NCBI GenBank assembly: GCA_965208315.1
Contig: OZ242329.1
Coordinates: 630,913-694,912, forward strand
Direction of reading: 5' to 3'
Origin: Chloroflexota bacterium
Lineage (GTDB): Bacteria > Chloroflexota > UBA11872 > VXOZ01
DNA length: 64,000 nt
Shown: positions 1 to 64,000 of the stretch, piece by piece
Numbering within the stretch: the stretch's first letter is position 1
Layout of the letters: each line of letters begins with the position of its first letter
Notes under the pieces: model-generated
What the model saw: the letters and a program-made list of their open reading frames with translations, nothing else
Told to the model about the DNA's origin: nothing
Database searches by the model: none
Made by a program: the position numbers and the translations under genes

Positions 1-905
1 CTGCGTGGGTTCCACGCGATCTCCGCCTCATCGGGCCGTACGGGCTTCCGTGTCAACACGCGCAGCGTCTCGCGTGGATTACATACACACTGCGGTATGG
101 TTCCCGGACAGATACACCGCCCGGCAGCACGTTGCAGAAATCCCTTGACTATGCGGTCTTCCAGACTGTGAAACGCTATTACTACCAAGCGACCGCCATG
201 CACTAAGAGATCACGTGCTTGCTCCAAGGCGTTCTGTAAGGATTCAAGCTCCCTGTTTACGGCTATGCGTAGAGCTTGAAACGTCCGCGTGGCCGGATGA
301 ATACGATGCCTGCCTTTGCCATAGACGGATTGCACGATCTTGACCAGTTCGGTGACCACGGTCAAGGGGTGTTCGCAGCGCCGCTCGACGATGCGCCGCG
401 CGATGCGCCGCGCGTAGCGTTCTTCGCCGTACTCCCAAATCAGGGTCGCAAGGTCCTGCTGGTCCCATGTATTTACTATCGTGGCTGCGGTGAGTTCTTG
501 TGTCGGGTCCATACGCATGTCTAGGGGACCATCTGCTTGCAAAGAGAACCCACGGTGCGGGCTTGCAAGCTGTAGAGACGATATGCCGAGGTCGAATAAG
601 ATACCGTGGACTTTGCGATATCCCTCCGCTTCGGCAGCGGCGAGGAGATGAGCGAAATTGCTTTGCGCGAAGACAGCGCGCTTGCCGAAACTGCGGAGAC
701 GCTCAGTACAGCGCACCAGGGCATTGGGATCGAGGTCGACTCCCAAGAGACGACCGGATGGCGTGCTGTGGGAGAGGATCCCTTCAGCGTGTCCGCCTCC
801 GTTCACGGTGCAGTCTATGAATTGTCCGCCGTCGCTCGCCTTGAGGCCTTCCAATACCTGTGGCAGCAAGACGGGCACGTGCCTTGCAAGGGTTTGTGAG
901 GCCAC
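1..905 (-). CDS. rsmH: 16S rRNA C1402 N4-methyltransferase RsmH (MraW), 3' end runs off the window
   Basis: Manual translation from GTG at 905 gives HVPVLLPQVLEGL...FIDCTVNGGGH and, at the window edge, KPVRPDEAEIAWNPR. It lies directly downstream of mraZ. Missing from the ORF track because there is no stop codon in the window. Confidence 0.95.
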   Translation of the reverse strand, partial: MASQTLARHVPVLLPQVLEGLKASDGGQFIDCTVNGGGHAEGILSHSTPSGRLLGVDLDPNALVRCTERLRSFGKRAVFAQSNFAHLLAAAEAEGYRKVHGILFDLGISSLQLASPHRGFSLQADGPLDMRMDPTQELTAATIVNTWDQQDLATLIWEYGEERYARRIARRIVERRCEHPLTVVTELVKIVQSVYGKGRHRIHPATRTFQALRIAVNRELESLQNALEQARDLLVHGGRLVVIAFHSLEDRIVKGFLQRAAGRCICPGTIPQCVCNPRETLRVLTRKPVRPDEAEIAWNPR

Positions 906-1016
906 TGGGCGTTTCCTGACGTTGCGATAATTAAGGGTAGGACCGCGATGCTTGCACTGCGTTGTGCATGAGAACCGACACGTGAGTATGTTGTATGAAG
1001 TCTCTTTAATGAATAG

Positions 1017-1448
1017 CTAGATGCCGAGGTCAGCGAGTTGCTCCGCAAGACTGCCGCCCGCGGCTTCAGTCGTAGCCTTGACCGCGTTCCAATCCTTGAG
1101 ACACCAGACCTCGATGCGCTGATACAGGCCTATAACGGCCACATTCGCGTCTATACCGGCATACTCCCGCAAGAATTGCGGGAGTATCGTGCGTCCTTGA
1201 CTGTCAAGCGAGAGGTCTACGGCTCCTGAGTAGAGCAAGCGGCTGAGGGTTCGGACATTCGGCTGTGTCTGGGGCAACCGGCTGACTTTCTCAGCTAAGG
1301 CTTCCCACTCATTGCGTGGATATATGACCAAGCACTTGTCAAAACCACGCGTGACTACGGCGCCGTCCGCGAGTTCATCACGAAACTTGGCTGGAATAGC
1401 CAGTCGCCCCTTTTGGTCCACTGTGTGCTGGAATTCACCGAGGAACAA
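1017..1448 (-). CDS. mraZ: Division/cell wall cluster transcriptional repressor MraZ
   Basis: FLGEFQHTVDQKGRLAIPAKFR and DSQGRTILP motifs; 143 aa from TTG at 1448 (GTG at 1454 is an alternative start). Confidence 0.97.
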   Translation of the reverse strand: MFLGEFQHTVDQKGRLAIPAKFRDELADGAVVTRGFDKCLVIYPRNEWEALAEKVSRLPQTQPNVRTLSRLLYSGAVDLSLDSQGRTILPQFLREYAGIDANVAVIGLYQRIEVWCLKDWNAVKATTEAAGGSLAEQLADLGI

Positions 1449-1470
1449 AGCCACCTGCCCGCTTAAGGGT

Positions 1471-1512
1471 ACTTTTCCACACTTCCCCCCACTTTTCCCC
1501 ACTCTTATCCAC
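1471..1512 (-). promoter_or_regulatory. MraZ operator: GTGG-type direct repeats with 10-bp period
   Basis: Minus strand reads GTGGATAAGA GTGGGGAAAA GTGGGGGGAA GTGTGGAAAA GT, between the promoter and the mraZ start. Confidence 0.85.
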
Positions 1513-1519
1513 AAGCGCA

Positions 1520-1549
1520 ATTATAGCCGTAGCCAATAGCGGCGGTCAA
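1520..1549 (-). promoter_or_regulatory. Sigma70-type promoter of the mraZ/dcw operon
   Basis: Minus strand TTGACC-N18-TATAAT. Confidence 0.8.
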
Positions 1550-1889
1550 GGTCAGCCGACAGCTTTTTGGAAAAGTCGGATTCCTGGCTTTGTGGCAGGC
1601 TAGGGTGAAGCAGTCAATGTAGAGGGAAGTTTACGCTCGGGCAAAGTAAGGCGGAGAGTATCCCTCCGCTGCCCGACACAACTACGTTGCAGAACGAAGT
1701 CAGCCATTGGCTGCACGAGACATGATGCAGCAGAGGTGTAGGACCGGGTGTGAGGATATCGCAGGCCTTGGGGGAAAGCTATAGAGTCCCTTTATAGTCT
1801 GCGCTACACTTTAAAGAAAGATGTCGGGATGTGAGCGGATCAAAGAGGAGTTCTTGCGGACTCACTCCGAATTGGATTAGCCCAAGCCC

Positions 1890-3092
1890 ATGACCATTAC
1901 GGAAGAACTCACGGCGCGCGCCCAGGAACTCGGCTTCCGGCCGGTCGGCATTGCGCCGGCAGCGCCCTTTACTGAAACCCGCGCCGCGGCGCGCGCCCGC
2001 CTCAAGGCCGGCCACCTCGACGGCATGGCATGGTATACCGCTTCGCGTGTGGAGCGCGGCACGCGGCCGGATTGGCTGCTTTCGGAGGCACGGTCTATTG
2101 TCTCGCTGGCTTTACCCTACTATGTTGGTGACGTTTCAACGGTTTCCATTCGTTCCGGTGAGCCTCATGGTGTTGTGTCGCGCTATGCGTGGGGCAGGGA
2201 CTACCATAATGTGCTGCGGAAGAAACTCAAGGCTTTGGTATCGTTCTTAGAGTCAAAGCACGCCTCCGCGCGCTTCTTTGCCGACACCGGTCCGATTCTC
2301 GATCGGGCTGCGGCATTTCGTGCCGGTGTAGGTTGGTATGGAAAGAGCACCATGATTCTGACCGAGGAGCAGGGCACGTGGGTCTTCCTCGCCGAGATAA
2401 TCACGGACCTGAAGCTGGAATACTCTAAGCCCCTGAAGAAGACTTGCGGGAGTTGTACCCGGTGCATCGATGCTTGTCCTACCGGGGCAATCGTGGCTCC
2501 CTATCAGGTCGATGCCCGCCGCTGCATTGCCTACCTGACTATCGAAAATCGCGGCGGCATACCCCGTGAATTCCGGTCGCAGATAGGCACCCGCGTCTTT
2601 GGCTGCGACATTTGCCAGGACGTATGCCCGGTGAATCGCTATCCGGAGGCAAACGGCGACGAGGACTTTCTGCCGCGGCCCGGCGTTGGCCCCACCATTT
2701 CGCTGCTCCCCTTGCTCGAGATCAGCGAAGAGGAGTTTCAGCGTCGCTTTCAGGGTACGCCGCTCATGCGCGCGAAGCGACAGGGATTGAGACGGAATGC
2801 CATCGTAGCACTGGGCAATGCGGGCGATCCGGCGGCGATCCCCGCGCTGCGCCGCGTTCTGCTTGACGATGAGGAAGCTGCCGTGCTGCGCGGGCACGCG
2901 GCATGGGCACTGGGGCGCTTCAGGGAATCAGCGGCAAAGTCGGCCTTGCGCCAGTCACTCGAGCAGGAATCTCCGCCGGAGGTTCGGGCCGAAGTTGAAG
3001 CTGCCCTTCGGAGTTCGGGAAGCCCGGAATCCGCTCACAATCTCCAGCAGACTGAGCGCGACGATTCCTTACTTTCGACCTCGGCTGAGTGA
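1890..3092 (+). CDS. queG: tRNA epoxyqueuosine(34) reductase QueG
   Basis: SRYAWGRDYH, CGSCTRCIDACPTGA, RRCIAYLTIE and FGCDICQDVCP motifs, plus a C-terminal HEAT-like repeat. Confidence 0.95.
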   Translation: MTITEELTARAQELGFRPVGIAPAAPFTETRAAARARLKAGHLDGMAWYTASRVERGTRPDWLLSEARSIVSLALPYYVGDVSTVSIRSGEPHGVVSRYAWGRDYHNVLRKKLKALVSFLESKHASARFFADTGPILDRAAAFRAGVGWYGKSTMILTEEQGTWVFLAEIITDLKLEYSKPLKKTCGSCTRCIDACPTGAIVAPYQVDARRCIAYLTIENRGGIPREFRSQIGTRVFGCDICQDVCPVNRYPEANGDEDFLPRPGVGPTISLLPLLEISEEEFQRRFQGTPLMRAKRQGLRRNAIVALGNAGDPAAIPALRRVLLDDEEAAVLRGHAAWALGRFRESAAKSALRQSLEQESPPEVRAEVEAALRSSGSPESAHNLQQTERDDSLLSTSAE

Positions 3093-3160
3093 GGGTGTCG
3101 AGTCTCTAACTGCTCTAGCGTATCCTGACCGCAAGAGATGCTTCGACTAACTCTGCAAGA

Positions 3161-3628
3161 TCAAGAGTCGATCTCGTCATTCCAGCGAACTGCGGCAAAG
3201 GGGTCATAGGTGAAGTGCTCGACCGCTTGCCCTCCTTCCAGGTGTTCGCTCACAATCGTGCGCACGTCGCGCGGCAGGATGTTGCAGTAGAACGTGCCTT
3301 CGGGATAGACCTGCATCACCGGCGCGCGCAGACAGTGGCTAAGGCATGTCGCCGTGTACACGTGCACGCGGTCTTCGAGTTCCTGTCGCTCGATCTGCTT
3401 CTTGAGTTCAGTCAGAATGCCCCGGCTCTTTTGATCGGAGCAAGACGGCCCAATGCAAACGAATACCCGCCGCGGCCGGTTTTCTTCATCCCAAGCGCTG
3501 GCCGTAGGCTCTGATTCCACTAACTCACTGCGCGCTTCGCCCGCGCTGTCTCTACCCCGTGAAGAGCCTTGACGCTTCTTGCGTCTGCGCGAATCTCGTT
3601 TCTTCGACGCTTGCGCTTCCCTACCCAT
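3161..3628 (-). CDS. Thioredoxin-like [2Fe-2S] ferredoxin family protein with a basic N-terminal extension
   Basis: VFVCIGPSC...TCLSHCLRAPVMQVYPEGTFY; start ATG 3628 is inferred. Confidence 0.85.
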   Translation of the reverse strand: MGREAQASKKRDSRRRKKRQGSSRGRDSAGEARSELVESEPTASAWDEENRPRRVFVCIGPSCSDQKSRGILTELKKQIERQELEDRVHVYTATCLSHCLRAPVMQVYPEGTFYCNILPRDVRTIVSEHLEGGQAVEHFTYDPFAAVRWNDEIDS

Positions 3629-4073
3629 GGCGACGCGGATCCTCAGCGAAGGACTCAATAGCGATGTGCCCTGCAATGGGCACGGCTTGCGTTTAGTATA
3701 CGGCGCACCCGATGCTCTGTAAACATGCGATTTGGGTTAGACCGGTTGCGCCTCTGCGACCTTTAATCCATTGTCCCACGAGCAAATGTAACCGCGTTGA
3801 GATTCACGTCTGAGGCATGTGATTTCCCCATCTGTCGGTATTGTGCAATATCCTTTCTCTCTCGTGAACGGCCGCAATTTGCGGCATTCTCCCCTTTCCT
3901 GAACAAAGACCCAAGAGCCAATCGGTGCTCACGTCCATTGCGGCCAGCCTTGCGGAGAGCGAACCGAATGCGGTTCCATCTTGTAGCAAAGTCCATGCGA
4001 CTTGTACTGCGGCCGGTTGAGGGCGGCTTCGCGGTCAAGTATCTTGGTAGGCAGCAACCACCTGTAGCCGGCT

Positions 4074-5669
4074 TTGGCGAGGGTAAGCATCGATACCTAC
4101 GACTACATTGTCATCGGCAGCGGCATCGCGGGACTTTATGCCGCTCATTACGCGCGGCAATTCGGTACCGTTCTGATCTTGACCAAGGGACGGCTCTCGC
4201 AATCGAATACGCGCTATGCCCAAGGTGGCGTGGCGGCCGCCGTTGCCGCGGACGACAGCCCGGTCTTGCACTGGGAAGACACCATGATCGCCGGCGCGGG
4301 TCTGTGCGATCCGCATGCCGTGATGGCCATGGTCTCCGAGGGCCCCGCCTGTGTGCGTGAACTGATGTCGCTTGGCGTAAACTTCGACACCCTGCACGGC
4401 GAGATCAACCTGGCAATGGAGGGGGCGCACTCTGTGCCGCGCGTGCTGCACGCTCGCGGGGACGCTACCGGCGCTGAGATCGAAGGCGCGCTCACTCGCC
4501 ATACGCGGCGCACGGCGGTTACGATCCGCGAAAATCATCTTGCTACGAAACTGCTTCTGCGGGGCGGACGCTGCGTCGGAGTAGAAGCGCTGGACAAGCG
4601 CCAAGGATCAGTGCAAACGTATGGCTGTCGCAATGTCATCTTGTGCTCCGGCGGCGCCGGCCAGTTGTTCGCCTACACCACGAATCCGGGCATTGCCACC
4701 GGGGATGGCGTTGCTCTGGCATTCCAAGCCGGTGCGGGTATAGCGGACATGGAGTTTTTCCAATTTCATCCCACCGCGCTGCGCATGCGGGGCGCGCCGT
4801 CGTTCTTGATCTCCGAGGCCGTACGCGGCGCGGGAGCGCACTTGCTCAATAGCCGCAGTGAGCGGTTTATGGCTCGCTACCACGAACTCGCTGAACTTGC
4901 ACCCCGCGACGTCGTAGCGCGCGCCGCAGTTACGGAGATGTCCCACACGAAAGGCGAGTGTATCTATCTGGATCTGCGGCACATGGACGCCGCGGAAACA
5001 CGGACCCACTTTCCTACGATCTATTCACGCTGCCGACGATACGGGCTGGACATAACAACCGATCCCGTCCCTGTGGCGCCTGCGGCGCACTACATGACGG
5101 GGGGAGTGCGCACCGATCTTCGTGGACGCACGTCTGTGCCGGGCCTCTACGCGTGCGGGGAGGTGGCGTGCACCGGTGTGCATGGCGCTAACCGTCTCGC
5201 GAGCAACTCTTTGCTCGAGGCCTTAGTATTCGCGCGGCGTATTGTGCTGGATTCCCAGGGGATTTCTGTGCCGGAGTATGCTTTGCTGCAGAAAACGGAA
5301 CCGGCGCTTGCGCGGAGCAAGCACGTTCGCGTTGAAATACCTCCCGTGGCGACTACCCGCAAGCGCGCTGGGGGAACACTGCCTGCGCTCAAACGTCTGA
5401 TGTGGCACAATACGGGCATCGTGCGGGAGGAAGCGGGCCTCGCCGAGGCTGAAGCGCAATTGCAGGAGTGGCTCGCGCGCACGCCGGCCGGGAAGAAGCA
5501 GCGTCAATATGAATACCGCTCATCGTTGGTGTTGGGATTGCTGCTGACAACTGCCGCTCGCATGCGCAGAGAGAGCCGTGGGGCGCACTATCGTCAAGAC
5601 TTTCCCGATCCGCATGATTCGTGGCGCCACCGCATCGTTATCTATCCGGAGAGTTGCGATAACTCCTGA
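4074..5669 (+). CDS. nadB: L-aspartate oxidase
   Basis: GSGIAGL, YAQGGVAA, EGAHS, QFHPT, GVHGANRLASNSLLE and RESRGAHYR motifs; adjacent to nadC. Confidence 0.95.
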   Translation: MARVSIDTYDYIVIGSGIAGLYAAHYARQFGTVLILTKGRLSQSNTRYAQGGVAAAVAADDSPVLHWEDTMIAGAGLCDPHAVMAMVSEGPACVRELMSLGVNFDTLHGEINLAMEGAHSVPRVLHARGDATGAEIEGALTRHTRRTAVTIRENHLATKLLLRGGRCVGVEALDKRQGSVQTYGCRNVILCSGGAGQLFAYTTNPGIATGDGVALAFQAGAGIADMEFFQFHPTALRMRGAPSFLISEAVRGAGAHLLNSRSERFMARYHELAELAPRDVVARAAVTEMSHTKGECIYLDLRHMDAAETRTHFPTIYSRCRRYGLDITTDPVPVAPAAHYMTGGVRTDLRGRTSVPGLYACGEVACTGVHGANRLASNSLLEALVFARRIVLDSQGISVPEYALLQKTEPALARSKHVRVEIPPVATTRKRAGGTLPALKRLMWHNTGIVREEAGLAEAEAQLQEWLARTPAGKKQRQYEYRSSLVLGLLLTTAARMRRESRGAHYRQDFPDPHDSWRHRIVIYPESCDNS

Positions 5670-5715
5670 ACTCATGGGTACGAGACCGTGAGTCTTCTGT
5701 AAGGCGAATCCGATC

Positions 5716-6570
5716 ATGACCGCACCTGCTTTGCCCTTCTCACCCGACTTGATTGACGATGCCCTGCGCCGCGCCTTGGCGGAAGACGTAGGCGCAGGGG
5801 ATGTCACAACGCTTGCTCTTGTCCCTGCCGATCAAACAGGTATAGCGGTGGCGTATGCCAAAGAAGCGGGTGTATTGGCGGGGAATGCCATCGCCGCAAG
5901 AGTCTTCACGCTCTTGGATAGCTCTGTGCATGCAACTCCGCTTTGTGCCGATGGTGACGCGCTCACACCGGGCGCTCGCTTTCTGCGCGTCGAGGGACCG
6001 CTACAGGCCATCCTTACCGGGGAACGTCTGGCGCTTAATGTTCTGAGGCACCTTTCCGGTATTGCCACGTTGACGCGTGCGTTTGTGAAAGCCGTGGAAG
6101 GTACGGGCGCTCAGATTATCGATACCCGCAAGACGACGCCCGGCCTGCGGCTCTTTGAGAAATACGCCGTGCGTGTTGGGGGCGGCCGGAATCATCGCAT
6201 AGGCCTCTTTGACGGCGTACTCATCAAGGACAACCACATTGCCGCCTGCGGCTCAGTTTCAAGTGCCGTGAAGAAGGCGAGGGCTTCCGTGCATCACCTG
6301 CTCAAGATCGAGATCGAGGCGAAGACTATGGAGCAGGTAGCCGAGGCGCTGGAGGCAGGCGCGGATGGTATCTTGCTGGACAACATGCCGCCGGACACGA
6401 TGGCACAGGCGGTAGCGTTAGTGAGAGGCAGGGCGTTTACCGAGGCTTCGGGAAACATTACGCTCGAGTCGGTTAGAGATGCGGCACGCTCTGGTGTAGA
6501 CTTGATCTCGGTGGGCATGCTGACGCATTCAGCAGCCGTCTTAGACATTAGTCTTGACATTGAAGGGTGA
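5716..6570 (+). CDS. nadC: Nicotinate-nucleotide diphosphorylase (quinolinate phosphoribosyltransferase)
   Basis: DTRKTTPGLR, NHRIGLFDGVLIKDNH and EASGNI motifs. Confidence 0.97.
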   Translation: MTAPALPFSPDLIDDALRRALAEDVGAGDVTTLALVPADQTGIAVAYAKEAGVLAGNAIAARVFTLLDSSVHATPLCADGDALTPGARFLRVEGPLQAILTGERLALNVLRHLSGIATLTRAFVKAVEGTGAQIIDTRKTTPGLRLFEKYAVRVGGGRNHRIGLFDGVLIKDNHIAACGSVSSAVKKARASVHHLLKIEIEAKTMEQVAEALEAGADGILLDNMPPDTMAQAVALVRGRAFTEASGNITLESVRDAARSGVDLISVGMLTHSAAVLDISLDIEG

Positions 6571-6574
6571 TCTA

Positions 6575-6934
6575 ATGGCCCCGGCGTTGGTTTTTGAAAG
6601 GCAGTACCGAACCCCCATGTCCGAGGGCTATCGCGTGCACAGGGATGGAACACAGCTTGCGCAAGTGGAATTGCATTACGCTCACACGGTTGTCTACTGC
6701 ACGCTGGTACTTTTCCAAGACCTCTCCGAACACGAGCAGTTTGCCGTAATCGAAGAGATCGACAATCACCTCGTCTTATCAGCGGAGGTGCCGCGTGAGG
6801 ATATGATGGTCACTGTTTACCGAGGCGAGGAAGTCGGGTTCTACAACGACGACATGTTCGGTCACGCGCTCGCTGAAGAGGAGAGAAAGAACACGCCGCT
6901 CCAGCCGGAAGACTCAGGGCCTTACGGAGACTAG
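6575..6934 (+). CDS. Conserved hypothetical protein (resembles a Chloroflexota-conserved small protein)
   Basis: ATG 4 nt after the nadC stop; FERQYRTPMSEGY...REDMMVTVYRGEEVGFY. The family resemblance is from memory only. Confidence 0.7.
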   Translation: MAPALVFERQYRTPMSEGYRVHRDGTQLAQVELHYAHTVVYCTLVLFQDLSEHEQFAVIEEIDNHLVLSAEVPREDMMVTVYRGEEVGFYNDDMFGHALAEEERKNTPLQPEDSGPYGD

Positions 6935-6974
6935 GCCGCCCTATACTTTGCGGCTGTGCTGAAGTGAAGCACGC

Positions 6975-7562
6975 TTACGTGGCGTGCACACGCCCAAGCG
7001 ATCCCTCGAGCGCGAGCAGCCGTTCTTTCCACGGCAGACCCCGTGTGTAGCCGCCAAAGCTGCCGTCGCTGGCAATGACACGATGGCAAGGCACAATAAC
7101 AGGCAGGGGATTCTGCCCCAAGGCGTTGCCGACGGCCCGATACGCCTGCGGCTTGCCGATGCGCTTGGCAATCTCCTGATAGGTTGCGAGTGTGCCGTAT
7201 TCGACGAAGTTCGTCTCTTCCCAAACCGCTCGTTGAAACGCTGTTCCGGTCAAGGCGACGGGCACACGGAAAGCCACGCCTTCGCCGGCAAAGAAGGCAA
7301 GCAGTTCACTGACAGCAAGCTCTGCTATTTGCTCCGATTTGCCGTTCCCACTGAGAGAGGAATCCAGTTCTTCTTCTAAAGTCCTGCCCGCTTCCAATTC
7401 GTTATCGTGTCCAAACGTGGCACTAGAGACGCCTTCCGAAGTTGCCGCTACCGCAAACCACCCCCAGTCGTTTCCGGCTTCGGCTATGCGCACTGAATGC
7501 CCGTTATTAGAGAGCTGACGAGAACGTGGCCGGGTCTGTGGTTGTGCGCGGATACTCGCCAT
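6975..7562 (-). CDS. ogt: Methylated-DNA--protein-cysteine S-methyltransferase
   Basis: GTAFQRAVW, RAVGNA and the PCHRV active site. Confidence 0.93.
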   Translation of the reverse strand: MASIRAQPQTRPRSRQLSNNGHSVRIAEAGNDWGWFAVAATSEGVSSATFGHDNELEAGRTLEEELDSSLSGNGKSEQIAELAVSELLAFFAGEGVAFRVPVALTGTAFQRAVWEETNFVEYGTLATYQEIAKRIGKPQAYRAVGNALGQNPLPVIVPCHRVIASDGSFGGYTRGLPWKERLLALEGSLGRVHAT

Positions 7563-7622
7563 GCTGGACCTTTCACATTGTGCCTTGGTGCGCTGAAACT
7601 CTCTTAAGTTAGGGTCCGGAGT

Positions 7623-8567
7623 CTATACTCTGGCCCCCGGCACCGGAACGGATTCCATGAGCTCCAGGACCACGTCGTTGGTGCTGGTGTTCCGCACGCC
7701 CGCGCCGGGACTGACGATCAAGCGGTGCGCCAGCGTGGGTACGGCCATATACTTCACGTCATCCGGCGTGGCGTAGTCGCGACCCATCAGGGTCGCCCGC
7801 GCCTGGGCGGTGTGGTCGAGGGCCAGGCTGCCGCGCGGGCTTGCGCCCAGGTACACGTCCGGATGCTGCCGCGTCGCATTCACAAGTTCCACGATGTATT
7901 CGCGCACCAAGCGGTCAACATACACTTCCCGCGTGCGTTGCTGCATTTCGACCAGTTCCCGGACTTCCACAACCTGGCTTATCTCGTCGAGGGGTTGCGA
8001 ACGTTGCTGTGTTTCGAGAACGGTCATTTCATCGGCCCGGCGGGGATATCCGAGTTCGATGCGCATGAGAAAGCGGTCGAGTTGCGCTTCAGGCAGCGGG
8101 AACGTGCCTTCGTATTCGATAGGGTTTTGGGTAGCCAGCACGAGAAAGGGGTTGGGGAGAGGGAACGTCTGTCCTTCGACTGTGATGTGCCGTTCCTCCA
8201 TGGCTTCGAGCAAGGCCGATTGTGTCTTGGGAGTAGCGCGGTTGATTTCGTCGGCAAGGACGATCTGCGCCATGATTGGACCCGGTCGAAACTCGAATTC
8301 ATTCGTCTTCTGGTTGTAGATGAAGACACCGGTAATGTCGCTCGGCAGCATGTCCGGGGTGAATTGGAGGCGCTTGAAGCTGCACCCAATCGAGCGCGCC
8401 ACGGCTTTCGCCAGCGAGGTCTTGCCGACGCCAGGCACGTCTTCAACTAAGACATGCCCCCCGCACAGCAGGGCGATCAGGGTGAGCTCTACCTCCGCAT
8501 GCTTGCCAATTATGACTCTCTCAACATTGTCAATAACGCGTTCCGCAAAGTCTTGGATTCCTTCCAT
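7623..8567 (-). CDS. moxR: MoxR-family AAA+ ATPase
   Basis: [35 protein letters not shown] and [22 protein letters not shown] motifs. Confidence 0.95.
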
Positions 8568-8782
8568 GTGGTGTCCTCACCCTTCTCGAACCGCTACAAG
8601 AGATTTCACCTAAAGTATACACGTGTTCCCGCCGCGCTTGAGACAGAACCGGCCAGGCTTAACGACGACTGCCGCTGCTCCACGGGAAGACATCGATTCG
8701 TGCCAAGGCACGTTCAGCTTGCCTAGCTCTATTGTAGCCACTATGCTGAATTAAACCTGAGATTACATGAAGGAGCATAGTT

Positions 8783-9565
8783 GTGACCGTTGAACAGATC
8801 GGGCTTCGGCGCAGAATCGCGCAGAATGAAACAATGTACGGTGTCTTCGTGGATGCGCCGACTATTTCACACGTAGAAACTCTCGCCATTGCGGGCTTCG
8901 ACTTCGTCATCATCGACCAGGAGCATGGCCACATCAACGCCGAGAGTCTCGTGCATCTCGTGAGCGCCTGCGATCACTTTGGCATTGCCTCCCTGGTACG
9001 TATACCTACCCTGGCGTCCTGGCTGATTGGCCCGGCGCTCGACTGCGGTTCGTCCGGTGTGCAGGTACCCTTTGTGTCAAGCGCGGAGGAAGCCAAGGCT
9101 GCCGTTGCCGCCGCGCGGTTTGCGCCGGATGGAGAGCGTGGTGTGCACATCTTCCTACGCGGCGGGCAGTATGGCGCATTGGGCGCCGAGGGCTATTTTG
9201 CAGCCTGCAATGAGAACCAGGCCGTCGTGCTTCAGGTAGAGGGCGCGCAGGGTGTGGAAAACCTCGAAGCCATTGCCGCCGTGCCCGGCTATGACTCGAT
9301 CTTCATCGGGCCGTACGACCTCTCGCAATCCCTTGGTGTCTCCGGCCAGACCGGCCACCCGCGGGTAGTGGAAGTCATCGAGCGGACGGTAGCGCTGTGC
9401 GGGCAGCATGGCAAAGTGGTCGGCACGTTTGTAAACACGCCGGAGGACGCGGCCGCGTGGGCTAAGCGGGGGGTCAAGATGGTCTCCGTCTCGTGCGATA
9501 CGAATATCTTCTATCGCGCGTGCACCGACCTGCGGCAGGCTATAGCGGAAGCTGCGGGAACGTAG
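8783..9565 (+). CDS. HpcH/HpaI aldolase family protein
   Basis: FDFVIIDQEHG, ALDCG..GVQVP and FIGPYDLSQSLG motifs. Confidence 0.92.
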   Translation: MTVEQIGLRRRIAQNETMYGVFVDAPTISHVETLAIAGFDFVIIDQEHGHINAESLVHLVSACDHFGIASLVRIPTLASWLIGPALDCGSSGVQVPFVSSAEEAKAAVAAARFAPDGERGVHIFLRGGQYGALGAEGYFAACNENQAVVLQVEGAQGVENLEAIAAVPGYDSIFIGPYDLSQSLGVSGQTGHPRVVEVIERTVALCGQHGKVVGTFVNTPEDAAAWAKRGVKMVSVSCDTNIFYRACTDLRQAIAEAAGT

Positions 9566-9639
9566 GCACCGGCGCTGGGGCGGTTTCTTGACAAGCGAGC
9601 GGCGGGCACGCCGTCTGGTCACGCAGGATTCTCTGAGAG

Positions 9640-9718
9640 CCGTTCGTGATGAGTTCGCCTGTCCTGAGCACTTCGACAGGCTCAGCACGGGCTTGTCGAA
9701 GGGTCGCACCCTGAACGG
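9640..9718. repeat. REP-like palindromic element, family 1 (CCTGAGC/TTCGACAGGCTCAG)
   Basis: CCGTTCG...CCTGAGCACTTCGACAGGCTCAGCACGGGCTTGTCGAAGGG...GAACGG between convergent genes. Confidence 0.8.
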
Positions 9719-9745
9719 CTCTTGCCGAATTGCTAAGGGTACTCC

Positions 9746-10642
9746 TCAAAGCGGCACGTGAAGGAACTCTTTACCGAGCACAATCTCGCCGTTGAATTGA
9801 GACGCCACTTCCGCGATGGCGCGTTCTGCCTGCCCCGGCGCCGGCTCACCGAGCGTTTCGGCGCCGATGGCGCGCGTATGGTGCACCAAGACCAGGCGCT
9901 TGACTTCTGCCTCTTGCGCGAGACGACCTGTGGAGATTGTCCCCAGGTTCGCGTCACGCTCCTCTGCGCGCACGTGTGATTGGGACATGTGGCACATTGC
10001 GACCAAGGTGCCGGCGCCTTGGGCGAGTTCTAGCAAGCTCCGCCCTGGGCCGGCGTCGCCGGTGAAGACGATTGAACCGCCGTCGCTGTTGAGTCGGTAG
10101 GCCAGCGACTCAAGCCAGGGCTGCACGTGCTGGGTGGCGGCGCACACCACCTCCCAATCCGCGCCGCGGCACACGACGCCCGGCCCCACGTCCTTCACGG
10201 CCACATCCGGTGGGTTCCGCGGCAGGATGCCGCCCCGCGCCTGAAAACCGCGTACACTCACCGGGTGGTTCATTCTGGCTCGGATGTCCGGCGCGAAAGC
10301 GCCGGTATCTGGGTCTATGAGCCGGGCGGTAAGCTGCTCCGTGTACTGCGGCCCAAATACCTGCAGCCGGGCTACCTCGCCGTAGCCCGTATCCCAACGC
10401 GAAAGAAGGAAGCCGGGATAGTCCGCGTTATGATCGTAGTGGTGATGGGTAAAGAAGAGATACCCTATCTCCGACGGAGCTATTCCCATCCTCAAGAGCT
10501 TGTAGGTTGTTGCCGGCCCGCAGTCGAACATAAACTGCTCTGAACCGAGGCTGACGACATAAGAAGAACCGTATTGTGTGGCGCTCAAGCCGGGGGTGCC
10601 CGCTCCCAGAATCAGCAATCGCATTCCCATCTCTCGGATCAT
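9746..10642 (-). CDS. MBL-fold metallo-hydrolase, RNase Z/arylsulfatase-like
   Basis: LGAGTP, FDCG, FTHHHYDH, FTGD and LVLVH motifs. Confidence 0.88.
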   Translation of the reverse strand: MIREMGMRLLILGAGTPGLSATQYGSSYVVSLGSEQFMFDCGPATTYKLLRMGIAPSEIGYLFFTHHHYDHNADYPGFLLSRWDTGYGEVARLQVFGPQYTEQLTARLIDPDTGAFAPDIRARMNHPVSVRGFQARGGILPRNPPDVAVKDVGPGVVCRGADWEVVCAATQHVQPWLESLAYRLNSDGGSIVFTGDAGPGRSLLELAQGAGTLVAMCHMSQSHVRAEERDANLGTISTGRLAQEAEVKRLVLVHHTRAIGAETLGEPAPGQAERAIAEVASQFNGEIVLGKEFLHVPL

Positions 10643-10760
10643 TCCTGCCTACTGCTGGGTTCTTGTGCCTTGCTGCCAAACCGGCTAACCACGCGCCGGC
10701 TATGAACCGCATCTGCAAGATGGTGCGCGCGGGGTACGGCAAAGTGGCAAGTGGTTTCCT

Positions 10761-12719
10761 TTAGCCTTTCCACCATACGGTCCAAAAGTCAATGCTTTCA
10801 GCAGGAAAAGTCACCCGCGCCGTTACGCCCCCATCGGGCGCATTCTCAATCTTAAAAGTGCCGGACAACTCGTGGGTTACCAATTGCTCGACGATGCTCA
10901 AGCCAAGCCCAGCGTGCGTATGCAAGCTAAAGTCATCTTGCATACCCTTCCCGCTGTCCCACACTTCTATAGAGATTGTCCCGGCCTGCTCTGCGGCGAT
11001 GATCCGAATGCTGCCTACGGTACGGCCGACCATGCCGTGCATAATGGCATTTGAAACAAGCTCATTGAGCACAAGCGCAAGAAGCGTCGCTTGCTTGGAG
11101 CCGAGTTTGATTGGTTCAGAATGAACGGTAAAATCGATCTTCAGGCTTGGCGGCGCCAACTCGTTTTGGACGATCTCCATAATGCGGTTGGCGATCTCCC
11201 CTGCTGTGGCCAAACCAATATCCTCTTCAGAGAAGAGTTCATGAACGGCTGCAATGCTCTGCACCCGGGCTGCGCTTAAGGCCAAGAGTCCGGCTGCTTC
11301 TGAAGACTCGGCGCGCCTCATTTGCAGGGAGAGCAATGAAGCTACGGTCTGGAGGTTGTTCTTTACCCGGTGCTGCATCTCGCGCATGAGCACGGCTTGT
11401 GTCTCCAGCGCTCTCTGCGCTTCCCGGTACAAGCGCGCATTCTCGATGGCGAGCGCCGCATCATACGCGAACGTGGAAACGAGTTCAACCTGCTCTTCCG
11501 TGAACTCTTGCCGTTCTCGCGTAAAGACACTGATTCCGCCCAGGACCCGATCATGCGCGATGAGCGGAACGCAAAACATGGAGCGGATGCCTTCTTCCAT
11601 AATTTGGGGATACTCTGTTGTCAGAATAGGGTCATTGAGGGTGTCTTCAACTCGCACCAGTGTCTGTTCGGCAATCGAACGCCCAATCGCGCCTTCACCT
11701 ACTCTGATGCGCCACGTCTTGTATTGGTCGCTGAGGTTGTATCCCGCGACGATAAAGATTTCACGATCGTTTTCATCGATCTGGAAAATCGCCGCTTGGT
11801 CGGCGCTCGATAACTCTGCGGCATGGCGCGCAATCATCTCAAGCACCTGGCTAAGATCCAGAATTGAGGCGATCGAGGCCCCAACATGCTGCAAGGTTGT
11901 GAGCTGGCTGACTTTTTCCCGGAGCTTCTCGTCCGTTTGTTCATAGAGGCGCGCGTTCTCGATTGCAATAGCGACTTGCCCGCATACCGTTTCAGCAAAT
12001 CCAATCTCATCTTTAGAAAACTCTCGGGGCAAGTGTGTCTGTATGTCGAGAACGCCGATGAGCCTATTCACCGCAAAGAGGATGATGGGGACTGCTAGCA
12101 AACCGTGCATAGGTTCATCTATCAGCCCTGGGTCATGGACGTAGCGTGGGTCTTCCATGGCGTTTTCCAAGGCCACCGGCTCGCCGTGCTGCGCTGCCCG
12201 CCCGGTGACTCCTTCTCCAAGGTTGACATGTACCTGCCCGACTGCCACGGGGTTGAGGCCCGTCGTCGCACGCAACGTAAGGCGGTTCAACTCTTCGTCG
12301 AACAAATAGATACTGCAGTCATCGATGTTCAGCACCTCGGTTACCGCTCGCGCAGTCAGGTCTAGAACCTGCTCAAGATCCAGCGTGGAGTTGGCGACGT
12401 TATTGACCTGTTGAATCGTTGTAAGATGCCCCACGCGCGCCATCAAACTCTCGACGGTTGTAGTCTCTCTTGCTCCCGTACACTCCTGCAGGCGTTCGCG
12501 TAATGCGTTAGTGACTGTCTGCGAAAAATTGAGCAACTTGGACGTGTTCCGCTCAGATTGGTGGCTGAGAAGTGGCACAAGGAGGGCGACTCGTTCCTCA
12601 AAGGTGCGCCAGGCGGAAGTCACTTGGTCGGCATCCGGAAGCTGCTTAACCTGGAGCAACAAGGGGAGGATCACGTTCGGGTCCGGATCATCGCAAATTA
12701 CCCCTGCGAGCTCACTCAA
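10761..12719 (-). CDS. Cytoplasmic double-GAF sensor histidine kinase (HisKA_2, PdtaS/EutW-like)
   Basis: Two GAF-like segments each ending AIAIENARLY or ALAIENARLY; EMQHRVKNNLQ H-box, ELVSNAIMHG N-box, GLGL G2 box. Start codon uncertain. Confidence 0.9.
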   Translation of the reverse strand: MSELAGVICDDPDPNVILPLLLQVKQLPDADQVTSAWRTFEERVALLVPLLSHQSERNTSKLLNFSQTVTNALRERLQECTGARETTTVESLMARVGHLTTIQQVNNVANSTLDLEQVLDLTARAVTEVLNIDDCSIYLFDEELNRLTLRATTGLNPVAVGQVHVNLGEGVTGRAAQHGEPVALENAMEDPRYVHDPGLIDEPMHGLLAVPIILFAVNRLIGVLDIQTHLPREFSKDEIGFAETVCGQVAIAIENARLYEQTDEKLREKVSQLTTLQHVGASIASILDLSQVLEMIARHAAELSSADQAAIFQIDENDREIFIVAGYNLSDQYKTWRIRVGEGAIGRSIAEQTLVRVEDTLNDPILTTEYPQIMEEGIRSMFCVPLIAHDRVLGGISVFTRERQEFTEEQVELVSTFAYDAALAIENARLYREAQRALETQAVLMREMQHRVKNNLQTVASLLSLQMRRAESSEAAGLLALSAARVQSIAAVHELFSEEDIGLATAGEIANRIMEIVQNELAPPSLKIDFTVHSEPIKLGSKQATLLALVLNELVSNAIMHGMVGRTVGSIRIIAAEQAGTISIEVWDSGKGMQDDFSLHTHAGLGLSIVEQLVTHELSGTFKIENAPDGGVTARVTFPAESIDFWTVWWKG

Positions 12720-12808
12720 TCAGCGGAGGAAGGCGCAACCTTGTTGTCAAGGAGCCAGCACAGGTTCGCGCTTGTTTGGTAATCCAATCGCATCTTGCAT
12801 TATCCCCG

Positions 12809-12835
12809 GTCGCGGCTAAGATACTTGGCCGCGAC
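12809..12835. promoter_or_regulatory. Inverted repeat in the divergent kinase/acyl-CoA ligase promoter region (possible operator)
   Basis: GTCGCGGCTAAG-ATA-CTTGGCCGCGAC. Confidence 0.35.
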
Positions 12836-13024
12836 AGAAAGAACAGCGTCTTTTATGCAGTTTCCCGTGCCCTATTGACTGGCGCGCGGCATGGAACGAA
12901 CGAGCGTCAAGTGACACTGTATCGGATTGAATCTGATACTATCATGCCACAGTGTACGGAGCGCAGGTCGCACCCGCGGCTTACTTAATGCGCAATGGCC
13001 CAATAGGCAACTTGAGTGCGAGCA

Positions 13025-14980
13025 ATGGAACGTCAATTCTCCTGGGAACCATACGGTGAGTATCTTGCGCGCTCGCGCATCGGAGCATTCATGGGTCGCC
13101 ATGACATCGCTTCCTGGCAGGAATTGATTTCGCGGTCCCAGCGGGACATAGGCTGGTTTTGGAATGCTGCCCTTGACCACCTCGGAGTCGAGTGGGCAAC
13201 CGCCTACGAAGCTGTCTACGACGATGCCGACGGCATGCCTTGGACCAGGTGGTTCCCAGGCGGCGCCCTCAACGTCACGCACAATTGCATAGATCGCCAC
13301 ATCCGGGATCAACGCGGAGCAGAGCTCGCCTTAATCTGGGAGAGCGACGGCGGAGAATCCCGCTCGCTTACCTACCAGGAGCTCTATGAACGCGTCTGCG
13401 TAGTGGCGGCGGCCATGCAACGTCTTGGCATCACTTCTGGCGACGTCGTGGGACTGTGCGCGCCGGTGTCGCCGGAAGCGGTGGCGGTGATGTTCGGGGC
13501 GATGAAGATCGGCGCGGTGTGCATGCAAATCGCCGCCCGCGCTGTACCGCAAGACACCGTCGACTCGCTCAATAGGGGAAATGCACGCCTGCTCTTTACG
13601 GTCGATGCCTATCCCCGAGGAGGAAAGTGGACCGATTGCTCACCCACGCTGCGCGCGGTAGCGCAGGGCGTGTGCACGTTAGAGCGCGTCGTGATCATTC
13701 AACGGCGCGGCGTGCCCGGTGAGCTAACGGATGCGTGCCTCTGCTGGTCGGACTTCATCGCCCTGGGCAGTAGTTGTACGTCCTCTCCAACAGAGGCGGT
13801 GGATTCAGAACACCCCAATCTCATTCTGTTTACATCAGGAACCACCGGCAGATCAAAAGCTATTGTGCATACACACGGCGGTTCGCTTGCGCAGGTGATC
13901 AAAGAAGTAGGATATGCCTTTGACTGTCAAAGCCATGATCGCTTTTGCTGGTTTACGAATTTCGGTTGGATGATGGCGCCGTGGGAACTTATGGGTGTAC
14001 TCTTCTTTGGCGGCACGGTTGTCTTGTATGAAGGCACACACGCCTACCCTACGCCTCACCGGATCTTCGAGCTGATTGAAAAACATCGCATCTCGATTTT
14101 CGGCTTTGTGCCTACGGCTATCCGGCAACTCGCCGCCCTCGAGGAAGACTTCAGCATCCATGATCGTTCGTCATTGCGCATTCTCGGTTCCACGGGTGAA
14201 ATACTCGATAGGCAGGCATGGCTCTGGTATTCTTCAACGTTTGGCGAAGGTCGCTGCCCGATCATGAACATCTCCGGTGGCACCGAGGTCATTGGCTGCT
14301 TGCTCTCGCCGCTGCCGGTGATGCCGCTCAAGCCCGGAACCCTGGGCGGCGGCGGTTTAGGTATGGATGTGGCAATAGTAGACGACGATGGAAGACTGGT
14401 TTCGGGCGGGCCGGGTCATCTTGCTTGCAGACAACCCTTTCCTTCCATGACGCGCGGATTCCTGGGAGAACGGCAGCGCTATCTCGACACATACTTCCCC
14501 CACGGCCAGAATCTCTGGATTCATGCGGACCGTGTCGAAGTTGATGCAGACGGTATGTGGTATATCCTCGGCCGCAGCGACGACCTCATCATTCGCGGCG
14601 GCATCAATCACGATCCCGGCAAGATTGAGCAAGCGCTGCTTGCCTATCCGGGAGCCCCGAAAGTGATCGAAGCAGCGGCGATCGGCCCGCATGACACGGC
14701 ATTGGGACAGCGGATTGTGTGCTTCGTGGTATTGGAGCATCAACTCAGCGCGCCAAGCGCGGATGCCTTTATGCGGAAACTGCGCGCGCACGTAGGGGCA
14801 ACGTACGACAGAACGGGCAGGCCGGATGAGATTCATATCGTGGACGCGCTGCCGAAGAATCTGGCGGCCAAGGTCCCAAGGGGGCAAATCAGACGAGCCT
14901 ATGAAGGCCGGCCGCTCGGGGACGTATCCAAGCTCGATAATCCTCAGGCGCTTGCGGCAATTCAGTCACTTCATAGCTAG
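13025..14980 (+). CDS. AMP-binding acyl-CoA synthetase (acetate/acetoacetate-CoA ligase family)
   Basis: FTSGTTGRSK, LRILGSTGE, NISGGTE and GRSDD motifs. Confidence 0.9.
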   Translation: MERQFSWEPYGEYLARSRIGAFMGRHDIASWQELISRSQRDIGWFWNAALDHLGVEWATAYEAVYDDADGMPWTRWFPGGALNVTHNCIDRHIRDQRGAELALIWESDGGESRSLTYQELYERVCVVAAAMQRLGITSGDVVGLCAPVSPEAVAVMFGAMKIGAVCMQIAARAVPQDTVDSLNRGNARLLFTVDAYPRGGKWTDCSPTLRAVAQGVCTLERVVIIQRRGVPGELTDACLCWSDFIALGSSCTSSPTEAVDSEHPNLILFTSGTTGRSKAIVHTHGGSLAQVIKEVGYAFDCQSHDRFCWFTNFGWMMAPWELMGVLFFGGTVVLYEGTHAYPTPHRIFELIEKHRISIFGFVPTAIRQLAALEEDFSIHDRSSLRILGSTGEILDRQAWLWYSSTFGEGRCPIMNISGGTEVIGCLLSPLPVMPLKPGTLGGGGLGMDVAIVDDDGRLVSGGPGHLACRQPFPSMTRGFLGERQRYLDTYFPHGQNLWIHADRVEVDADGMWYILGRSDDLIIRGGINHDPGKIEQALLAYPGAPKVIEAAAIGPHDTALGQRIVCFVVLEHQLSAPSADAFMRKLRAHVGATYDRTGRPDEIHIVDALPKNLAAKVPRGQIRRAYEGRPLGDVSKLDNPQALAAIQSLHS

Positions 14981-14994
14981 GGAAGGTTTCGGTA

Positions 14995-15960
14995 ATGCAA
15001 GCCGACACGATACACCATGCCACCATTGTAGGCGCCGGCCTTATGGGCGCCGACATCGCCGTGGTCCTCACACTGTCCGGTATTGCGGCAACGCTCGTTG
15101 ACCTATCTGACGATCATTTGCAACTCGCGCATGCGCGCATGCGCGCCAGCATGGAGTCTCTGCGAAAGACTAATCTGGCAACAGAGGCACAGGTCGGGCA
15201 GGCGCTCCAAATGGTGAGCGGGACGACCGACCGGGCCGCTGCGGTCGCTACTACGGAATTCGTCGTCGAATCCGTACCGGAAGACCTCGCGCTCAAGCAA
15301 GAGATATTTGCCGCCTTGGATGCCGAAGCGCCGCCGGAGGCAATACTCACGAGCAACACCTCATCACTGTCGATAACTGCCATGGCGGCCGCCACGCGGA
15401 GACCCGAACGTGTGGTCGGTAGTCACTTCATCCTCCCCGGTACGGTGCTGCCGCTTGTAGAAGTCGTGCGCGGCGACCAAACGAGCGACGAGACAATGCA
15501 GATCACGTTCGACCTGTGGCAGCGAGTTGGCAAACAACCGGTGATGGTGCAGAAGGACATACCCGGGTTCATTCATAACCGGCTGCAACACGCCTTGAGC
15601 AGGGAGGCTATTTCGCTCTGGGCGAGCGGCGTGGCTTCCGCGAAGGAGATTGACACGGTGGTGGTGAACGGCTTCGGTCTGCGCCTCGGCCGTGTCGGGC
15701 CGCTGGCGCAGCGCGACCTGGGCGGTATGGTGATGAACGTGGCTATCGCGGCTTCGCTCTACCCTTCACTCAGCACGCTTACCGACGCGCCGCAGGCGAT
15801 GAAAGACCTCGTGGAGCAAGGAGCGTTGGGATTGGAAGCGGGACGCGGCTTCTACGACTGGAGCGATACCGACCCGCGAGAAATTCGGCGCCACGTGGAG
15901 CGCACACTGCTATCGGATATCCTGCATCGCCAACGCACGCAAAGCGATCCGCGCAGCTAG
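14995..15960 (+). CDS. 3-hydroxyacyl-CoA dehydrogenase family protein
   Basis: GAGLMG, ESVPEDLALK, SNTSSL, PGFIHNRL and GRGFYDW motifs. Confidence 0.92.
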   Translation: MQADTIHHATIVGAGLMGADIAVVLTLSGIAATLVDLSDDHLQLAHARMRASMESLRKTNLATEAQVGQALQMVSGTTDRAAAVATTEFVVESVPEDLALKQEIFAALDAEAPPEAILTSNTSSLSITAMAAATRRPERVVGSHFILPGTVLPLVEVVRGDQTSDETMQITFDLWQRVGKQPVMVQKDIPGFIHNRLQHALSREAISLWASGVASAKEIDTVVVNGFGLRLGRVGPLAQRDLGGMVMNVAIAASLYPSLSTLTDAPQAMKDLVEQGALGLEAGRGFYDWSDTDPREIRRHVERTLLSDILHRQRTQSDPRS

Positions 15961-16082
15961 CTCGGCGGCGCCACGCGCCCGCTATCCCTCCCGCCATACG
16001 CCAACCGGACAGGTCTCGGTTGCAAAGCCGTGTACGCTCTAGACGAGAACGCATCGCATAAATGCGTTCTCGTGCAGACCTG

Positions 16083-16145
16083 CCCTTCGACAAGCTCTGG
16101 GCGAATGGAAAAGCGAAAAATCCGTTCGTGCTGAGGGCTGGGCGA
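16083..16145. repeat. REP-like palindromic element, family 1
   Basis: CCCTTCGACAAGCTCTGGGCGAATGG...CCGTTCGTGCTGAG between convergent genes. Confidence 0.7.
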
Positions 16146-16159
16146 ATCGACACTCTTGC

Positions 16160-17338
16160 CTAGGCGTCTTGCAGAGCGGCAACGCCCGGCAGCGACTTGC
16201 CTTCCAGGAATTCAAGGGTGGCGCCTCCTCCTGTGGAAAGATGGCTAATGCCGTCCGCAGCACCGTAACGCTCGACCGCGGCCACAGTCTCACCCCCGCC
16301 GACGATTGTCGTTGCCGAGCAATCCGCGAGGGTCTGCGCAATGGCACGCGTGCTGCCAGCGAATCGCTCTTCTTCGAAGAGTCCGAGCGGGCCGTTCCAC
16401 AGCACGGTACCTGCTGACGCCAGGACCGCTTTTACGTCTTTAACGGTCGCTGGCCCAATATCGCCGATCATCGTGTCTACAGGAATGGCGTCTATCTCAA
16501 CTACCCTTCCCGCGGTAGCGGCAGCGCCGACTAAACCAACCACTGCGTCTCGCGGCAGCAATACAGTTACATTGGCTTCTTCCGCTTGTGCAATGAATTC
16601 CGCGGCTACCGGGATTAAGCCGTCCTCCACGAGGCTCTCGCCTACGGCGATTCCTTGGGCTTTCAGCAGCGTATTGGCGATGCCGCCTCCGAGCACAAAG
16701 ACATCGACCTGCTGCAAGAGATTGGTGAGAACGCCAATCTTCGTCGAAATCTTGGCGCCGCCGATTACCGCGACGAATGGCTTTCTTGGAGATTGCAGCA
16801 ATTGAGAAAGCGTGGCAATCTCCTTTTCCATAAGCAAACCGGCGACGCCTGGCACGTAAGCAGTTATGCCCTGCGTTGACGCATGCGCGCGGTGGGCCGC
16901 GCCGAACGCGTCGTTCACGAAGATATCGGCGAGTGACGCCAGGCGACGCGCGAAGTCCGGATCGTTCTGTTCCTCCTCTGGGTGGAAGCGCACATTCTCC
17001 AGGAGGAGTACGTCACCGGGCTGCAAGGCGTGTGCAGCGGAAGCCGCTGCTGACCCAATGCAGTCGGGAGCCGTACGCACCGGCAGTTCAAGCAGCTCTG
17101 ACAGGTGCGCCGCAACAGGTGTCAGCCGCAGTGACTCCTTGACCGTTCCTTTGGGCCGACCGAGATGGGAGATGAGGATAACCTTGGCTTTTCGCTTCCG
17201 CAAGAACTCTATGGTCGGTAGCGTAGCGCGGAGCCGCGCATCATCGGCAACCTTGCCGTGGGCCAAGGGCACGTTGAAATCGACACGTACCAGTACGTAT
17301 TTGCCCGCTACGTCAATGTCTCTAACGGTCTGCTTCAT
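16160..17338 (-). CDS. pgk: Phosphoglycerate kinase
   Basis: RVDFNVP, SHLGRP, DAFGAAHRAHAS, WNGPLG and STGGGATLE motifs. Confidence 0.98.
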   Translation of the reverse strand: MKQTVRDIDVAGKYVLVRVDFNVPLAHGKVADDARLRATLPTIEFLRKRKAKVILISHLGRPKGTVKESLRLTPVAAHLSELLELPVRTAPDCIGSAAASAAHALQPGDVLLLENVRFHPEEEQNDPDFARRLASLADIFVNDAFGAAHRAHASTQGITAYVPGVAGLLMEKEIATLSQLLQSPRKPFVAVIGGAKISTKIGVLTNLLQQVDVFVLGGGIANTLLKAQGIAVGESLVEDGLIPVAAEFIAQAEEANVTVLLPRDAVVGLVGAAATAGRVVEIDAIPVDTMIGDIGPATVKDVKAVLASAGTVLWNGPLGLFEEERFAGSTRAIAQTLADCSATTIVGGGETVAAVERYGAADGISHLSTGGGATLEFLEGKSLPGVAALQDA

Positions 17339-17613
17339 CGCGGCTTTCGTTTGGAAGCGGAGCGACTCTTCCCAATAGTGCGATGTGGTTCGAGCGAGCT
17401 TCCTATGCTCTCCAGTTGATACAATACCGTTTTCGACAAATCGTCCAGGATCACTTCCCGCCGAACCGCGTATTCAACCCTACCACTCATCCTCAATTCC
17501 AGTGAGTACGCCGTCTCTTTTTCTTCAGGGTACGTGCAACGAAGTGCGGTCACTACCCTCGCGACGAGGAGGGCAAGGCGTTCCGGAACACGCGCAGTTA
17601 AGTATTCTTTCAT
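17335..17613 (-). CDS. Hypothetical 92-aa protein between gap and pgk
   Basis: Its stop overlaps the pgk start (ATGA); no recognisable domain. Confidence 0.45.
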   Translation of the reverse strand: MKEYLTARVPERLALLVARVVTALRCTYPEEKETAYSLELRMSGRVEYAVRREVILDDLSKTVLYQLESIGSSLEPHRTIGKSRSASKRKPR

Positions 17614-17759
17614 GAGACGCTGGAGGGCAAGAAGGTGACTGCGGTATCAAGACATAACTTCGTAGAGTGCGCAGAATGCGGAGTCAAGTGAACGCGGAGC
17701 GACTCCGGTTCCCTTTCCCAGAGGATAACCTTGCATAACTCTCACAAAGCAATGAAGTT

Positions 17760-17793
17760 CCCTCTCCCAAAGTGAGAGGGTTAGGGTGAGGGA
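17760..17793. repeat. REP-like element, family 3 (CCCTCTCCC...GAGAGGG.TAGGGTGAGGG)
   Basis: CCCTCTCCCAAAGTGAGAGGGTTAGGGTGAGGG just downstream of gap; one copy in the window. Confidence 0.55.
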
Positions 17794-17826
17794 AAAACAT
17801 CAGCGCAAGGCTACGTTGAAAGGGCG

Positions 17827-18846
17827 CTAGACAGCCGCCGCTTGAGGGATTGTCTGTGCGACGCGGGCCGTCAAGTCGGCAATGCGGCACGCGTAGCCCC
17901 ACTCGTTGTCGTACCACGAGAGCACCTTTACGAGCTTGCCGGAGACTTGCGTTGACGGTAGGTCTACAATCGAACTCCGCGTATCGCTCTTGAAGTCCAT
18001 GCTCACGAGTTCTTCGCTGGAGCAACCAAGGATGCCATTTAATCCCCCCTGTGCAGCCGCCTCGAAGGCGTCGTTCACGGCTTCGACCGTTACGTCCTCG
18101 GCAACCTCGCACGTAAAGTCAACCACGGAAACGGTGGGTGTCGGCACGCGCAGGGCGAACCCATCGAGCCTGCCTTCCAAGTCGGGAATTACCTGCACCA
18201 CGGCCTTTGCTGCCCCGGTGGTTGTTGGGATAATGTTCAGCGCCGCAGCGCGCGCGCGGCGCATGTCACTTTGGTCAAGATCGAGAATGCGCTGGTCGTT
18301 GGTATACGAGTGAATCGTATTCATGAGACCTTGTTTGACGGTAAAGGCATCATGTAAGACCTTTACCACGGGCGCGAGGCAGTTCGTCGTGCATGAGGCA
18401 TTCGATACGATGTGATGCTCAGCCGGATCGTAGGCTGCGTCATTCACCCCCAACACCAAGGTTACGTCCTCTTCCTTGGCCGGCGCCGAGATGATTACCT
18501 TCTTCGCACCCGCCTCAAGGTGTTTCCCTGCGGAAGCGCGGTCGGTACCGACACCGGTTGCCTCGATTACAACGTCGATGTCCAGGTCTTGCCACGGCAG
18601 CGCAGTCCAGTCACGCTGGGAGAGCGTCTGGAGGTGTCGCCCGTCAATTGTGAGAGCGCCGTCGCTTACCGCAACCTCACCGTTGAAGCGGCCATAATTG
18701 CTGTCGTATTTGAAAAGATGCGCGTTGGTCTCCGCGCTTGCGAGGTCGTTCACCGCAACCGGGTCAAGGTCCGGAGACCGCTCCAGAATTGCTCGCAAAG
18801 CCAATCTGCCAATGCGGCCAAAGCCGTTGACTGCCACTCGTCCCAT
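17827..18846 (-). CDS. gap: Type I glyceraldehyde-3-phosphate dehydrogenase
   Basis: [20 protein letters not shown] and WYDNEWGY motifs; start ATG 18846. Confidence 0.98.
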
Positions 18847-18913
18847 ACGTCTCTTGTACCTCTCTCCGCGCCTTGGAATACGTATCGTGCGGGCGTGAAA
18901 ACACGCCAATCCA

Positions 18914-20239
18914 TCACGACACCTTCAACGCTTCTGATTCAGCGCGTCTGCGGTCTCGCTTGGATGCTCCGTAGTTACTATACACTTGCATCACGGCTTG
19001 GGCGAGCTTGGCCGCACTGTGCTGATAGGGAACCTCTACGTCGATCACGTCGGCGGTTATGACGGGGAGCCCGTCAATTTTCCGCTTTTCCGATTGCATT
19101 TCCACGAGCTCGTAGGAACCATTCGCCGACTGCACGGACGTTTGATCATTCGCCAACACAAGGTTGCACACGTCAGATGGCGCGTGCTGCTTGAGTGCGG
19201 CGAGGTGCTCTTCCACGCCGTAGTGGGTTGTTTCCCCGGGCTCGGTGGCCACGTTGCAGACGTAGAGCTTGAGCGCTTTAGACTCTGCAACAGCTTGGGA
19301 AATCTCCGGTACCAGCAGGTTGGGGAGAAGGCTTGTATAGAGGCTGCCGGGAGCGAGAATGATGTAGTCTGCTTCCAGGATTGCCTGGCTCGCTTCGCTG
19401 AAAGCCATGGGATGCTGCCGATCGAGATATACGCGCTTGATAGACGATCCTGCGTCCCCGACTGCGGATTCGCCGGAGACGGTGCGACCGTCCTCGAGCT
19501 CGGCGCAAAGCTTGACGCTTTCAAGGGTCGAAGGCAGTATCTGTCCGCGCACGGCAAGCACTCGCGAAAGCTCCCGGATGCCCGATTCGAAGTTGCCGGT
19601 CAGGTCGGCCATGGCAAGCATCATGAGGTTGCCGAGGCTGTGCCCTTCCAGTCCGTCACCCTTGTCGAACCGATAGTTGAGCATCCGTGTCATCAGTGGC
19701 TCGGCAATAGCCAGCGCACCGATGCATTGACGCACGTCACCGGGCGGCAGGGCGCCGAACTCCTGTCGCAGGCGCCCGGACGATCCGCCGTCATCGACGA
19801 CCGTCACGATTGCCGTCAGGTTATTCGTATACTCCTTGAGGCCGCGCAAGAGCACCGCTTGTCCGGTGCCGCCCCCAATCGTGACAATCTTCGGCCCGGT
19901 ATTGAGAATCCGGCGCGCGTACACGCGGTCCACCAGCCGCTCACCCTGGCTTGGCGCCACCACGACTTCCATAAGCGAGGCACTGAGCTTCCAGATTGCA
20001 AGGATGGTGAGAAAAAGCCCAACACTGCCTACGAGGATTTCTCGGTAGGGGTGCGGGATGAACTGGAGCGTTACGGTTTGGACGGGTTCGCTGAAGGGCT
20101 GGACGAAATCTACGTTTCGGTAGACCCAGGCAAGGGCCATGGCGCAGGCAAGGGCTAACGCCATGAATCCGATGATCAGCAGCGCAATCCACCGCTTTAC
20201 GTGCATGCCAGGGTAAAACCACTTACGGGAAGGAAACAT
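18914..20239 (-). CDS. yvcK: YvcK/GlmR-family gluconeogenesis factor with N-terminal membrane segments
   Basis: [39 protein letters not shown] and TEPGET motifs. Confidence 0.92.
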
Positions 20240-20705
20240 CTTGCTACCGGCCTTTGCTAGAACTGGGGCATGAGAGCATCGCTGATCCCAAGCCTGTGAG
20301 TATGATGTCGGCCCGTCGCTGCGATGGTGAGCAGCGGCAAGTCAAGCGCGAATGTTGGAGAAGTGCGGTTACCGAGAGTTGAGGAATGCGGCGATGGATG
20401 GTACTGCCAGGAGCAGGTTCGTCAATTTTCAATACAGACTGTGGGCGTGTACAGCGTGGTTTCATTTCGTTTCTCATCGAACATAGACGAGAACCAACGG
20501 AAGCCAAACATGCCGGCAAGACAACCAACGTTCTGCCAGGAACGCCATCTGCGCATAATCAAGCGCGAATGGCGCTCGTTACTAGCGTCTGCGGACTGCG
20601 ATTCTGCGGGGACGTAGGAGTAGGTTTGCGGAATGGATTGAGTATAGATTAGTGCAATTTGCTGCAGGGTGCAATGGCTAACAATTATTCAACCAAGCAA
20701 ACTGT

Positions 20706-21086
20706 TCAACGCGGCCTCATTTGCAGAGAAACCGGTTTCGGTACCGCTTCATTTTCACACGCGCGGTCAATTGGAACTTCCGGCTCGGCGTCGCTCTGCT
20801 CAATGTACTTGTGCTCGATGAGCCAGGCTTCGACTTCTTCACCGGAAACATCGATGAGCACATGTTCGTCAATTGCTATACAAGGCTGCATCGTCTGTCC
20901 GGTGCGTTTCACCATCTCAGCGTAATTCGCCGCATTATTGATTATGTCGCGATCGTCGTAGGCAAGCCCGTATTTCTGAAAGACGGCTCGCACACCATTG
21001 CTCCAACCGCAAAACGGCTTCATCCAGGCAACGATGGTTGGGTTTTCAGTCTTGCTTTGTTCAGGCCTCGTCTCTGCTTGCGCCAT
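20706..21086 (-). CDS. Monothiol glutaredoxin-family protein (CGWS)
   Basis: KPFCGWS...TGQTMQPCI; RBS AAGGA before ATG 21086. Confidence 0.8.
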   Translation of the reverse strand: MAQAETRPEQSKTENPTIVAWMKPFCGWSNGVRAVFQKYGLAYDDRDIINNAANYAEMVKRTGQTMQPCIAIDEHVLIDVSGEEVEAWLIEHKYIEQSDAEPEVPIDRACENEAVPKPVSLQMRPR

Positions 21087-21197
21087 CAAAGGTCCTTTTG
21101 ATCGCTGATAGCTCTTTCCCATGGGGCTAATCCAGCCCTAAGACACTAGTATAGAGTATTCTGGTGTTGCGCGCTACCTTCCCGTCTGAATTTAACT

Positions 21198-23087
21198 CTA
21201 TTTGCTTTCAATCCAGATAGGACTTGCCCAGGCAGCGTTGCCGTCTTTCTGAAACACGCGAGCATAGTAGTAGGCCGGCTCTTCTGCGGGGCGATCGTTC
21301 CATTCAAGCTCGCATGCGGCACCGTTGACCGATAGGGAGTGAACTTCCTCTCCATCGCGAATCACGTCAATGCGATCGATTTCGTTCGCGCCAATCGCGG
21401 CCACGCGTATCGTGAATTCTGCTTCCGCTGCGATGGCACTGCCCATGATCGCGCCATTGACGCTGAAGTCAAGCAGAATGTGCTCGCACGTGGTGGCGTA
21501 CGTCCTGCGTGCCAGCAAAGCTTCCCACAAAGACTCCCTCGTGCACTCGCTGGCAAGGACGGCAGTTATGCCGCCCACGGGACGCAATCGGAAGCTAATA
21601 CCGCCCATGGTATCCATGCGTGATCCGGGATGACCGCGGTGGTTGTCGGTGCCCCCGACAAAGCCCAAGCGCAGCCCTTTCGCCAGCGCGCTGCGCGCCG
21701 AGGAGCCCTTACCGCCGAGGACGACGGGCCCGCCGATTTCTTCCACTTCGAAAGAGCCGCGCAACTGACATATTTCAATGTGGCGCTGAAACTCGGGATG
21801 ATGCGCGCTCCAATCCGTCGGCTGCCAGCGGCCAAATGTCGTGCCTCCCTCTGAGTGCGTATTCGGGTGGTGTGGAATGACAAGGGCTCGTCCCGGTGGC
21901 AGTTGGTCCCAGAGGTCATTCGCGTCGTCTGGCGTGGGACAGGGCATGTCGTCATCGAGATAGAAGACGTTGCGGTGCCCGTAAGCGCCGGCCCAACTGT
22001 ATTCGTAAGCAAGGAACGCGGTGAACTCTCCAGGCGCGTTATATGCTTTGGCACACTCCTGGGTGCGCTCCCAGTCCTTGCTGCCCTCATGGTCGGTAAT
22101 CGCCACAAAGTCCAGGCCGCTGATGTGCCGCGCATACCAGTAGGCGTCATCGATGTCACGGACCCCGTCGCCGGATAGATTGGTGTGATTGTGGAGGTCA
22201 CCCCAGTAGATGTTGAATCCGCCCGGTCGAAAGTCCGGCGCGACCGGCCAACTCTTGCCGATGATACCGCTGGCTTCATCCCGTGCCCGCACCAAATACG
22301 GACCTGATCGTGCCGGGACGCCGATTTGCGCCAGTGCCAGACCCCGCTCTCCCGTAATGGCGGAATCTTCGGCTATTGGCGTACCGTCGCTGCTTTTGAC
22401 GGTCTCAAGCTTGAGCGAACCATGAAATCCCTCGCACACGTTGCCGAAAGCATCTCTGGCGTGTATGAAAACTTGTGCCGGATTAGACTCTGCTGCAAAC
22501 TGCGGCACGGCAATACCGAGCGTGGCCGGCGCAGCGGGCAAGACCTCTAATGCCGGTTGCTGCCGCAACGGAAAGTGGCGTCCCCCGCCGGGGACGGGAT
22601 AGTCCGGGTTGCTGTAAGCGGTATTGCCTTCAATGTCGACCCCCACCGCAAAGAACGTATCGACACTGATGATGTCCTGAACCTGTGCCGGCTGACGGAA
22701 ACCGGAGACGTAACTGCCGGGATGACCGAGCGTGACCGTCAGCGTGTCCCCGCCACGCAGCGGCTGGCCTTCGAGCACGGCATAGATGACGGGAAACTGC
22801 GCATGGTGGTAGGAGAGCGGGTGGCCGTTTACGACCTCTACGCGGACGCTTGATCCCGCCACGCTGGTGGCGGCAACTACGTTGCCCACGTCCCAGCGCT
22901 GCTTCTCGCGGTGCGGCGGCGCTATACGCACCCCACCCCCCAGCGCAATGCCCTGCGCGCCAACGGTTACCACGATGTCCCACGTGCCGTATTGGCCAAC
23001 CGTGACCGGATCAGCCGGCGTAATGCGGGCAATGTAGTCGGCCGGCGCTAGTCCGGCGGTCTGTTCATGGATGGAATCTGACTTCAC
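21198..23087 (-). CDS. PHP-fold CehA/McbA/DUF3604-like metallohydrolase
   Basis: WGDLHNHT, ITDH, GHRNV, IPHH, GGTDNH, RRTYAT and AWASPIW motifs. Confidence 0.85.
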   Translation of the reverse strand: MKSDSIHEQTAGLAPADYIARITPADPVTVGQYGTWDIVVTVGAQGIALGGGVRIAPPHREKQRWDVGNVVAATSVAGSSVRVEVVNGHPLSYHHAQFPVIYAVLEGQPLRGGDTLTVTLGHPGSYVSGFRQPAQVQDIISVDTFFAVGVDIEGNTAYSNPDYPVPGGGRHFPLRQQPALEVLPAAPATLGIAVPQFAAESNPAQVFIHARDAFGNVCEGFHGSLKLETVKSSDGTPIAEDSAITGERGLALAQIGVPARSGPYLVRARDEASGIIGKSWPVAPDFRPGGFNIYWGDLHNHTNLSGDGVRDIDDAYWYARHISGLDFVAITDHEGSKDWERTQECAKAYNAPGEFTAFLAYEYSWAGAYGHRNVFYLDDDMPCPTPDDANDLWDQLPPGRALVIPHHPNTHSEGGTTFGRWQPTDWSAHHPEFQRHIEICQLRGSFEVEEIGGPVVLGGKGSSARSALAKGLRLGFVGGTDNHRGHPGSRMDTMGGISFRLRPVGGITAVLASECTRESLWEALLARRTYATTCEHILLDFSVNGAIMGSAIAAEAEFTIRVAAIGANEIDRIDVIRDGEEVHSLSVNGAACELEWNDRPAEEPAYYYARVFQKDGNAAWASPIWIESK

Positions 23088-23270
23088 TTGGTATGGTGAC
23101 CTCTGCCGCCTGCAACTCTACCGAAGATGCTCGCTGAATTCCCCCCAAACTTTGTAACAAACGGCTTGTTGTCGGTCGTTTGAAGGGCGTAAGCGCGAAG
23201 CTCAAACTCAGGCTCAATATCCATGTCGGGCGTATTCACTGAGTCAACGCTATAAAATCCCGCCAACTAT

Positions 23271-24227
23271 TCACCGTCGAGTGAGCTTTGGTCCTACGTA
23301 GGCTATATACAGGGATTCGTTTGCACTTACGGGCCATGAAAAGTGAATTCGAAGTGGCTGTTGCGGCATTCCCGCCTTGCCGTGCCACGTGCAGAAAAGG
23401 AATTCACCTTCTTTGTCAGGATGCGGAAACGTCAAGGCTTCTTTGAATTTCGATTTCTCAGTATCGGATGAATCGGAAAACCAAGACCTGTCTCCTGTGA
23501 AGTGCTGCTGGTAAATGTCGCGACCTTCTGGTGTGCGTTCACCTCGTGCGTTGAAGCAGTTCTTGAGCTTGTTGAGGACGGCCAGTCGCAAGAACAAGCT
23601 GCGTGCTGCGCTTCTGTTGAACGGCTGACCCTGTAAAGGAGCAAAGCTACTTGGTGTAAACGACAGTCCTTCGTAGCGAGTTCGAGCAGCCGCTTCTAGA
23701 TCTGCCCAGGATGCAAGTTGCATGGGCTGGGCGGCAAGTGCAGACTTGAGCGTCTTAGGATCCCAGAAATTAAGTACGTCAACGCATCTTGGTTGTTCGG
23801 CTTCCCACCATTGAACCACCAGTGGCGAAGTTAGCCAAGAAGAAGGTTCCACGCTTACAGCGCTACACTCCACATCGTGGAATGTGCGATAGGCGGCCTC
23901 ACCAAGGCCGGTATCAGTTACTGCTTCTCCGTTGCACTCTAGGTAGTCGTCCTCTCCATGCCAACGAAGGTCTACCCAAAAGGGGCCCTGGCGCGTAAGC
24001 CACTGCAGTAAGGAACTGCGTTGGTCTCTGCGCAAGTGCTGCGCGGTCTGTTGTATTGTCCCTACTGGCGTCACGAGCGCGTTGGCGGCATTTCGGGTAC
24101 ACTGGATGTCCCGCCCAAAGCCCCATGCTATAGTCCGCATCGTCATCAAACGCCCGATGGCCTCTTGAAAGACCACTCGGTCGTGAAATTGCCCATGGAG
24201 TGAGAGGTCATTGAAGAGAAGATCCAA
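23271..24227 (-). CDS. Menshen NsnC-like effector with a C-terminal RelE-like region
   Basis: Third gene of the DUF262/ATPase operon; GGAAGG RBS then TTG start (MDLLFNDLS); C-terminus WHGK...LRIHFSWP...LYIAYVGPKL. Confidence 0.7.
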   Translation of the reverse strand: MDLLFNDLSLHGQFHDRVVFQEAIGRLMTMRTIAWGFGRDIQCTRNAANALVTPVGTIQQTAQHLRRDQRSSLLQWLTRQGPFWVDLRWHGEDDYLECNGEAVTDTGLGEAAYRTFHDVECSAVSVEPSSWLTSPLVVQWWEAEQPRCVDVLNFWDPKTLKSALAAQPMQLASWADLEAAARTRYEGLSFTPSSFAPLQGQPFNRSAARSLFLRLAVLNKLKNCFNARGERTPEGRDIYQQHFTGDRSWFSDSSDTEKSKFKEALTFPHPDKEGEFLFCTWHGKAGMPQQPLRIHFSWPVSANESLYIAYVGPKLTRR

Positions 24228-24264
24228 CAGATTGATTGTCCTTCCGTCTGAAATAGCCCAACTA

Positions 24265-25518
24265 CTAGAACGGGGAGTCGTCCTGCTCCATGAACCCCTC
24301 TGATTCGTCTTCTTCAATCCATCCTGCGAAGTAGCTTGCGTCCTTATCGAATTGGTCGAAGAAGCCATCCGGCCAGTCGTCAATGTTGCCGGAGTGATCC
24401 ATTACGGGGCTCAGCACTTGGGCGTGCTCTTCGGACCGAAGTCTAAAAAAGTGGATGGCGACTTGATCGGCAGTAAGCCGCTCTCTCTTGACGGCGCGGC
24501 GCACGCCGTTCAGCACGTGATCGCTGTGTGTTTCTACGAGCACCTGTATGCCTGCGCACGCAATATCGGCTATGAATTGTCCCATCTGTGCTTGGCCTGC
24601 AGGATGGAGATGCACCTCGGGATTCTCAATCAAGATGATGTCGCCCGGAGCAGCGGAAAGGGCAGCCACTACAATTGGTAGGGTTTGGGTGAGGCCAAAA
24701 CCCGTGTGAATAGGACTATGGAATCCAGTAGTATCCGACGTGAGCAGTCCCAACGTGACGGCGTTTGCACGCGGTGCTTGCTGCAAATCCAGGGTGCAAC
24801 CCGGGAAGAATGTGCGCATGCGCTCTTGCACCTGCCACAGGCGAGTAGCGAACACACCCGACAACGCAAGTTCATCCGTAACTGGTTCATCCCGGCCCCA
24901 ATGCAGAACACTCACTGCATGTTCACCCCGCGGGCCGACGACGTTCACGACATGAGGGTCTTCGAGCGGATAAGTCTCTTGGGGCACGATCCGTTCCGCG
25001 GTAATGTACGTCAGGCCCCGCAAGTGATTAATCAGCGAGTACAGTGACTTAACCTCGTCCGGTGGCAGCACTTTTGGCAAATACTGAGGATCGTTTGGCG
25101 TGGGGCCGAACATTCCCTGGGAAATTGTTGGTGGCAGCAAGTAGTGCAACACCTGGGGCCGCTTAAGTAGGTGGCCATTGACGGAAACACTCCGGATTTC
25201 CATAGACATATCGCGCCGATCGCCCTCAAACTCCCATGCACAGTAGCTCTCGTCGTAGCCCAAATTAATGCCGAATTTGTCCCTACCGAATACCTCGTCG
25301 ACCACGTCCGACCTTGTTCCCAAGCGCACGCCGGCGCCGTTAAGCGCGAGTCTGGTCGACCACTCATGCTCGCGCATAGTCTGATGCAAAAGCACGAGTG
25401 CCTGAAGAACCGAAGACTTGCCGGAGGCGTTCAGTCCCGTGAGCAGGGTTAGCGGCGCAAGGGGAAGTCGCAAGATCTTGAAACACTTGAAGAAGCGCAG
25501 TTCAAGCTGAGTGAGCAC
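24265..25518 (-). CDS. ABC/AAA_15-type ATPase with DUF3696 C-terminus (Menshen NsnB-like)
   Basis: Walker A GLNASGKS, GFGLTQTLP, Walker B/D-loop LIENPEVHLHP, ETHSDH and WPDGFFDQ. Confidence 0.88.
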   Translation of the reverse strand: MLTQLELRFFKCFKILRLPLAPLTLLTGLNASGKSSVLQALVLLHQTMREHEWSTRLALNGAGVRLGTRSDVVDEVFGRDKFGINLGYDESYCAWEFEGDRRDMSMEIRSVSVNGHLLKRPQVLHYLLPPTISQGMFGPTPNDPQYLPKVLPPDEVKSLYSLINHLRGLTYITAERIVPQETYPLEDPHVVNVVGPRGEHAVSVLHWGRDEPVTDELALSGVFATRLWQVQERMRTFFPGCTLDLQQAPRANAVTLGLLTSDTTGFHSPIHTGFGLTQTLPIVVAALSAAPGDIILIENPEVHLHPAGQAQMGQFIADIACAGIQVLVETHSDHVLNGVRRAVKRERLTADQVAIHFFRLRSEEHAQVLSPVMDHSGNIDDWPDGFFDQFDKDASYFAGWIEEDESEGFMEQDDSPF

Positions 25519-26593
25519 CGAATACTTCCTCTAACATCTTATTAACCATCTCAAAACGATGCTTTACCTGTTTCACGCTATTGGGACTGTAAGTAATGGA
25601 GTACTCAAATCCTTCGTCCCGCAAGAGTCGATAAAACCCTTCTTTAAGTTCTCCCGCATTGGCTCTAACGATTTCTCGTGAAAACCGCGACAGTCCTGTC
25701 GTCATGACATCCCAAAGGGATGCATTAAGCACGTTCCGATGCTCTTGCTCTGGAACGTGCTTTCGAAACGCGTGCTTTCCAAATAACTGGTAGTTATTGT
25801 GGAGTGTGGTCTCCAGCTGCTTTGACAAGCCAGACAAAATCTCCGTTTCAGCGTTCATCCTCTTTAAGCATTCCGCGAGAAACTCATCCATATCACGATA
25901 TGAATTGATTTCAAGCGTTTGGAAAGCACAGAACCGGTTGAGAAACTCTCGATCTCGCATTGTTGAACTTCTAAGGCTCTTGCCAGTAGCTTCCAAGAAT
26001 AGTGGTGTACCAGACTCTGTCTTTAGGAAACGAGTTGCTTCTCCCATGTACAAACAGTTACGCATCTGCTGTCGGGTAAGAGGCACACCCCCGTTTACAC
26101 GCTCAAAAATATCTAGTCTTGCTTGTTCTGGCACCTTCGCATCAATTACATAGAGGATGAGATTGCAATCTTCGATGCGGTTTTGCAGTTTGGGTGTCAA
26201 ATCGTCGAACTTCTTGCGATCTAACGCCTCTCTATCAGGAAGTCGTAGCCGGAGCTCATTATTGACAAACCGTCGGAAAGTAGAAAGGCGCTGTAATCCA
26301 TCTACAACAACCATTCGTCCTTGGCTATCCTCGGCGAGGTAGAATACAGGGAGGGGTATCCGCATCAGGACAGACTCGATTAGCTTGCTCTGTTTAGCGT
26401 CATCCCAGATGAAGTCACGTTGAAAATCCGGATCCATGACGAACTGGTTCTGCTTGATGCGACGCAGGACATCATGTATCGTACGCTGGTCATTGCGAAT
26501 CAGCAGAGTGTCTATGGGGTAGTCACCCCAAGTTGAAGAGTCAGGATCACCCAGCCCTTCGATTTCCTCCTCTTCTGTGATGTAGTTCTGCAT
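25502..26593 (-). CDS. DUF262 (ParB-like/GmrS-like) protein (Menshen NsnA-like)
   Basis: PDFQRDFIW, SKLIES, VVDGLQRL and IFERVNGG motifs; overlaps the ATPase gene by 17 nt. Confidence 0.9.
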   Translation of the reverse strand: MQNYITEEEEIEGLGDPDSSTWGDYPIDTLLIRNDQRTIHDVLRRIKQNQFVMDPDFQRDFIWDDAKQSKLIESVLMRIPLPVFYLAEDSQGRMVVVDGLQRLSTFRRFVNNELRLRLPDREALDRKKFDDLTPKLQNRIEDCNLILYVIDAKVPEQARLDIFERVNGGVPLTRQQMRNCLYMGEATRFLKTESGTPLFLEATGKSLRSSTMRDREFLNRFCAFQTLEINSYRDMDEFLAECLKRMNAETEILSGLSKQLETTLHNNYQLFGKHAFRKHVPEQEHRNVLNASLWDVMTTGLSRFSREIVRANAGELKEGFYRLLRDEGFEYSITYSPNSVKQVKHRFEMVNKMLEEVFGAHSA

Positions 26594-26700
26594 TGGGCAT
26601 GTACCTTCTAACTCAGCCGCATAGGCGACCCTTGTCTCATCACCTCTATGCTATAGTAATCTTGCATCCGTCGTTGGACAAAAGCAGACAACGACGTTGT

Positions 26701-28578
26701 CTAGGGGCTTTGAATCACCGGCAACACGATATGCGATGGACGCCCCGGTTCGTGAAAGACCGTGTTGTGCGCTTCCTCGAGCCGCGTGTGGCGGCCCAGC
26801 GGTTCGCCGGTGTTGGGATTGACGTCGAAGCGTGGGAAGTTGCTGCTGGAGACGTCCAGCCGGATCCGATGGCCCTGCGCAAAGACGTTGCTCGTTGGAT
26901 ACATCTCGATGGTGAGGGGCGTCGGGACGCCCGGCTCGATCAATTCCGCCTTTTCGCGGCTGTTACGGTAACGCGCCCGCTGGATGCTATCGGTAACATT
27001 CATGGCGAAGCCTTCGGGGTAGTCGCCGTTGGGCGGGTGCACGTCGAGCAGCTTCACCGTAAAGTCGGTATCGACGGCAGTTGAGCTAATCCACAGTCTT
27101 ACGGTGAGCGGGCCTGTGACTTCGATGTCTTCTTCGAGCGGCGGCGTTTGAAATACCAGGACGTCGGGGCGAGCAGCGAGCGGCAGATTGCCGCTATACC
27201 CAAAGAAGCGTTCGTCGCCGCGCTGGTCGTAAGCCCCCGCCACGAGGACGGGGTCGCCCGCCGAGAGATTGCCGCCAATGGTCGGAACGGGATGGGCCGG
27301 ATCGAAGGTAAATGAACTCTGTCTTTCTTGTTTAGTGGGTGATGGTGTATCTGGGCTCAGGCCGCCGTCGGCGTGGAGGAAGTAGGGTGTCCACGCGGTA
27401 CGCGCGAGCGGCCACTCATCTTCAGCCCGCCAGTGCCCGCCGTGGTCCAGCCGACCGTCGCTGTTGCGCTGCCCGCTGCCGCCGCCCATGACGAAGATTT
27501 GCACGGGCTTGGTTTGAGCAACCCCTGTGTCTTTTCCTTTGAGCCAGTAGTCGTACCAGTGGAGCCGCAACTCGTTCATGTCGTAGATTGCGGCATCGCG
27601 GCCAAAGTCGACGTCGCCGGCATGGGAGACCTCGGCGCTGCCGGTGCCGTGGGTGAAGGGGCCCATGATGAGCGACTGCGGCGAGTCCTTGCGCGCGCTT
27701 AATTCGACATAATTCGTGCATGTCGAGCGCGCGTAGGAGTCGTACCAACCGCCGAAGTAGACCGTAGGCACGTCGGCGTGCTCGTCGTAGAAGAGCTCCG
27801 GCCCATACCCGGGGCGTTCCCAATACTCGTCCAGGTCGCCATGGGTGAGCACGTCCAGGTGCCACCCTTCGTACGTGGGCAGTTCGGCCAACGGCGACAC
27901 GCCCTTCTTGAGTGGCGCGTTTTCCACCCACTGCGCCACGTTGGCAAAGGCGTTATCCAGGCTCTGGCGCAAGCGCGGGTCGCTGAGGGCTTCCTTGCTC
28001 GTGGTCGCCATGCGAAAGGCATAGATCATGAAGCGCATCTCGCACGCGCCGTTGTGCCGCATGGAGGCGGTGTGGTAGTTCCACGGTCCTTCTTCCACGA
28101 ACATGCCCGCCAGACCGGGCGGGTTCAGTGAGGCGAGGGCGCTCTGCGTGCAGCCCGCATAGCTGCATCCGGTGGTGGCGATCTTGCCGTTTGACCATGG
28201 CTGCTCCACGATCCAGGCGCAGGTGTCGTAGCCGTCTGGCCCTTCATCGCCAAAGGCATACCACTCGCCTTCTGAGGTAAAACGTCCCCGCACGTCCTGG
28301 ATCACCACCACGTACCCCCGCCGCGCGTAATAATACCCCTTTCGCCGCAGACCGAGGTTCGTCTTGTCATACGGGGTGCGCTCGAGAATGACGGGGAATT
28401 CCCCTGCAACCGCTTCCAGCCCTTCCTGCGTCAGGCCAACACCTCCCTGACTGCCTTCAGCCGGCAACGCCGGACGATAGACGTCTGTACCCAGTTTGAC
28501 GCCATCCCGGGCGGTCATCATCACATTTCTATCGACCACCACGCCGTATTCTTGTGAAGATCCATTCTCTTCAGTCAC
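26701..28578 (-). CDS. CocE/NonD family serine hydrolase
   Basis: RDGVKL, RTPY, QDVRGR, GCSY nucleophile, GGWYD and SSSNFPRFDVNPNTG motifs. Confidence 0.93.
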   Translation of the reverse strand: MTEENGSSQEYGVVVDRNVMMTARDGVKLGTDVYRPALPAEGSQGGVGLTQEGLEAVAGEFPVILERTPYDKTNLGLRRKGYYYARRGYVVVIQDVRGRFTSEGEWYAFGDEGPDGYDTCAWIVEQPWSNGKIATTGCSYAGCTQSALASLNPPGLAGMFVEEGPWNYHTASMRHNGACEMRFMIYAFRMATTSKEALSDPRLRQSLDNAFANVAQWVENAPLKKGVSPLAELPTYEGWHLDVLTHGDLDEYWERPGYGPELFYDEHADVPTVYFGGWYDSYARSTCTNYVELSARKDSPQSLIMGPFTHGTGSAEVSHAGDVDFGRDAAIYDMNELRLHWYDYWLKGKDTGVAQTKPVQIFVMGGGSGQRNSDGRLDHGGHWRAEDEWPLARTAWTPYFLHADGGLSPDTPSPTKQERQSSFTFDPAHPVPTIGGNLSAGDPVLVAGAYDQRGDERFFGYSGNLPLAARPDVLVFQTPPLEEDIEVTGPLTVRLWISSTAVDTDFTVKLLDVHPPNGDYPEGFAMNVTDSIQRARYRNSREKAELIEPGVPTPLTIEMYPTSNVFAQGHRIRLDVSSSNFPRFDVNPNTGEPLGRHTRLEEAHNTVFHEPGRPSHIVLPVIQSP

Positions 28579-28693
28579 TGCACTTCCTCTTTTCGATGAC
28601 TAGCATAATTCTAGAACCCAAGGCACTGCTACACTGCTATAGTTGGTCTACAGATTACCAGAAACCACGGACTTTGTGTGTGGGAGGGATTCC

Positions 28694-29773
28694 ATGCCCA
28701 TTTGGAAAACTACGGAAACTGGTCTGCAGCAAATCTCAAATACGACGTTGTCCCAGCAGGACTTCTTGGAAGAGCACTTGGAGGATTGGATAATTGCTAA
28801 TCCGGACTTCTTGGAGGAACCGCTTCTCATCATTGGTCATCAAGTTCTGATACCGGACATTGGAGACAGAATTGACGTATTGGCGCTTGACCGTGACGGT
28901 AATTCCGTGATCATCGAATTGAAGCGCGGTCAACTTGCAGATCCCGTAGACATGCAAGCATTACGCTATGCGAGCTACGTGTCACGCTGGAGCTTTGCAA
29001 ACTTTGAACAACAGGCCAAGGAATACTATGGTGCAACAAATGATGCTGACTTCAGTCTCCAGGATGTGTTCGAGCAGTTTTGCGCTGAGGGTGATATTGA
29101 GGACGTTCCTACTCTGAATGCCGACCAGCGTATCATCCTGGTTGGATCCGCCATACGCGACAAACTGGGTAGCGTGGCGCTCTGGCTGCGAGAACATGGT
29201 ATTGACATTAAGGCAATTGAGGTTCAGGCATACGAAGAAGGATGTGCAACATTCTTGCAGCCACGTGTCATAATCCCTTTGCCGGTTGACCGTTTTCAAA
29301 GCGTTGGCACAGGGGAAGCCAGCGATGTGCGCTCTTGGATAACTAACGGTAGGCGGTGGCATCTGGAAGAGCGGTGCGGCCCTAAGGCAAGTGAAATGCT
29401 CGTTAAACTTACAGACCTAATTGATGAAACGTGTGTCGAAGCTGACGGCCCACATTGGAATCAAAAATTCTATGTTTCGTATCGGGTCGGTAATCGCATT
29501 TGGTTGAGAATCACGACACAAAAGACCAGATTAACACTGCAAGTGTTGACGGAAGCGGGAACTTTCTCCCAAGCAGGTCTGGCTCAAAAACTGGGAATAT
29601 GTGAATTCCCACTTGACAGCACGCTGGCGGAAAAGTTGCGCTTGCCTAGCTCGGTCTCAATCGACGAACAAAACCCATGGATCTGGTTAAGCATTAAGGA
29701 GGATTTCGATCCGAATTCGCCAGCGTTCCGCGAATTTCTAAGGGAAGCACAAGCAGCATTTCCCAGGGCATGA
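28694..29773 (+). CDS. NucS/DUF91-like PD-(D/E)xK endonuclease with an additional C-terminal domain
   Basis: EEHLEDWI...RIDVLALD...VIIELKRG...QALRYASY; GGGAGG RBS; visibly more AT-rich than its flanks. Confidence 0.8.
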   Translation: MPIWKTTETGLQQISNTTLSQQDFLEEHLEDWIIANPDFLEEPLLIIGHQVLIPDIGDRIDVLALDRDGNSVIIELKRGQLADPVDMQALRYASYVSRWSFANFEQQAKEYYGATNDADFSLQDVFEQFCAEGDIEDVPTLNADQRIILVGSAIRDKLGSVALWLREHGIDIKAIEVQAYEEGCATFLQPRVIIPLPVDRFQSVGTGEASDVRSWITNGRRWHLEERCGPKASEMLVKLTDLIDETCVEADGPHWNQKFYVSYRVGNRIWLRITTQKTRLTLQVLTEAGTFSQAGLAQKLGICEFPLDSTLAEKLRLPSSVSIDEQNPWIWLSIKEDFDPNSPAFREFLREAQAAFPRA

Positions 29774-29798
29774 CTTGGTTACAAGAATGTCCAGGAGT

Positions 29799-30110
29799 TC
29801 AGAAAAGGACCACTTGCTCTGCGAGAATGCGCTCGCGAAGGCGCGGGTAGATTGAGTTGTAGGTCAGTATGTCAACTTTGCGGCCTAATGCTTGCTCCAG
29901 GTCTAAGCTGAGCCCGGCAAGATCGAGCAGACTCGCTCCCGCAGGCATATCTACGAGTAGATCAATATCGCTCTCTGGCCCAAGCATCCCGTTGACCACC
30001 GAGCCAAATAGCCCGGCTCGCTGTACACGGTATTGTTTTAGTATCGGCACCACGACATCCTCAACTGACGCAATGGAAAGTGGGGATTCTTGCTTTGCAT
30101 CAAGACTCAT
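29799..30110 (-). CDS. Minimal nucleotidyltransferase (MNT/MntA-type antitoxin)
   Basis: GLFGS..G..GPESDIDLLV...LGRKVD; 103 aa. Confidence 0.88.
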   Translation of the reverse strand: MSLDAKQESPLSIASVEDVVVPILKQYRVQRAGLFGSVVNGMLGPESDIDLLVDMPAGASLLDLAGLSLDLEQALGRKVDILTYNSIYPRLRERILAEQVVLF

Positions 30111-30231
30111 GTGCCTTGCCCTAGTTCGCAACCTGCCACCTATTCTGAGGAACACAGCGGAACTCTCTTGTGGCAGTAGTTCCTGTTCTCAATGCGATCA
30201 TAACGAGACTATTGCAACCATGTCCACATGT

Positions 30232-32238
30232 TCAAACCCTCATCACCCATACGGGGCTGCTCCAGGCTTGGGCCACGCGGCCGTGGACGAGGTCGCGCTG
30301 GCGGACACGGACGTAGTAGACGGCGCGGTCGGGTGGAGTCTTGTCGGTCCAGCTTAGGTTGAAGTCCAGGGGCCCGCTGCTACCGGGGAACCACTCCTGA
30401 TGGACGACGCTGAAGCCGTCATGCGGTCGGTCGAGGTCAGCGCGCAGAATGTGGATCCAGCGCAGCGGTCCGGTGCCCAGGGCCTCTACATGCACCTCCA
30501 CCAGCTCGCCGGAAGCTATAGAAATCTCGCCGCCCATTGGCTCGCCGTTAACAGAAAACTCCAGATAAATGCGGGATCCTGTGCTCCCATAGGTGCGGCG
30601 GTTGCGGATGGCGTCGAAAACCGCTTCACGAGTTAGCTCAGATGCCCAGACCGCCATGATGCCGAAGCCCTCTTTGCCCGGCTGTGAGCCGTGGTTGTCC
30701 GATGAGCCGATTGTCCCGAGCTTGAGACCCGCCAGCCAGGCATCCACCGTGTAGTTACCGGGATCGCCAGGGCCGTTAAACGTGAAGTCGGAAACATCCA
30801 TGGATAGCGGATGGTCGGGGGCGTACTCTTCGCTCAAACCGTGTGAAGAGTAAATCTCGATGCTGGGGCGAAACCGCGGATCGTGAATGCTCCAATCATG
30901 TTTCACGCCGCCGCCCGGTCGGGCAAAGCCGCCGGTATGGTGCGGTATGGTGAAAATCTCTCCTTCTAGATGCTCGCGCTCTCCCCGCTGCCAGATCTCT
31001 TCCGGATTCTCCTCGTCAATGTAGTGAAGCGGGCCCTGGCCGCTGCGGTAGAAGACATTGTGGTGCCCGTACGGCGCGCCAAAGCTCGCCTCATAGCCCA
31101 GAATTGTCGCGAATTCTCCAGGCGCGTACCACTTTGCTGTATAGGCAACGTTCTGCTGCCAGTCCTCCTGGCTCATGCTGCGCCGGTCGTTATGATCAGT
31201 GGCACTGTAGATATCGAGCAGGGAGGCGTAGCGGGCATAGCGGAAATGATCGTCCCGGGTGCCGGTGCCGTCCCAAGAGTAATTGCTGTGTGAGTGAATG
31301 TCGCCCCAATACAGTCCGCCCTCGGATGATCCATCCGCTGCGGTCACAGCAGCGACTTTACTTGGATTAGAGAGTCCGTACAGTTGTCCGTCATTGGATG
31401 TGCCCCGCAAGCGCAGCGCGCCGACCTCTGTCGGTGTGATCCTAAACCCCCGGCAACCCCAAGTGGCAGCGTCTCCAAGTTTGAGGGGACCTTGGGGCAA
31501 TGTCGCCGCACCCGATTCGACAATCAGATGAACGGCAGTCTCCGGCGCGGGCACCGGATTATGAAATTTGTCCAGCGCGACCATGCGCACGCGCATGTCC
31601 TCGCCGACCGCGCTTCTGGATTCGAGGACAATGAGGAGTTCGACCGGCGGGCCGGGCTCGCTGCTTAGCCAGGGTAGCGCTGCTTCGGGCAAGAGCGCGT
31701 AATCGCCGCTACCTTCAAGATCAACCGCAGCACGCACGCGCTCCGGCGAGCCGGTCCACAAAGGAGGCGTGAAGCCCCGACCGCCGTGGCTCATGTCGCC
31801 ATAGACTATGTTTATAGAGTCACCCGGCTGCAATTCGCCTTCAATTACATTTACCTGCACCGTCCAGGCATACCGGCTTTCAGGCGGATAACCCACGTTG
31901 CGGCGGAACCCTTTCGCATACTCGCCCTCGGTGGCGTCGAGAACCTCGCAGTGCACGTGAACGCCAGGACGGTCGGTGTGCGCTGACTTCGTCGCAGACG
32001 CCGTAACGTAGAAGGGTGCGGTGGGGTCCACACTCTGCACATTGCGGGCAGCGTTGCGCCACCATTGGTGCCAGCGTTCGGGGAGCGCCACCTGTATGCC
32101 ACCGCCGGTAGCAATGCCCGCTGTACCCACCGTATACGTCACCACCCAGGTGCCCCAGGTTCCCGCACGGCCGCTGTTGGGGGTGATTGTGAGCGTACCG
32201 GATTCTAGAGGGTCTTCCAAGGAACGCATGGGCGCCAA
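30232..32238 (-). CDS. PHP-fold DUF3604/CehA-like metallohydrolase (paralogue of 21198..23087)
   Basis: WGDIHSHS, ATDH, GHHNV, IPHH, GSSDNH, RRTYG and AWSSPVW motifs. Confidence 0.85.
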   Translation of the reverse strand: MAPMRSLEDPLESGTLTITPNSGRAGTWGTWVVTYTVGTAGIATGGGIQVALPERWHQWWRNAARNVQSVDPTAPFYVTASATKSAHTDRPGVHVHCEVLDATEGEYAKGFRRNVGYPPESRYAWTVQVNVIEGELQPGDSINIVYGDMSHGGRGFTPPLWTGSPERVRAAVDLEGSGDYALLPEAALPWLSSEPGPPVELLIVLESRSAVGEDMRVRMVALDKFHNPVPAPETAVHLIVESGAATLPQGPLKLGDAATWGCRGFRITPTEVGALRLRGTSNDGQLYGLSNPSKVAAVTAADGSSEGGLYWGDIHSHSNYSWDGTGTRDDHFRYARYASLLDIYSATDHNDRRSMSQEDWQQNVAYTAKWYAPGEFATILGYEASFGAPYGHHNVFYRSGQGPLHYIDEENPEEIWQRGEREHLEGEIFTIPHHTGGFARPGGGVKHDWSIHDPRFRPSIEIYSSHGLSEEYAPDHPLSMDVSDFTFNGPGDPGNYTVDAWLAGLKLGTIGSSDNHGSQPGKEGFGIMAVWASELTREAVFDAIRNRRTYGSTGSRIYLEFSVNGEPMGGEISIASGELVEVHVEALGTGPLRWIHILRADLDRPHDGFSVVHQEWFPGSSGPLDFNLSWTDKTPPDRAVYYVRVRQRDLVHGRVAQAWSSPVWVMRV

Positions 32239-32594
32239 CTTTCCGTAAACAAACTGAATCTCAACTATTGCGATGGATGCCTAAGGATGGCCGCTACGGG
32301 TCGACGCGCCAGGCCAGCTCAAGATTGTCTGCGATTGGCAAGGCAACACTGTTCTATGGAGACTGCGGCCTCCGCGCGTCCTTCACAGGATCATGTCGTG
32401 CTTTCAACTCTTTCTTCAGGTAATTTGACATTCGCAGTGTACATAGCACAATAACAAGTGGCATACGTACGTTCAATGCCTAACGTCGGTGATAGGCGGT
32501 ACCAAGATACCAAGTCAACAGCGGCCACTATGATAGAATCCAATCGGACGACATTGTGAAGCGCTGCACAAGCGGGTTTGAATAGGTTTATATA

Positions 32595-34208
32595 TTGTCA
32601 AGAACACTGACGGAGCAGTCGTCGCCAAAGCAGGCGCAATCCGAGCGTCAAATCGTGTTGTACGATACGACGCTGCGTGACGGCGCGCAGGCCGAAGGTC
32701 TATCGTTCGCTGCCGCGGACAAGCTCAAGATTGCCCGGCGCTTGGATGAGCTTGGCGTCCATTACGTGGAGGGTGGCTATCCAGGTTCCAATCCCAAGGA
32801 CCAGGAATTCTTCCGGTTGGCGCAAGACATCGAGTGGCAGAACATCACGATTACGGCGTTTGGCAGCACGCGGCATAAGTCTACGAGTGTTGAGAACGAC
32901 CCGGGTGTGAAGGCGCTCATAGGCACTGGTACCCGCGCCGTTTGCATCGTGGGCAAGGCGTGGGACCATCACGTAACCGCCGTTCTTGACACGACTCTGG
33001 AGAACAATTTGGCAATGATCGGTGAGACCATTGCCTACCTCAAGCGCCACGGACTGGAAGTTTTCTTTGACGCTGAGCACTTCTTTGATGGGTATCGGGC
33101 CAATCCTGACTATGCTATGGCTGCCTTGCGTGCTGCCAGTGAGGCCGGTGCGGACTGCCTGGTGTTGTGCGACACAAACGGCGGCAGCGTCCCGAACGAT
33201 GTTAGAGACGTAACGCGCCATGTCGTGGCTGAGTTTGACGTGCCCGTTGGCATCCACGTGCACAACGACGCCGACTTGGCTACCGCCAATACCCTGGCGG
33301 CAGTGGAGTGTGGTGCTTCGCACGTTCAGGGCACGGTGAATGGCGTCGGTGAACGTTGCGGCAATGCTAATCTGTGCGCGGTGATTCCCAATCTTCAGCT
33401 CAAGCTTGGTTATACGGCAATTCAACCCGACCAGTTGCAGCATCTTTCCGACGTGGCGCGCTTTGTCAGCGAAATCGCCAACATGGCGCTCAATCCCTTT
33501 ATGCCATATGTCGGACACTCCGCCTTCGCCCATAAGGCCGGATATCACGCCGATGGCATGGCCAAGAGCCAGATAGCCTACCAGCATGTTGATCCCGCAC
33601 TCGTTGGCAATGAAATGCGCGTGCTCATTTCTGAATTGAGCGGACGCAGCAGCGTGCTTTCGCGTGCCGAACGCTTGGGATTGCGTCTATCGCGCCAAAG
33701 CGAAGACCTCCACGGCCTGGTGGAGGAGATTAAAGAGCTGGAACAACGCGGATTTCAGTTTGAAGGCGCAGAGGCGTCGTTCGAACTGCTGATCAAGCGC
33801 CGCCAGCCGGATTACACGCCACCGTTCTCACTGTTGGACTTTCTCGTTTTGGTAGAAACGCGCGGCGGGCAGAGCATTCTCTCCGAGGCGACGGTCAAGA
33901 TTCAGGTTGGTGATGAGGTCCAGCACACTGCCGCCGAAGGAAACGGGCCGGTTAACGCTTTGGATACGGCGATGCGCAAGGCTTTGATCTTTGCCTATCC
34001 GCAGTTGAGGCAGGTGCGGCTTCTGGACTATAAAGTGCGCGTGCTCGATGAAAGCAGCGCGACAGCAGCAGGCGTGCGCGTGATGATTGAGAGCACCAAC
34101 GGTCACACCGAGTGGAGCACCGTGGGGAGTTCCACGAACATCATCGAGGCGAGCTACTCCGCGCTGGCCGATTCCCTGGAATACGCAATCCTCGTGACAG
34201 ACCAATAG
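32595..34208 (+). CDS. cimA: Citramalate synthase (LeuA-family)
   Basis: YDTTLRDGAQ, GYPGSNPKD, DAEHFFDG, LCDTNGG, GERCGNA, FEGAEASFE and GNGPVNALD motifs. Start codon uncertain. Confidence 0.9.
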   Translation: MSRTLTEQSSPKQAQSERQIVLYDTTLRDGAQAEGLSFAAADKLKIARRLDELGVHYVEGGYPGSNPKDQEFFRLAQDIEWQNITITAFGSTRHKSTSVENDPGVKALIGTGTRAVCIVGKAWDHHVTAVLDTTLENNLAMIGETIAYLKRHGLEVFFDAEHFFDGYRANPDYAMAALRAASEAGADCLVLCDTNGGSVPNDVRDVTRHVVAEFDVPVGIHVHNDADLATANTLAAVECGASHVQGTVNGVGERCGNANLCAVIPNLQLKLGYTAIQPDQLQHLSDVARFVSEIANMALNPFMPYVGHSAFAHKAGYHADGMAKSQIAYQHVDPALVGNEMRVLISELSGRSSVLSRAERLGLRLSRQSEDLHGLVEEIKELEQRGFQFEGAEASFELLIKRRQPDYTPPFSLLDFLVLVETRGGQSILSEATVKIQVGDEVQHTAAEGNGPVNALDTAMRKALIFAYPQLRQVRLLDYKVRVLDESSATAAGVRVMIESTNGHTEWSTVGSSTNIIEASYSALADSLEYAILVTDQ

Positions 34209-34229
34209 CCTCGATACAAAGGCAGGCGG

Positions 34230-35861
34230 ATGTCACTGAATGTAGGCCGCTGCGCGACAGAACCCGGCACGCTGGCCGCGGAGACATTCGATTTGGTCGT
34301 GTACGGCGGCACGTCGGCCGGCGTAGCGGCTGCCGTCCAAGCCAGCCGGCTGGGCCGGTCGGTGGTGCTTGTGGCGCCGGAGCGCCATCTCGGCGGCCTC
34401 TCTGCCAGCGGCCTCGGTTATACCGATTCCGGCAACACGGCCGTAATCGGTGGCCTCGCCCGCGAGTTTTACCACCGCATCTGGGAGCACTACGAGTCTT
34501 CCGATGCCTGGAAGTGGCAACTCCGCGAGGATTACGGCAACCAAGGCCAAGGCACGCCCGCAGTCGACGGCGCGCAGCGGACGATGTGGATCTTCGAGCC
34601 GCATGTTGCGGACAAGGTCTTTGAGAATCTCGTCGCAGAGCACCGCATCGACGTGCGGCGTGACGAGTGGCTGGACCGCGAGAACGGAGTGGTCCTGCAG
34701 GGCGGCCGCATCCGGAGCATCGCGACCGTCAGCGGGTCCACCTTCGCGGGTTCAGCCTTCATCGACGCGACCTATGAGGGAGACCTCATGGCGGCAGCCG
34801 GCGTCTCGTACCGGGTTGGACGCGAAGGAACCAAAGCATTCGGCGAGGAATGGGCGGGCGTGCAAAAGGACGCCCGCCACCATCGCCACCATTTTCCCGA
34901 TGGAGTGGACCCTTATCGCGTCCCTGGCGATCCGTCGAGCGGCTTGTTGCCGCGCATCAGTCCGGAACCACCGGGCGCGGACGGGCACGGGGATTGCCGC
35001 ATCCAGGCCTACGGCTTCCGCATGTGCCTCACCAAGGTGCCCGATAACCGCGTACCGTTTGCCAAGCCGGACGCCTACGATCCGCGACAGTACGAACTGC
35101 TGCTCCGTGTTCTCGATACGGGTTGGCGGGAGACGTTCCGGAAGTTCGACCCGATCCCGAACGCCAAGGTGGATGCAAACAACCACGGGCCCTTCAGCAC
35201 AGACAACATCGGGATGAACTACCCGTACCCGGAAGGTTCCTACGAGGTCCGGGAGAAGATCGTCCGGGAGCACGCGAGCTACCAGAAGGGACTATTTTAT
35301 TTTCTGGCCAACGAACTCCGCGTGCCCAGGGATGTTCGGGCTGAATTCGCCCAGTGGGGACTTGCCCGCGACGAATTCACCGACAACGGCAACTGGCCCC
35401 ACCAGATTTACGTGCGGGAAGCGCGCCGGCTGAACGGCGAGTTTGTCATGACCGAGCACGAGTGCCTCGCCAAACGGGAAGTGCCGGACCCGGTCGGGAT
35501 GGGCTCGTACGTCATGGACTCGCACAACGTGCAGCGCTACGTCACGGACCAGGGATACGTTCAGAACGAAGGGGACATTGGCGTGAAGCCGTTGCGCCCG
35601 TACCAAATCGCATATGGATCGCTGACACCGCAGCGGGAGGAAGTGACTAACCTGCTCGTCCCGGTCTGTGTCTCCTCGTCGCATATCGCCTATGGATCGA
35701 TCCGCATGGAACCGGTGTTCATGATCCTGGGGCAGTCCGCCGCGACGGCGGCGGCGCTCGCCCTCCAGCACGGAATTCCTGTGCAGGACGTCGACTACGC
35801 GGAACTGCGCGCCCGACTGACCCAGGACGGCCAGATCCTGGAATTCTCGCCCGCGCAGTGA
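34230..35861 (+). CDS. FAD-dependent oxidoreductase (FAD_oxidored family)
   Basis: VVYGGTSAG, FIDATYEGDL, YVREARR and HIAYGSIRMEP motifs. Confidence 0.88.
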   Translation: MSLNVGRCATEPGTLAAETFDLVVYGGTSAGVAAAVQASRLGRSVVLVAPERHLGGLSASGLGYTDSGNTAVIGGLAREFYHRIWEHYESSDAWKWQLREDYGNQGQGTPAVDGAQRTMWIFEPHVADKVFENLVAEHRIDVRRDEWLDRENGVVLQGGRIRSIATVSGSTFAGSAFIDATYEGDLMAAAGVSYRVGREGTKAFGEEWAGVQKDARHHRHHFPDGVDPYRVPGDPSSGLLPRISPEPPGADGHGDCRIQAYGFRMCLTKVPDNRVPFAKPDAYDPRQYELLLRVLDTGWRETFRKFDPIPNAKVDANNHGPFSTDNIGMNYPYPEGSYEVREKIVREHASYQKGLFYFLANELRVPRDVRAEFAQWGLARDEFTDNGNWPHQIYVREARRLNGEFVMTEHECLAKREVPDPVGMGSYVMDSHNVQRYVTDQGYVQNEGDIGVKPLRPYQIAYGSLTPQREEVTNLLVPVCVSSSHIAYGSIRMEPVFMILGQSAATAAALALQHGIPVQDVDYAELRARLTQDGQILEFSPAQ

Positions 35862-35939
35862 CCAGACTGGGAGGGTGTCCTGCGCTGCGCCCGAAGCGGG
35901 TTCGCCGAGCCAGCTTTCTAGCTTAAGGGGTCGCCTGCT

Positions 35940-37154
35940 TTACGGAGCAGGAGCGCTGGAGGTTTGCTGCATGCGCGCCACCCATTGCTCTGGCGCATTG
36001 ATCTCATCCAACGTAGGCATGGCGTGTTCAGATTCCCACACGCGGTTGAGAAACGGCATGCTTTCTTCACTGACAACGTGCCGCACAAAGCGCTCGCCGA
36101 GACGATATTGCGCCAGCTTGAGGTCAAATCCAAGTAATCGCATAAGGGCACGTTCCAATGAACCGCGTTTGCGCTCATCCAGTCGTTTCCGCATGGCGGG
36201 AAAACCGGATATGAGTTGTTCGCCGAGCTCGTCCATGATGTAGTTGCTGTACCCCTCCACGAGGCTCATCACGCCCTGCACGCGGACGAGCATTTCCCGT
36301 TGCTCCGGCGTTGCGAGGAGTCCCATCAACCCACCGAGTTGCTCGCGATCGTCACTTGCCTCAGCTCCAGGCAACAACATGGCTCGCAGCGGGTGTTGGG
36401 ATTCACGGAGCAGTTCGCGGAAGCTTTCGACGTACGACTCGATCAGGCTCCCAAGATAGCCCGCCAGCCACGGCGCCACTTGAAACTGAATTGCGTGGGT
36501 AGTCTCGTGGAGCGCAATCCAGAGCCGGAACGCATCCGGCGGGATCTCCAGCCGTTGCTGTAGGCGGCGAATGTTGGGCTCGACAAAGTAGATGCGGCTT
36601 GTCGGCTCAGAATCTGTGCTCTCCTCGGTAGTGGGTGGCGCTAAGAACGGCATGTCGAATTGCCCCAAGACATTCCGGGAAAGAAATCCCAGCACAATGC
36701 CCATTTGTGCTGAGAGTGTGAGTTGCATGCTGCCGTGAGCAAGCCGGAACAGCGTGCTGCTATTCGCGCCGACGCTGTCGAGGTACACGTCTTCCAGCGG
36801 TTGCAACAAGCGTTGCACGGTACCGAGATTGCGCTGGACCCAGAGGGGACGGTCCAGCACTTCTACTTCATGGTCATTGGAGAACGTGGAAAGTTGAATG
36901 AACGGGGTGATTTGCTCGTGGCTGAGGCGCACGAGCGCCTGATAGTCTGCAAGCAGAGCGTCTCTCGCCTGCGCCGGTAGCACACTATCGGGATTCCGCG
37001 CGGCAATTCGGAACGCAATCCGCTCGGCACGCCGCCAATCGATGATGTCGGGCTGGACGCGCGCAGCAAGTTTGCGGGCAATGATGTAGCCCCCACTGAG
37101 AAGCGCACCAAGCACGACGCCGTACAGCGCTGCTTTTTGCTGGCCGCGCGTCAC
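35940..37154 (-). CDS. Zincin-like zinc-dependent metalloprotease (Zincin_2 family)
   Basis: VLGQFD, WIALHETTHAIQF, MSLVEGY and KLAQYRLGERFV motifs. Confidence 0.85.
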   Translation of the reverse strand: MTRGQQKAALYGVVLGALLSGGYIIARKLAARVQPDIIDWRRAERIAFRIAARNPDSVLPAQARDALLADYQALVRLSHEQITPFIQLSTFSNDHEVEVLDRPLWVQRNLGTVQRLLQPLEDVYLDSVGANSSTLFRLAHGSMQLTLSAQMGIVLGFLSRNVLGQFDMPFLAPPTTEESTDSEPTSRIYFVEPNIRRLQQRLEIPPDAFRLWIALHETTHAIQFQVAPWLAGYLGSLIESYVESFRELLRESQHPLRAMLLPGAEASDDREQLGGLMGLLATPEQREMLVRVQGVMSLVEGYSNYIMDELGEQLISGFPAMRKRLDERKRGSLERALMRLLGFDLKLAQYRLGERFVRHVVSEESMPFLNRVWESEHAMPTLDEINAPEQWVARMQQTSSAPAP

Positions 37155-37248
37155 GGTACCACCATGCGCGGCGCGAGTCTTAGCCGCTCATCAGAGTTAA
37201 TTTTGGGTATCAATTGAGCCTCCCTTGCTCAGGGCGCATCTAAATGTA

Positions 37249-37275
37249 ACATACCCGCGGCGAGCGCGGGTATGT
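37249..37275 (-). terminator. Probable intrinsic terminator downstream of the DUF5069-like gene
   Basis: Perfect 11-bp stem ACATACCCGCG/CGCGGGTATGT with a 5-nt loop. Confidence 0.5.
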
Positions 37276-37375
37276 GCTTTGTCTCTCAACCGGCGTGGGC
37301 AAGCTGCATTCACTAGCGGCCAACCGGCAGCACGCGACGCATAGCTTCGCGAAGTGTCCCAACCATAATTGCGGT

Positions 37376-37645
37376 TCAGGTGGGCGTTGCCACGGTCTCT
37401 TTGCCGGAGGCCTCTTTTACCTTGGCGGCAAGCTCACTGTCGGTGCCGGCCTCAACCGCAATCTGCATGAACTCTTCCGAACTCATGCCAAGATCGCGCA
37501 GGACCTGCTGATCCATGGGGCAGGGATAGATATACTCGCCAATGTAACCGCCATGCTGGGCGCGGGCTTTGTCGGCCATGCGGCCAACCCATTCAAGACC
37601 GTCGATCACGATTTCGCGTCCACGCGGTTGCCATTCCTCTGCCAT
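37376..37645 (-). CDS. DUF5069-like small protein
   Basis: PRGR...WVGRMADKARA...GEYIYPCPMDQ; AGGAG RBS. Confidence 0.75.
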   Translation of the reverse strand: MAEEWQPRGREIVIDGLEWVGRMADKARAQHGGYIGEYIYPCPMDQQVLRDLGMSSEEFMQIAVEAGTDSELAAKVKEASGKETVATPT

Positions 37646-37665
37646 CGGATTCTCCTTCCTCGATG

Positions 37666-38715
37666 TCATTCAGTTAACTCGATCGCAAATACTGTGGCCA
37701 ACAACGACCGTACCGGCTCTGCGGGAGACTTGGGCGCGAGCGGAAAGAGCGCCAGATGCATTGCTTGCCGCAGCCTTTCCCCCAGCACCGTGTTTTGGGA
37801 GGAAGGTGTGCCAAGCTTCCCGTCGAACAGCAATCGTGCCGCCTCGCTCCACAGCAATAAGTGATGCATATCCAACTGTGCGCTATCAATGCATCCACTT
37901 TCAACGTACCACCGCTCTTCCCCGTGGGTCAAGAGCGATGCAAGTGGCTGCGATTCAGTGTTTGCCGCCACGGCAGCGGCATACTGCGCCAGGCGCGCTT
38001 CCGGCCAGTCGAGGCCAATGACGGCAAAATCGAGAAACCATACCTGAGCGCCGTCCGTGAGCACGTTGCGGGGCGTGCAGTCGCGGCCGCCGAATGTCAG
38101 ACGACCGTCGCATAGAGAGTCCGCCATTGCTTTCAATGCCGCTTGCAACGCAGGTTTCCAGCCCTTTGGCACCGCGAGATTGCAATGATCCGCGAGCCGC
38201 GCGTATGTTTCCGGCGCGCTCCGGCAGCGCTCGCGCACTTCCGCTTGGCGGCGCTGCGGCTCGCCGGTTGAGCGGAGCGGGAGCCGTTCGGCGATGCCTA
38301 CGAATGCCGTTTCAAGGGCAACGCAGCCTCGCAGCAAGCTTTGCGCCAACTCACACAGTGCGTGTTCCTTGCGCTGCTGAGGTACATTCACTGCAGAAAT
38401 CGCCGCTGCAAGTGTGCGTTGTCCTACCCATTCTGAAGTCAATATCCCCAGATGGGGGTCCCAATGGTGCGGTCGCACGACTGGCGCGCCAAGAGTGTAC
38501 AGCATTTTAAGCACACCAAACTCGACCTCTCCCGCCCCGGCGTGTATGTGTTTCTTGACCGCAATCTGCTTGCCGGAAGCAAGGATCGCATGCCAAACTG
38601 CCGCACCCTGGGCGCCCCCTCCCGGCACCGGACACAACGATTGGAGCGGGCCCAGCGACGATTCTAGGTAATGCTGTAGTGCTTGGGCGAAATCGCTTGC
38701 GGGCATCTGAGCCAC
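37666..38715 (-). CDS. APH/kinase-like phosphotransferase family protein
   Basis: IAVKK, RDCTPRNVL and FLDF kinase-fold motifs. Confidence 0.7.
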   Translation of the reverse strand: MAQMPASDFAQALQHYLESSLGPLQSLCPVPGGGAQGAAVWHAILASGKQIAVKKHIHAGAGEVEFGVLKMLYTLGAPVVRPHHWDPHLGILTSEWVGQRTLAAAISAVNVPQQRKEHALCELAQSLLRGCVALETAFVGIAERLPLRSTGEPQRRQAEVRERCRSAPETYARLADHCNLAVPKGWKPALQAALKAMADSLCDGRLTFGGRDCTPRNVLTDGAQVWFLDFAVIGLDWPEARLAQYAAAVAANTESQPLASLLTHGEERWYVESGCIDSAQLDMHHLLLWSEAARLLFDGKLGTPSSQNTVLGERLRQAMHLALFPLAPKSPAEPVRSLLATVFAIELTE

Positions 38716-38824
38716 CGTGAACTGCTACTGGCTGTGCATGTGTATGGACCGCCAAGCAGAGGGATTTTCAAGTTGAGGAGCAAGGGGTTCGTGAAATGTG
38801 GGTGCGGGAACGGGAGTTTCTTGT

Positions 38825-38860
38825 CTTTTGTTCGCTATATTTGGCCTATGGTACCATCAC
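38825..38860 (+). repeat. 36-bp direct repeat, copy 1
   Basis: CTTTTGTTCGCTATATTTGGCCTATGGTACCATCAC; 32/36 identical to 40292..40327. Confidence 0.85.
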
Positions 38861-39087
38861 CCTGGTGAAACTGACGGCGTAGCCGATGTCTCGCTGCCGG
38901 TCGGCGTCGGGGAGATGCAGAAGAGGCAAGGGGCACGCCATCCTTGGCAGCGAACCAGACATCATTGACTATGTAGCCGGGCCGGGTGAACACCACATTC
39001 CCGGATAGGCGCAGTACGGGTGGCCAAGAATTCGATGGAAAACTCAAGTTCAGATGTAACGTGAGGTGACTCAACAGCAGGTTGGTC

Positions 39088-40158
39088 ATGCCGGGTCTTA
39101 TCAACGATCCAGAATACCTTGACCCCGGGTGGCTCACCAACCGGTTGTCCGAACGGGGATATCTTCCCGCTGGCGAGGTACGCTGCATTACGCCCGGAAA
39201 GTCATTCGAATCGACCGCTGCCTTCCTCACCCCCCTCAGTGTCACCTATTCGCGTGATGCTCCGGCCTTGGCTCCTCGTCGGCTCATGATAAAGATCTAT
39301 CGTAAAGATTGGTATGGCGGCGGGTTGGCCGAAGCGGTGTTCTATCAAGAGTTCGTCGCTGCCATGCCGGTTGCACCGGTAGTGTCCTGTTACGACATTA
39401 CTATCGTTCCCGAGCGTCACTACTGCCGCTTTGTATTTCAAGACATCTCGAAGACTCATGCTCCGCCGTCGGGCACTCCCAGTCAGGCACAGCTCGAAGA
39501 GATTGTCGATGGATTACTGCAATTTCACACGCAATGGTGGGAACATCCCCGCATCAGCCGCAGCGACTTTCTCGGCCAGGCCGGCGGTCCGTTGCGCATG
39601 GTCCATGCTACCAAAGAGGCGACGTTTCTCACCTACTGTCAGCACATCGCAAATCGCTTTAGGGTCTTTGCCGATGATCTCGGGGACGAACTCCCCAGTG
39701 AGTGGCGGCAACTCTGTGAGCGAGTAATCGCAGCTTGGCCCAGTTTGTTCCTCAACCGGATTTCGGCTGGCAAGTCCCTCACGTTCATCCACGGCGACTT
39801 CGGTCTGTGGAACATCTACTTGCCGCGCGATCCCGAGACACATCGACTCTGCTTTCTGGACTGGGAAACGTACAAGCGCAGCCTCGGTGTCTACGATCTA
39901 GCGTACATGCTCATTACGGCCGATTATTTGGGTGATTGCGATATGCGGAACCAGGTGGAAGCCCAGTTGCTGCGCCGGTACCACGATGGGCTGCTGGCAA
40001 ACGGTGTCACCAATTACGATTGGGACGATTGCACGTACGATTATCGTCTCTCCGTCGTTGCAAATCTGTTCCCTCCAGTGGGCTGGCAGCGGCTCGGGGC
40101 TCTGCAGACAGCTATCACCGCCTTCCATAAATGGGGTTGTGCTGATTTGCTCCACTGA
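39088..40158 (+). CDS. Aminoglycoside/ecdysteroid-kinase-like phosphotransferase
   Basis: EAVFY, FIHGDFGLWN, FLDWE and DLAY motifs. Confidence 0.85.
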   Translation: MPGLINDPEYLDPGWLTNRLSERGYLPAGEVRCITPGKSFESTAAFLTPLSVTYSRDAPALAPRRLMIKIYRKDWYGGGLAEAVFYQEFVAAMPVAPVVSCYDITIVPERHYCRFVFQDISKTHAPPSGTPSQAQLEEIVDGLLQFHTQWWEHPRISRSDFLGQAGGPLRMVHATKEATFLTYCQHIANRFRVFADDLGDELPSEWRQLCERVIAAWPSLFLNRISAGKSLTFIHGDFGLWNIYLPRDPETHRLCFLDWETYKRSLGVYDLAYMLITADYLGDCDMRNQVEAQLLRRYHDGLLANGVTNYDWDDCTYDYRLSVVANLFPPVGWQRLGALQTAITAFHKWGCADLLH

Positions 40159-40291
40159 ACCAATCGCTTTGTGAAGCCTTGACCACAGTTCTTCCAAGTA
40201 CTCCTCATGGGTATTCTCATGGTGTAAATCCATGGGGATTCCCAACTAATGAAGAGCATTAGCCCTCGCATATATGCGCAGGAGATTTCGC

Positions 40292-40327
40292 CTTTTGTTC
40301 GGGGTATTTGGCCTATGGTATCATCAC
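40292..40327 (+). repeat. 36-bp direct repeat, copy 2 (contains the putative extended -10 of glcD)
   Basis: CTTTTGTTCGGGGTATTTGGCCTATGGTATCATCAC; TG-G-TATCAT about 55 bp upstream of the glcD ATG. Confidence 0.85.
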
Positions 40328-40379
40328 AGTGATAAGCGGGCGGCAGTGAGAAGGCAAGCATCGAGTGCAGGGGTGCGCT

Positions 40380-41831
40380 ATGGAGACACGCGAACTCGTC
40401 GGGCGATTGCAGGCAGTTGTCGGCGCGGAGCATGTTGTCTATCTGCCTGAAGACCTCATCGTCTTTGAGCGTGACGCCTCCATCGACGCGCAACTGCCCG
40501 CGGCCGTCGTCTTCCCGCGCACCACAGCCGAAGTCAGCGAAATCTTGGCGGTAGCCGGCGAACTGAAGGTACCAGTAGTGCCGAAAGGAGCCGGCACGGG
40601 CCTCTCCGGCGGCGCGGTGCCGGAAGAAAACGGCATCTTGCTCTCTGTCAGCCGGATGCGGGATATTCTCGAAATCGACGAGGAAAACCGCACTGCGCTG
40701 GTTGAGCCCGGCGTCGTAAATCTTGAGCTTTCCAGCGAAGTAAAGCACCTGGGTCTCTACTACGCCCCCGATCCATCGAGCCAGTATGCGTGTACGCTTG
40801 GCGGCAACGTCGCCGAGAACTCCGGTGGCGCTCACTGTCTGCGCTACGGCTGCACCATCAATCATGTCCTTGGGCTGGAGGTGGTCTTTCCCGGTGGCGA
40901 AGTGGCGTGGATTGGCGGCAAAGCCCCGGATGCACCGGGCTACGACCTGATGAGTGCGATTATCGGCTCTGAAGGCACCATGGGCGTGGTTACGAAGATT
41001 CTGGTTAAGCTCCTGCCGATTCCGGAGGCAGTTGAAACCTATCTTGCAATCTTCGAGAGTGTGCCGGACGCCTGTGAGGCGGTGTCTTCCATTATCGGCA
41101 ACGGCATCATCCCCGCTGCGCTTGAGATCATGGATCAGGTCGTCACCCGGGCCATAGAGGAAGCCCATCACGTCGGCTATCCTTACGACGCCGGTGGTGT
41201 GCTCATAATTGAAATCGACGGCATGCAGGAAGAACTCGATGAGCAGCGGGAGGCGATTCTGAGTCTCTGCCGCGAAGCGCGCGCCCGCGAAATCAGGGTG
41301 GCGCAGACGGCTGCCGAGCGGGAGATCGTTTGGAAGGGACGCAAGGGTGCTATTGGCGCACTCGGCCGGCTGGCGCCGAACTACTACATCCAGGACTGCG
41401 TGGTGCCCCGTACCAAACTGCCGGAGATCATGCGCTTTGTCGAGGATGTTGCCGAGCGTCATGACATAATCATCGCCAACGTCTTCCACGCCGGTGACGG
41501 CAATCTGCATCCCAATCTGCTCTTCGATGTGCGCGATAGCGACCAGGTGCGGCGTGTGATCACCGCGGGAGAAGAGATCATTAGCGCCTGCATCGACGCC
41601 GGCGGCTCGCTCTCGGGAGAACATGGCATCGGCACGGAGAAGCAAGAGTACATGGACTGGCTTTACAGCGAAGAGGATTTGGAAGCCATGCGCAAGCTCA
41701 AGCGCGCTTTCGATCCCGACTGGCTCTTCAATCCCACGAAGGTGTTCCCCACCGGCGAAGGGCCGCATGCGGCGAAAATCCACATTGGCAAGGCCCCGGT
41801 CCACGCAACGGCTGCTGCGGTCTGGAAGTAG
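40380..41831 (+). CDS. glcD: Glycolate/lactate oxidase FAD-linked subunit GlcD
   Basis: GAGTGLSGG, APDPSSQ, GGNVAENSGG, HAGDGNLHP and SGEHGIG motifs. Confidence 0.9.
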   Translation: METRELVGRLQAVVGAEHVVYLPEDLIVFERDASIDAQLPAAVVFPRTTAEVSEILAVAGELKVPVVPKGAGTGLSGGAVPEENGILLSVSRMRDILEIDEENRTALVEPGVVNLELSSEVKHLGLYYAPDPSSQYACTLGGNVAENSGGAHCLRYGCTINHVLGLEVVFPGGEVAWIGGKAPDAPGYDLMSAIIGSEGTMGVVTKILVKLLPIPEAVETYLAIFESVPDACEAVSSIIGNGIIPAALEIMDQVVTRAIEEAHHVGYPYDAGGVLIIEIDGMQEELDEQREAILSLCREARAREIRVAQTAAEREIVWKGRKGAIGALGRLAPNYYIQDCVVPRTKLPEIMRFVEDVAERHDIIIANVFHAGDGNLHPNLLFDVRDSDQVRRVITAGEEIISACIDAGGSLSGEHGIGTEKQEYMDWLYSEEDLEAMRKLKRAFDPDWLFNPTKVFPTGEGPHAAKIHIGKAPVHATAAAVWK

Positions 41832-41845
41832 GATGCAATTACGCC

Positions 41846-43186
41846 TTGCTGACTGAGACCCTCCACACCCAGCTTGCGCAAATTGCCTCACATGAGGCGA
41901 TTACTAAAGAGACTCCTACTATTGACGGCAAGCAACCGACGCTGGGTGTTGCGCCGAAATCAGTTGCTGAACTGACTGCCGTCGTTGGCGAGCTGAACCG
42001 AACTGAGGCTGCAACTATTCTTGTCGGCGGCGGCACGATGCTTGGCCTAGGCGCGCCCCCGCGGGCTGCGGAGGTGGCGCTTTGCACAGGCAATCTCAGT
42101 GCAATTTCCGGATACCAGCCCGCCGACCTCATCGTAACCGCGGAGGCGGGTGTGACCGTGGCTGCTCTTCAGGAGACGCTACGCGAACACGATCAGATGC
42201 TGCCACTCGAGGTGCCGCTGCCCGACCGGGCCACGATTGGGGGAGCAGTGGCGGCAAATGCGTGCGGGCCGTTACGCTATACGTTCGGAACTGCAAAGGA
42301 CTTGGTGATGGGGATGCAATTCGTCCAAGGGGACGGCACCCTCGTCAAAAGCGGCGGGGAGGTCGTCAAGAACGTGGCCGGGTTCGGTCTTCACAAACTG
42401 CACGTCGGCGCTCTTGGCACGTTGGGAGTGATTGCCACGGCAACGTTCAAGGTATATCCCCTGCCCAAGGCGGACCAGACCCTCGTGTTCACGTTTCCTG
42501 ACAGCGAGGCGGCCTTTGCGGCAGCCGCCGCTATGCGCACACATCAGCCTGCGGCGGCAGTAGTCGGCAATGCGTTTGCGCAGCAGTGTTTGTTTAGCGC
42601 AGTGCGCGGCGCCTACGTGTTGTTTGTCCGTTTCATGGGTGAGCAAGGTGCCGTCAGCCGACAAGTGCGCGATGCTCAAGCGGCGGGAGTTGCAGCGGGG
42701 GCGACCGCTGCGGAAGTTGTCGTGGAAGCAGATAGTGAGGCGCTGTGGCAACAGTGCGTGGACGTTGGGGCACAAGGTGCTCCTGCCGACATCTTGTTCC
42801 AGGCAAACACGGTGCCAACGGAATTGCGGCATGTCTATGCGGATTTGGTGCGTGCCGCGGAACCACTGCAGGGCAAGGCGGGTTTAATTGCTGATACTCT
42901 CAATGGATCCTTGAAGTGCGGAATTCTCCCGGCGAGCGAGCAGGAGCAAGAAACACATGATCAAAATTCGGCTTCGGCTGAGCTCCTCAGCTTCTTGCAA
43001 TACGCCCGCGCCGTGAGCCAGGAACATGGGGGCAGCCTCGTGCTGCAGCGGGGCTCGCCGGCTCTGAAGACTGCCTTTGATGTCTGGGGTCCGAGCCCGC
43101 AAGGCATGAGCATCATGCAAAATTTGAAACAAACCTTCGATCCCCACTACATCCTTAATCCAGGTCGATTTGTCGGCGACATTTAG
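41846..43186 (+). CDS. glcE: Glycolate oxidase FAD-binding subunit GlcE
   Basis: ATIGG, GGEVVKNVAGF, GTLG and FDP..ILNPGR motifs; sits between glcD and glcF. Confidence 0.88.
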   Translation: MLTETLHTQLAQIASHEAITKETPTIDGKQPTLGVAPKSVAELTAVVGELNRTEAATILVGGGTMLGLGAPPRAAEVALCTGNLSAISGYQPADLIVTAEAGVTVAALQETLREHDQMLPLEVPLPDRATIGGAVAANACGPLRYTFGTAKDLVMGMQFVQGDGTLVKSGGEVVKNVAGFGLHKLHVGALGTLGVIATATFKVYPLPKADQTLVFTFPDSEAAFAAAAAMRTHQPAAAVVGNAFAQQCLFSAVRGAYVLFVRFMGEQGAVSRQVRDAQAAGVAAGATAAEVVVEADSEALWQQCVDVGAQGAPADILFQANTVPTELRHVYADLVRAAEPLQGKAGLIADTLNGSLKCGILPASEQEQETHDQNSASAELLSFLQYARAVSQEHGGSLVLQRGSPALKTAFDVWGPSPQGMSIMQNLKQTFDPHYILNPGRFVGDI

Positions 43187-43222
43187 TAGCAGCCTATTCT
43201 TACCCGAGCGAGCAGCGTAAGC

Positions 43223-44590
43223 GTGAAAACCGATGTCGGTCAGCCGGGTCTTGTAATACCGGATAACGATAGCGAACGGGTGCGCTTTGAGGGTCTTACC
43301 GATGAAGACTTGGCCCAATGCGTCCATTGCGGCCTATGCCTTAACGCGTGCCCCACGTACCGTGAAACCGGCCTGGAGATGGAGAGTCCGCGCGGCCGCA
43401 TCTACCTCGTCAAGGCCGCCAAGGAAGAGCGCATTCCCATCAATGAGACCTTCCTGAAGCACATCTTTCTCTGTCTTGACTGCCGGGCATGTGAGACTGC
43501 ATGCCCATCGGGAGTGCAATATGGCAAGATCATCGAGGCGGCACGCGGCGAGGCCACTCTCGTAAAGCCGGGCGGTACGATTCCGCGCTCGCTGCGCTGG
43601 CTGGTGTTCAAGCAACTCTTTCCGTATCCGCGCCGCCTGAACGTGCTAGCCAACCTTCTCCGTTTCTACCAGTTTTTCGGTGTACAGTCGCTTGTGCGGC
43701 GCAGCGGCATCCTGAGGCTTTTCGGTAAGCTTCTTGAAGAAGCTGAGACGCTGCTGCCCAAGCTATCTGACGAGTTCTATGCCCCCCCGAAGGTGGAAAT
43801 TGTGCCCGCGCGGGGTGAAACGAAACACCGCGTGGGTTTCGTAACCGGCTGCATCATGCCGTACTTCTTCGGTGAGACGAACCGGGCGACGGTCAATGTG
43901 CTCACGCGCAACGGGTGTGAGGTCGTTATACCCAAGAGTCAGCGGTGCTGCGGCGCGCTCAGCACGCATGCCGGCGCCCGCGAGACGTCGAAAGACCTTG
44001 CCCGCCAGAACATCGACGCTTTTGAACCCTACGACCTGGACGTCATCATCAGCAACGCCGCCGGGTGCGGTACCGCATTGAAAGAATACGATGTCTTACT
44101 GGAGAGTGATCCAAACTACGCGGCTCGCGCGCATGCTTTCTCAGAGAAAGTGCAGGACATCAGCGAGTTCCTGGCTGAAATCGAGGTGGATACGTCGTTT
44201 GGGACCGTCGCAAAGCGTGTGACCTATCAGGATGCCTGCCACCTTGCCCACGGACAGCGCGTGCGCGCGCAGCCGCGGGCCTTACTCCAGGCAATTCCGG
44301 GGCTCGAATTTGTAGAGATGAAGAATTCCGATCACTGCTGCGGCAGCGCAGGTGTCTATAACATCGTGCAGGCCGATATGGCGCAGCGCGTCGTAGCCCC
44401 AAAAGTTAAGAACATTGAAAACACCTCAGCGGACCTGGTCGTTGTTGGCAATCCCGGCTGCATGTTGCAAATGGATAACGCCCTGGCTGCCGGTGGCGTT
44501 TCCACCCGGTCGATTCATACGATGGAGTTGCTGGAAGAAGCCTACCAGGCGGCTGAAATGAATGGAAACGGTGCTGACGGGAAGGAATAA
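43223..44590 (+). CDS. glcF: Glycolate oxidase iron-sulfur subunit GlcF
   Basis: CVHCGLCLNACPTY, CLDCRACETACPSGV and two CCG domains. Confidence 0.92.
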   Translation: MKTDVGQPGLVIPDNDSERVRFEGLTDEDLAQCVHCGLCLNACPTYRETGLEMESPRGRIYLVKAAKEERIPINETFLKHIFLCLDCRACETACPSGVQYGKIIEAARGEATLVKPGGTIPRSLRWLVFKQLFPYPRRLNVLANLLRFYQFFGVQSLVRRSGILRLFGKLLEEAETLLPKLSDEFYAPPKVEIVPARGETKHRVGFVTGCIMPYFFGETNRATVNVLTRNGCEVVIPKSQRCCGALSTHAGARETSKDLARQNIDAFEPYDLDVIISNAAGCGTALKEYDVLLESDPNYAARAHAFSEKVQDISEFLAEIEVDTSFGTVAKRVTYQDACHLAHGQRVRAQPRALLQAIPGLEFVEMKNSDHCCGSAGVYNIVQADMAQRVVAPKVKNIENTSADLVVVGNPGCMLQMDNALAAGGVSTRSIHTMELLEEAYQAAEMNGNGADGKE

Positions 44591-44708
44591 GGCATTGTGC
44601 GGGGGGCACGCGCAATTGAGGGATGCTCTTGTCGTTGTGACGATGAGGGACAGTGAGGCTACAACTATCCGTGAAGGATGACATGACTGAAGGAAGGAGT
44701 CCGGTGAG

Positions 44709-45728
44709 ATGGCTGATAATGGCGTGAAGGATCTCACGATCATTGGTGGAGGGCCCACGGGCTTATTTGGGCTATTCTATGCTGGTGTGCGGCATCTCGA
44801 CACGCAGCTTGTGGAAGCGATGGATGAAATTGGCGGCGCCCTGCAAGCGCTCTATGCAGAAAAATATGTCTATGACATGGCTGGATTTCCCGCGATCCTC
44901 GCCAAAGATCTAGTGGCGGCAATGCACGAGCAAGCTGACCAGTGGAAGTATCCGATTCACCTTTCGCAAAAGATACTCGACTTTGACGAACAAGACGGCA
45001 TCTACGTGCTCCGATCGCAGAGCGGTGAAGAGTTTAAGAGCAAGACTGTGCTTATCGCCAATGGCAATGGCGCCTTTGCGCCGCGCAAACTGAGGCTTGA
45101 AGGCGTTGAGCCATTTGAAGATTCGCAGATATTCTATACCGTCAAGAATATGGACCTCTTCCGTGACAAGCGTGTGCTGGTCATCGGCGGCGGGGACTCA
45201 GCGCTGGACTGGGCGCTTGCGCTTGAGAAAGAGGCCAAGATGGTTACGCTCATCCACCGCCTTCCGGTGTGGCAAGCACACGAGGCGACGGTCCGCCAAT
45301 TGATCATGTCGGAAGTTGACGTGCACTTTCCGCGGCACGAGGCCAACCAATTGCACGTCAACAACGGAACGCTTACGGGCGTTACCATCATCAATCTCCA
45401 GTCGAAAGAGACCTTCGATATCGAGGTAGACGTCATACTGATCTGCATTGGCTTTTTGATGGATACAACGGTCATCCGTAAGTGGGGAGTCGAGCTTGAA
45501 GGCAAGAAGGGCATTAAGGTCAATCCTGCGACAATGGAAACCAGCCGGCCCGGTGTCTACGCGGCTGGCGACATTGCCGCCTATGAAGGGAAGATAAACC
45601 TGATTGCCTGTGGGGCCTCCGAAGCGGGAATGGCAGTGAATCAGGCGGTACGGTATATTAACCCCGAAGCGCGGCTGGCTCCGGGTCACAGCAGCGATAT
45701 GGACATATTCACCAAACGGGATAAATAG
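44709..45728 (+). CDS. Thioredoxin-reductase-fold ferredoxin--NAD(P)+ reductase (YumC-like)
   Basis: GGGPTG, LYAEKYVYDMAGF, GGGDSA, AAGD and C-terminal PGHSS; no CxxC. Confidence 0.88.
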   Translation: MADNGVKDLTIIGGGPTGLFGLFYAGVRHLDTQLVEAMDEIGGALQALYAEKYVYDMAGFPAILAKDLVAAMHEQADQWKYPIHLSQKILDFDEQDGIYVLRSQSGEEFKSKTVLIANGNGAFAPRKLRLEGVEPFEDSQIFYTVKNMDLFRDKRVLVIGGGDSALDWALALEKEAKMVTLIHRLPVWQAHEATVRQLIMSEVDVHFPRHEANQLHVNNGTLTGVTIINLQSKETFDIEVDVILICIGFLMDTTVIRKWGVELEGKKGIKVNPATMETSRPGVYAAGDIAAYEGKINLIACGASEAGMAVNQAVRYINPEARLAPGHSSDMDIFTKRDK

Positions 45729-45771
45729 GGTTCATAGCAGCCGAATTCGTAACCACAGCGGAGGAACGGCA

Positions 45772-46260
45772 TTGGCCAGGCAAACGAGTGAAGTAGAGAG
45801 CGTTGACGCCCCCAAGTACGCGGCCTTGTCTCGCGACATAGAGGAATGTAAGCGCGAACCGGGTACGACTCTCGACATGCTGCACGCTGTCCAGCGCCAC
45901 TTCGGCTACCTGGAGCCCCAGGCGGTGGGAATGGTGGCAGAGGCGCTCGGACTGACGAAAGCGCAGCTCTACGGTGTCGCGACGTTCTATACGATGTTCT
46001 TCTTTGAACCGAAGCCGCCCGTGATCGCTCGTGTCTGCGTAAACCTCTCATGCCACCTGCGAGGCGCGCAGGAAATACTCCACACGTTGGAAGAGGCGGC
46101 TAAGGAACAGCACGATGCATTCGAAGTCGAAGAGGTGATGTGCTTAGGACTCTGCGAGCAGGCGCCGGCGCTTCTGGTCAATGAAGAGGCCGTCGGGCAA
46201 GTCTCTGCAGAGGAAGCGCTTGAAAAGGTACAAGCCAGCGTGGCAGGTAGTAGCAGCTAA
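45772..46260 (+). CDS. NuoE-like [2Fe-2S] subunit
   Basis: VATFYTMF, CVNLSC...CLGLC. Confidence 0.88.
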   Translation: MARQTSEVESVDAPKYAALSRDIEECKREPGTTLDMLHAVQRHFGYLEPQAVGMVAEALGLTKAQLYGVATFYTMFFFEPKPPVIARVCVNLSCHLRGAQEILHTLEEAAKEQHDAFEVEEVMCLGLCEQAPALLVNEEAVGQVSAEEALEKVQASVAGSSS

Positions 46261-46305
46261 GGCTACCGCACACATATGACCCGCCGATCGCGAGGAACGT
46301 AGGGC

Positions 46306-47661
46306 ATGGAACAAATCTGTCTGCGGCGCATACATAACGAAAACTCGCAAGACATCGAGTCATATCTGGCCCACGACGGCTATGCGGCCCTGCGCAAGGC
46401 CCTGACGGAAATGACTCCCGAAGCAGTGCACGAAGAAGTGCGGGCGTCAAATATGGGCGGTCGCGGCGGTGCGGGCTTTCCCACCGCCATGAAGTGGAAC
46501 TTCTTGGTGGGGGCCCGTGGACAGCCCAAATACGTGCTCTGCAATTTCGATGAAAGTGAACCCGGTACCTTCTCCAATCGCATCATTGGCGAGGAAGACC
46601 CCCATCTCCTCGTGGAAGGCTGCTTGTTAGCTGCGTACGCCACCGGATGTTCAATCATTTTCATCTACATTCGCGGTGAGTACTTCTTGGCCTACGAACG
46701 GGTGAAGCGCGCCATCGAGCAGGCCTACGCGCGCGGGTTGATTGGCAAGAACATACTCGGCACCGACTTCTCCGTGGAAATGCACCTGCGGCGCGGGGCC
46801 GGGGCGTACATCTGCGGAGAAGAGACCGCCATCATGAATTCTCTGGAAGGCAAGCGCGGCTACCCTCGCGCGCGGCCGCCTTTCCCGGCCAACGAAGGAC
46901 TGTTCGGCAAACCGACTCTCATCAACAACGTGGAGACGCTCTCGAACCTGCCTGATATCGTCCGCAATGGCGGTGAGTGGTGGAGCAACTTAGGGGTCAA
47001 TGAGGGAGCAGGCTTGAATATCTACTGCCTCTCCGGTCACGTGGAGCGCCCCGGCGCCTACGAACTGCCCATGGGCACCACCGCGCGTGAGCTGATTTAC
47101 GAGCACGGTGGAGGGGTCTGGCAAGGCCGGGAACTCAAGGCTTGGAAACCCGGTGGGGCCTCTAGCGCAATTTTGCCAGCGGACATGATTGATCTTGTGC
47201 TCGACTTCAAACCCGTGCAGGCCGCGGGCACGATTTTGGGAACTGCGGGTGTCATCGTGATGGACGACCGGACCTGTGTCGTTGACGCGGCGATTCGGGA
47301 CGCGACGTTCTTTGAAGAAGAATCATGCGGTTTCTGCTTCCCGTGCCGCGACGGCACACGCGTTTTGCGCATGTTGCTTGACCGTGTACGCCACGGCGTG
47401 GCCACCCCGGACACTATGGATCTCATCGAACATGCTTCTAGCGACATGATGGACGCCTCGTTCTGCGGCCTCGGCCAGTTCGCTCCGTGGCCGGTGGTGA
47501 GCACCGTGCGCAACTTCCGCAGAGAGTATGAGTCCCACATACTTGAGAGAGTGTGCCCGGCCGGCGTCTGCCCCATGGATGGCGTAGAGCCCAACGAGCA
47601 CGTCGACCGCCGTACCTTGCAAGAGATGCTTGTGGCGCAAAAGGGCGGGGCTTTGGCCTAA
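46306..47661 (+). CDS. NuoF-like FMN/NADH-binding subunit
   Basis: GRGGAGFP, DESEPGTF, GAGAYICGEETA, NNVET, ESCGFCFPCRDG and FCGLG motifs. Confidence 0.92.
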   Translation: MEQICLRRIHNENSQDIESYLAHDGYAALRKALTEMTPEAVHEEVRASNMGGRGGAGFPTAMKWNFLVGARGQPKYVLCNFDESEPGTFSNRIIGEEDPHLLVEGCLLAAYATGCSIIFIYIRGEYFLAYERVKRAIEQAYARGLIGKNILGTDFSVEMHLRRGAGAYICGEETAIMNSLEGKRGYPRARPPFPANEGLFGKPTLINNVETLSNLPDIVRNGGEWWSNLGVNEGAGLNIYCLSGHVERPGAYELPMGTTARELIYEHGGGVWQGRELKAWKPGGASSAILPADMIDLVLDFKPVQAAGTILGTAGVIVMDDRTCVVDAAIRDATFFEEESCGFCFPCRDGTRVLRMLLDRVRHGVATPDTMDLIEHASSDMMDASFCGLGQFAPWPVVSTVRNFRREYESHILERVCPAGVCPMDGVEPNEHVDRRTLQEMLVAQKGGALA

Positions 47662-47878
47662 GGCTGGAAGGCGAGAATAGGCTGCCGGGTTAGGGACCCA
47701 ACAATCAGAGCGTTTCTAAGCGATTCCTGCCAGACTTTTCTTCAATTGGGTTTGAACCCTCTCAGCCTTGCTTTTCCTTTGCCGTGACTTCTCGGCGGCG
47801 GCAAGGCCAGTGCTCGCCAGTTCATCGCTTGCGGTATCTTGCGAAAGTCCTTGCACGCTAGGTTCTGTGGACATTCAA

Positions 47879-48097
47879 TGTCATTCCGAGCGCAAGCGTC
47901 GAACAGTGTTCGCGGAATCTCAAGCGTTTGTGCAGGATTCTCTCGCGCTTTGCCCCGCAAAGTGACAGTATGATCGGATTGACAATGATACTACTTGCTT
48001 ATTTGGTTTCTTACTACCTGGTGTAGCGACGCAGTTTGGGCCGCATGAAGATGGATTCTGCGCCCCCGCACGGGGGCGAGCTTGCGCGGGAATGACG
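47879..48097. repeat. REP-like palindromes, family 2 (GTCATTCC...GGAATC / GGATTC...GGGAATGACG)
   Basis: TGTCATTCCGAGCG...GCGGAATCT near 47879-47920 and GGATTCTGCG...CGCGGGAATGACG near 48053-48097, between convergent genes. Confidence 0.65.
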
Positions 48098-48115
48098 GCA
48101 AAATGTCCACACAGC

Positions 48116-49372
48116 CTAGTTCCCCGTGTAGACTTTCGGCACCTTTAGGATGATTGCCGCGCTCAGCGCAAAGAACCCCGCCATCATGATGAATACGGCA
48201 GAATAGCCCAGCAGCGGTTGTATCCTGTTGAAGGTGTCCAGCACAACGCCCGCACTCAGGCTGGCAAGCGCGTCACCGCCGCCTGTAGCAAGGTTCGTCA
48301 GTCCCATGTAGAGCCCGGGTGCTCTCGGATCGGGAATAAGATCGATTGCCAACGCCCAATCCGAGGCAACGAAGAGGCCCACCGCCGTTCCCAGGATTGC
48401 AAAGGCAACGAGGAGCATAGGGAGATTCGCCGTAAAGAGCAAGACCCCGGATGCGATCACCCCGATGCTGCAAGCGGCAAACACCAGCTTTCGTCTGTCA
48501 GTCCTGTCCGACATCCAGCCCGCCGGCACCGTTACTAAGGCCGCCATTACGATGAGCACCGCAAGCGCCATGGTTACGTAGAGTCCTTCGTTTTCATCCA
48601 TTCCTAAGCGCTCTCGTATGAAGTAGAGCAGGATCTGGTCTGCCGCAAGCAATCCCATGAAGAAGAACAACCGAGAGAGGAGTATCCAGGCAAAGCCGGG
48701 CCTTGTGCGCAACTCTGCAAGGCGCGTGCGAAACTCGCTGAAAACTCCCGCGAATTCCGGCTTTTCCGCCAGCGGCTCCTCGCGGATTGTGAGGGCGGAG
48801 ACCACCGCCACAAACACGAGAACGCCGGCAGCGGCAAAGAGGTAATGGCCGGGTTGCCCGCGATCCAGGAATTGCCCTGCAACGAGCGCGCCGAGTAAGA
48901 CTCCAACTTGATTGGCGAGGCCGAAGAACCCAGAGGCTCGGCCCCGCTGATTCGGTGACACCAGATCGGGAATGATGCCCTGGTAGGGACCATGCGCGGA
49001 ATTGGAAGAAACTTGCAGCAGGATCACCGCTGCGAAGAGCAGGGCATAGGTGCTGACACCCGCCATGAGCAGCAGAAAGAGGGCGCTCGCAAGCGAGCCC
49101 AAGAGCATGAAGGGCCTGCGGCGGCCCCACCGTGCGGTTGTGTGGTCGCTTACCGCTCCCATTACCGGCTGGACCACGATGGCGACAACGAGGCCAACGG
49201 AAACCAAGAGGCCGAGATAGGTGCCCTTGTGCGCCGATCCTACCAGCGTTTCCACCCGGTCTGGCAAGTAGACAACATTCAGACCCGCCCAAACGGTAGA
49301 GAGCCCAAGCCAAAACAGGCTGATCCGGGCAAGAAATGGGATTGAAACGCGCTGCTTCGTCTCCTGCGCCAT
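48116..49372 (-). CDS. MFS transporter
   Basis: About 12 hydrophobic segments; GAVSD...WGRRRPF and GWMSDRTDRRK loop motifs. Confidence 0.9.
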   Translation of the reverse strand: MAQETKQRVSIPFLARISLFWLGLSTVWAGLNVVYLPDRVETLVGSAHKGTYLGLLVSVGLVVAIVVQPVMGAVSDHTTARWGRRRPFMLLGSLASALFLLLMAGVSTYALLFAAVILLQVSSNSAHGPYQGIIPDLVSPNQRGRASGFFGLANQVGVLLGALVAGQFLDRGQPGHYLFAAAGVLVFVAVVSALTIREEPLAEKPEFAGVFSEFRTRLAELRTRPGFAWILLSRLFFFMGLLAADQILLYFIRERLGMDENEGLYVTMALAVLIVMAALVTVPAGWMSDRTDRRKLVFAACSIGVIASGVLLFTANLPMLLVAFAILGTAVGLFVASDWALAIDLIPDPRAPGLYMGLTNLATGGGDALASLSAGVVLDTFNRIQPLLGYSAVFIMMAGFFALSAAIILKVPKVYTGN

Positions 49373-49485
49373 AGCGCTCCTCCTTCGAGGTCTAGGGTAC
49401 CTGACCTGGAATTGATAATGTGCCGGTTGCTGTCACCCGGTAGCTTACGCTCGCCGCTCGTCAACGCTCGGAAAGCAGCATTTCA

Positions 49486-50142
49486 TCACCTGTCACCGGC
49501 CGAGCCGGAGGTCTGTTTCTCTGACTGCTCCCGCTGATCTTGCAACAGCCGCCCACCCCTATAGAAAAGATAACAGGCGCCAATCTGTATGAGATGATAC
49601 AAGTCATTGTGGTTGAAGTGGCGATGAAGCGTGACTTTGCGGATCTGCACCAGAGCGGCAGCGATTGAGACAAAGACGCCTCCCAGAATAAAGCGTGAGT
49701 GGGAGGCGCCGCTGCGCCGCGCTTCCGGGCCATGGAAAGCGATGATGCCTGCCATGGCTGAAGCGTAATCGATGATTACGTAGAGGAATCTATCATGCGA
49801 TGTCATCCATGCGCAGTAGGCCAGCAGTTTCGCCAGGATGCCCATGAGGAGCTTGCCCTTCAGCGGTCGCGTCGTGCACGCAAGCGCGGTGCTCGCGAAC
49901 ATGCTTGCGCTCGTTAGGCCCGTTGCCAGGGTTGTCCCCTTCCAAAGCTTGCGCCGCGTCGGCGGTGACTGATCGCCTACGGCATGCGAGATGCCGCCGA
50001 GGATTGCCGCCATGGCTGCCGCAAGGAAGCCTACGCCCCAAAGTATCTGGGAGTATTGCCGCTGCGCGCAGCCTTGGCGAAACAGGGCGGCGCCCCACCG
50101 CGCGTTGCAGATACCGAGCGCAAGGTCGGTTAAGACGGTCAT
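49486..50142 (-). CDS. Hypothetical membrane protein (DUF6962-like)
   Basis: MTVLTD start, several hydrophobic segments, HFNHNDLYHLIQ. Confidence 0.7.
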   Translation of the reverse strand: MTVLTDLALGICNARWGAALFRQGCAQRQYSQILWGVGFLAAAMAAILGGISHAVGDQSPPTRRKLWKGTTLATGLTSASMFASTALACTTRPLKGKLLMGILAKLLAYCAWMTSHDRFLYVIIDYASAMAGIIAFHGPEARRSGASHSRFILGGVFVSIAAALVQIRKVTLHRHFNHNDLYHLIQIGACYLFYRGGRLLQDQREQSEKQTSGSAGDR

Positions 50143-50284
50143 GGGTTCGTGGATTTTGATGGGTTGCTTCTCCTTGGAGTGGGTGTTCGCAGAGGACTAA
50201 GCAACACTCTCATTAGGTGCAGGGGGCAGAAACAAACACTCCAGATAGCGTCCCCTCCATTCACTTCCCACGCTGTTACCTAGC

Positions 50285-51691
50285 CTAGCTGGTCGCATCC
50301 GAAAACATAGTGGTGTAATGGCGATACCAGTCACTCTGAATTCGCTCGTCCGGGTCGTAGCGCCGCTTTTGGCGGATAAACTCGGGAAATTGCGGGTAGC
50401 ACTGTTCCACCTGCGCACGTGTGGCGTGCCTGTGATAGGTCAGATAGTAGCTGCCGCCGTATTGGATCGCCCGGTCGATTAGGCGCCGGAAGGATGCCGC
50501 GGCGTGCTCTTTGCCTTCGGACGTGTGCGACACGTGCAGGTTGAAGATGATGCAGGCGAAGCTCTCGCGCGCCCAGGCCAGGAAACTCTCTTCATCACGC
50601 TCAACGAGGCGGATAGTGCCATAGACCACCTCGGTCTTGTGCCGCCGGAAATCCTCGCGGACAGCGTACATGAATTGCGCCAGAACATTGCGCGGCACGT
50701 AGATTTCGGTGATAACCTCCGTTGCGGGAGCAGGGGCGCGCAGGTGCTGATCGAGCATGCGGTGGTAGTTTTCCTCGTAGTAGCCGAGTTGATGCAAGTC
50801 CGACCAGTAGATCTGACCGTCCGTCGCAAGATAGTGGGCGACATACTCCTCGAACGCCTGCGGTTTGTTGGCATGAGCATAGAGGATCAAGCGCCGCCAA
50901 TCGTCGACGGATAGCTCCACTTGATCGCTGGGAATAGGCGTGTCCATAGAAATGGGTCGGTAGCAGGAAAACACTCCTCTTGTAAGATAGTTGACGGAAG
51001 AATCATCTATCGAATACTGAAAGTCACCATAGAGGAATCCCTCCTCGATGCGTTGCTCGAATGCAGACATGAGTTCTTCAATGTCAATGACACTGACGGC
51101 GCGGCGCAGTTTCTGCAGCGGCACAAGGCGGAGCGTGATACTATAGACGACGCCAAAGAGACCGTAGCCGCCGATGACGAGCCGAAAGAGGTCAGCGTTT
51201 TCATTCCGACTGCAGTTTCTAACGTGACCGTCGGCGTCAACGAGCACGAATGATTCGACATCGGTGATGATCGGTCGCATGCTGAGACCGCGGCCGTGTA
51301 CATTTGCCGCGAGTGCCCCGCCAATACTCATGCGGTCTCCGCCGGTCTGCTTTTGGGCGATCGCCCACTTCTGCGCGTGAGCGGCTCCGGCCTGCCGGCA
51401 GGCAGCGATGAGTTCCGGCCAGTAGATCCCCGCCTCGACCGTGATCAAGCCTGCTTCAGCGTCAAAATCCAACACCCGGTTCATTGGCACGGTATCCAGC
51501 AAGACCGTATCCGTGCCGAACTGCTGCGCTCCCATGGCGTGCCGTCCACCGGCGATGGAGAGTGACTTGCCCTCCCTCTGCGCCGCGGCTATTGCCGCCT
51601 GGATGGACTCCAGCGAATCCACTGGCGCGATACGCTCCACCGTGGTGGGATTGAGTTGCGAGTGCAGGTCGTTGACGAGTTCGCCAGACAT
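50285..51691 (-). CDS. FAD-binding oxidoreductase (PCMH-type, ALO/DprE1-like)
   Basis: GGRHAMG, SIGGALAANVHGRG, IGGYGLFG, GGSYYLTY and KRRYDP motifs. Confidence 0.88.
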   Translation of the reverse strand: MSGELVNDLHSQLNPTTVERIAPVDSLESIQAAIAAAQREGKSLSIAGGRHAMGAQQFGTDTVLLDTVPMNRVLDFDAEAGLITVEAGIYWPELIAACRQAGAAHAQKWAIAQKQTGGDRMSIGGALAANVHGRGLSMRPIITDVESFVLVDADGHVRNCSRNENADLFRLVIGGYGLFGVVYSITLRLVPLQKLRRAVSVIDIEELMSAFEQRIEEGFLYGDFQYSIDDSSVNYLTRGVFSCYRPISMDTPIPSDQVELSVDDWRRLILYAHANKPQAFEEYVAHYLATDGQIYWSDLHQLGYYEENYHRMLDQHLRAPAPATEVITEIYVPRNVLAQFMYAVREDFRRHKTEVVYGTIRLVERDEESFLAWARESFACIIFNLHVSHTSEGKEHAAASFRRLIDRAIQYGGSYYLTYHRHATRAQVEQCYPQFPEFIRQKRRYDPDERIQSDWYRHYTTMFSDATS

Positions 51692-51708
51692 CTTTGTCTA
51701 CTCTTTTC

Positions 51709-53217
51709 TTACTGGCTACCGCGCAGGAGTGTGGGAGAAAAATCAGGAATCTCGTCTACCAGCGGGAAGTAAGGGCGAGGGACTTTGTGATAGGTGAAGT
51801 GCTTGAGCGTTGGAGGCGTAGCGCCTGGCGTGTCCAAGACGAACTCGCCTTTCGCAATCTCATTGTACGTTTGGCGATAGTTCATGGGATTCTTTGCCAC
51901 GATGAATTTCGCGCCCTCGATGTCCATGTTCAGCGCGCGGAACTGCTCGTCGCGCCATTCGTAGGTGCCGTGAGTCGTAATCAGAATGCGAGCGCTGCCG
52001 CACTCGAGCACCGCCGAAGGCCCCATTTCCGCCCACGAGTGGGCCCAGATACCGCCGGTATATTGGAACTCGCCGTCGCTGAGCGCGCGGACAACGCCGG
52101 TCAAGGTCATGGGACTACCCCATTGGAGATCAATTTTGTGTCCCAGTGAAACCGTCACTGCATTGCCTTCGCCGGATTGGTGGCAGAGCGCAGCCGCTTC
52201 CGGATCGACCACCGTTATGATGGCAAACCCCTCGCTGAGGTCTTGCAGGGCGGGGATCGTGACCACGCTGTCGCCGGCCGCGCCGCCGCCCACGCAGTCG
52301 GCGCATTCCACCAGAATGATGGGGCCTCCTGGGATTTGCATTCCTTCGTTGACCGCTTCCACAGGTGTCAGCGTATCCGGCTCGAGGGCAAAACGCTTCT
52401 CCCACATGAGTTGCGCGATGTCGTTTGCCAGAGTAACGGCGAGCTCCTCATCCCCATCCGTAATCACCAGGCCGCCGCCGCCCATTTCCGGGACGTCAAG
52501 CGTCGCGTGGGCGTGAAACGCGCTGGTGGACAGTACTTCCGGTCGTTCTTCAAAAGACTTGGCCAGGCGCATCACGTCAGCAAAAGGGCCTTCACCCACA
52601 GTGCTCGCATTGATGGCGCTCGTGAGGATCGGCACCTTTGCCATGGCCATAGCCGGCCTGTGGGCGCCGTCGAGGATGCCGAGGATGAGCCTGGCGCCGC
52701 GCACGCCGGTGGTGAAGGGGTCTACGTGGGGATAGGTCTCCCAGGCTACCAGGCCGTCAGATTCGCGCATCATCTGCGTCGTGACGTTGGCATGCAGGTC
52801 GAGCGTGCCGATCACAGGCACGCCGGGCCCGACAACCTCGCGCGCCGCTGCGATTAGATCACCTTCCACGTCATCGATTTCAGTCGTAACCGCCGCGCCG
52901 TGGAGCGCCAAGAGGACGCCGTCCACCGGCAAAGCACTGGTGAGATCTGCAAGCAGGTCCGCTTTCAGTTGCGCGTAGCACTCTTGCGAAATTGGCCCAC
53001 CGGGATAGGCGCTTGCCACCACGAGCGGCACGATGTCGGCGGTGTGTTCCCGCAAGGTATGCAACATGCCGCCGACGGCGCCGCCTTCAATTGACATAAC
53101 GTCTTGACCGCGCGCAAGCTGGCTGCGGGCGAACTCGGCGTGTTCAATGAGCTTACCCCCAAATTGGTTACACTCGGTCAAGATTGAGCCGACGGCTACC
53201 CGATGCGATCGCTTCAT
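51709..53217 (-). CDS. M81 family metallopeptidase (MlrC-like)
   Basis: TECNQF, LALHGA, TLDLHAN and YPHVD motifs. Confidence 0.9.
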   Translation of the reverse strand: MKRSHRVAVGSILTECNQFGGKLIEHAEFARSQLARGQDVMSIEGGAVGGMLHTLREHTADIVPLVVASAYPGGPISQECYAQLKADLLADLTSALPVDGVLLALHGAAVTTEIDDVEGDLIAAAREVVGPGVPVIGTLDLHANVTTQMMRESDGLVAWETYPHVDPFTTGVRGARLILGILDGAHRPAMAMAKVPILTSAINASTVGEGPFADVMRLAKSFEERPEVLSTSAFHAHATLDVPEMGGGGLVITDGDEELAVTLANDIAQLMWEKRFALEPDTLTPVEAVNEGMQIPGGPIILVECADCVGGGAAGDSVVTIPALQDLSEGFAIITVVDPEAAALCHQSGEGNAVTVSLGHKIDLQWGSPMTLTGVVRALSDGEFQYTGGIWAHSWAEMGPSAVLECGSARILITTHGTYEWRDEQFRALNMDIEGAKFIVAKNPMNYRQTYNEIAKGEFVLDTPGATPPTLKHFTYHKVPRPYFPLVDEIPDFSPTLLRGSQ

Positions 53218-53253
53218 AGTGGTGTCTCCGCTGTTGAGAAAGCAACGACTACG

Positions 53254-53287
53254 GGAAGACAGAGGCTTTCTGAAGCCCCTGTCTTCC
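53254..53287. terminator. Hairpin immediately after the threonine-synthase-like gene
   Basis: GGAAGACAGAGGCTT-TCTG-AAGCCCCTGTCTTCC; no strong U-tract. Confidence 0.4.
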
Positions 53288-54538
53288 TTACAGTTCCATA
53301 ACGTCCGCTAGCGCGGCAATACTCGGCTGCTCCAAGTGGGGAGCGGCCGGCACAATCTGGTTAATCACGTCCGGCCACTTGACGCCCGAACCGGTGATGA
53401 CACAGACGACGGTTTCACCAGGTGTGAAGTACCCCTCACCGTGGAGTCGCAGCAGGCTGGCGATCGTGGCAAGCGAGGCGCTTTCGAAGAAGAACCCTCG
53501 GTTAGCCATCCGATGTATGGCTTGGCGTAATTCGTCTTCGGTAACCGCCGTAGCGGTGCCGCCTGAGTCATAGAGTGCGCGCAGCGCGTGCACACCGCAG
53601 CGTCCTTCGATTATTGACGTGGCTAGGGAGTCCGGTTCCGGCTGTACTTTGATTTCATCGCTTTCATTCAACAACGCGTGCAATAGCGGATGGGTCGCCT
53701 CGGTCTGGCAGCCCACCATGCGCGGCAGGCGGTCTATCAGTCCCATGTCCCGCAGGTCATTCAAACCGCGCCAAATGCCGTAGAGGCTGTCGCCACCGCC
53801 CGTAGGCACGAGGATGGCATCCGGCGCTTTACCGAGGGAACTCGCGATTTCGTAGCCTATGGTCTTGTAGCCTGTGACGCCATAGGGACTTGCGAGCGGA
53901 TTGGGGTCTGAAGAACCAACGGGCAACCAGCCGTGATCTTCAACGAGTTGCCGCATCATCTTGCCGATTTCAGGCTTTGGCATTGTTACAACAGACGCGC
54001 CATGAATCTGCATCACGCGGCGCAGCAGTTCCGACGAGGTGGGGTAGCCTATGATAAGCGCGCGCAGTCCTGCCAATGCCGCATACGCCGCCACGGCCTG
54101 TCCGGCGTTGCCGGTGGACGACGCCACGACTTTTGTATGGCCGAGTTGACGCGCCATGGTGATGTTTACGGCGGCGTGGCGGTCCTTGAACGACCACGTG
54201 GGGTTCATGGTCTCGTTCTTGACATAAACATCCAGGCCAAGCGCGTCACTCAGGTCATCGAGAAACGTGAGCGGTGTGCCGCCTTCATCGAGGCTCAGCG
54301 GGTTGTCTGCTGCAGGGAGCAAGTCGCCATATCGCCAGATATTGTGCTGCGGCCCGGCATCCCATGCCTTTTGGAATTCGGCAGGCACGCCATCTGCCAG
54401 GTTAACCTGAAAGTCCAACGGACCTTGCCGGCCCGCCTCAAAGCAGCTCGGACAGCCAAATGTGTATGTCCCAATCGCATACCGCTCGTCGCACCGCACG
54501 CACTGCAACCATTGCATTTCTGTATCAACCGCCGTCAC
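53288..54538 (-). CDS. Threonine synthase-like PLP-dependent enzyme
   Basis: N-terminal CxxC...CxxC, EGGTPL, NPTWSFKDR, SSTGNAG and ITGSGVK motifs. Confidence 0.87.
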   Translation of the reverse strand: MTAVDTEMQWLQCVRCDERYAIGTYTFGCPSCFEAGRQGPLDFQVNLADGVPAEFQKAWDAGPQHNIWRYGDLLPAADNPLSLDEGGTPLTFLDDLSDALGLDVYVKNETMNPTWSFKDRHAAVNITMARQLGHTKVVASSTGNAGQAVAAYAALAGLRALIIGYPTSSELLRRVMQIHGASVVTMPKPEIGKMMRQLVEDHGWLPVGSSDPNPLASPYGVTGYKTIGYEIASSLGKAPDAILVPTGGGDSLYGIWRGLNDLRDMGLIDRLPRMVGCQTEATHPLLHALLNESDEIKVQPEPDSLATSIIEGRCGVHALRALYDSGGTATAVTEDELRQAIHRMANRGFFFESASLATIASLLRLHGEGYFTPGETVVCVITGSGVKWPDVINQIVPAAPHLEQPSIAALADVMEL

Positions 54539-54591
54539 CCAACTTCCCTTTCATAGTTTACTCCTACTGAACGGCCAGCCCCTTTAGGATA

Positions 54592-56043
54592 CTACCCGCG
54601 CGCCAAGCGGAGAAAGCTCTCACGGCCGTCGCGAAAAAGCTGTTGCATCCGCTGACGGTGGACAGCTTCCTCGAAGCGCCCCTTTTCTGTGATCCACTGT
54701 AGCGAGCGCTCGATCCTGTTGACGAAGAATTGTGCCGACTTCCTCGTCGCAGAGTCTTTGCTGCCGGTCTTCAAGTAAACCGGGCTCGTGTGGGCCCATT
54801 GGGCATGGCCGTAGCTATCGCGGCTCTTGCCGGAGCAGCGCGCCGCAATCCACCCGTCGTTCGGCGCGGCTACCGTTGCGCTGAGTTTGCCCTCTGTGCT
54901 CCCGCTTGCGGTCTGCTCGCCTGCAACGACAGTGCCGTTCATGATGATTTCCACACTCTCTATGGGTCGGTGCGCCTGCCAGCGGACCTCAGCACTCACT
55001 TGCTTCGGCTGGCGTGTGTGGAGATCAAGAGACTTGCCTGGCGAGCATCCTTCAACTTTGAGTTCGAGCACCGGTCCGTTCGTGATGTACGAGCGACCGG
55101 CCCGCAGTGTCTCAAGCCAGCGGTCGTAAGTGAATGAGTCTTCCAGGTGCGTGTAAACGCGATTTGCCGAGCAGATGTACCAGTCGGAGCCTGTGCTTGC
55201 GGGCAGGCGAAAGCCACAGTTCAAGAGGTGGTACCAGAGATCGTATTCTGTATCGAGCCAGTATGGGTCGAAGAGGTTGAGCGCATCAATTCGGTTGAGG
55301 GAAGCGGCAATCGGCGCCTCCATACCCCAACCGTTGTGGCACCAGATTACCACGCCGCCTTGCGCTCGCGCCGCATCGCAGGCATCCAAGAGAGGCGGAT
55401 AGTCGGGATCGGAATCGTCCACGAGTACACCGCGGCTGAGGGGATCAACCTGTTCGTTCAGGCGCACGAGCATCACGTGGCCGTAGCCGGAACTGCTATC
55501 GCCCAGCACGGCATTGTGCCGAGTCTCTTCACCAACGTCGAGCACCCAGTGCGGTCTGGTAGGATGCACCATTTCGCCAACCGGAAAGCGGTTGGTGGCG
55601 TAGGCGAATTCCTGTTGTTGGAGGATGCTGATGACGGTGACAGTCAGGTCTTCAACTTCTGAATCAAAGCGGAGCCGTTCCTCGGGACGGGTCTCAAATT
55701 CGCGGTAATGAATGTGCGTATTACCGGGATACCAGCCCTGTTCGTTGAGACTGATCCAGCACTGCAGCGGAAGTGAGAGGTTGACGATTCCCTTCAAGGG
55801 CACTTTGACCGTAAGGTGCAAGGGCGCGTACTCCGTACCCCGTTCCACTCTAACGTCCGCTTGCCCGCGTGGGAGATCGACTACAAACGTCCCGTCAGCA
55901 TAGAAGAAAGGATTGGTCGTTCCTACAGTCTCGATTGCGCCTTCGGGGGCGTGAAAAAGACCGCCGCTGCCCTGCACGGATACTTTTGCAGCGAGCGGAT
56001 TGCCGCTCGGGGCGTCGACAATTGTGCCGGCGAGAGTTCCCAC
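54592..56043 (-). CDS. CehA/McbA family metallohydrolase
   Basis: GWYPGNTHIH, GEETRH, WYHLLNCG, ASTGSD, TNGP and AHTSPVY motifs. Confidence 0.85.
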   Translation of the reverse strand: MGTLAGTIVDAPSGNPLAAKVSVQGSGGLFHAPEGAIETVGTTNPFFYADGTFVVDLPRGQADVRVERGTEYAPLHLTVKVPLKGIVNLSLPLQCWISLNEQGWYPGNTHIHYREFETRPEERLRFDSEVEDLTVTVISILQQQEFAYATNRFPVGEMVHPTRPHWVLDVGEETRHNAVLGDSSSGYGHVMLVRLNEQVDPLSRGVLVDDSDPDYPPLLDACDAARAQGGVVIWCHNGWGMEAPIAASLNRIDALNLFDPYWLDTEYDLWYHLLNCGFRLPASTGSDWYICSANRVYTHLEDSFTYDRWLETLRAGRSYITNGPVLELKVEGCSPGKSLDLHTRQPKQVSAEVRWQAHRPIESVEIIMNGTVVAGEQTASGSTEGKLSATVAAPNDGWIAARCSGKSRDSYGHAQWAHTSPVYLKTGSKDSATRKSAQFFVNRIERSLQWITEKGRFEEAVHRQRMQQLFRDGRESFLRLARG

Positions 56044-56205
56044 GGTGCTCGGCCCCCAAGGGGATGTGAAGGGAGTTGTCGTGGCCTATCCAAGAAGCTG
56101 CGAATTCTTCAAGCGGCACTGCGCCTGAGCGATTGCATGCGGGCATAGACTGGGAAAACAGTCAGGTACCGGACTTTAGACCTGCGACTGTCAGGCCTTG
56201 CCACC

Positions 56206-57111
56206 CTATGCCGCGAGCACGGTCTCGTTTACTTGCCGGTTGGTCGCCACCCAGCAACCACCGGGTTTATCAAGCGCCCGGCGCAGCACGGTGTCAAGCA
56301 TATCACAGTGCGGGTCGCGGGCCGCGAGGTAAGAGGGATGCGCGAGGAGACTATAGATCTGGCCGTGCTCGTGTGCATGGTCCACGGCAACCGTCGTGAG
56401 GTGGATGTACTCCCAGCGGTCCAGGTCCAATGAGCGAAAGGCAATAGCGTCGCTCAAGCCCATCATGGGGATTTCCGGCAGGCCGCTGGGATAGCGGTAG
56501 GGTTGGAGAGCGTCGAGGCTGTGGCGCACGGCGGCTTCCATGTCCCCGCGCGGCGGATGCCACGTGCGCTCGGTGGGGCACCTGTAGTGCGCGGAGGCGA
56601 AGCGAAATCCTTCTTCCTGGAGCAGCGATTGCACGGCGGGGACATCTTCCAAGCCGTTGGGGAACGCCCCCGGTGTGCGAAAGCCGCTCGTCTCAACGCC
56701 CAGCCGCCGGCTCAGGCCGATGGTCGTCTGCCTAATCTCATGGCGCAAACACTCGAGTGGAGAGAGGCCGCCCGCGCGCCACGGCGCCTCTCTATACGAG
56801 GAGTGGAGGTTCTCTACGCGTTGCGCCTTGACGTTGCTGTGCCGGTACGTGTGGTTGTCGAGGGCGTGCCCTTCTGCGACCAGGCGCTTGAGGTAGTCAA
56901 CGTCGGGGTCTTCCAACGCGCTGCCCACGATGAAGAACTGGAATTTGACGTCGTATTTGTTTGCTACATCCAGCATTGTGTGAACGTACTGCTTCACGTG
57001 GGGATCGATCGCGCCATAGTCAGCGTAATCGGACGTCCAATACGGGAAGTTGTAGGACATCTCGATATCGAACGTCAGGCTCAGACAGAATTGCGCGCCG
57101 TTCGGGTACAT
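56206..57111 (-). CDS. Polysaccharide deacetylase family protein
   Basis: LTFDIE, NHTYRH, GFRTPG and LAHP motifs. Confidence 0.87.
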   Translation of the reverse strand: MYPNGAQFCLSLTFDIEMSYNFPYWTSDYADYGAIDPHVKQYVHTMLDVANKYDVKFQFFIVGSALEDPDVDYLKRLVAEGHALDNHTYRHSNVKAQRVENLHSSYREAPWRAGGLSPLECLRHEIRQTTIGLSRRLGVETSGFRTPGAFPNGLEDVPAVQSLLQEEGFRFASAHYRCPTERTWHPPRGDMEAAVRHSLDALQPYRYPSGLPEIPMMGLSDAIAFRSLDLDRWEYIHLTTVAVDHAHEHGQIYSLLAHPSYLAARDPHCDMLDTVLRRALDKPGGCWVATNRQVNETVLAA

Positions 57112-57184
57112 GCTTCTACAAACCTCGCCTTAGTGTTGGAATTAAGGGGTTGCTGTTACGTCCATTCAAGCCACGCGCCTGTTC

Positions 57185-57285
57185 CGTTCGGCCTGAGCTT
57201 GTCGAAGGCTGAACAGAAAGTACAGCGCTGAATTCGCTTAGATTGGCACCAGCCGTTCATGCTTCGACAGGCTCAGCACGAACGG
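57185..57285. repeat. REP-like doublet, family 1
   Basis: CCGTTCGGCCTGAGCTTGTCGAAGG ... GCTTCGACAGGCTCAGCACGAACGG as an inverted pair. Confidence 0.85.
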
Positions 57286-57448
57286 TTTTCCTTCACTCTG
57301 TATTTGGCCTACCGCTGAATTCCCCAAATGCGATTGCTCTGGCTGTACGCGAGATTGAGACCGCATTAGTTGCCGTCCCTGAAAAAGAACAGGTCAACCC
57401 TTTGCTGCCCCATCCCGCCTAGCTGGACTCCCCATAACGCGTCGGGCC

Positions 57449-58720
57449 CTATGCCCGATACCGATCCGTCACCTTTGCGAGGATCGTGGCCATGTCCTCG
57501 ACGTCTTGGTCGGTGTACTTGTCCGTCCAATTCCAGCGGATGGTCGTGTCCACGTGCTCTTTGGCGATAGGCACCATGTCGGCGCTGTACTCGATGTCCT
57601 TGGCGAACTCGTTCATGGGGTGGTCCCACGGCCACTGCGATTCGCCAGCCACCGTCGTCTTGGTGTGCAGGAACGTGTGGCTGTCGGGCACCAGTTGCCA
57701 GGGGCCGGGCTCGGCTCTTGTCAGGCCCTCGGCAATGAGGGCGTCGGACAGATCCCAGAGGTCGCAGGTGAAGGCATCCGGGTCCACGTGCAAGTAGTAG
57801 TACCAGTAGATGTGATCTGCGCCTTCAGGGATGTACGGCGGGGTCAGCCCGGGGATATCTTCTTCAATGCGCAAGCTTAGGGCAGCCGCAGTCTCGCGGC
57901 GGCGCTGATTCTGCCCTTCGAGAATGTGGAGCATGCCGAGCACGAACGCCGCTTCCAGTTCGCCAAAACGCATGTTCAGGCCAAAGCGAACGTGCTTGCG
58001 GCCATACCGCTCCTCCCGGACTCCACCGCGGCTCACGCCAAAGAGGTACACGCGGTCGGCAATGTCCTTGTTGTCCGTAAGCAGCGCACCGCCGTGGCCG
58101 CCGGAGAGATGCTTTTCAGCGTCGAATGAGAACGCGCCCACGTCGCCCAAGGTACCGGCATTGCGGCCCTTGTACTTCGCCAGCGGCGCTTGGCACACGT
58201 CCTCAATCAGGAGGATGTCGTGCTTCTTCGCCAGCGCCACGATATCGTCCATGGGGCAGAGCAGCCCGTACCAGTGGACGGCGATGATGGCCGCGGTGCG
58301 CTCCGAGATGACCTTCTCGATGGTCTCGGCGGTAACATTGCCGGTGCGAATATCCACGTCCGGGAAGATGGGAATCGCGCCCTGCGCCATGATGCCGGCC
58401 ACGGAACCAAGGTCGGTGATGGGGTTCACGATGACTTCTTTGCCCGGCCCGATGTCCATCGCCGCGATGATAGTGTGCAGCGTGGCCGTGCAATTGGCGA
58501 GGGAGACGCAGTACTTCGCGCCGTTGACCTCGGCAAACTCCTGCTCAAAACGCGGCAAGTAGCCGGAAGTCAAGCCCTTCTCAAGTACTTCCCTAATGTT
58601 GTCGTAAGATTCCTGCGGCACGTCGCGGGGGAAGATTCCGGGCAGTGGGTCGTCCTCCGACCGCACCGGCGTCCCACCCTCAATCGCGAGGCGTGTATCA
58701 ACGGGGGTCTTGATGGCCAT
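57449..58720 (-). CDS. DegT/DnrJ/EryC1/StrS family PLP aminotransferase
   Basis: IEDVCQA and FSFDAEKHLSGGHGG (catalytic Lys) motifs. Confidence 0.9.
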   Translation of the reverse strand: MAIKTPVDTRLAIEGGTPVRSEDDPLPGIFPRDVPQESYDNIREVLEKGLTSGYLPRFEQEFAEVNGAKYCVSLANCTATLHTIIAAMDIGPGKEVIVNPITDLGSVAGIMAQGAIPIFPDVDIRTGNVTAETIEKVISERTAAIIAVHWYGLLCPMDDIVALAKKHDILLIEDVCQAPLAKYKGRNAGTLGDVGAFSFDAEKHLSGGHGGALLTDNKDIADRVYLFGVSRGGVREERYGRKHVRFGLNMRFGELEAAFVLGMLHILEGQNQRRRETAAALSLRIEEDIPGLTPPYIPEGADHIYWYYYLHVDPDAFTCDLWDLSDALIAEGLTRAEPGPWQLVPDSHTFLHTKTTVAGESQWPWDHPMNEFAKDIEYSADMVPIAKEHVDTTIRWNWTDKYTDQDVEDMATILAKVTDRYRA

Positions 58721-58777
58721 GGCTTATGCTCCTTCTCCAGAACTCATCTCATACAATTATCGCTTTGCGCAGATTTG

Positions 58778-58862
58778 CCCTTCGACAGGCTCAGGGCGAA
58801 CGGTTTGGGGTCCGTGCAAGTGTCTTGCTCATCCGTTAGTGCTGAGCTTGTCGTAGCACGAA
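58778..58862. repeat. REP-like doublet, family 1
   Basis: CCCTTCGACAGGCTCAGGGCGAACGG ... CCGTTAGTGCTGAGCTTGTCGTAG. Confidence 0.85.
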
Positions 58863-58903
58863 TCAACATGGCGAGCCTGACTATGGGATAGCTTCTATTC
58901 GTA

Positions 58904-58942
58904 GTAGTGACAGGCACCAAATCTCGCGGTGCCCGTCACTAC
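58904..58942 (-). terminator. Hairpin downstream of the solute-binding protein gene
   Basis: GTAGTGACAGGCACC-AAATCTCGC-GGTGCCCGTCACTAC. Confidence 0.5.
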
Positions 58943-58970
58943 ACTGAAAGTCGTTGAACTTGGTGGCAGC

Positions 58971-60365
58971 TTAGCAGATGCAGCCACCCTCTTGCAGCGC
59001 GATTGCCGAAACCTGTTGGGCCTCAGCGATGGCCTCCGCTACGGTCTTTTCACCCGCTTCCATCTGTCCCCAAAGCTCCGCCCATGCGCCGTTGATGTCG
59101 GCCTGTCTTACCGCCTGGCGCAGGGGAATGCTGACATCAGCAATCGCCTTGTACGTTTCCGGCTTCTCGAAGGGATATTGCACAGCAGGCGTGTAGGTGC
59201 GGTTGGGCGGGAAGCGGCCGCCGCCCAGGTTTGCCCAGTCCGGTTGCACCTCTTCACTGATGAGGTACTTGTATAGGTCCCACGTCGCATCCGGCTGCGG
59301 CGAACTGCGGGCGATCCAAAAGGCATTGATCAACAACGGCGTGCCGCGACCGGCAGGTCCCAGCGGGACGTTTGCCAAATCGACGTTGAAAGGCGTTTGC
59401 CCCTCAACAATCTCCTGGTTGATGGTCCGCGTGTACCAAGGTCCGGTCAGGACCATGCCGAGTTTCTGCTCGGTAAAGTTCGGCGCAACGTCGGTTTCCT
59501 TCCGGGCGAGCGGCGGGTGCACCTGATGCTTGACGACGTGGTCCAGCACGGTTTGCACGGCCTCGGCTGCCTCGGGGGAATCTATGGCAGGCGCGGTAAA
59601 GTCCTCGTTCCACCAGCCAGCGCCCCAAGACTTCAACGCGATCACGATGCTGGAATGGGCGTTGCCATTGAAACTCAGACCCCAGCGCGTCACGTTCGTG
59701 CCCTCGCGGGTAGTCAGTTTTGTTGCCAGTTCGGTAAGGGTGTCCCAGTTCAGGTTGCCCGCGGCGTCCAAGTCGGCCGGAGACGTCAGTCCCTCGTTGG
59801 TCATCATGTCGTCGTTGTACCAAATGGACCGGGCGCCAAGGAACCAGGCTATGCCGTACAAATTGCCGCCAATCCGCTCTAGGGCGCCTTCGTAATACTC
59901 AGAGAGATCGACGTCAGCATCCTTCGCGATGAAGGGATCGAGCGGCTGGATGATGTCCGCGGTAGCAAATTGGCTGATGTAGCCGAACCAGCCATAGTAC
60001 ATGTCATACGGAATGCCCGCGGCGCTGGCTGCCACGGCTTTCTCCGCCACCGCAGTCAACGGCCAAGTTACGATGTCCAGCTCGACTTTGACATCGGGAT
60101 TGCGCTCTTCATAGCGACCGAGGACCGCGCCGTAGGTTTCGTCCCACACTTCCTGCTGCGTAGTGAAGTGCATGTACTTGATGATCGCCGGCTCCATTGC
60201 CTCCGGCGCCGCCGTCGGCTCCGGTTCAGGCTCCTCTTTGGTTTCGGGCGCGTCTGCGGGAGCGGGAGCCACCTGGCCGCAAGCTGCCAGGAAAACTCCA
60301 AATACACCTAGACTTGCCGTGCCGGCCAAGAGAGACCGACGGGAGAATCGCTCTGCAGTTCGCAT
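58971..60365 (-). CDS. Extracellular solute-binding lipoprotein, sugar ABC-type (paralogue A)
   Basis: SRRSLL twin-arginine-like signal, LAAC lipobox, Pro/Ala/Glu linker, WYN and GPW motifs. Confidence 0.9.
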   Translation of the reverse strand: MRTAERFSRRSLLAGTASLGVFGVFLAACGQVAPAPADAPETKEEPEPEPTAAPEAMEPAIIKYMHFTTQQEVWDETYGAVLGRYEERNPDVKVELDIVTWPLTAVAEKAVAASAAGIPYDMYYGWFGYISQFATADIIQPLDPFIAKDADVDLSEYYEGALERIGGNLYGIAWFLGARSIWYNDDMMTNEGLTSPADLDAAGNLNWDTLTELATKLTTREGTNVTRWGLSFNGNAHSSIVIALKSWGAGWWNEDFTAPAIDSPEAAEAVQTVLDHVVKHQVHPPLARKETDVAPNFTEQKLGMVLTGPWYTRTINQEIVEGQTPFNVDLANVPLGPAGRGTPLLINAFWIARSSPQPDATWDLYKYLISEEVQPDWANLGGGRFPPNRTYTPAVQYPFEKPETYKAIADVSIPLRQAVRQADINGAWAELWGQMEAGEKTVAEAIAEAQQVSAIALQEGGCIC

Positions 60366-60404
60366 AATGCTCTCCTTGCCATTATTCGCGGCGAAACTGA
60401 CTGA

Positions 60405-60435
60405 AGTGTACCCCCCCCCTCTTTCTTGCTGTCAA
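60405..60435 (-). promoter_or_regulatory. Putative sigma70 promoter with a G9 tract in a 19-bp spacer
   Basis: Minus strand TTGACA-gcaagaaagaGGGGGGGGG-TACACT. Confidence 0.65.
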
Positions 60436-60743
60436 ACTATAACCTGGGGAAACGCTGGCAGTGGCCGCACAATGTTGCGCATTATTTCGGGTCCCTAATT
60501 CCGACCGCAAGGCAGTTTGCTTGGGTCCTCGCCCCATCCTTGACTAACGCAGACTCTCCGAAGGGATCGCGAATAGCGGCCTGCCCGTCCACGTCGAACA
60601 AGCCACCTCGTGCTCAATCGCACTGCCTGAGTGTGGTTCGTCAGGCACACCGAAGCTGGCTCAGGGCAAACGGATTGCGCCCTCACCTCCGTTCACCCTG
60701 CATCTTCAAAAAGCGTATCAGGCGGGACACGCTCTCCGCTGAC

Positions 60744-62138
60744 CTAGCAGATGCAGCCACCCTCTTTCAGCGCGTTGTCGGCCACTTGGTGAATTTCGGC
60801 CAAAGACTCCGCAACAGTCTTCTGCCCTTCTTCCATCTGGCCCCAAAGTTCGCCCCACGCGCCGTTGACGTCAGATTGCTTTACTACCTGGCGCAAGGGG
60901 ATGCCGACCTCGGCTATGGCTTGGTACGTCTCTATACTCTCGAAGGGATATTGCACCACCGGCGCGTACGTGCGGTTAGCCGGGAAGCGGCCGCCGCCCA
61001 AGTTTGCCCAATCCGGCTGCACTTCCTCGCTAATCAGATACTTGTAGAAGTCCCAGGTTGTATCGGGGTCAGGCGAGGTGCTCGCGATCCAGAATGCGTT
61101 GAGGAGCATAGGTGTCCCGCGTCCGCCCGGGCCGACTGGCACTGAAGCCAGCTCGACATTAAACGGCGTTTCTCCCTCGTAGATCTGTTGGTTGATCGAC
61201 CGCGTGTACCAGGGGCCGTTGAGCACCATGGCGAGTTTCTGCTCATTGAAAGAAGGCGCCACGTCGGACTCTTTGCGATTTTGCGGAGGGTGTACCTGAT
61301 GCTTAACGACAAGATCAAGCACAGCTTGCACTGCGTCCGCGGCGGCTGCCGAGTTAATTGCCGCGCCGCTAAAATCTTCGTTCCACCAGTCCGCTCCCCA
61401 TGACTTGAGCGCAATGAGAATGCGGTCGGGGCGATTGCCACCAAAGTAAAGTCCCCACTGGGAAACATTAGCGCCCTCATGGGTGGTCAGTTTTGTAGAA
61501 AGCTCCGCCAGCGCGTCCCAGGTGAACTTCCCTTCGGCATCCAACTTGCTCGGCGAATCGACACCCGCGTTCGTCATGAGGTCGGCGTTGTACCAGATGG
61601 TGCGCGCGCCCATGAACCAAGCGATGCCGTACAGCCTGCCATTAATCTTCTCCAAGGCAAAGTCGTAGTACTCGGAGAGATCGAACGCGGCATCCTTCGC
61701 GACGAGAGCATCGAGCGGCTGGATGATCTCGGCAGTGGCGAACTGGCTGATATAGCCGAACCAGCCATAGTACATGTCGTATGTTATCCCTGCCGCGTGC
61801 GTCGATACCGCCTTTTCCGACAAGTTCGTCAGCCCGCCGGAAACGAGGTCAAGCTCCACCTTAATGTCCGGGTTGCGCTCTTCATAGCGGCTGATGACCC
61901 CGCCGTACGTGTCATCCCACACCTGCTGCTGCGTGGTGTAGTGCATGTACTTGATGACCTTAGACTCCATTTCCTTAGGAGCCTCTTTCGCTTCCGCCTG
62001 CGGCTTTTCTTCCGCTTGCGGCGCTTCCATTGGTGCGGCGGGCACCTGACCGCAGGCGGCGAGGGTTACGCCTCCAACGCCAAGACTTGCCATCCCGGCC
62101 AAAATGGATCGACGGGAAAACTGCCGTAGGAAGTCCAT
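60744..62138 (-). CDS. Extracellular solute-binding lipoprotein, sugar ABC-type (paralogue B)
   Basis: SRRSIL signal, LAAC lipobox; same 464-aa length as paralogue A, with long identical blocks. Confidence 0.9.
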   Translation of the reverse strand: MDFLRQFSRRSILAGMASLGVGGVTLAACGQVPAAPMEAPQAEEKPQAEAKEAPKEMESKVIKYMHYTTQQQVWDDTYGGVISRYEERNPDIKVELDLVSGGLTNLSEKAVSTHAAGITYDMYYGWFGYISQFATAEIIQPLDALVAKDAAFDLSEYYDFALEKINGRLYGIAWFMGARTIWYNADLMTNAGVDSPSKLDAEGKFTWDALAELSTKLTTHEGANVSQWGLYFGGNRPDRILIALKSWGADWWNEDFSGAAINSAAAADAVQAVLDLVVKHQVHPPQNRKESDVAPSFNEQKLAMVLNGPWYTRSINQQIYEGETPFNVELASVPVGPGGRGTPMLLNAFWIASTSPDPDTTWDFYKYLISEEVQPDWANLGGGRFPANRTYAPVVQYPFESIETYQAIAEVGIPLRQVVKQSDVNGAWGELWGQMEEGQKTVAESLAEIHQVADNALKEGGCIC

Positions 62139-62175
62139 TTTCCTCTCCTTGGCTACCGTTCACGATATTGACAAC

Positions 62176-62204
62176 AGTATATTCTCCATCTTGGCCTTTG
62201 TCAA
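62176..62204 (-). promoter_or_regulatory. Near-consensus sigma70 promoter for paralogue B
   Basis: Minus strand TTGACA-N17-TATACT. Confidence 0.75.
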
Positions 62205-62304
62205 CCGTATTAACTTAGTTCGATTGGCCTTGGGAGTAGAGATTTCACATCTTCGCAGAAGCGCCGTTTTACGGTATACTGAGAGAGTGAAGCGAGCCTC
62301 TCTT

Positions 62305-62377
62305 GCCCCCATCGTCTAGTGGCCCAGGACGCAGGCCTTTCAAGCCTGTAACGCGGGTTCGATTCCCGCTGGGGGCG
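62305..62377 (+). tRNA. tRNA-Glu(TTC)
   Basis: GCCCCCA/TGGGGGC acceptor stem, CAGGC-CTTTCAA-GCCTG anticodon arm, GGTTCGATTCC T arm; CCA is not encoded. Confidence 0.96.
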
Positions 62378-62550
62378 CCCCCTTCTTCTCATGCCAAGCT
62401 CTTCTTGCAGTGGGCCGCTGCCAGTGAGACTCACGGATAGGCCTTACGGATAGCTGCCCCGTCTGCAATGGGTAATTGCGGTGAAATGAGATGTGCTAGG
62501 CCCGTCCTGCGGTGCTGGCTCGCAGCACAATCCCGTGTGCTATCCAACCG

Positions 62551-62636
62551 TTGACCGGCGGCAATAAAACCTGCTACTATAATGGTGACTGGAAAAGAGT
62601 GACCAGTTGGGGGTCTCTTTTCCGTCATATTCTTTT
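62551..62636 (+). promoter_or_regulatory. greA promoter and leader hairpin with U-rich tail
   Basis: TTGACC-N18-TACTAT, then the hairpin TGACTGGAAAAGAGTGACC...GGTCTCTTTTCCGTCA followed by TATTCTTTT, then the AGGAGG RBS. Confidence 0.65.
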
Positions 62637-62652
62637 ATAGGAGGATGCGGGC

Positions 62653-63117
62653 ATGGCGGAGCAGCATATGCTGACGCCTCAGGGCAGAGACAATCTGCTG
62701 CAAGAACTCGAAGAACTCAAATCCGTGCGGCGTCCTGAGATCGTGCGGCGGATCCATGAGGCCATGGAATTCGGCGGGGATCTCTCCGACATGGGCGAGT
62801 ACAACGAGGCCAAACAAGAGCAAGCCTTCGTTGAAGGCCGCATCATCGAGATCGAGCACATTCTCCGCGATGCGGTGGTGTCCGAACACCACGCTAGCAC
62901 TGAGGTTGACTTGGGCGCAACGGTTATCGTCACCGACGATGACGGCAATAGTGAGACGTTTACTATCGTGGGCGCGCCGGAAGCCGATCCCCTGGAAAAC
63001 CGCATTTCCAACGAAAGCCCCGTGGGCCAGGCCCTCATGGGGCACCGCGTCGGTGAGCAGGTGACCGTTGAAGTTCCCGCCGGCACGCTGACGTACACAA
63101 TTCAAGAGGTGAATTAG
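62653..63117 (+). CDS. greA: Transcription elongation factor GreA
   Basis: GDLS..EY..AK..Q...EGRI and ISNESPVGQALMG motifs. Confidence 0.97.
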   Translation: MAEQHMLTPQGRDNLLQELEELKSVRRPEIVRRIHEAMEFGGDLSDMGEYNEAKQEQAFVEGRIIEIEHILRDAVVSEHHASTEVDLGATVIVTDDDGNSETFTIVGAPEADPLENRISNESPVGQALMGHRVGEQVTVEVPAGTLTYTIQEVN

Positions 63118-63125
63118 CTACGGAA

Positions 63126-63163
63126 TCGTCTGACTACGTCAAAGTCGTCTGACTTCGTCAAAA
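63126..63163. repeat. Two tandem 19-bp repeats between greA and lysS
   Basis: TCGTCTGACTACGTCAAAG TCGTCTGACTTCGTCAAAA (17/19 identical). Confidence 0.75.
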
Positions 63164-63183
63164 ACGCAGATCGCTCACGCAAG

Positions 63184-64000
63184 ATGCCAGAAGATTTCCG
63201 CCTCCGCAAGCTCGAAGCCTTGCGCGCAAAGGGCATCGAGCCTTATCCCCTGCGCTTTCAGCGCACCCATACGGCGCAAGCGGCCCTCGACCGCTTCGAG
63301 GAACTTTCCACTGCCCAAGAGACCGTCCGCCTCGCCGGACGCATCCTTACCATCCGCAAAATGGGCAAGGCGGCGTTCGCCCACATCGAAGATGCTTCAG
63401 GTCGTATTCAGCTCTATCTGCGCCTCAACATTCTTGGCGAAGACACGTATGCGACTGTTGTAGACCTCTACGATCTTGGTGACATCATTGGCGCCGAAGG
63501 TGTCTTGTTCCGTACCCGCACCGGCGAAGAGACCCTGGAAGTCCGGCGCATCGAGATGCTGGCCAAAGCGCTGCAAAACCCGCCGGAGAAGTACCACGGC
63601 TTACGCGATACGGAGACCCGCCTGCGCCGCCGCTACTTGGACATGGCGGCCAATCCGGAGGTGCGCCAGGCCTTTACGGTGCGCAGCCACGTGGTGCGCG
63701 AAGTGCGGACGTACTTCGATGCCCGTGATTTTATGGAAGTAGAGACACCGGTGCTCCAGCCGCTCTACGGCGGCGCGTTTGCCCGTCCCTTTGTGACGCA
63801 CCATAACGCGCTCGACCAGGACTTCTACTTGCGGATTGCCACGGAACTCTATCTCAAGCGCTGCCTGATCGGCGGTTTTGAACGCGTCTACGAAATCGGC
63901 CGCACGTTTCGCAACGAGGGCATGGACCGCGACCACAATCCCGAATTCACCATGCTGGAGGCGTACCAAGCGTATGCCGACTACGCGGACATGATGGCCC
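63184..64000 (+). CDS. lysS: Lysine--tRNA ligase (class II), truncated by the window end
   Basis: Manual translation gives [22 protein letters not shown]...RKMGKAAF...FMEVETP...[12 protein letters not shown]...[20 protein letters not shown]. Confidence 0.97.

Follow-up and report, generated by a model that had tools for sequence, protein, structure and literature searches.

The window analyzed here, a stretch of 64,000 nucleotides to which all positions refer, carries a block of six genes from an uncultured Chloroflexota bacterium in which a glcDEF-like trio, a thioredoxin-reductase-type reductase and a nuoE/nuoF pair stand side by side. The question is whether these genes form a new redox module, as the original prediction had it, or whether the nuoEF pair belongs with complex I genes encoded elsewhere in the genome.

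Gene content of the locus

Six open reading frames on the plus strand occupy positions 40380-47661, followed by a convergent gene:

40380-41831, plus strand: glcD-like, FAD-linked 2-hydroxyacid dehydrogenase subunit (FAD_binding_4 and FAD-oxidase_C domains)
41846-43186, plus strand: glcE-like, second FAD-binding subunit, 446 aa (FAD_binding_4 and FAD-oxidase_C domains)
43223-44590, plus strand: glcF-like, iron-sulfur subunit (4Fe-4S dicluster domain, Fer4_8, and two CCG domains)
44591-44708, plus strand: glcF-fnr spacer, 118 nt, poorly conserved save for the ribosome-binding site AGGAAGGAG
44709-45728, plus strand: fnr, thioredoxin-reductase-type ferredoxin/flavodoxin-NAD(P)+ reductase, 339 aa (best structure matches are FNRs)
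45772-46260, plus strand: nuoE, [2Fe-2S] subunit of the NADH-oxidizing module, 162 aa (PF01257, 121.7 bits)
46306-47661, plus strand: nuoF, FMN- and NADH-binding [4Fe-4S] subunit of the NADH-oxidizing module, 451 aa (NF010120)
48116-49372, minus strand: MFS transporter gene, convergent, 3' of nuoF

The gene identities first assigned proved correct, with Pfam and NCBIfam giving the expected domains, and the layout is as described: six co-oriented genes with short gaps (14, 36, 118, 43 and 45 nt, in order) and a convergent gene behind them.

For the glcD-like gene, the longest open reading frame begins with GTG at 40365, and all 16 aligned genus sequences share the ATG at 40380 as their start column. 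The trio scores under the NCBIfam cut-offs: 508.8 bits against TIGR00387 glcD (cut-off 567.9), 176.4 bits against NF008439 GlcE (cut-off 284) and 286.3 bits against NF008434 GlcF (cut-off 333). The product would be a dehydrogenase of three subunits, with FAD and iron-sulfur cofactors, acting on glycolate, D-lactate or a related 2-hydroxyacid, and, judging from the family, its electrons would most likely reach the quinone pool via the iron-sulfur/CCG subunit GlcF.

The fnr product matches solved FNR structures best (6gas_A, 2e-81; 3lzw_A, 3.7e-78; also 2zbw and 3ab1). True thioredoxin reductases match at 8e-25 at best, and the CxxC motif is absent. The GAF linker is kept, the C-terminal end is GHSS, and a domain search found no iron-sulfur domain in the protein. 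Where relatives have HRRxxFR, the window FNR reads HRLPVWQ; two of the three HRRXXXR arginines are gone in 10/10 genus FNRs, and the full motif is kept in six of ten non-genus relatives. HRRXXXR is described as the NADPH 2'-phosphate motif in PMC8564101; given its degeneration, the FNR may prefer NADH.

NuoE starts with TTG, preceded by GGAGG 7-8 nt upstream, both kept in 16/16 genus sequences. Its cysteines follow the patterns Cx4C and Cx3C, and all four are unchanged across 17 sequences; the protein falls under every NuoE NCBIfam cut-off. NuoF scores over the cut-off of NF010120 (423.3 bits, cut-off 389) and under that of TIGR01959 (522.6 bits, cut-off 558.65), and contains GRGGAGFPT, DESEPG (as NFDESEPGTF), GAGAYICGEETA and CxxCxxC...C. 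Its only domains are Complex1_51K, SLBB and NADH_4Fe-4S, with no extra N- or C-terminal cluster domain and no C-terminal ferredoxin domain, which confirms the description of a NuoF with DESEPG and without the additional C-terminal domain of bifurcating HydB. Ranked by score, solved structures of HydB-type subunits from bifurcating hydrogenases come first (7t2r_B, 470 bits; 7q4v_B, 452 bits), with Thermus Nqo1 (2fug_1, 415 bits) below them; the NfnB chain 9n5u_B scores 408 bits.

A single complex I operon without nuoE and nuoF

The sole complex I operon of the genome reads rex-nuoABCD-GHIJKLMN and lies about 113 kb away from the window nuoF; its annotation gives Rex and NuoA, B, C, D, G, H, I, J, K, L, M and N. 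Both nuoE and nuoF are absent from it, and nuoD is followed by nuoG after just 57 nt. One NuoD and one NuoG match were found genome-wide, adjacent to each other, the only match to PF10588 (NuoG) lying at G000:C1:791414-791530. The check proposed at the outset, whether this operon lacks nuoEFG, thus proved decisive: nuoE and nuoF are missing, whereas nuoG is kept. As originally stated, no NuoG, hydrogenase or formate dehydrogenase subunit lies near the block: none of these genes occurs within the window, and the sole NuoG match is the distant one. Neither PF00374 nor PF02906 ([NiFe]/[FeFe] hydrogenase) has a match in this 97.9% complete genome. Only two genes genome-wide carry a NuoF domain, the window nuoF and a 625-aa NuoE-NuoF fusion located in a formate-dehydrogenase-like cluster. 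The window pair is the only unfused NuoE/NuoF, and all 14 complex I subunit types are encoded in the genome.

Distribution in related genomes

The detached nuoEF split was found in all nine same-genus genomes checked (of 16) and in all 11 genomes of two sister families (f4 and f6), where the detached pair is the sole NuoF match. Its neighbors in f4 and f6 are unrelated, for example a PD-(D/E)XK nuclease, a Mur ligase and an MFS transporter. In 5/5 genomes checked from these two families nuoB is encoded elsewhere too. Over 21 mapped operons the nuoD-nuoG spacing is 11-65 nt, with no replacement genes between. In a NuoF tree of 37 hand-picked sequences (quick IQ-TREE search, SH-aLRT support only), the window NuoF groups with those of the genus and the detached NuoFs of f4 and f6 in one clade (support 96), which is nested in a short-NuoF clade with the in-operon NuoFs of families f2, f3 and f5 (support 94), and the long HndC/HydB types branch off as a clade of their own (support 97).

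Within the genus, the block is kept whole in 16/16 other species, flanking genes included, and its adjacency holds in 17/17 species although some pairs are down to 63% GlcE identity. Since the unrelated flanks are equally syntenic, conservation of the block there is little informative. The reductase/glcDEF/nuoEF synteny is not kept outside the genus: fnr or glcDEF lies within ~9 kb of nuoF at 0/24 non-genus loci; nuoE, nuoF or glcDEF is near fnr at 0/18 non-genus fnr loci in a phylum sample; and among 80 fnr loci across bacteria nuoEF is nearby in one, from the same genus (non-genus 0/79). Of 401 genomes sampled from the phylum, 28 have this FNR type, with 0/8 in f4 and 0/26 in f6. More generally, complex I genes are scattered across the clade.

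Proposed role of the nuoEF pair

The region most likely consists of three separate functional units (glcDEF-like, fnr and nuoEF) that lie side by side only within this genus of uncultured Chloroflexota. The genes present, the lack of nuoE and nuoF in the nuo operon, the matching split in sister families and the confinement of the neighborhood to the genus are directly observed, and we regard it as probable that, among these three units, nuoEF is the NADH-input part of this bacterium's ordinary single complex I, encoded apart. NuoE-NuoF would then be the flavoprotein part of the N-module: NADH would reduce the FMN of NuoF, and electrons would pass via cluster N3 to NuoG, on to NuoI and NuoB, and to quinone. 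NuoG, NuoI, NuoB and the remaining operon subunits are encoded in rex-nuoABCD-GHIJKLMN, and NuoEF is predicted to assemble onto NuoG. Several observations weigh against this reading: HydB-type structures outscore Nqo1 as matches to NuoF, NuoF misses the TIGR01959 cut-off and NuoE every NuoE cut-off, the 43-nt fnr-nuoE gap and the lack of terminator-like sites leave room for co-transcription, fnr shows no conserved promoter of its own, and the adjacency persists in all 17 genus species. A new redox module is not supported, because the nuoG of the operon would need exactly this NuoEF pair and the synteny with the reductase and glcDEF ends at the genus boundary; nor was anything found in favor of the two arrangements originally put forward, a soluble chain from glycolate or lactate to NAD(H) and a reductase-NuoEF complex.

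Promoter-like elements and spacers

Two promoter-like elements bear on how the block may be transcribed:

40295-40333, plus strand: promoter-like element upstream of glcD, with TTGTTC (40295-40300), an 18-nt spacing and the extended -10-like TGGTATCAT (40316-24)
45630-45659, plus strand: promoter-like element within the fnr 3' end, with ATGGCA, an 18-nt spacing and TATATT, 112 nt upstream of the nuoE start

The first, overlapped by the 11-nt palindrome ATCACAGTGAT (40323-33), is the sole strongly conserved intergenic promoter-like element of the block. Its core, CTATGGTAT[C/T]ATCAC, does not vary among the genus sequences (16/16), the remaining glcD upstream region not being alignable; the window has one copy, where 0 would be expected. 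The second is one of only two promoter-like matches in 8.6 kb; ATGGCAGT and GGTATATTAACCCCGA are invariant in 16/16 sequences, third codon positions included, and across 45624-45659 six of ten synonymous sites are invariant against a 7-10% background, tied for the highest of 1417 windows compared. We infer that the conserved element before glcD acts as a promoter, and the constraint within fnr suggests that nuoEF has its own, so that transcription would start before glcD and again in the fnr 3' end. The genus alignment revealed no conserved promoter for fnr itself. The glcF-fnr spacer varies from 70 to 128 nt among 16 genomes, with no common fold and no T-tract terminator. The search for terminator-like sites gave none in the gaps between the six genes, and fnr and nuoE are just 43 nt apart; read-through co-transcription of all six is therefore possible.

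Alternative explanations

NuoEF could instead be a free soluble NADH dehydrogenase (diaphorase) for another partner, with complex I fed via NuoG by a different donor; we consider this unlikely. The separate location of the pair and the nuo operon in three families would fit, as would the modified complex I enzymes with alternative input proteins that PMC4453560 discusses, but nothing replaces nuoEF in the short nuoD-nuoG gaps of the 21 operons, and the genome has no other NuoG-like, hydrogenase or free formate dehydrogenase partner. Moreover, nuoB, an indispensable core subunit, is also detached in f4 and f6, which marks detachment as a habit of the clade and not as a sign of separate function.

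It is very improbable that FNR joins NuoEF in a single soluble enzyme, or docks on the N-module, in either case exchanging electrons between NAD(P)H and ferredoxin or flavodoxin as a small analogue of Bfu-type NfnABC/StnABC. Such an enzyme would agree with the same-strand position of fnr 43 nt upstream of nuoE in 17/17 genus species, with no terminator-like site between them, and with the NfnA and NfnB chains among the solved relatives, although 9n5u_A matches FNR (6e-10) over residues 235-303 only. The arginine loss in 10/10 genus FNRs might also let FNR share NADH with NuoF. Against this, the adjacency is absent outside the genus (0/24, 0/18 and 0/79 loci), and the closest detached nuoEF pairs manage without such an FNR (0/34 genomes of f4 and f6). 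NuoF lacks the extra Bfu cluster domains at either terminus, FNR lacks an iron-sulfur relay domain, and the cluster has no third, NuoG/HydA-like subunit. The constrained promoter-like element separates fnr from nuoEF, and a NuoEF so occupied would leave complex I without NADH input.

Hardly credible is a single six-gene operon passing electrons from 2-hydroxyacid oxidation by GlcDEF to NAD(H) via NuoEF, perhaps with FNR/ferredoxin as a low-potential source as in confurcation: co-oriented genes with short gaps, a strongly conserved intergenic element only before glcD, a glcF-fnr spacer with no recognizable terminator and a glcD ~4 kb from fnr at three related Gemmatimonadota loci would suit it, but NAD+ reduction by glycolate or D-lactate is energetically uphill by midpoint potentials, glcDEF is beside nuoEF at 0/24 non-genus loci, NuoF is short and plain, lacking the domains that its bifurcating relatives carry, the 118-nt spacer is variable and unconserved, and the synteny of the entire neighborhood, unrelated flanks included, says little.

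Comparison with known systems

The genome encodes all the subunit types of Thermus thermophilus Nqo1-14 and Escherichia coli NuoA-N, and NuoE and NuoF have full FMN, NADH and cluster motifs, as in canonical complex I; the differences are that nuoE and nuoF lie ~113 kb from the other twelve genes and that rex heads the main operon. Within the same phylum, the account of the nuo genes in Tang et al. 2011 (PMC3150298) describes for Chloroflexus aurantiacus a loosely arranged set with nuoE and nuoF far apart. This second set resembles the present case in its scattered genes and in nuoE and nuoF lying outside the main cluster. According to that account, C. aurantiacus also has a complete 14-gene operon and its loose set is without nuoG, whereas the present genome has just one complex I, with nuoG inside the operon and nuoE and nuoF kept as a pair.

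Bfu-type NfnABC/StnABC and HydABC share the NuoE/NuoF-like core, NfnABC adding a pyridine-nucleotide-binding flavoprotein part, and HydB and NfnB chains score highly against the window NuoF. Unlike in these enzymes, NuoF has no extra cluster domains and no adjacent HydA/NuoG-like subunit, and, unlike HydABC-type enzymes, it falls outside the long HndC/HydB clade. The FNR is similar over its full length (2e-81 to 2.5e-71) to Bacillus cereus FNR2 (6GAS), B. subtilis YumC (3LZW) and Chlorobaculum tepidum FNR (3AB1), sharing the lack of CxxC, the GAF linker and the GHSS end, and differs from them in having HRLPVWQ in place of HRRXXXR in 10/10 genus sequences.

The glcDEF-like trio matches E. coli GlcDEF in gene order and domain sets, although all three proteins are under the NCBIfam equivalog cut-offs and GlcE, at 446 aa, has a full FAD-oxidase_C domain. 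The same order and domain sets recur in Chloroflexus, where, according to PMC3150298, glcDEF-like genes lie within a respiratory super-operon, the Cr-ACIII operon; glcDEF-like genes thus adjoin respiratory genes elsewhere in the phylum, an arrangement that would also suit the six-gene chain.

Results

Reading frames and domain identities confirmed the six co-oriented, closely spaced genes at 40380-47661, all on the + strand with gaps of 14, 36, 118, 43 and 45 nt between consecutive genes, in a source genome of 3.5 Mb that is assembled as one contig and is 97.9% complete.

Genes of the block
40380-41831, + strand: glcD-like; FAD_binding_4 and FAD-oxidase_C domains
41846-43186, + strand: glcE-like; FAD_binding_4 and FAD-oxidase_C domains, 446 aa
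43223-44590, + strand: glcF-like; 4Fe-4S dicluster and two CCG domains
44709-45728, + strand: fnr; 339-aa TrxR-fold flavoprotein
45772-46260, + strand: nuoE; [2Fe-2S] cysteines Cx4C...Cx3C
46306-47661, + strand: nuoF; GRGGAGFPT, DESEPG, GAGAYICGEETA and CxxCxxC...C, no extra ferredoxin domain

The first three genes have the three-subunit GlcDEF make-up: D and E encode FAD_binding_4 proteins, and F, which follows them, encodes an iron-sulfur/CCG protein. All three products score below the NCBIfam equivalog cut-offs, taken as a proxy for glycolate specificity (GlcD, 508.8 against 567.9; GlcE, 176.4 against 284; GlcF, 286.3 against 333). The convergent gene noted downstream of nuoF is indeed present and encodes an MFS transporter. 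The nuoF-MFS spacer ends in ~260 bp of dispersed repeat (47857-48115) that carries the terminal inverted repeats TGTGGACATT ... AATGTCCACA, looks like a MITE and has at least 10 other near-full-length copies in the genome (71-95% identical), plus many end fragments of ~50 bp; the spacer measures 454 bp in the window versus ~160 bp in the closest relative (locus L041). The stretch 40300-47700 was found in public sequencing runs labelled sponge metagenome from three studies, at shares of 0.23-0.99, and fully in one further study, with no RNA run among them.

Searches for NuoD and for NuoG-type proteins each gave a single match in the genome, and the two adjoin in a minus-strand operon, rex-nuoA-B-C-D-G-H-I-J-K-L-M-N, in which 57 nt separate the end of nuoD from the start of nuoG and neither nuoE nor nuoF is found. 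The suggestion that the complex I operon might lack nuoEFG thus proved right for nuoE and nuoF and wrong for nuoG, which is kept directly after nuoD. The pair in the window is sited ~113 kb away, not between nuoD and nuoG. Besides the window gene, only one other gene in the genome has NuoF domains, and no other free NuoEF exists. This second gene encodes a 625-aa NuoE-NuoF fusion and is flanked by a molybdopterin-domain gene on one side and a 2Fe-2S/4Fe-4S gene on the other; fdhD and a mobA-like gene adjoin these, and the neighbours identify the cluster as formate-dehydrogenase-type with its own diaphorase. As originally noted, there is no NuoG near the pair in the window and no hydrogenase partner nearby; indeed, neither the [NiFe] nor the [FeFe] family was matched anywhere in the genome. 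With a nuo operon devoid of nuoEF, no other free NuoEF and no hydrogenase, the hole in complex I fits exactly the pair in the window, and no other candidate partner is left. The original prediction of an undescribed redox module is thus not supported: a likely cognate nuoG is located elsewhere, in an operon that lacks nuoEF.

The order of the formate dehydrogenase-like cluster is itself unusual. At positions 6843-11435 of locus L010 (G000:C1:1018000-1036000), a 543-aa molybdopterin/Molydop_binding protein is followed by the fusion and by a 375-aa Fer2_4/Fer4/Molybdop_Fe4S4 protein, with fdhD on the opposite strand and the mobA-like gene nearby; this order suggests a catalytic subunit in two pieces, of which the N-terminal iron-sulfur part comes last.

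The domain content of the pair is that of complex I flavoprotein subunits: PF01512 (FMN/NADH-binding 51K), PF10531 (SLBB) and PF10589 (N3 [4Fe-4S]) in NuoF and PF01257 (thioredoxin-like [2Fe-2S]) in NuoE. In the translations, we identified four cysteines for what we take to be cluster N1a, glycine-rich motifs presumably for FMN and NADH, and four cysteines assigned likewise to N3, all of them invariant in the NuoF and NuoE protein alignments. Among NCBIfam models, NuoF scored 423.3 with NF010120 (above the cut-off of 389) and 522.6 with TIGR01959 (below the cut-off of 558.65), and the best score of NuoE was 101.7 with NF005722 (below the cut-off of 141). Among solved structures, NuoF scores highest with HydB subunits of bifurcating hydrogenases (470 and 452 bits), and Thermus Nqo1 follows at 415 bits. 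This ranking is answered by a quick IQ-TREE maximum likelihood tree with SH-aLRT support only, built from 37 rows (the window NuoF, 19 sequences from 40 relatives, the Fdh-linked fusion as outgroup, and 16 of 120 listed homologues picked by hand by length class and name). In this tree, HndC/HydB-type proteins (516-743 aa) form a separate clade (support 97), and the window NuoF groups with the detached NuoFs of two sister families, f4 and f6 (support 96), nested in a clade of short NuoFs that includes in-operon ones (support 94). Among these hand-picked rows, rooted on the Fdh-linked fusion, the window NuoF therefore falls with in-operon NuoF and apart from hydrogenase-linked homologues.

The same 40 relatives were searched with NuoF, and ~19 kb round each best hit was mapped by tblastn, with reading frames in high-GC relatives picked by GC3. 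The order glcD-E-F-fnr-nuoE-nuoF is retained in each of the other 16 species of the genus (NuoF identity, 89-96%) together with unrelated flanking genes for an APH-like kinase, an MFS transporter, a DUF6962 protein and an FAD oxidase; on gene order, the conservation of the block in the genus is general synteny. Across f4 and f6 (11 genomes), nuoE-nuoF is a lone pair (51-55% identical), with neither fnr nor glcDEF round it; at the four loci annotated, the neighbours include a PD-(D/E)XK nuclease, a Mur-ligase-like gene, MFS transporters and RecQ. Families f2, f3 and f5 (13 genomes) carry nuoF within a canonical nuoA-N operon (42-50% identical). Mapping around NuoD revealed rex-nuoABCDGHIJKLMN in all nine same-genus genomes fetched (of 16) and nuoA-C-D-G-...-N in all 11 f4/f6 genomes (L099-L109), where nuoB, nuoE and nuoF are missing and nuoA is followed directly by nuoC. 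Hence, nuoE and nuoF lie outside the nuoD-nuoG junction in 20 of 20 related operons mapped, and nuoB is a single-copy gene located elsewhere in the five f4/f6 genomes checked. With nuoEF encoded apart in all three families of this uncultured Chloroflexota clade in the set searched, and nuoB too in two of them, the detachment of complex I genes is a trait of the clade.

The fnr product is, as predicted, a YumC-like reductase. Its top matches among solved structures are without exception TrxR-type ferredoxin-NADP+ reductases (6gas_A, 2e-81; 3lzw_A, 3.7e-78), and genuine thioredoxin reductases match at 8e-25 or weaker. PMC8564101 lists the absence of CxxC and a GAF hinge insertion among the features of TrxR-like FNRs, and both (the hinge as GNGAFAP) are found here in a two-domain TrxR-like flavoprotein, for which reduction of ferredoxin or flavodoxin is the predicted activity. 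The HRRXXXR motif, through which TrxRs and TrxR-like FNRs bind the NADPH 2'-phosphate according to the same source, is replaced by HRLPVWQ in all 10 genus sequences aligned, and 6 of 10 relatives from outside the genus have HRRxxFR. The genus FNR may therefore prefer NADH, and an FNR with an altered nucleotide-specificity motif is open to assay. A 171-aa thioredoxin-like [2Fe-2S] ferredoxin (3161-3676, minus strand; PF01257 at 26 bits), encoded 41 kb off between a QueG-like gene and a succinate-dehydrogenase/fumarate-reductase-type flavoprotein gene, is a possible substrate.

A physical FNR-NuoEF or GlcDEF-NuoEF enzyme is possible in principle, but all the comparative tests proposed with the original prediction speak against it. 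Of 401 genomes sampled across the phylum, 28 gave this FNR type at E <= 1e-40; the sample included 11 of 11 from the genus, 0 of 8 from f4 and 0 of 26 from f6. Within ~9 kb of 18 fnr loci from outside the genus (17 genomes), there was no nuoE, nuoF or glcDEF. A bacteria-wide pattern scan with the FNR alignment (one genome per species, 80 loci kept, many phyla) yielded nuoEF within 7 kb of fnr at a single locus, a same-genus record. The survey for the reductase with nuoE and nuoF, with or without glcDEF, thus restricts the adjacency to the genus. Judging by the listings, none of the papers listed in the literature searches describes fnr beside nuoEF, and nothing relevant was listed on glycolate oxidase or glcD in Chloroflexi and sponge. 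Separately, at three related Gemmatimonadota loci (contigs L120, L125 and L146), glcD(-E-F) is found on the other strand, in divergent orientation and ~4 kb from a TrxR-type fnr; we count this as one lineage event, probably a matter of lineage synteny.

Upstream of glcD, a promoter-like element (TTGTTC, 18 nt, TGGTATCAT) overlapping the palindrome ATCACAGTGAT is invariant in 16 of 16 genus sequences amid unalignable surroundings. The palindrome (40323-40333), a perfect 11-nt one that overlaps the -10-like box, is altered in three of the 16 (L052, L053 and L044) and may be the operator of a regulator. A consensus promoter scan of 8.6 kb gave two promoter-like hits, one of them in the 3' end of fnr (ATGGCA, 18 nt, TATATT; 45630-45659), where ATGGCAGT and GGTATATTAACCCCGA are invariant in 16 of 16 sequences, including third codon positions. 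We further compared, across the six genes, every degenerate codon whose amino acid is invariant, in 1417 overlapping windows. Against a background of 7-10% invariant third positions, 6 of 10 synonymous sites are invariant at 45624-45659, which ties for the maximum; only five windows reach six, and the other site is the glcD/glcE junction. The scan points to a promoter buried within a coding region, and the element in the 3' end of fnr suggests a promoter of nuoEF; an RNA element at the same place is the alternative. Read-through into nuoEF from upstream is also possible. Apart from their ribosome-binding sites, neither the glcF-fnr spacer (70-128 nt) nor the fnr-nuoE spacer is conserved, and no common fold or terminator was found in either. 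Each of the 16 glcF-fnr sequences folds into hairpins, but with no common structure and no T-tract.

Sites resembling the Rex box were scanned with what we take to be its consensus. The rex gene heading the nuo operon is preceded by 30 nt by such a site with three mismatches (L009, the locus of the nuo operon, 19305-19322; TTGTGAtatgttTCACgt on the gene's strand), and this locus contains 3 matches versus 0.39 expected, which suggests an autoregulated, redox-sensing rex-nuo operon. Between 40 and 48 kb in the window, the scan gave no site even when three mismatches were allowed, a weak test at that tolerance, so that shared Rex control of nuoEF is without support. Elsewhere in the window, a Rex-box-like site with one mismatch, TTGTGAAGCGCTGCACAA (32554-32571), precedes a LeuA/homocitrate-synthase-like gene (32595-34208) by 24 nt, and an FAD_oxidored gene comes after that gene.

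Discussion

The NADH-oxidising module of complex I consists of NuoE, NuoF and NuoG, and nuo genes are described as typically colocalised (PMC4453560). Most likely, nuoE and nuoF of the window encode the ordinary flavoprotein pair of complex I, separated from the operon as in the sister families, and the pair would assemble with NuoG on the membrane arm. A stand-alone nuoEF beside other redox genes can mimic a new enzyme as long as the remainder of the genome is left out of view, which calls for caution. Annotation pipelines that rely on gene clustering to score complex I could misjudge the genomes of this clade.

It is quite improbable, in our estimate, that this sponge-metagenome-associated genus recruited an FNR with a degenerate motif directly upstream of the detached nuoEF to work with the pair, by docking on NuoEF or as an acceptor link for GlcDEF. 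If it did, docking might let the NADH module of complex I also exchange electrons with ferredoxin or flavodoxin; alternatively, in a glcDEF-fnr operon, the FNR might be the long-sought soluble acceptor link of a GlcDEF-like dehydrogenase.

Among known systems, bifurcating modules of the Bfu/HydABC type have a NuoF-like subunit with extra C-terminal 2x[4Fe-4S] and N-terminal [2Fe-2S] domains and an adjacent HydA/NuoG-like subunit. In contrast, the window has no NuoG-like gene, and its NuoF carries DESEPG and lacks the extra C-terminal domain, as the original prediction held (451 aa, no Fer4 domains). A parallel in gene arrangement is offered by Chloroflexus aurantiacus, for which PMC3150298 describes a scattered set of nuo genes, in which nuoE lies far from nuoF, and glcDEF-like genes within a respiratory operon.
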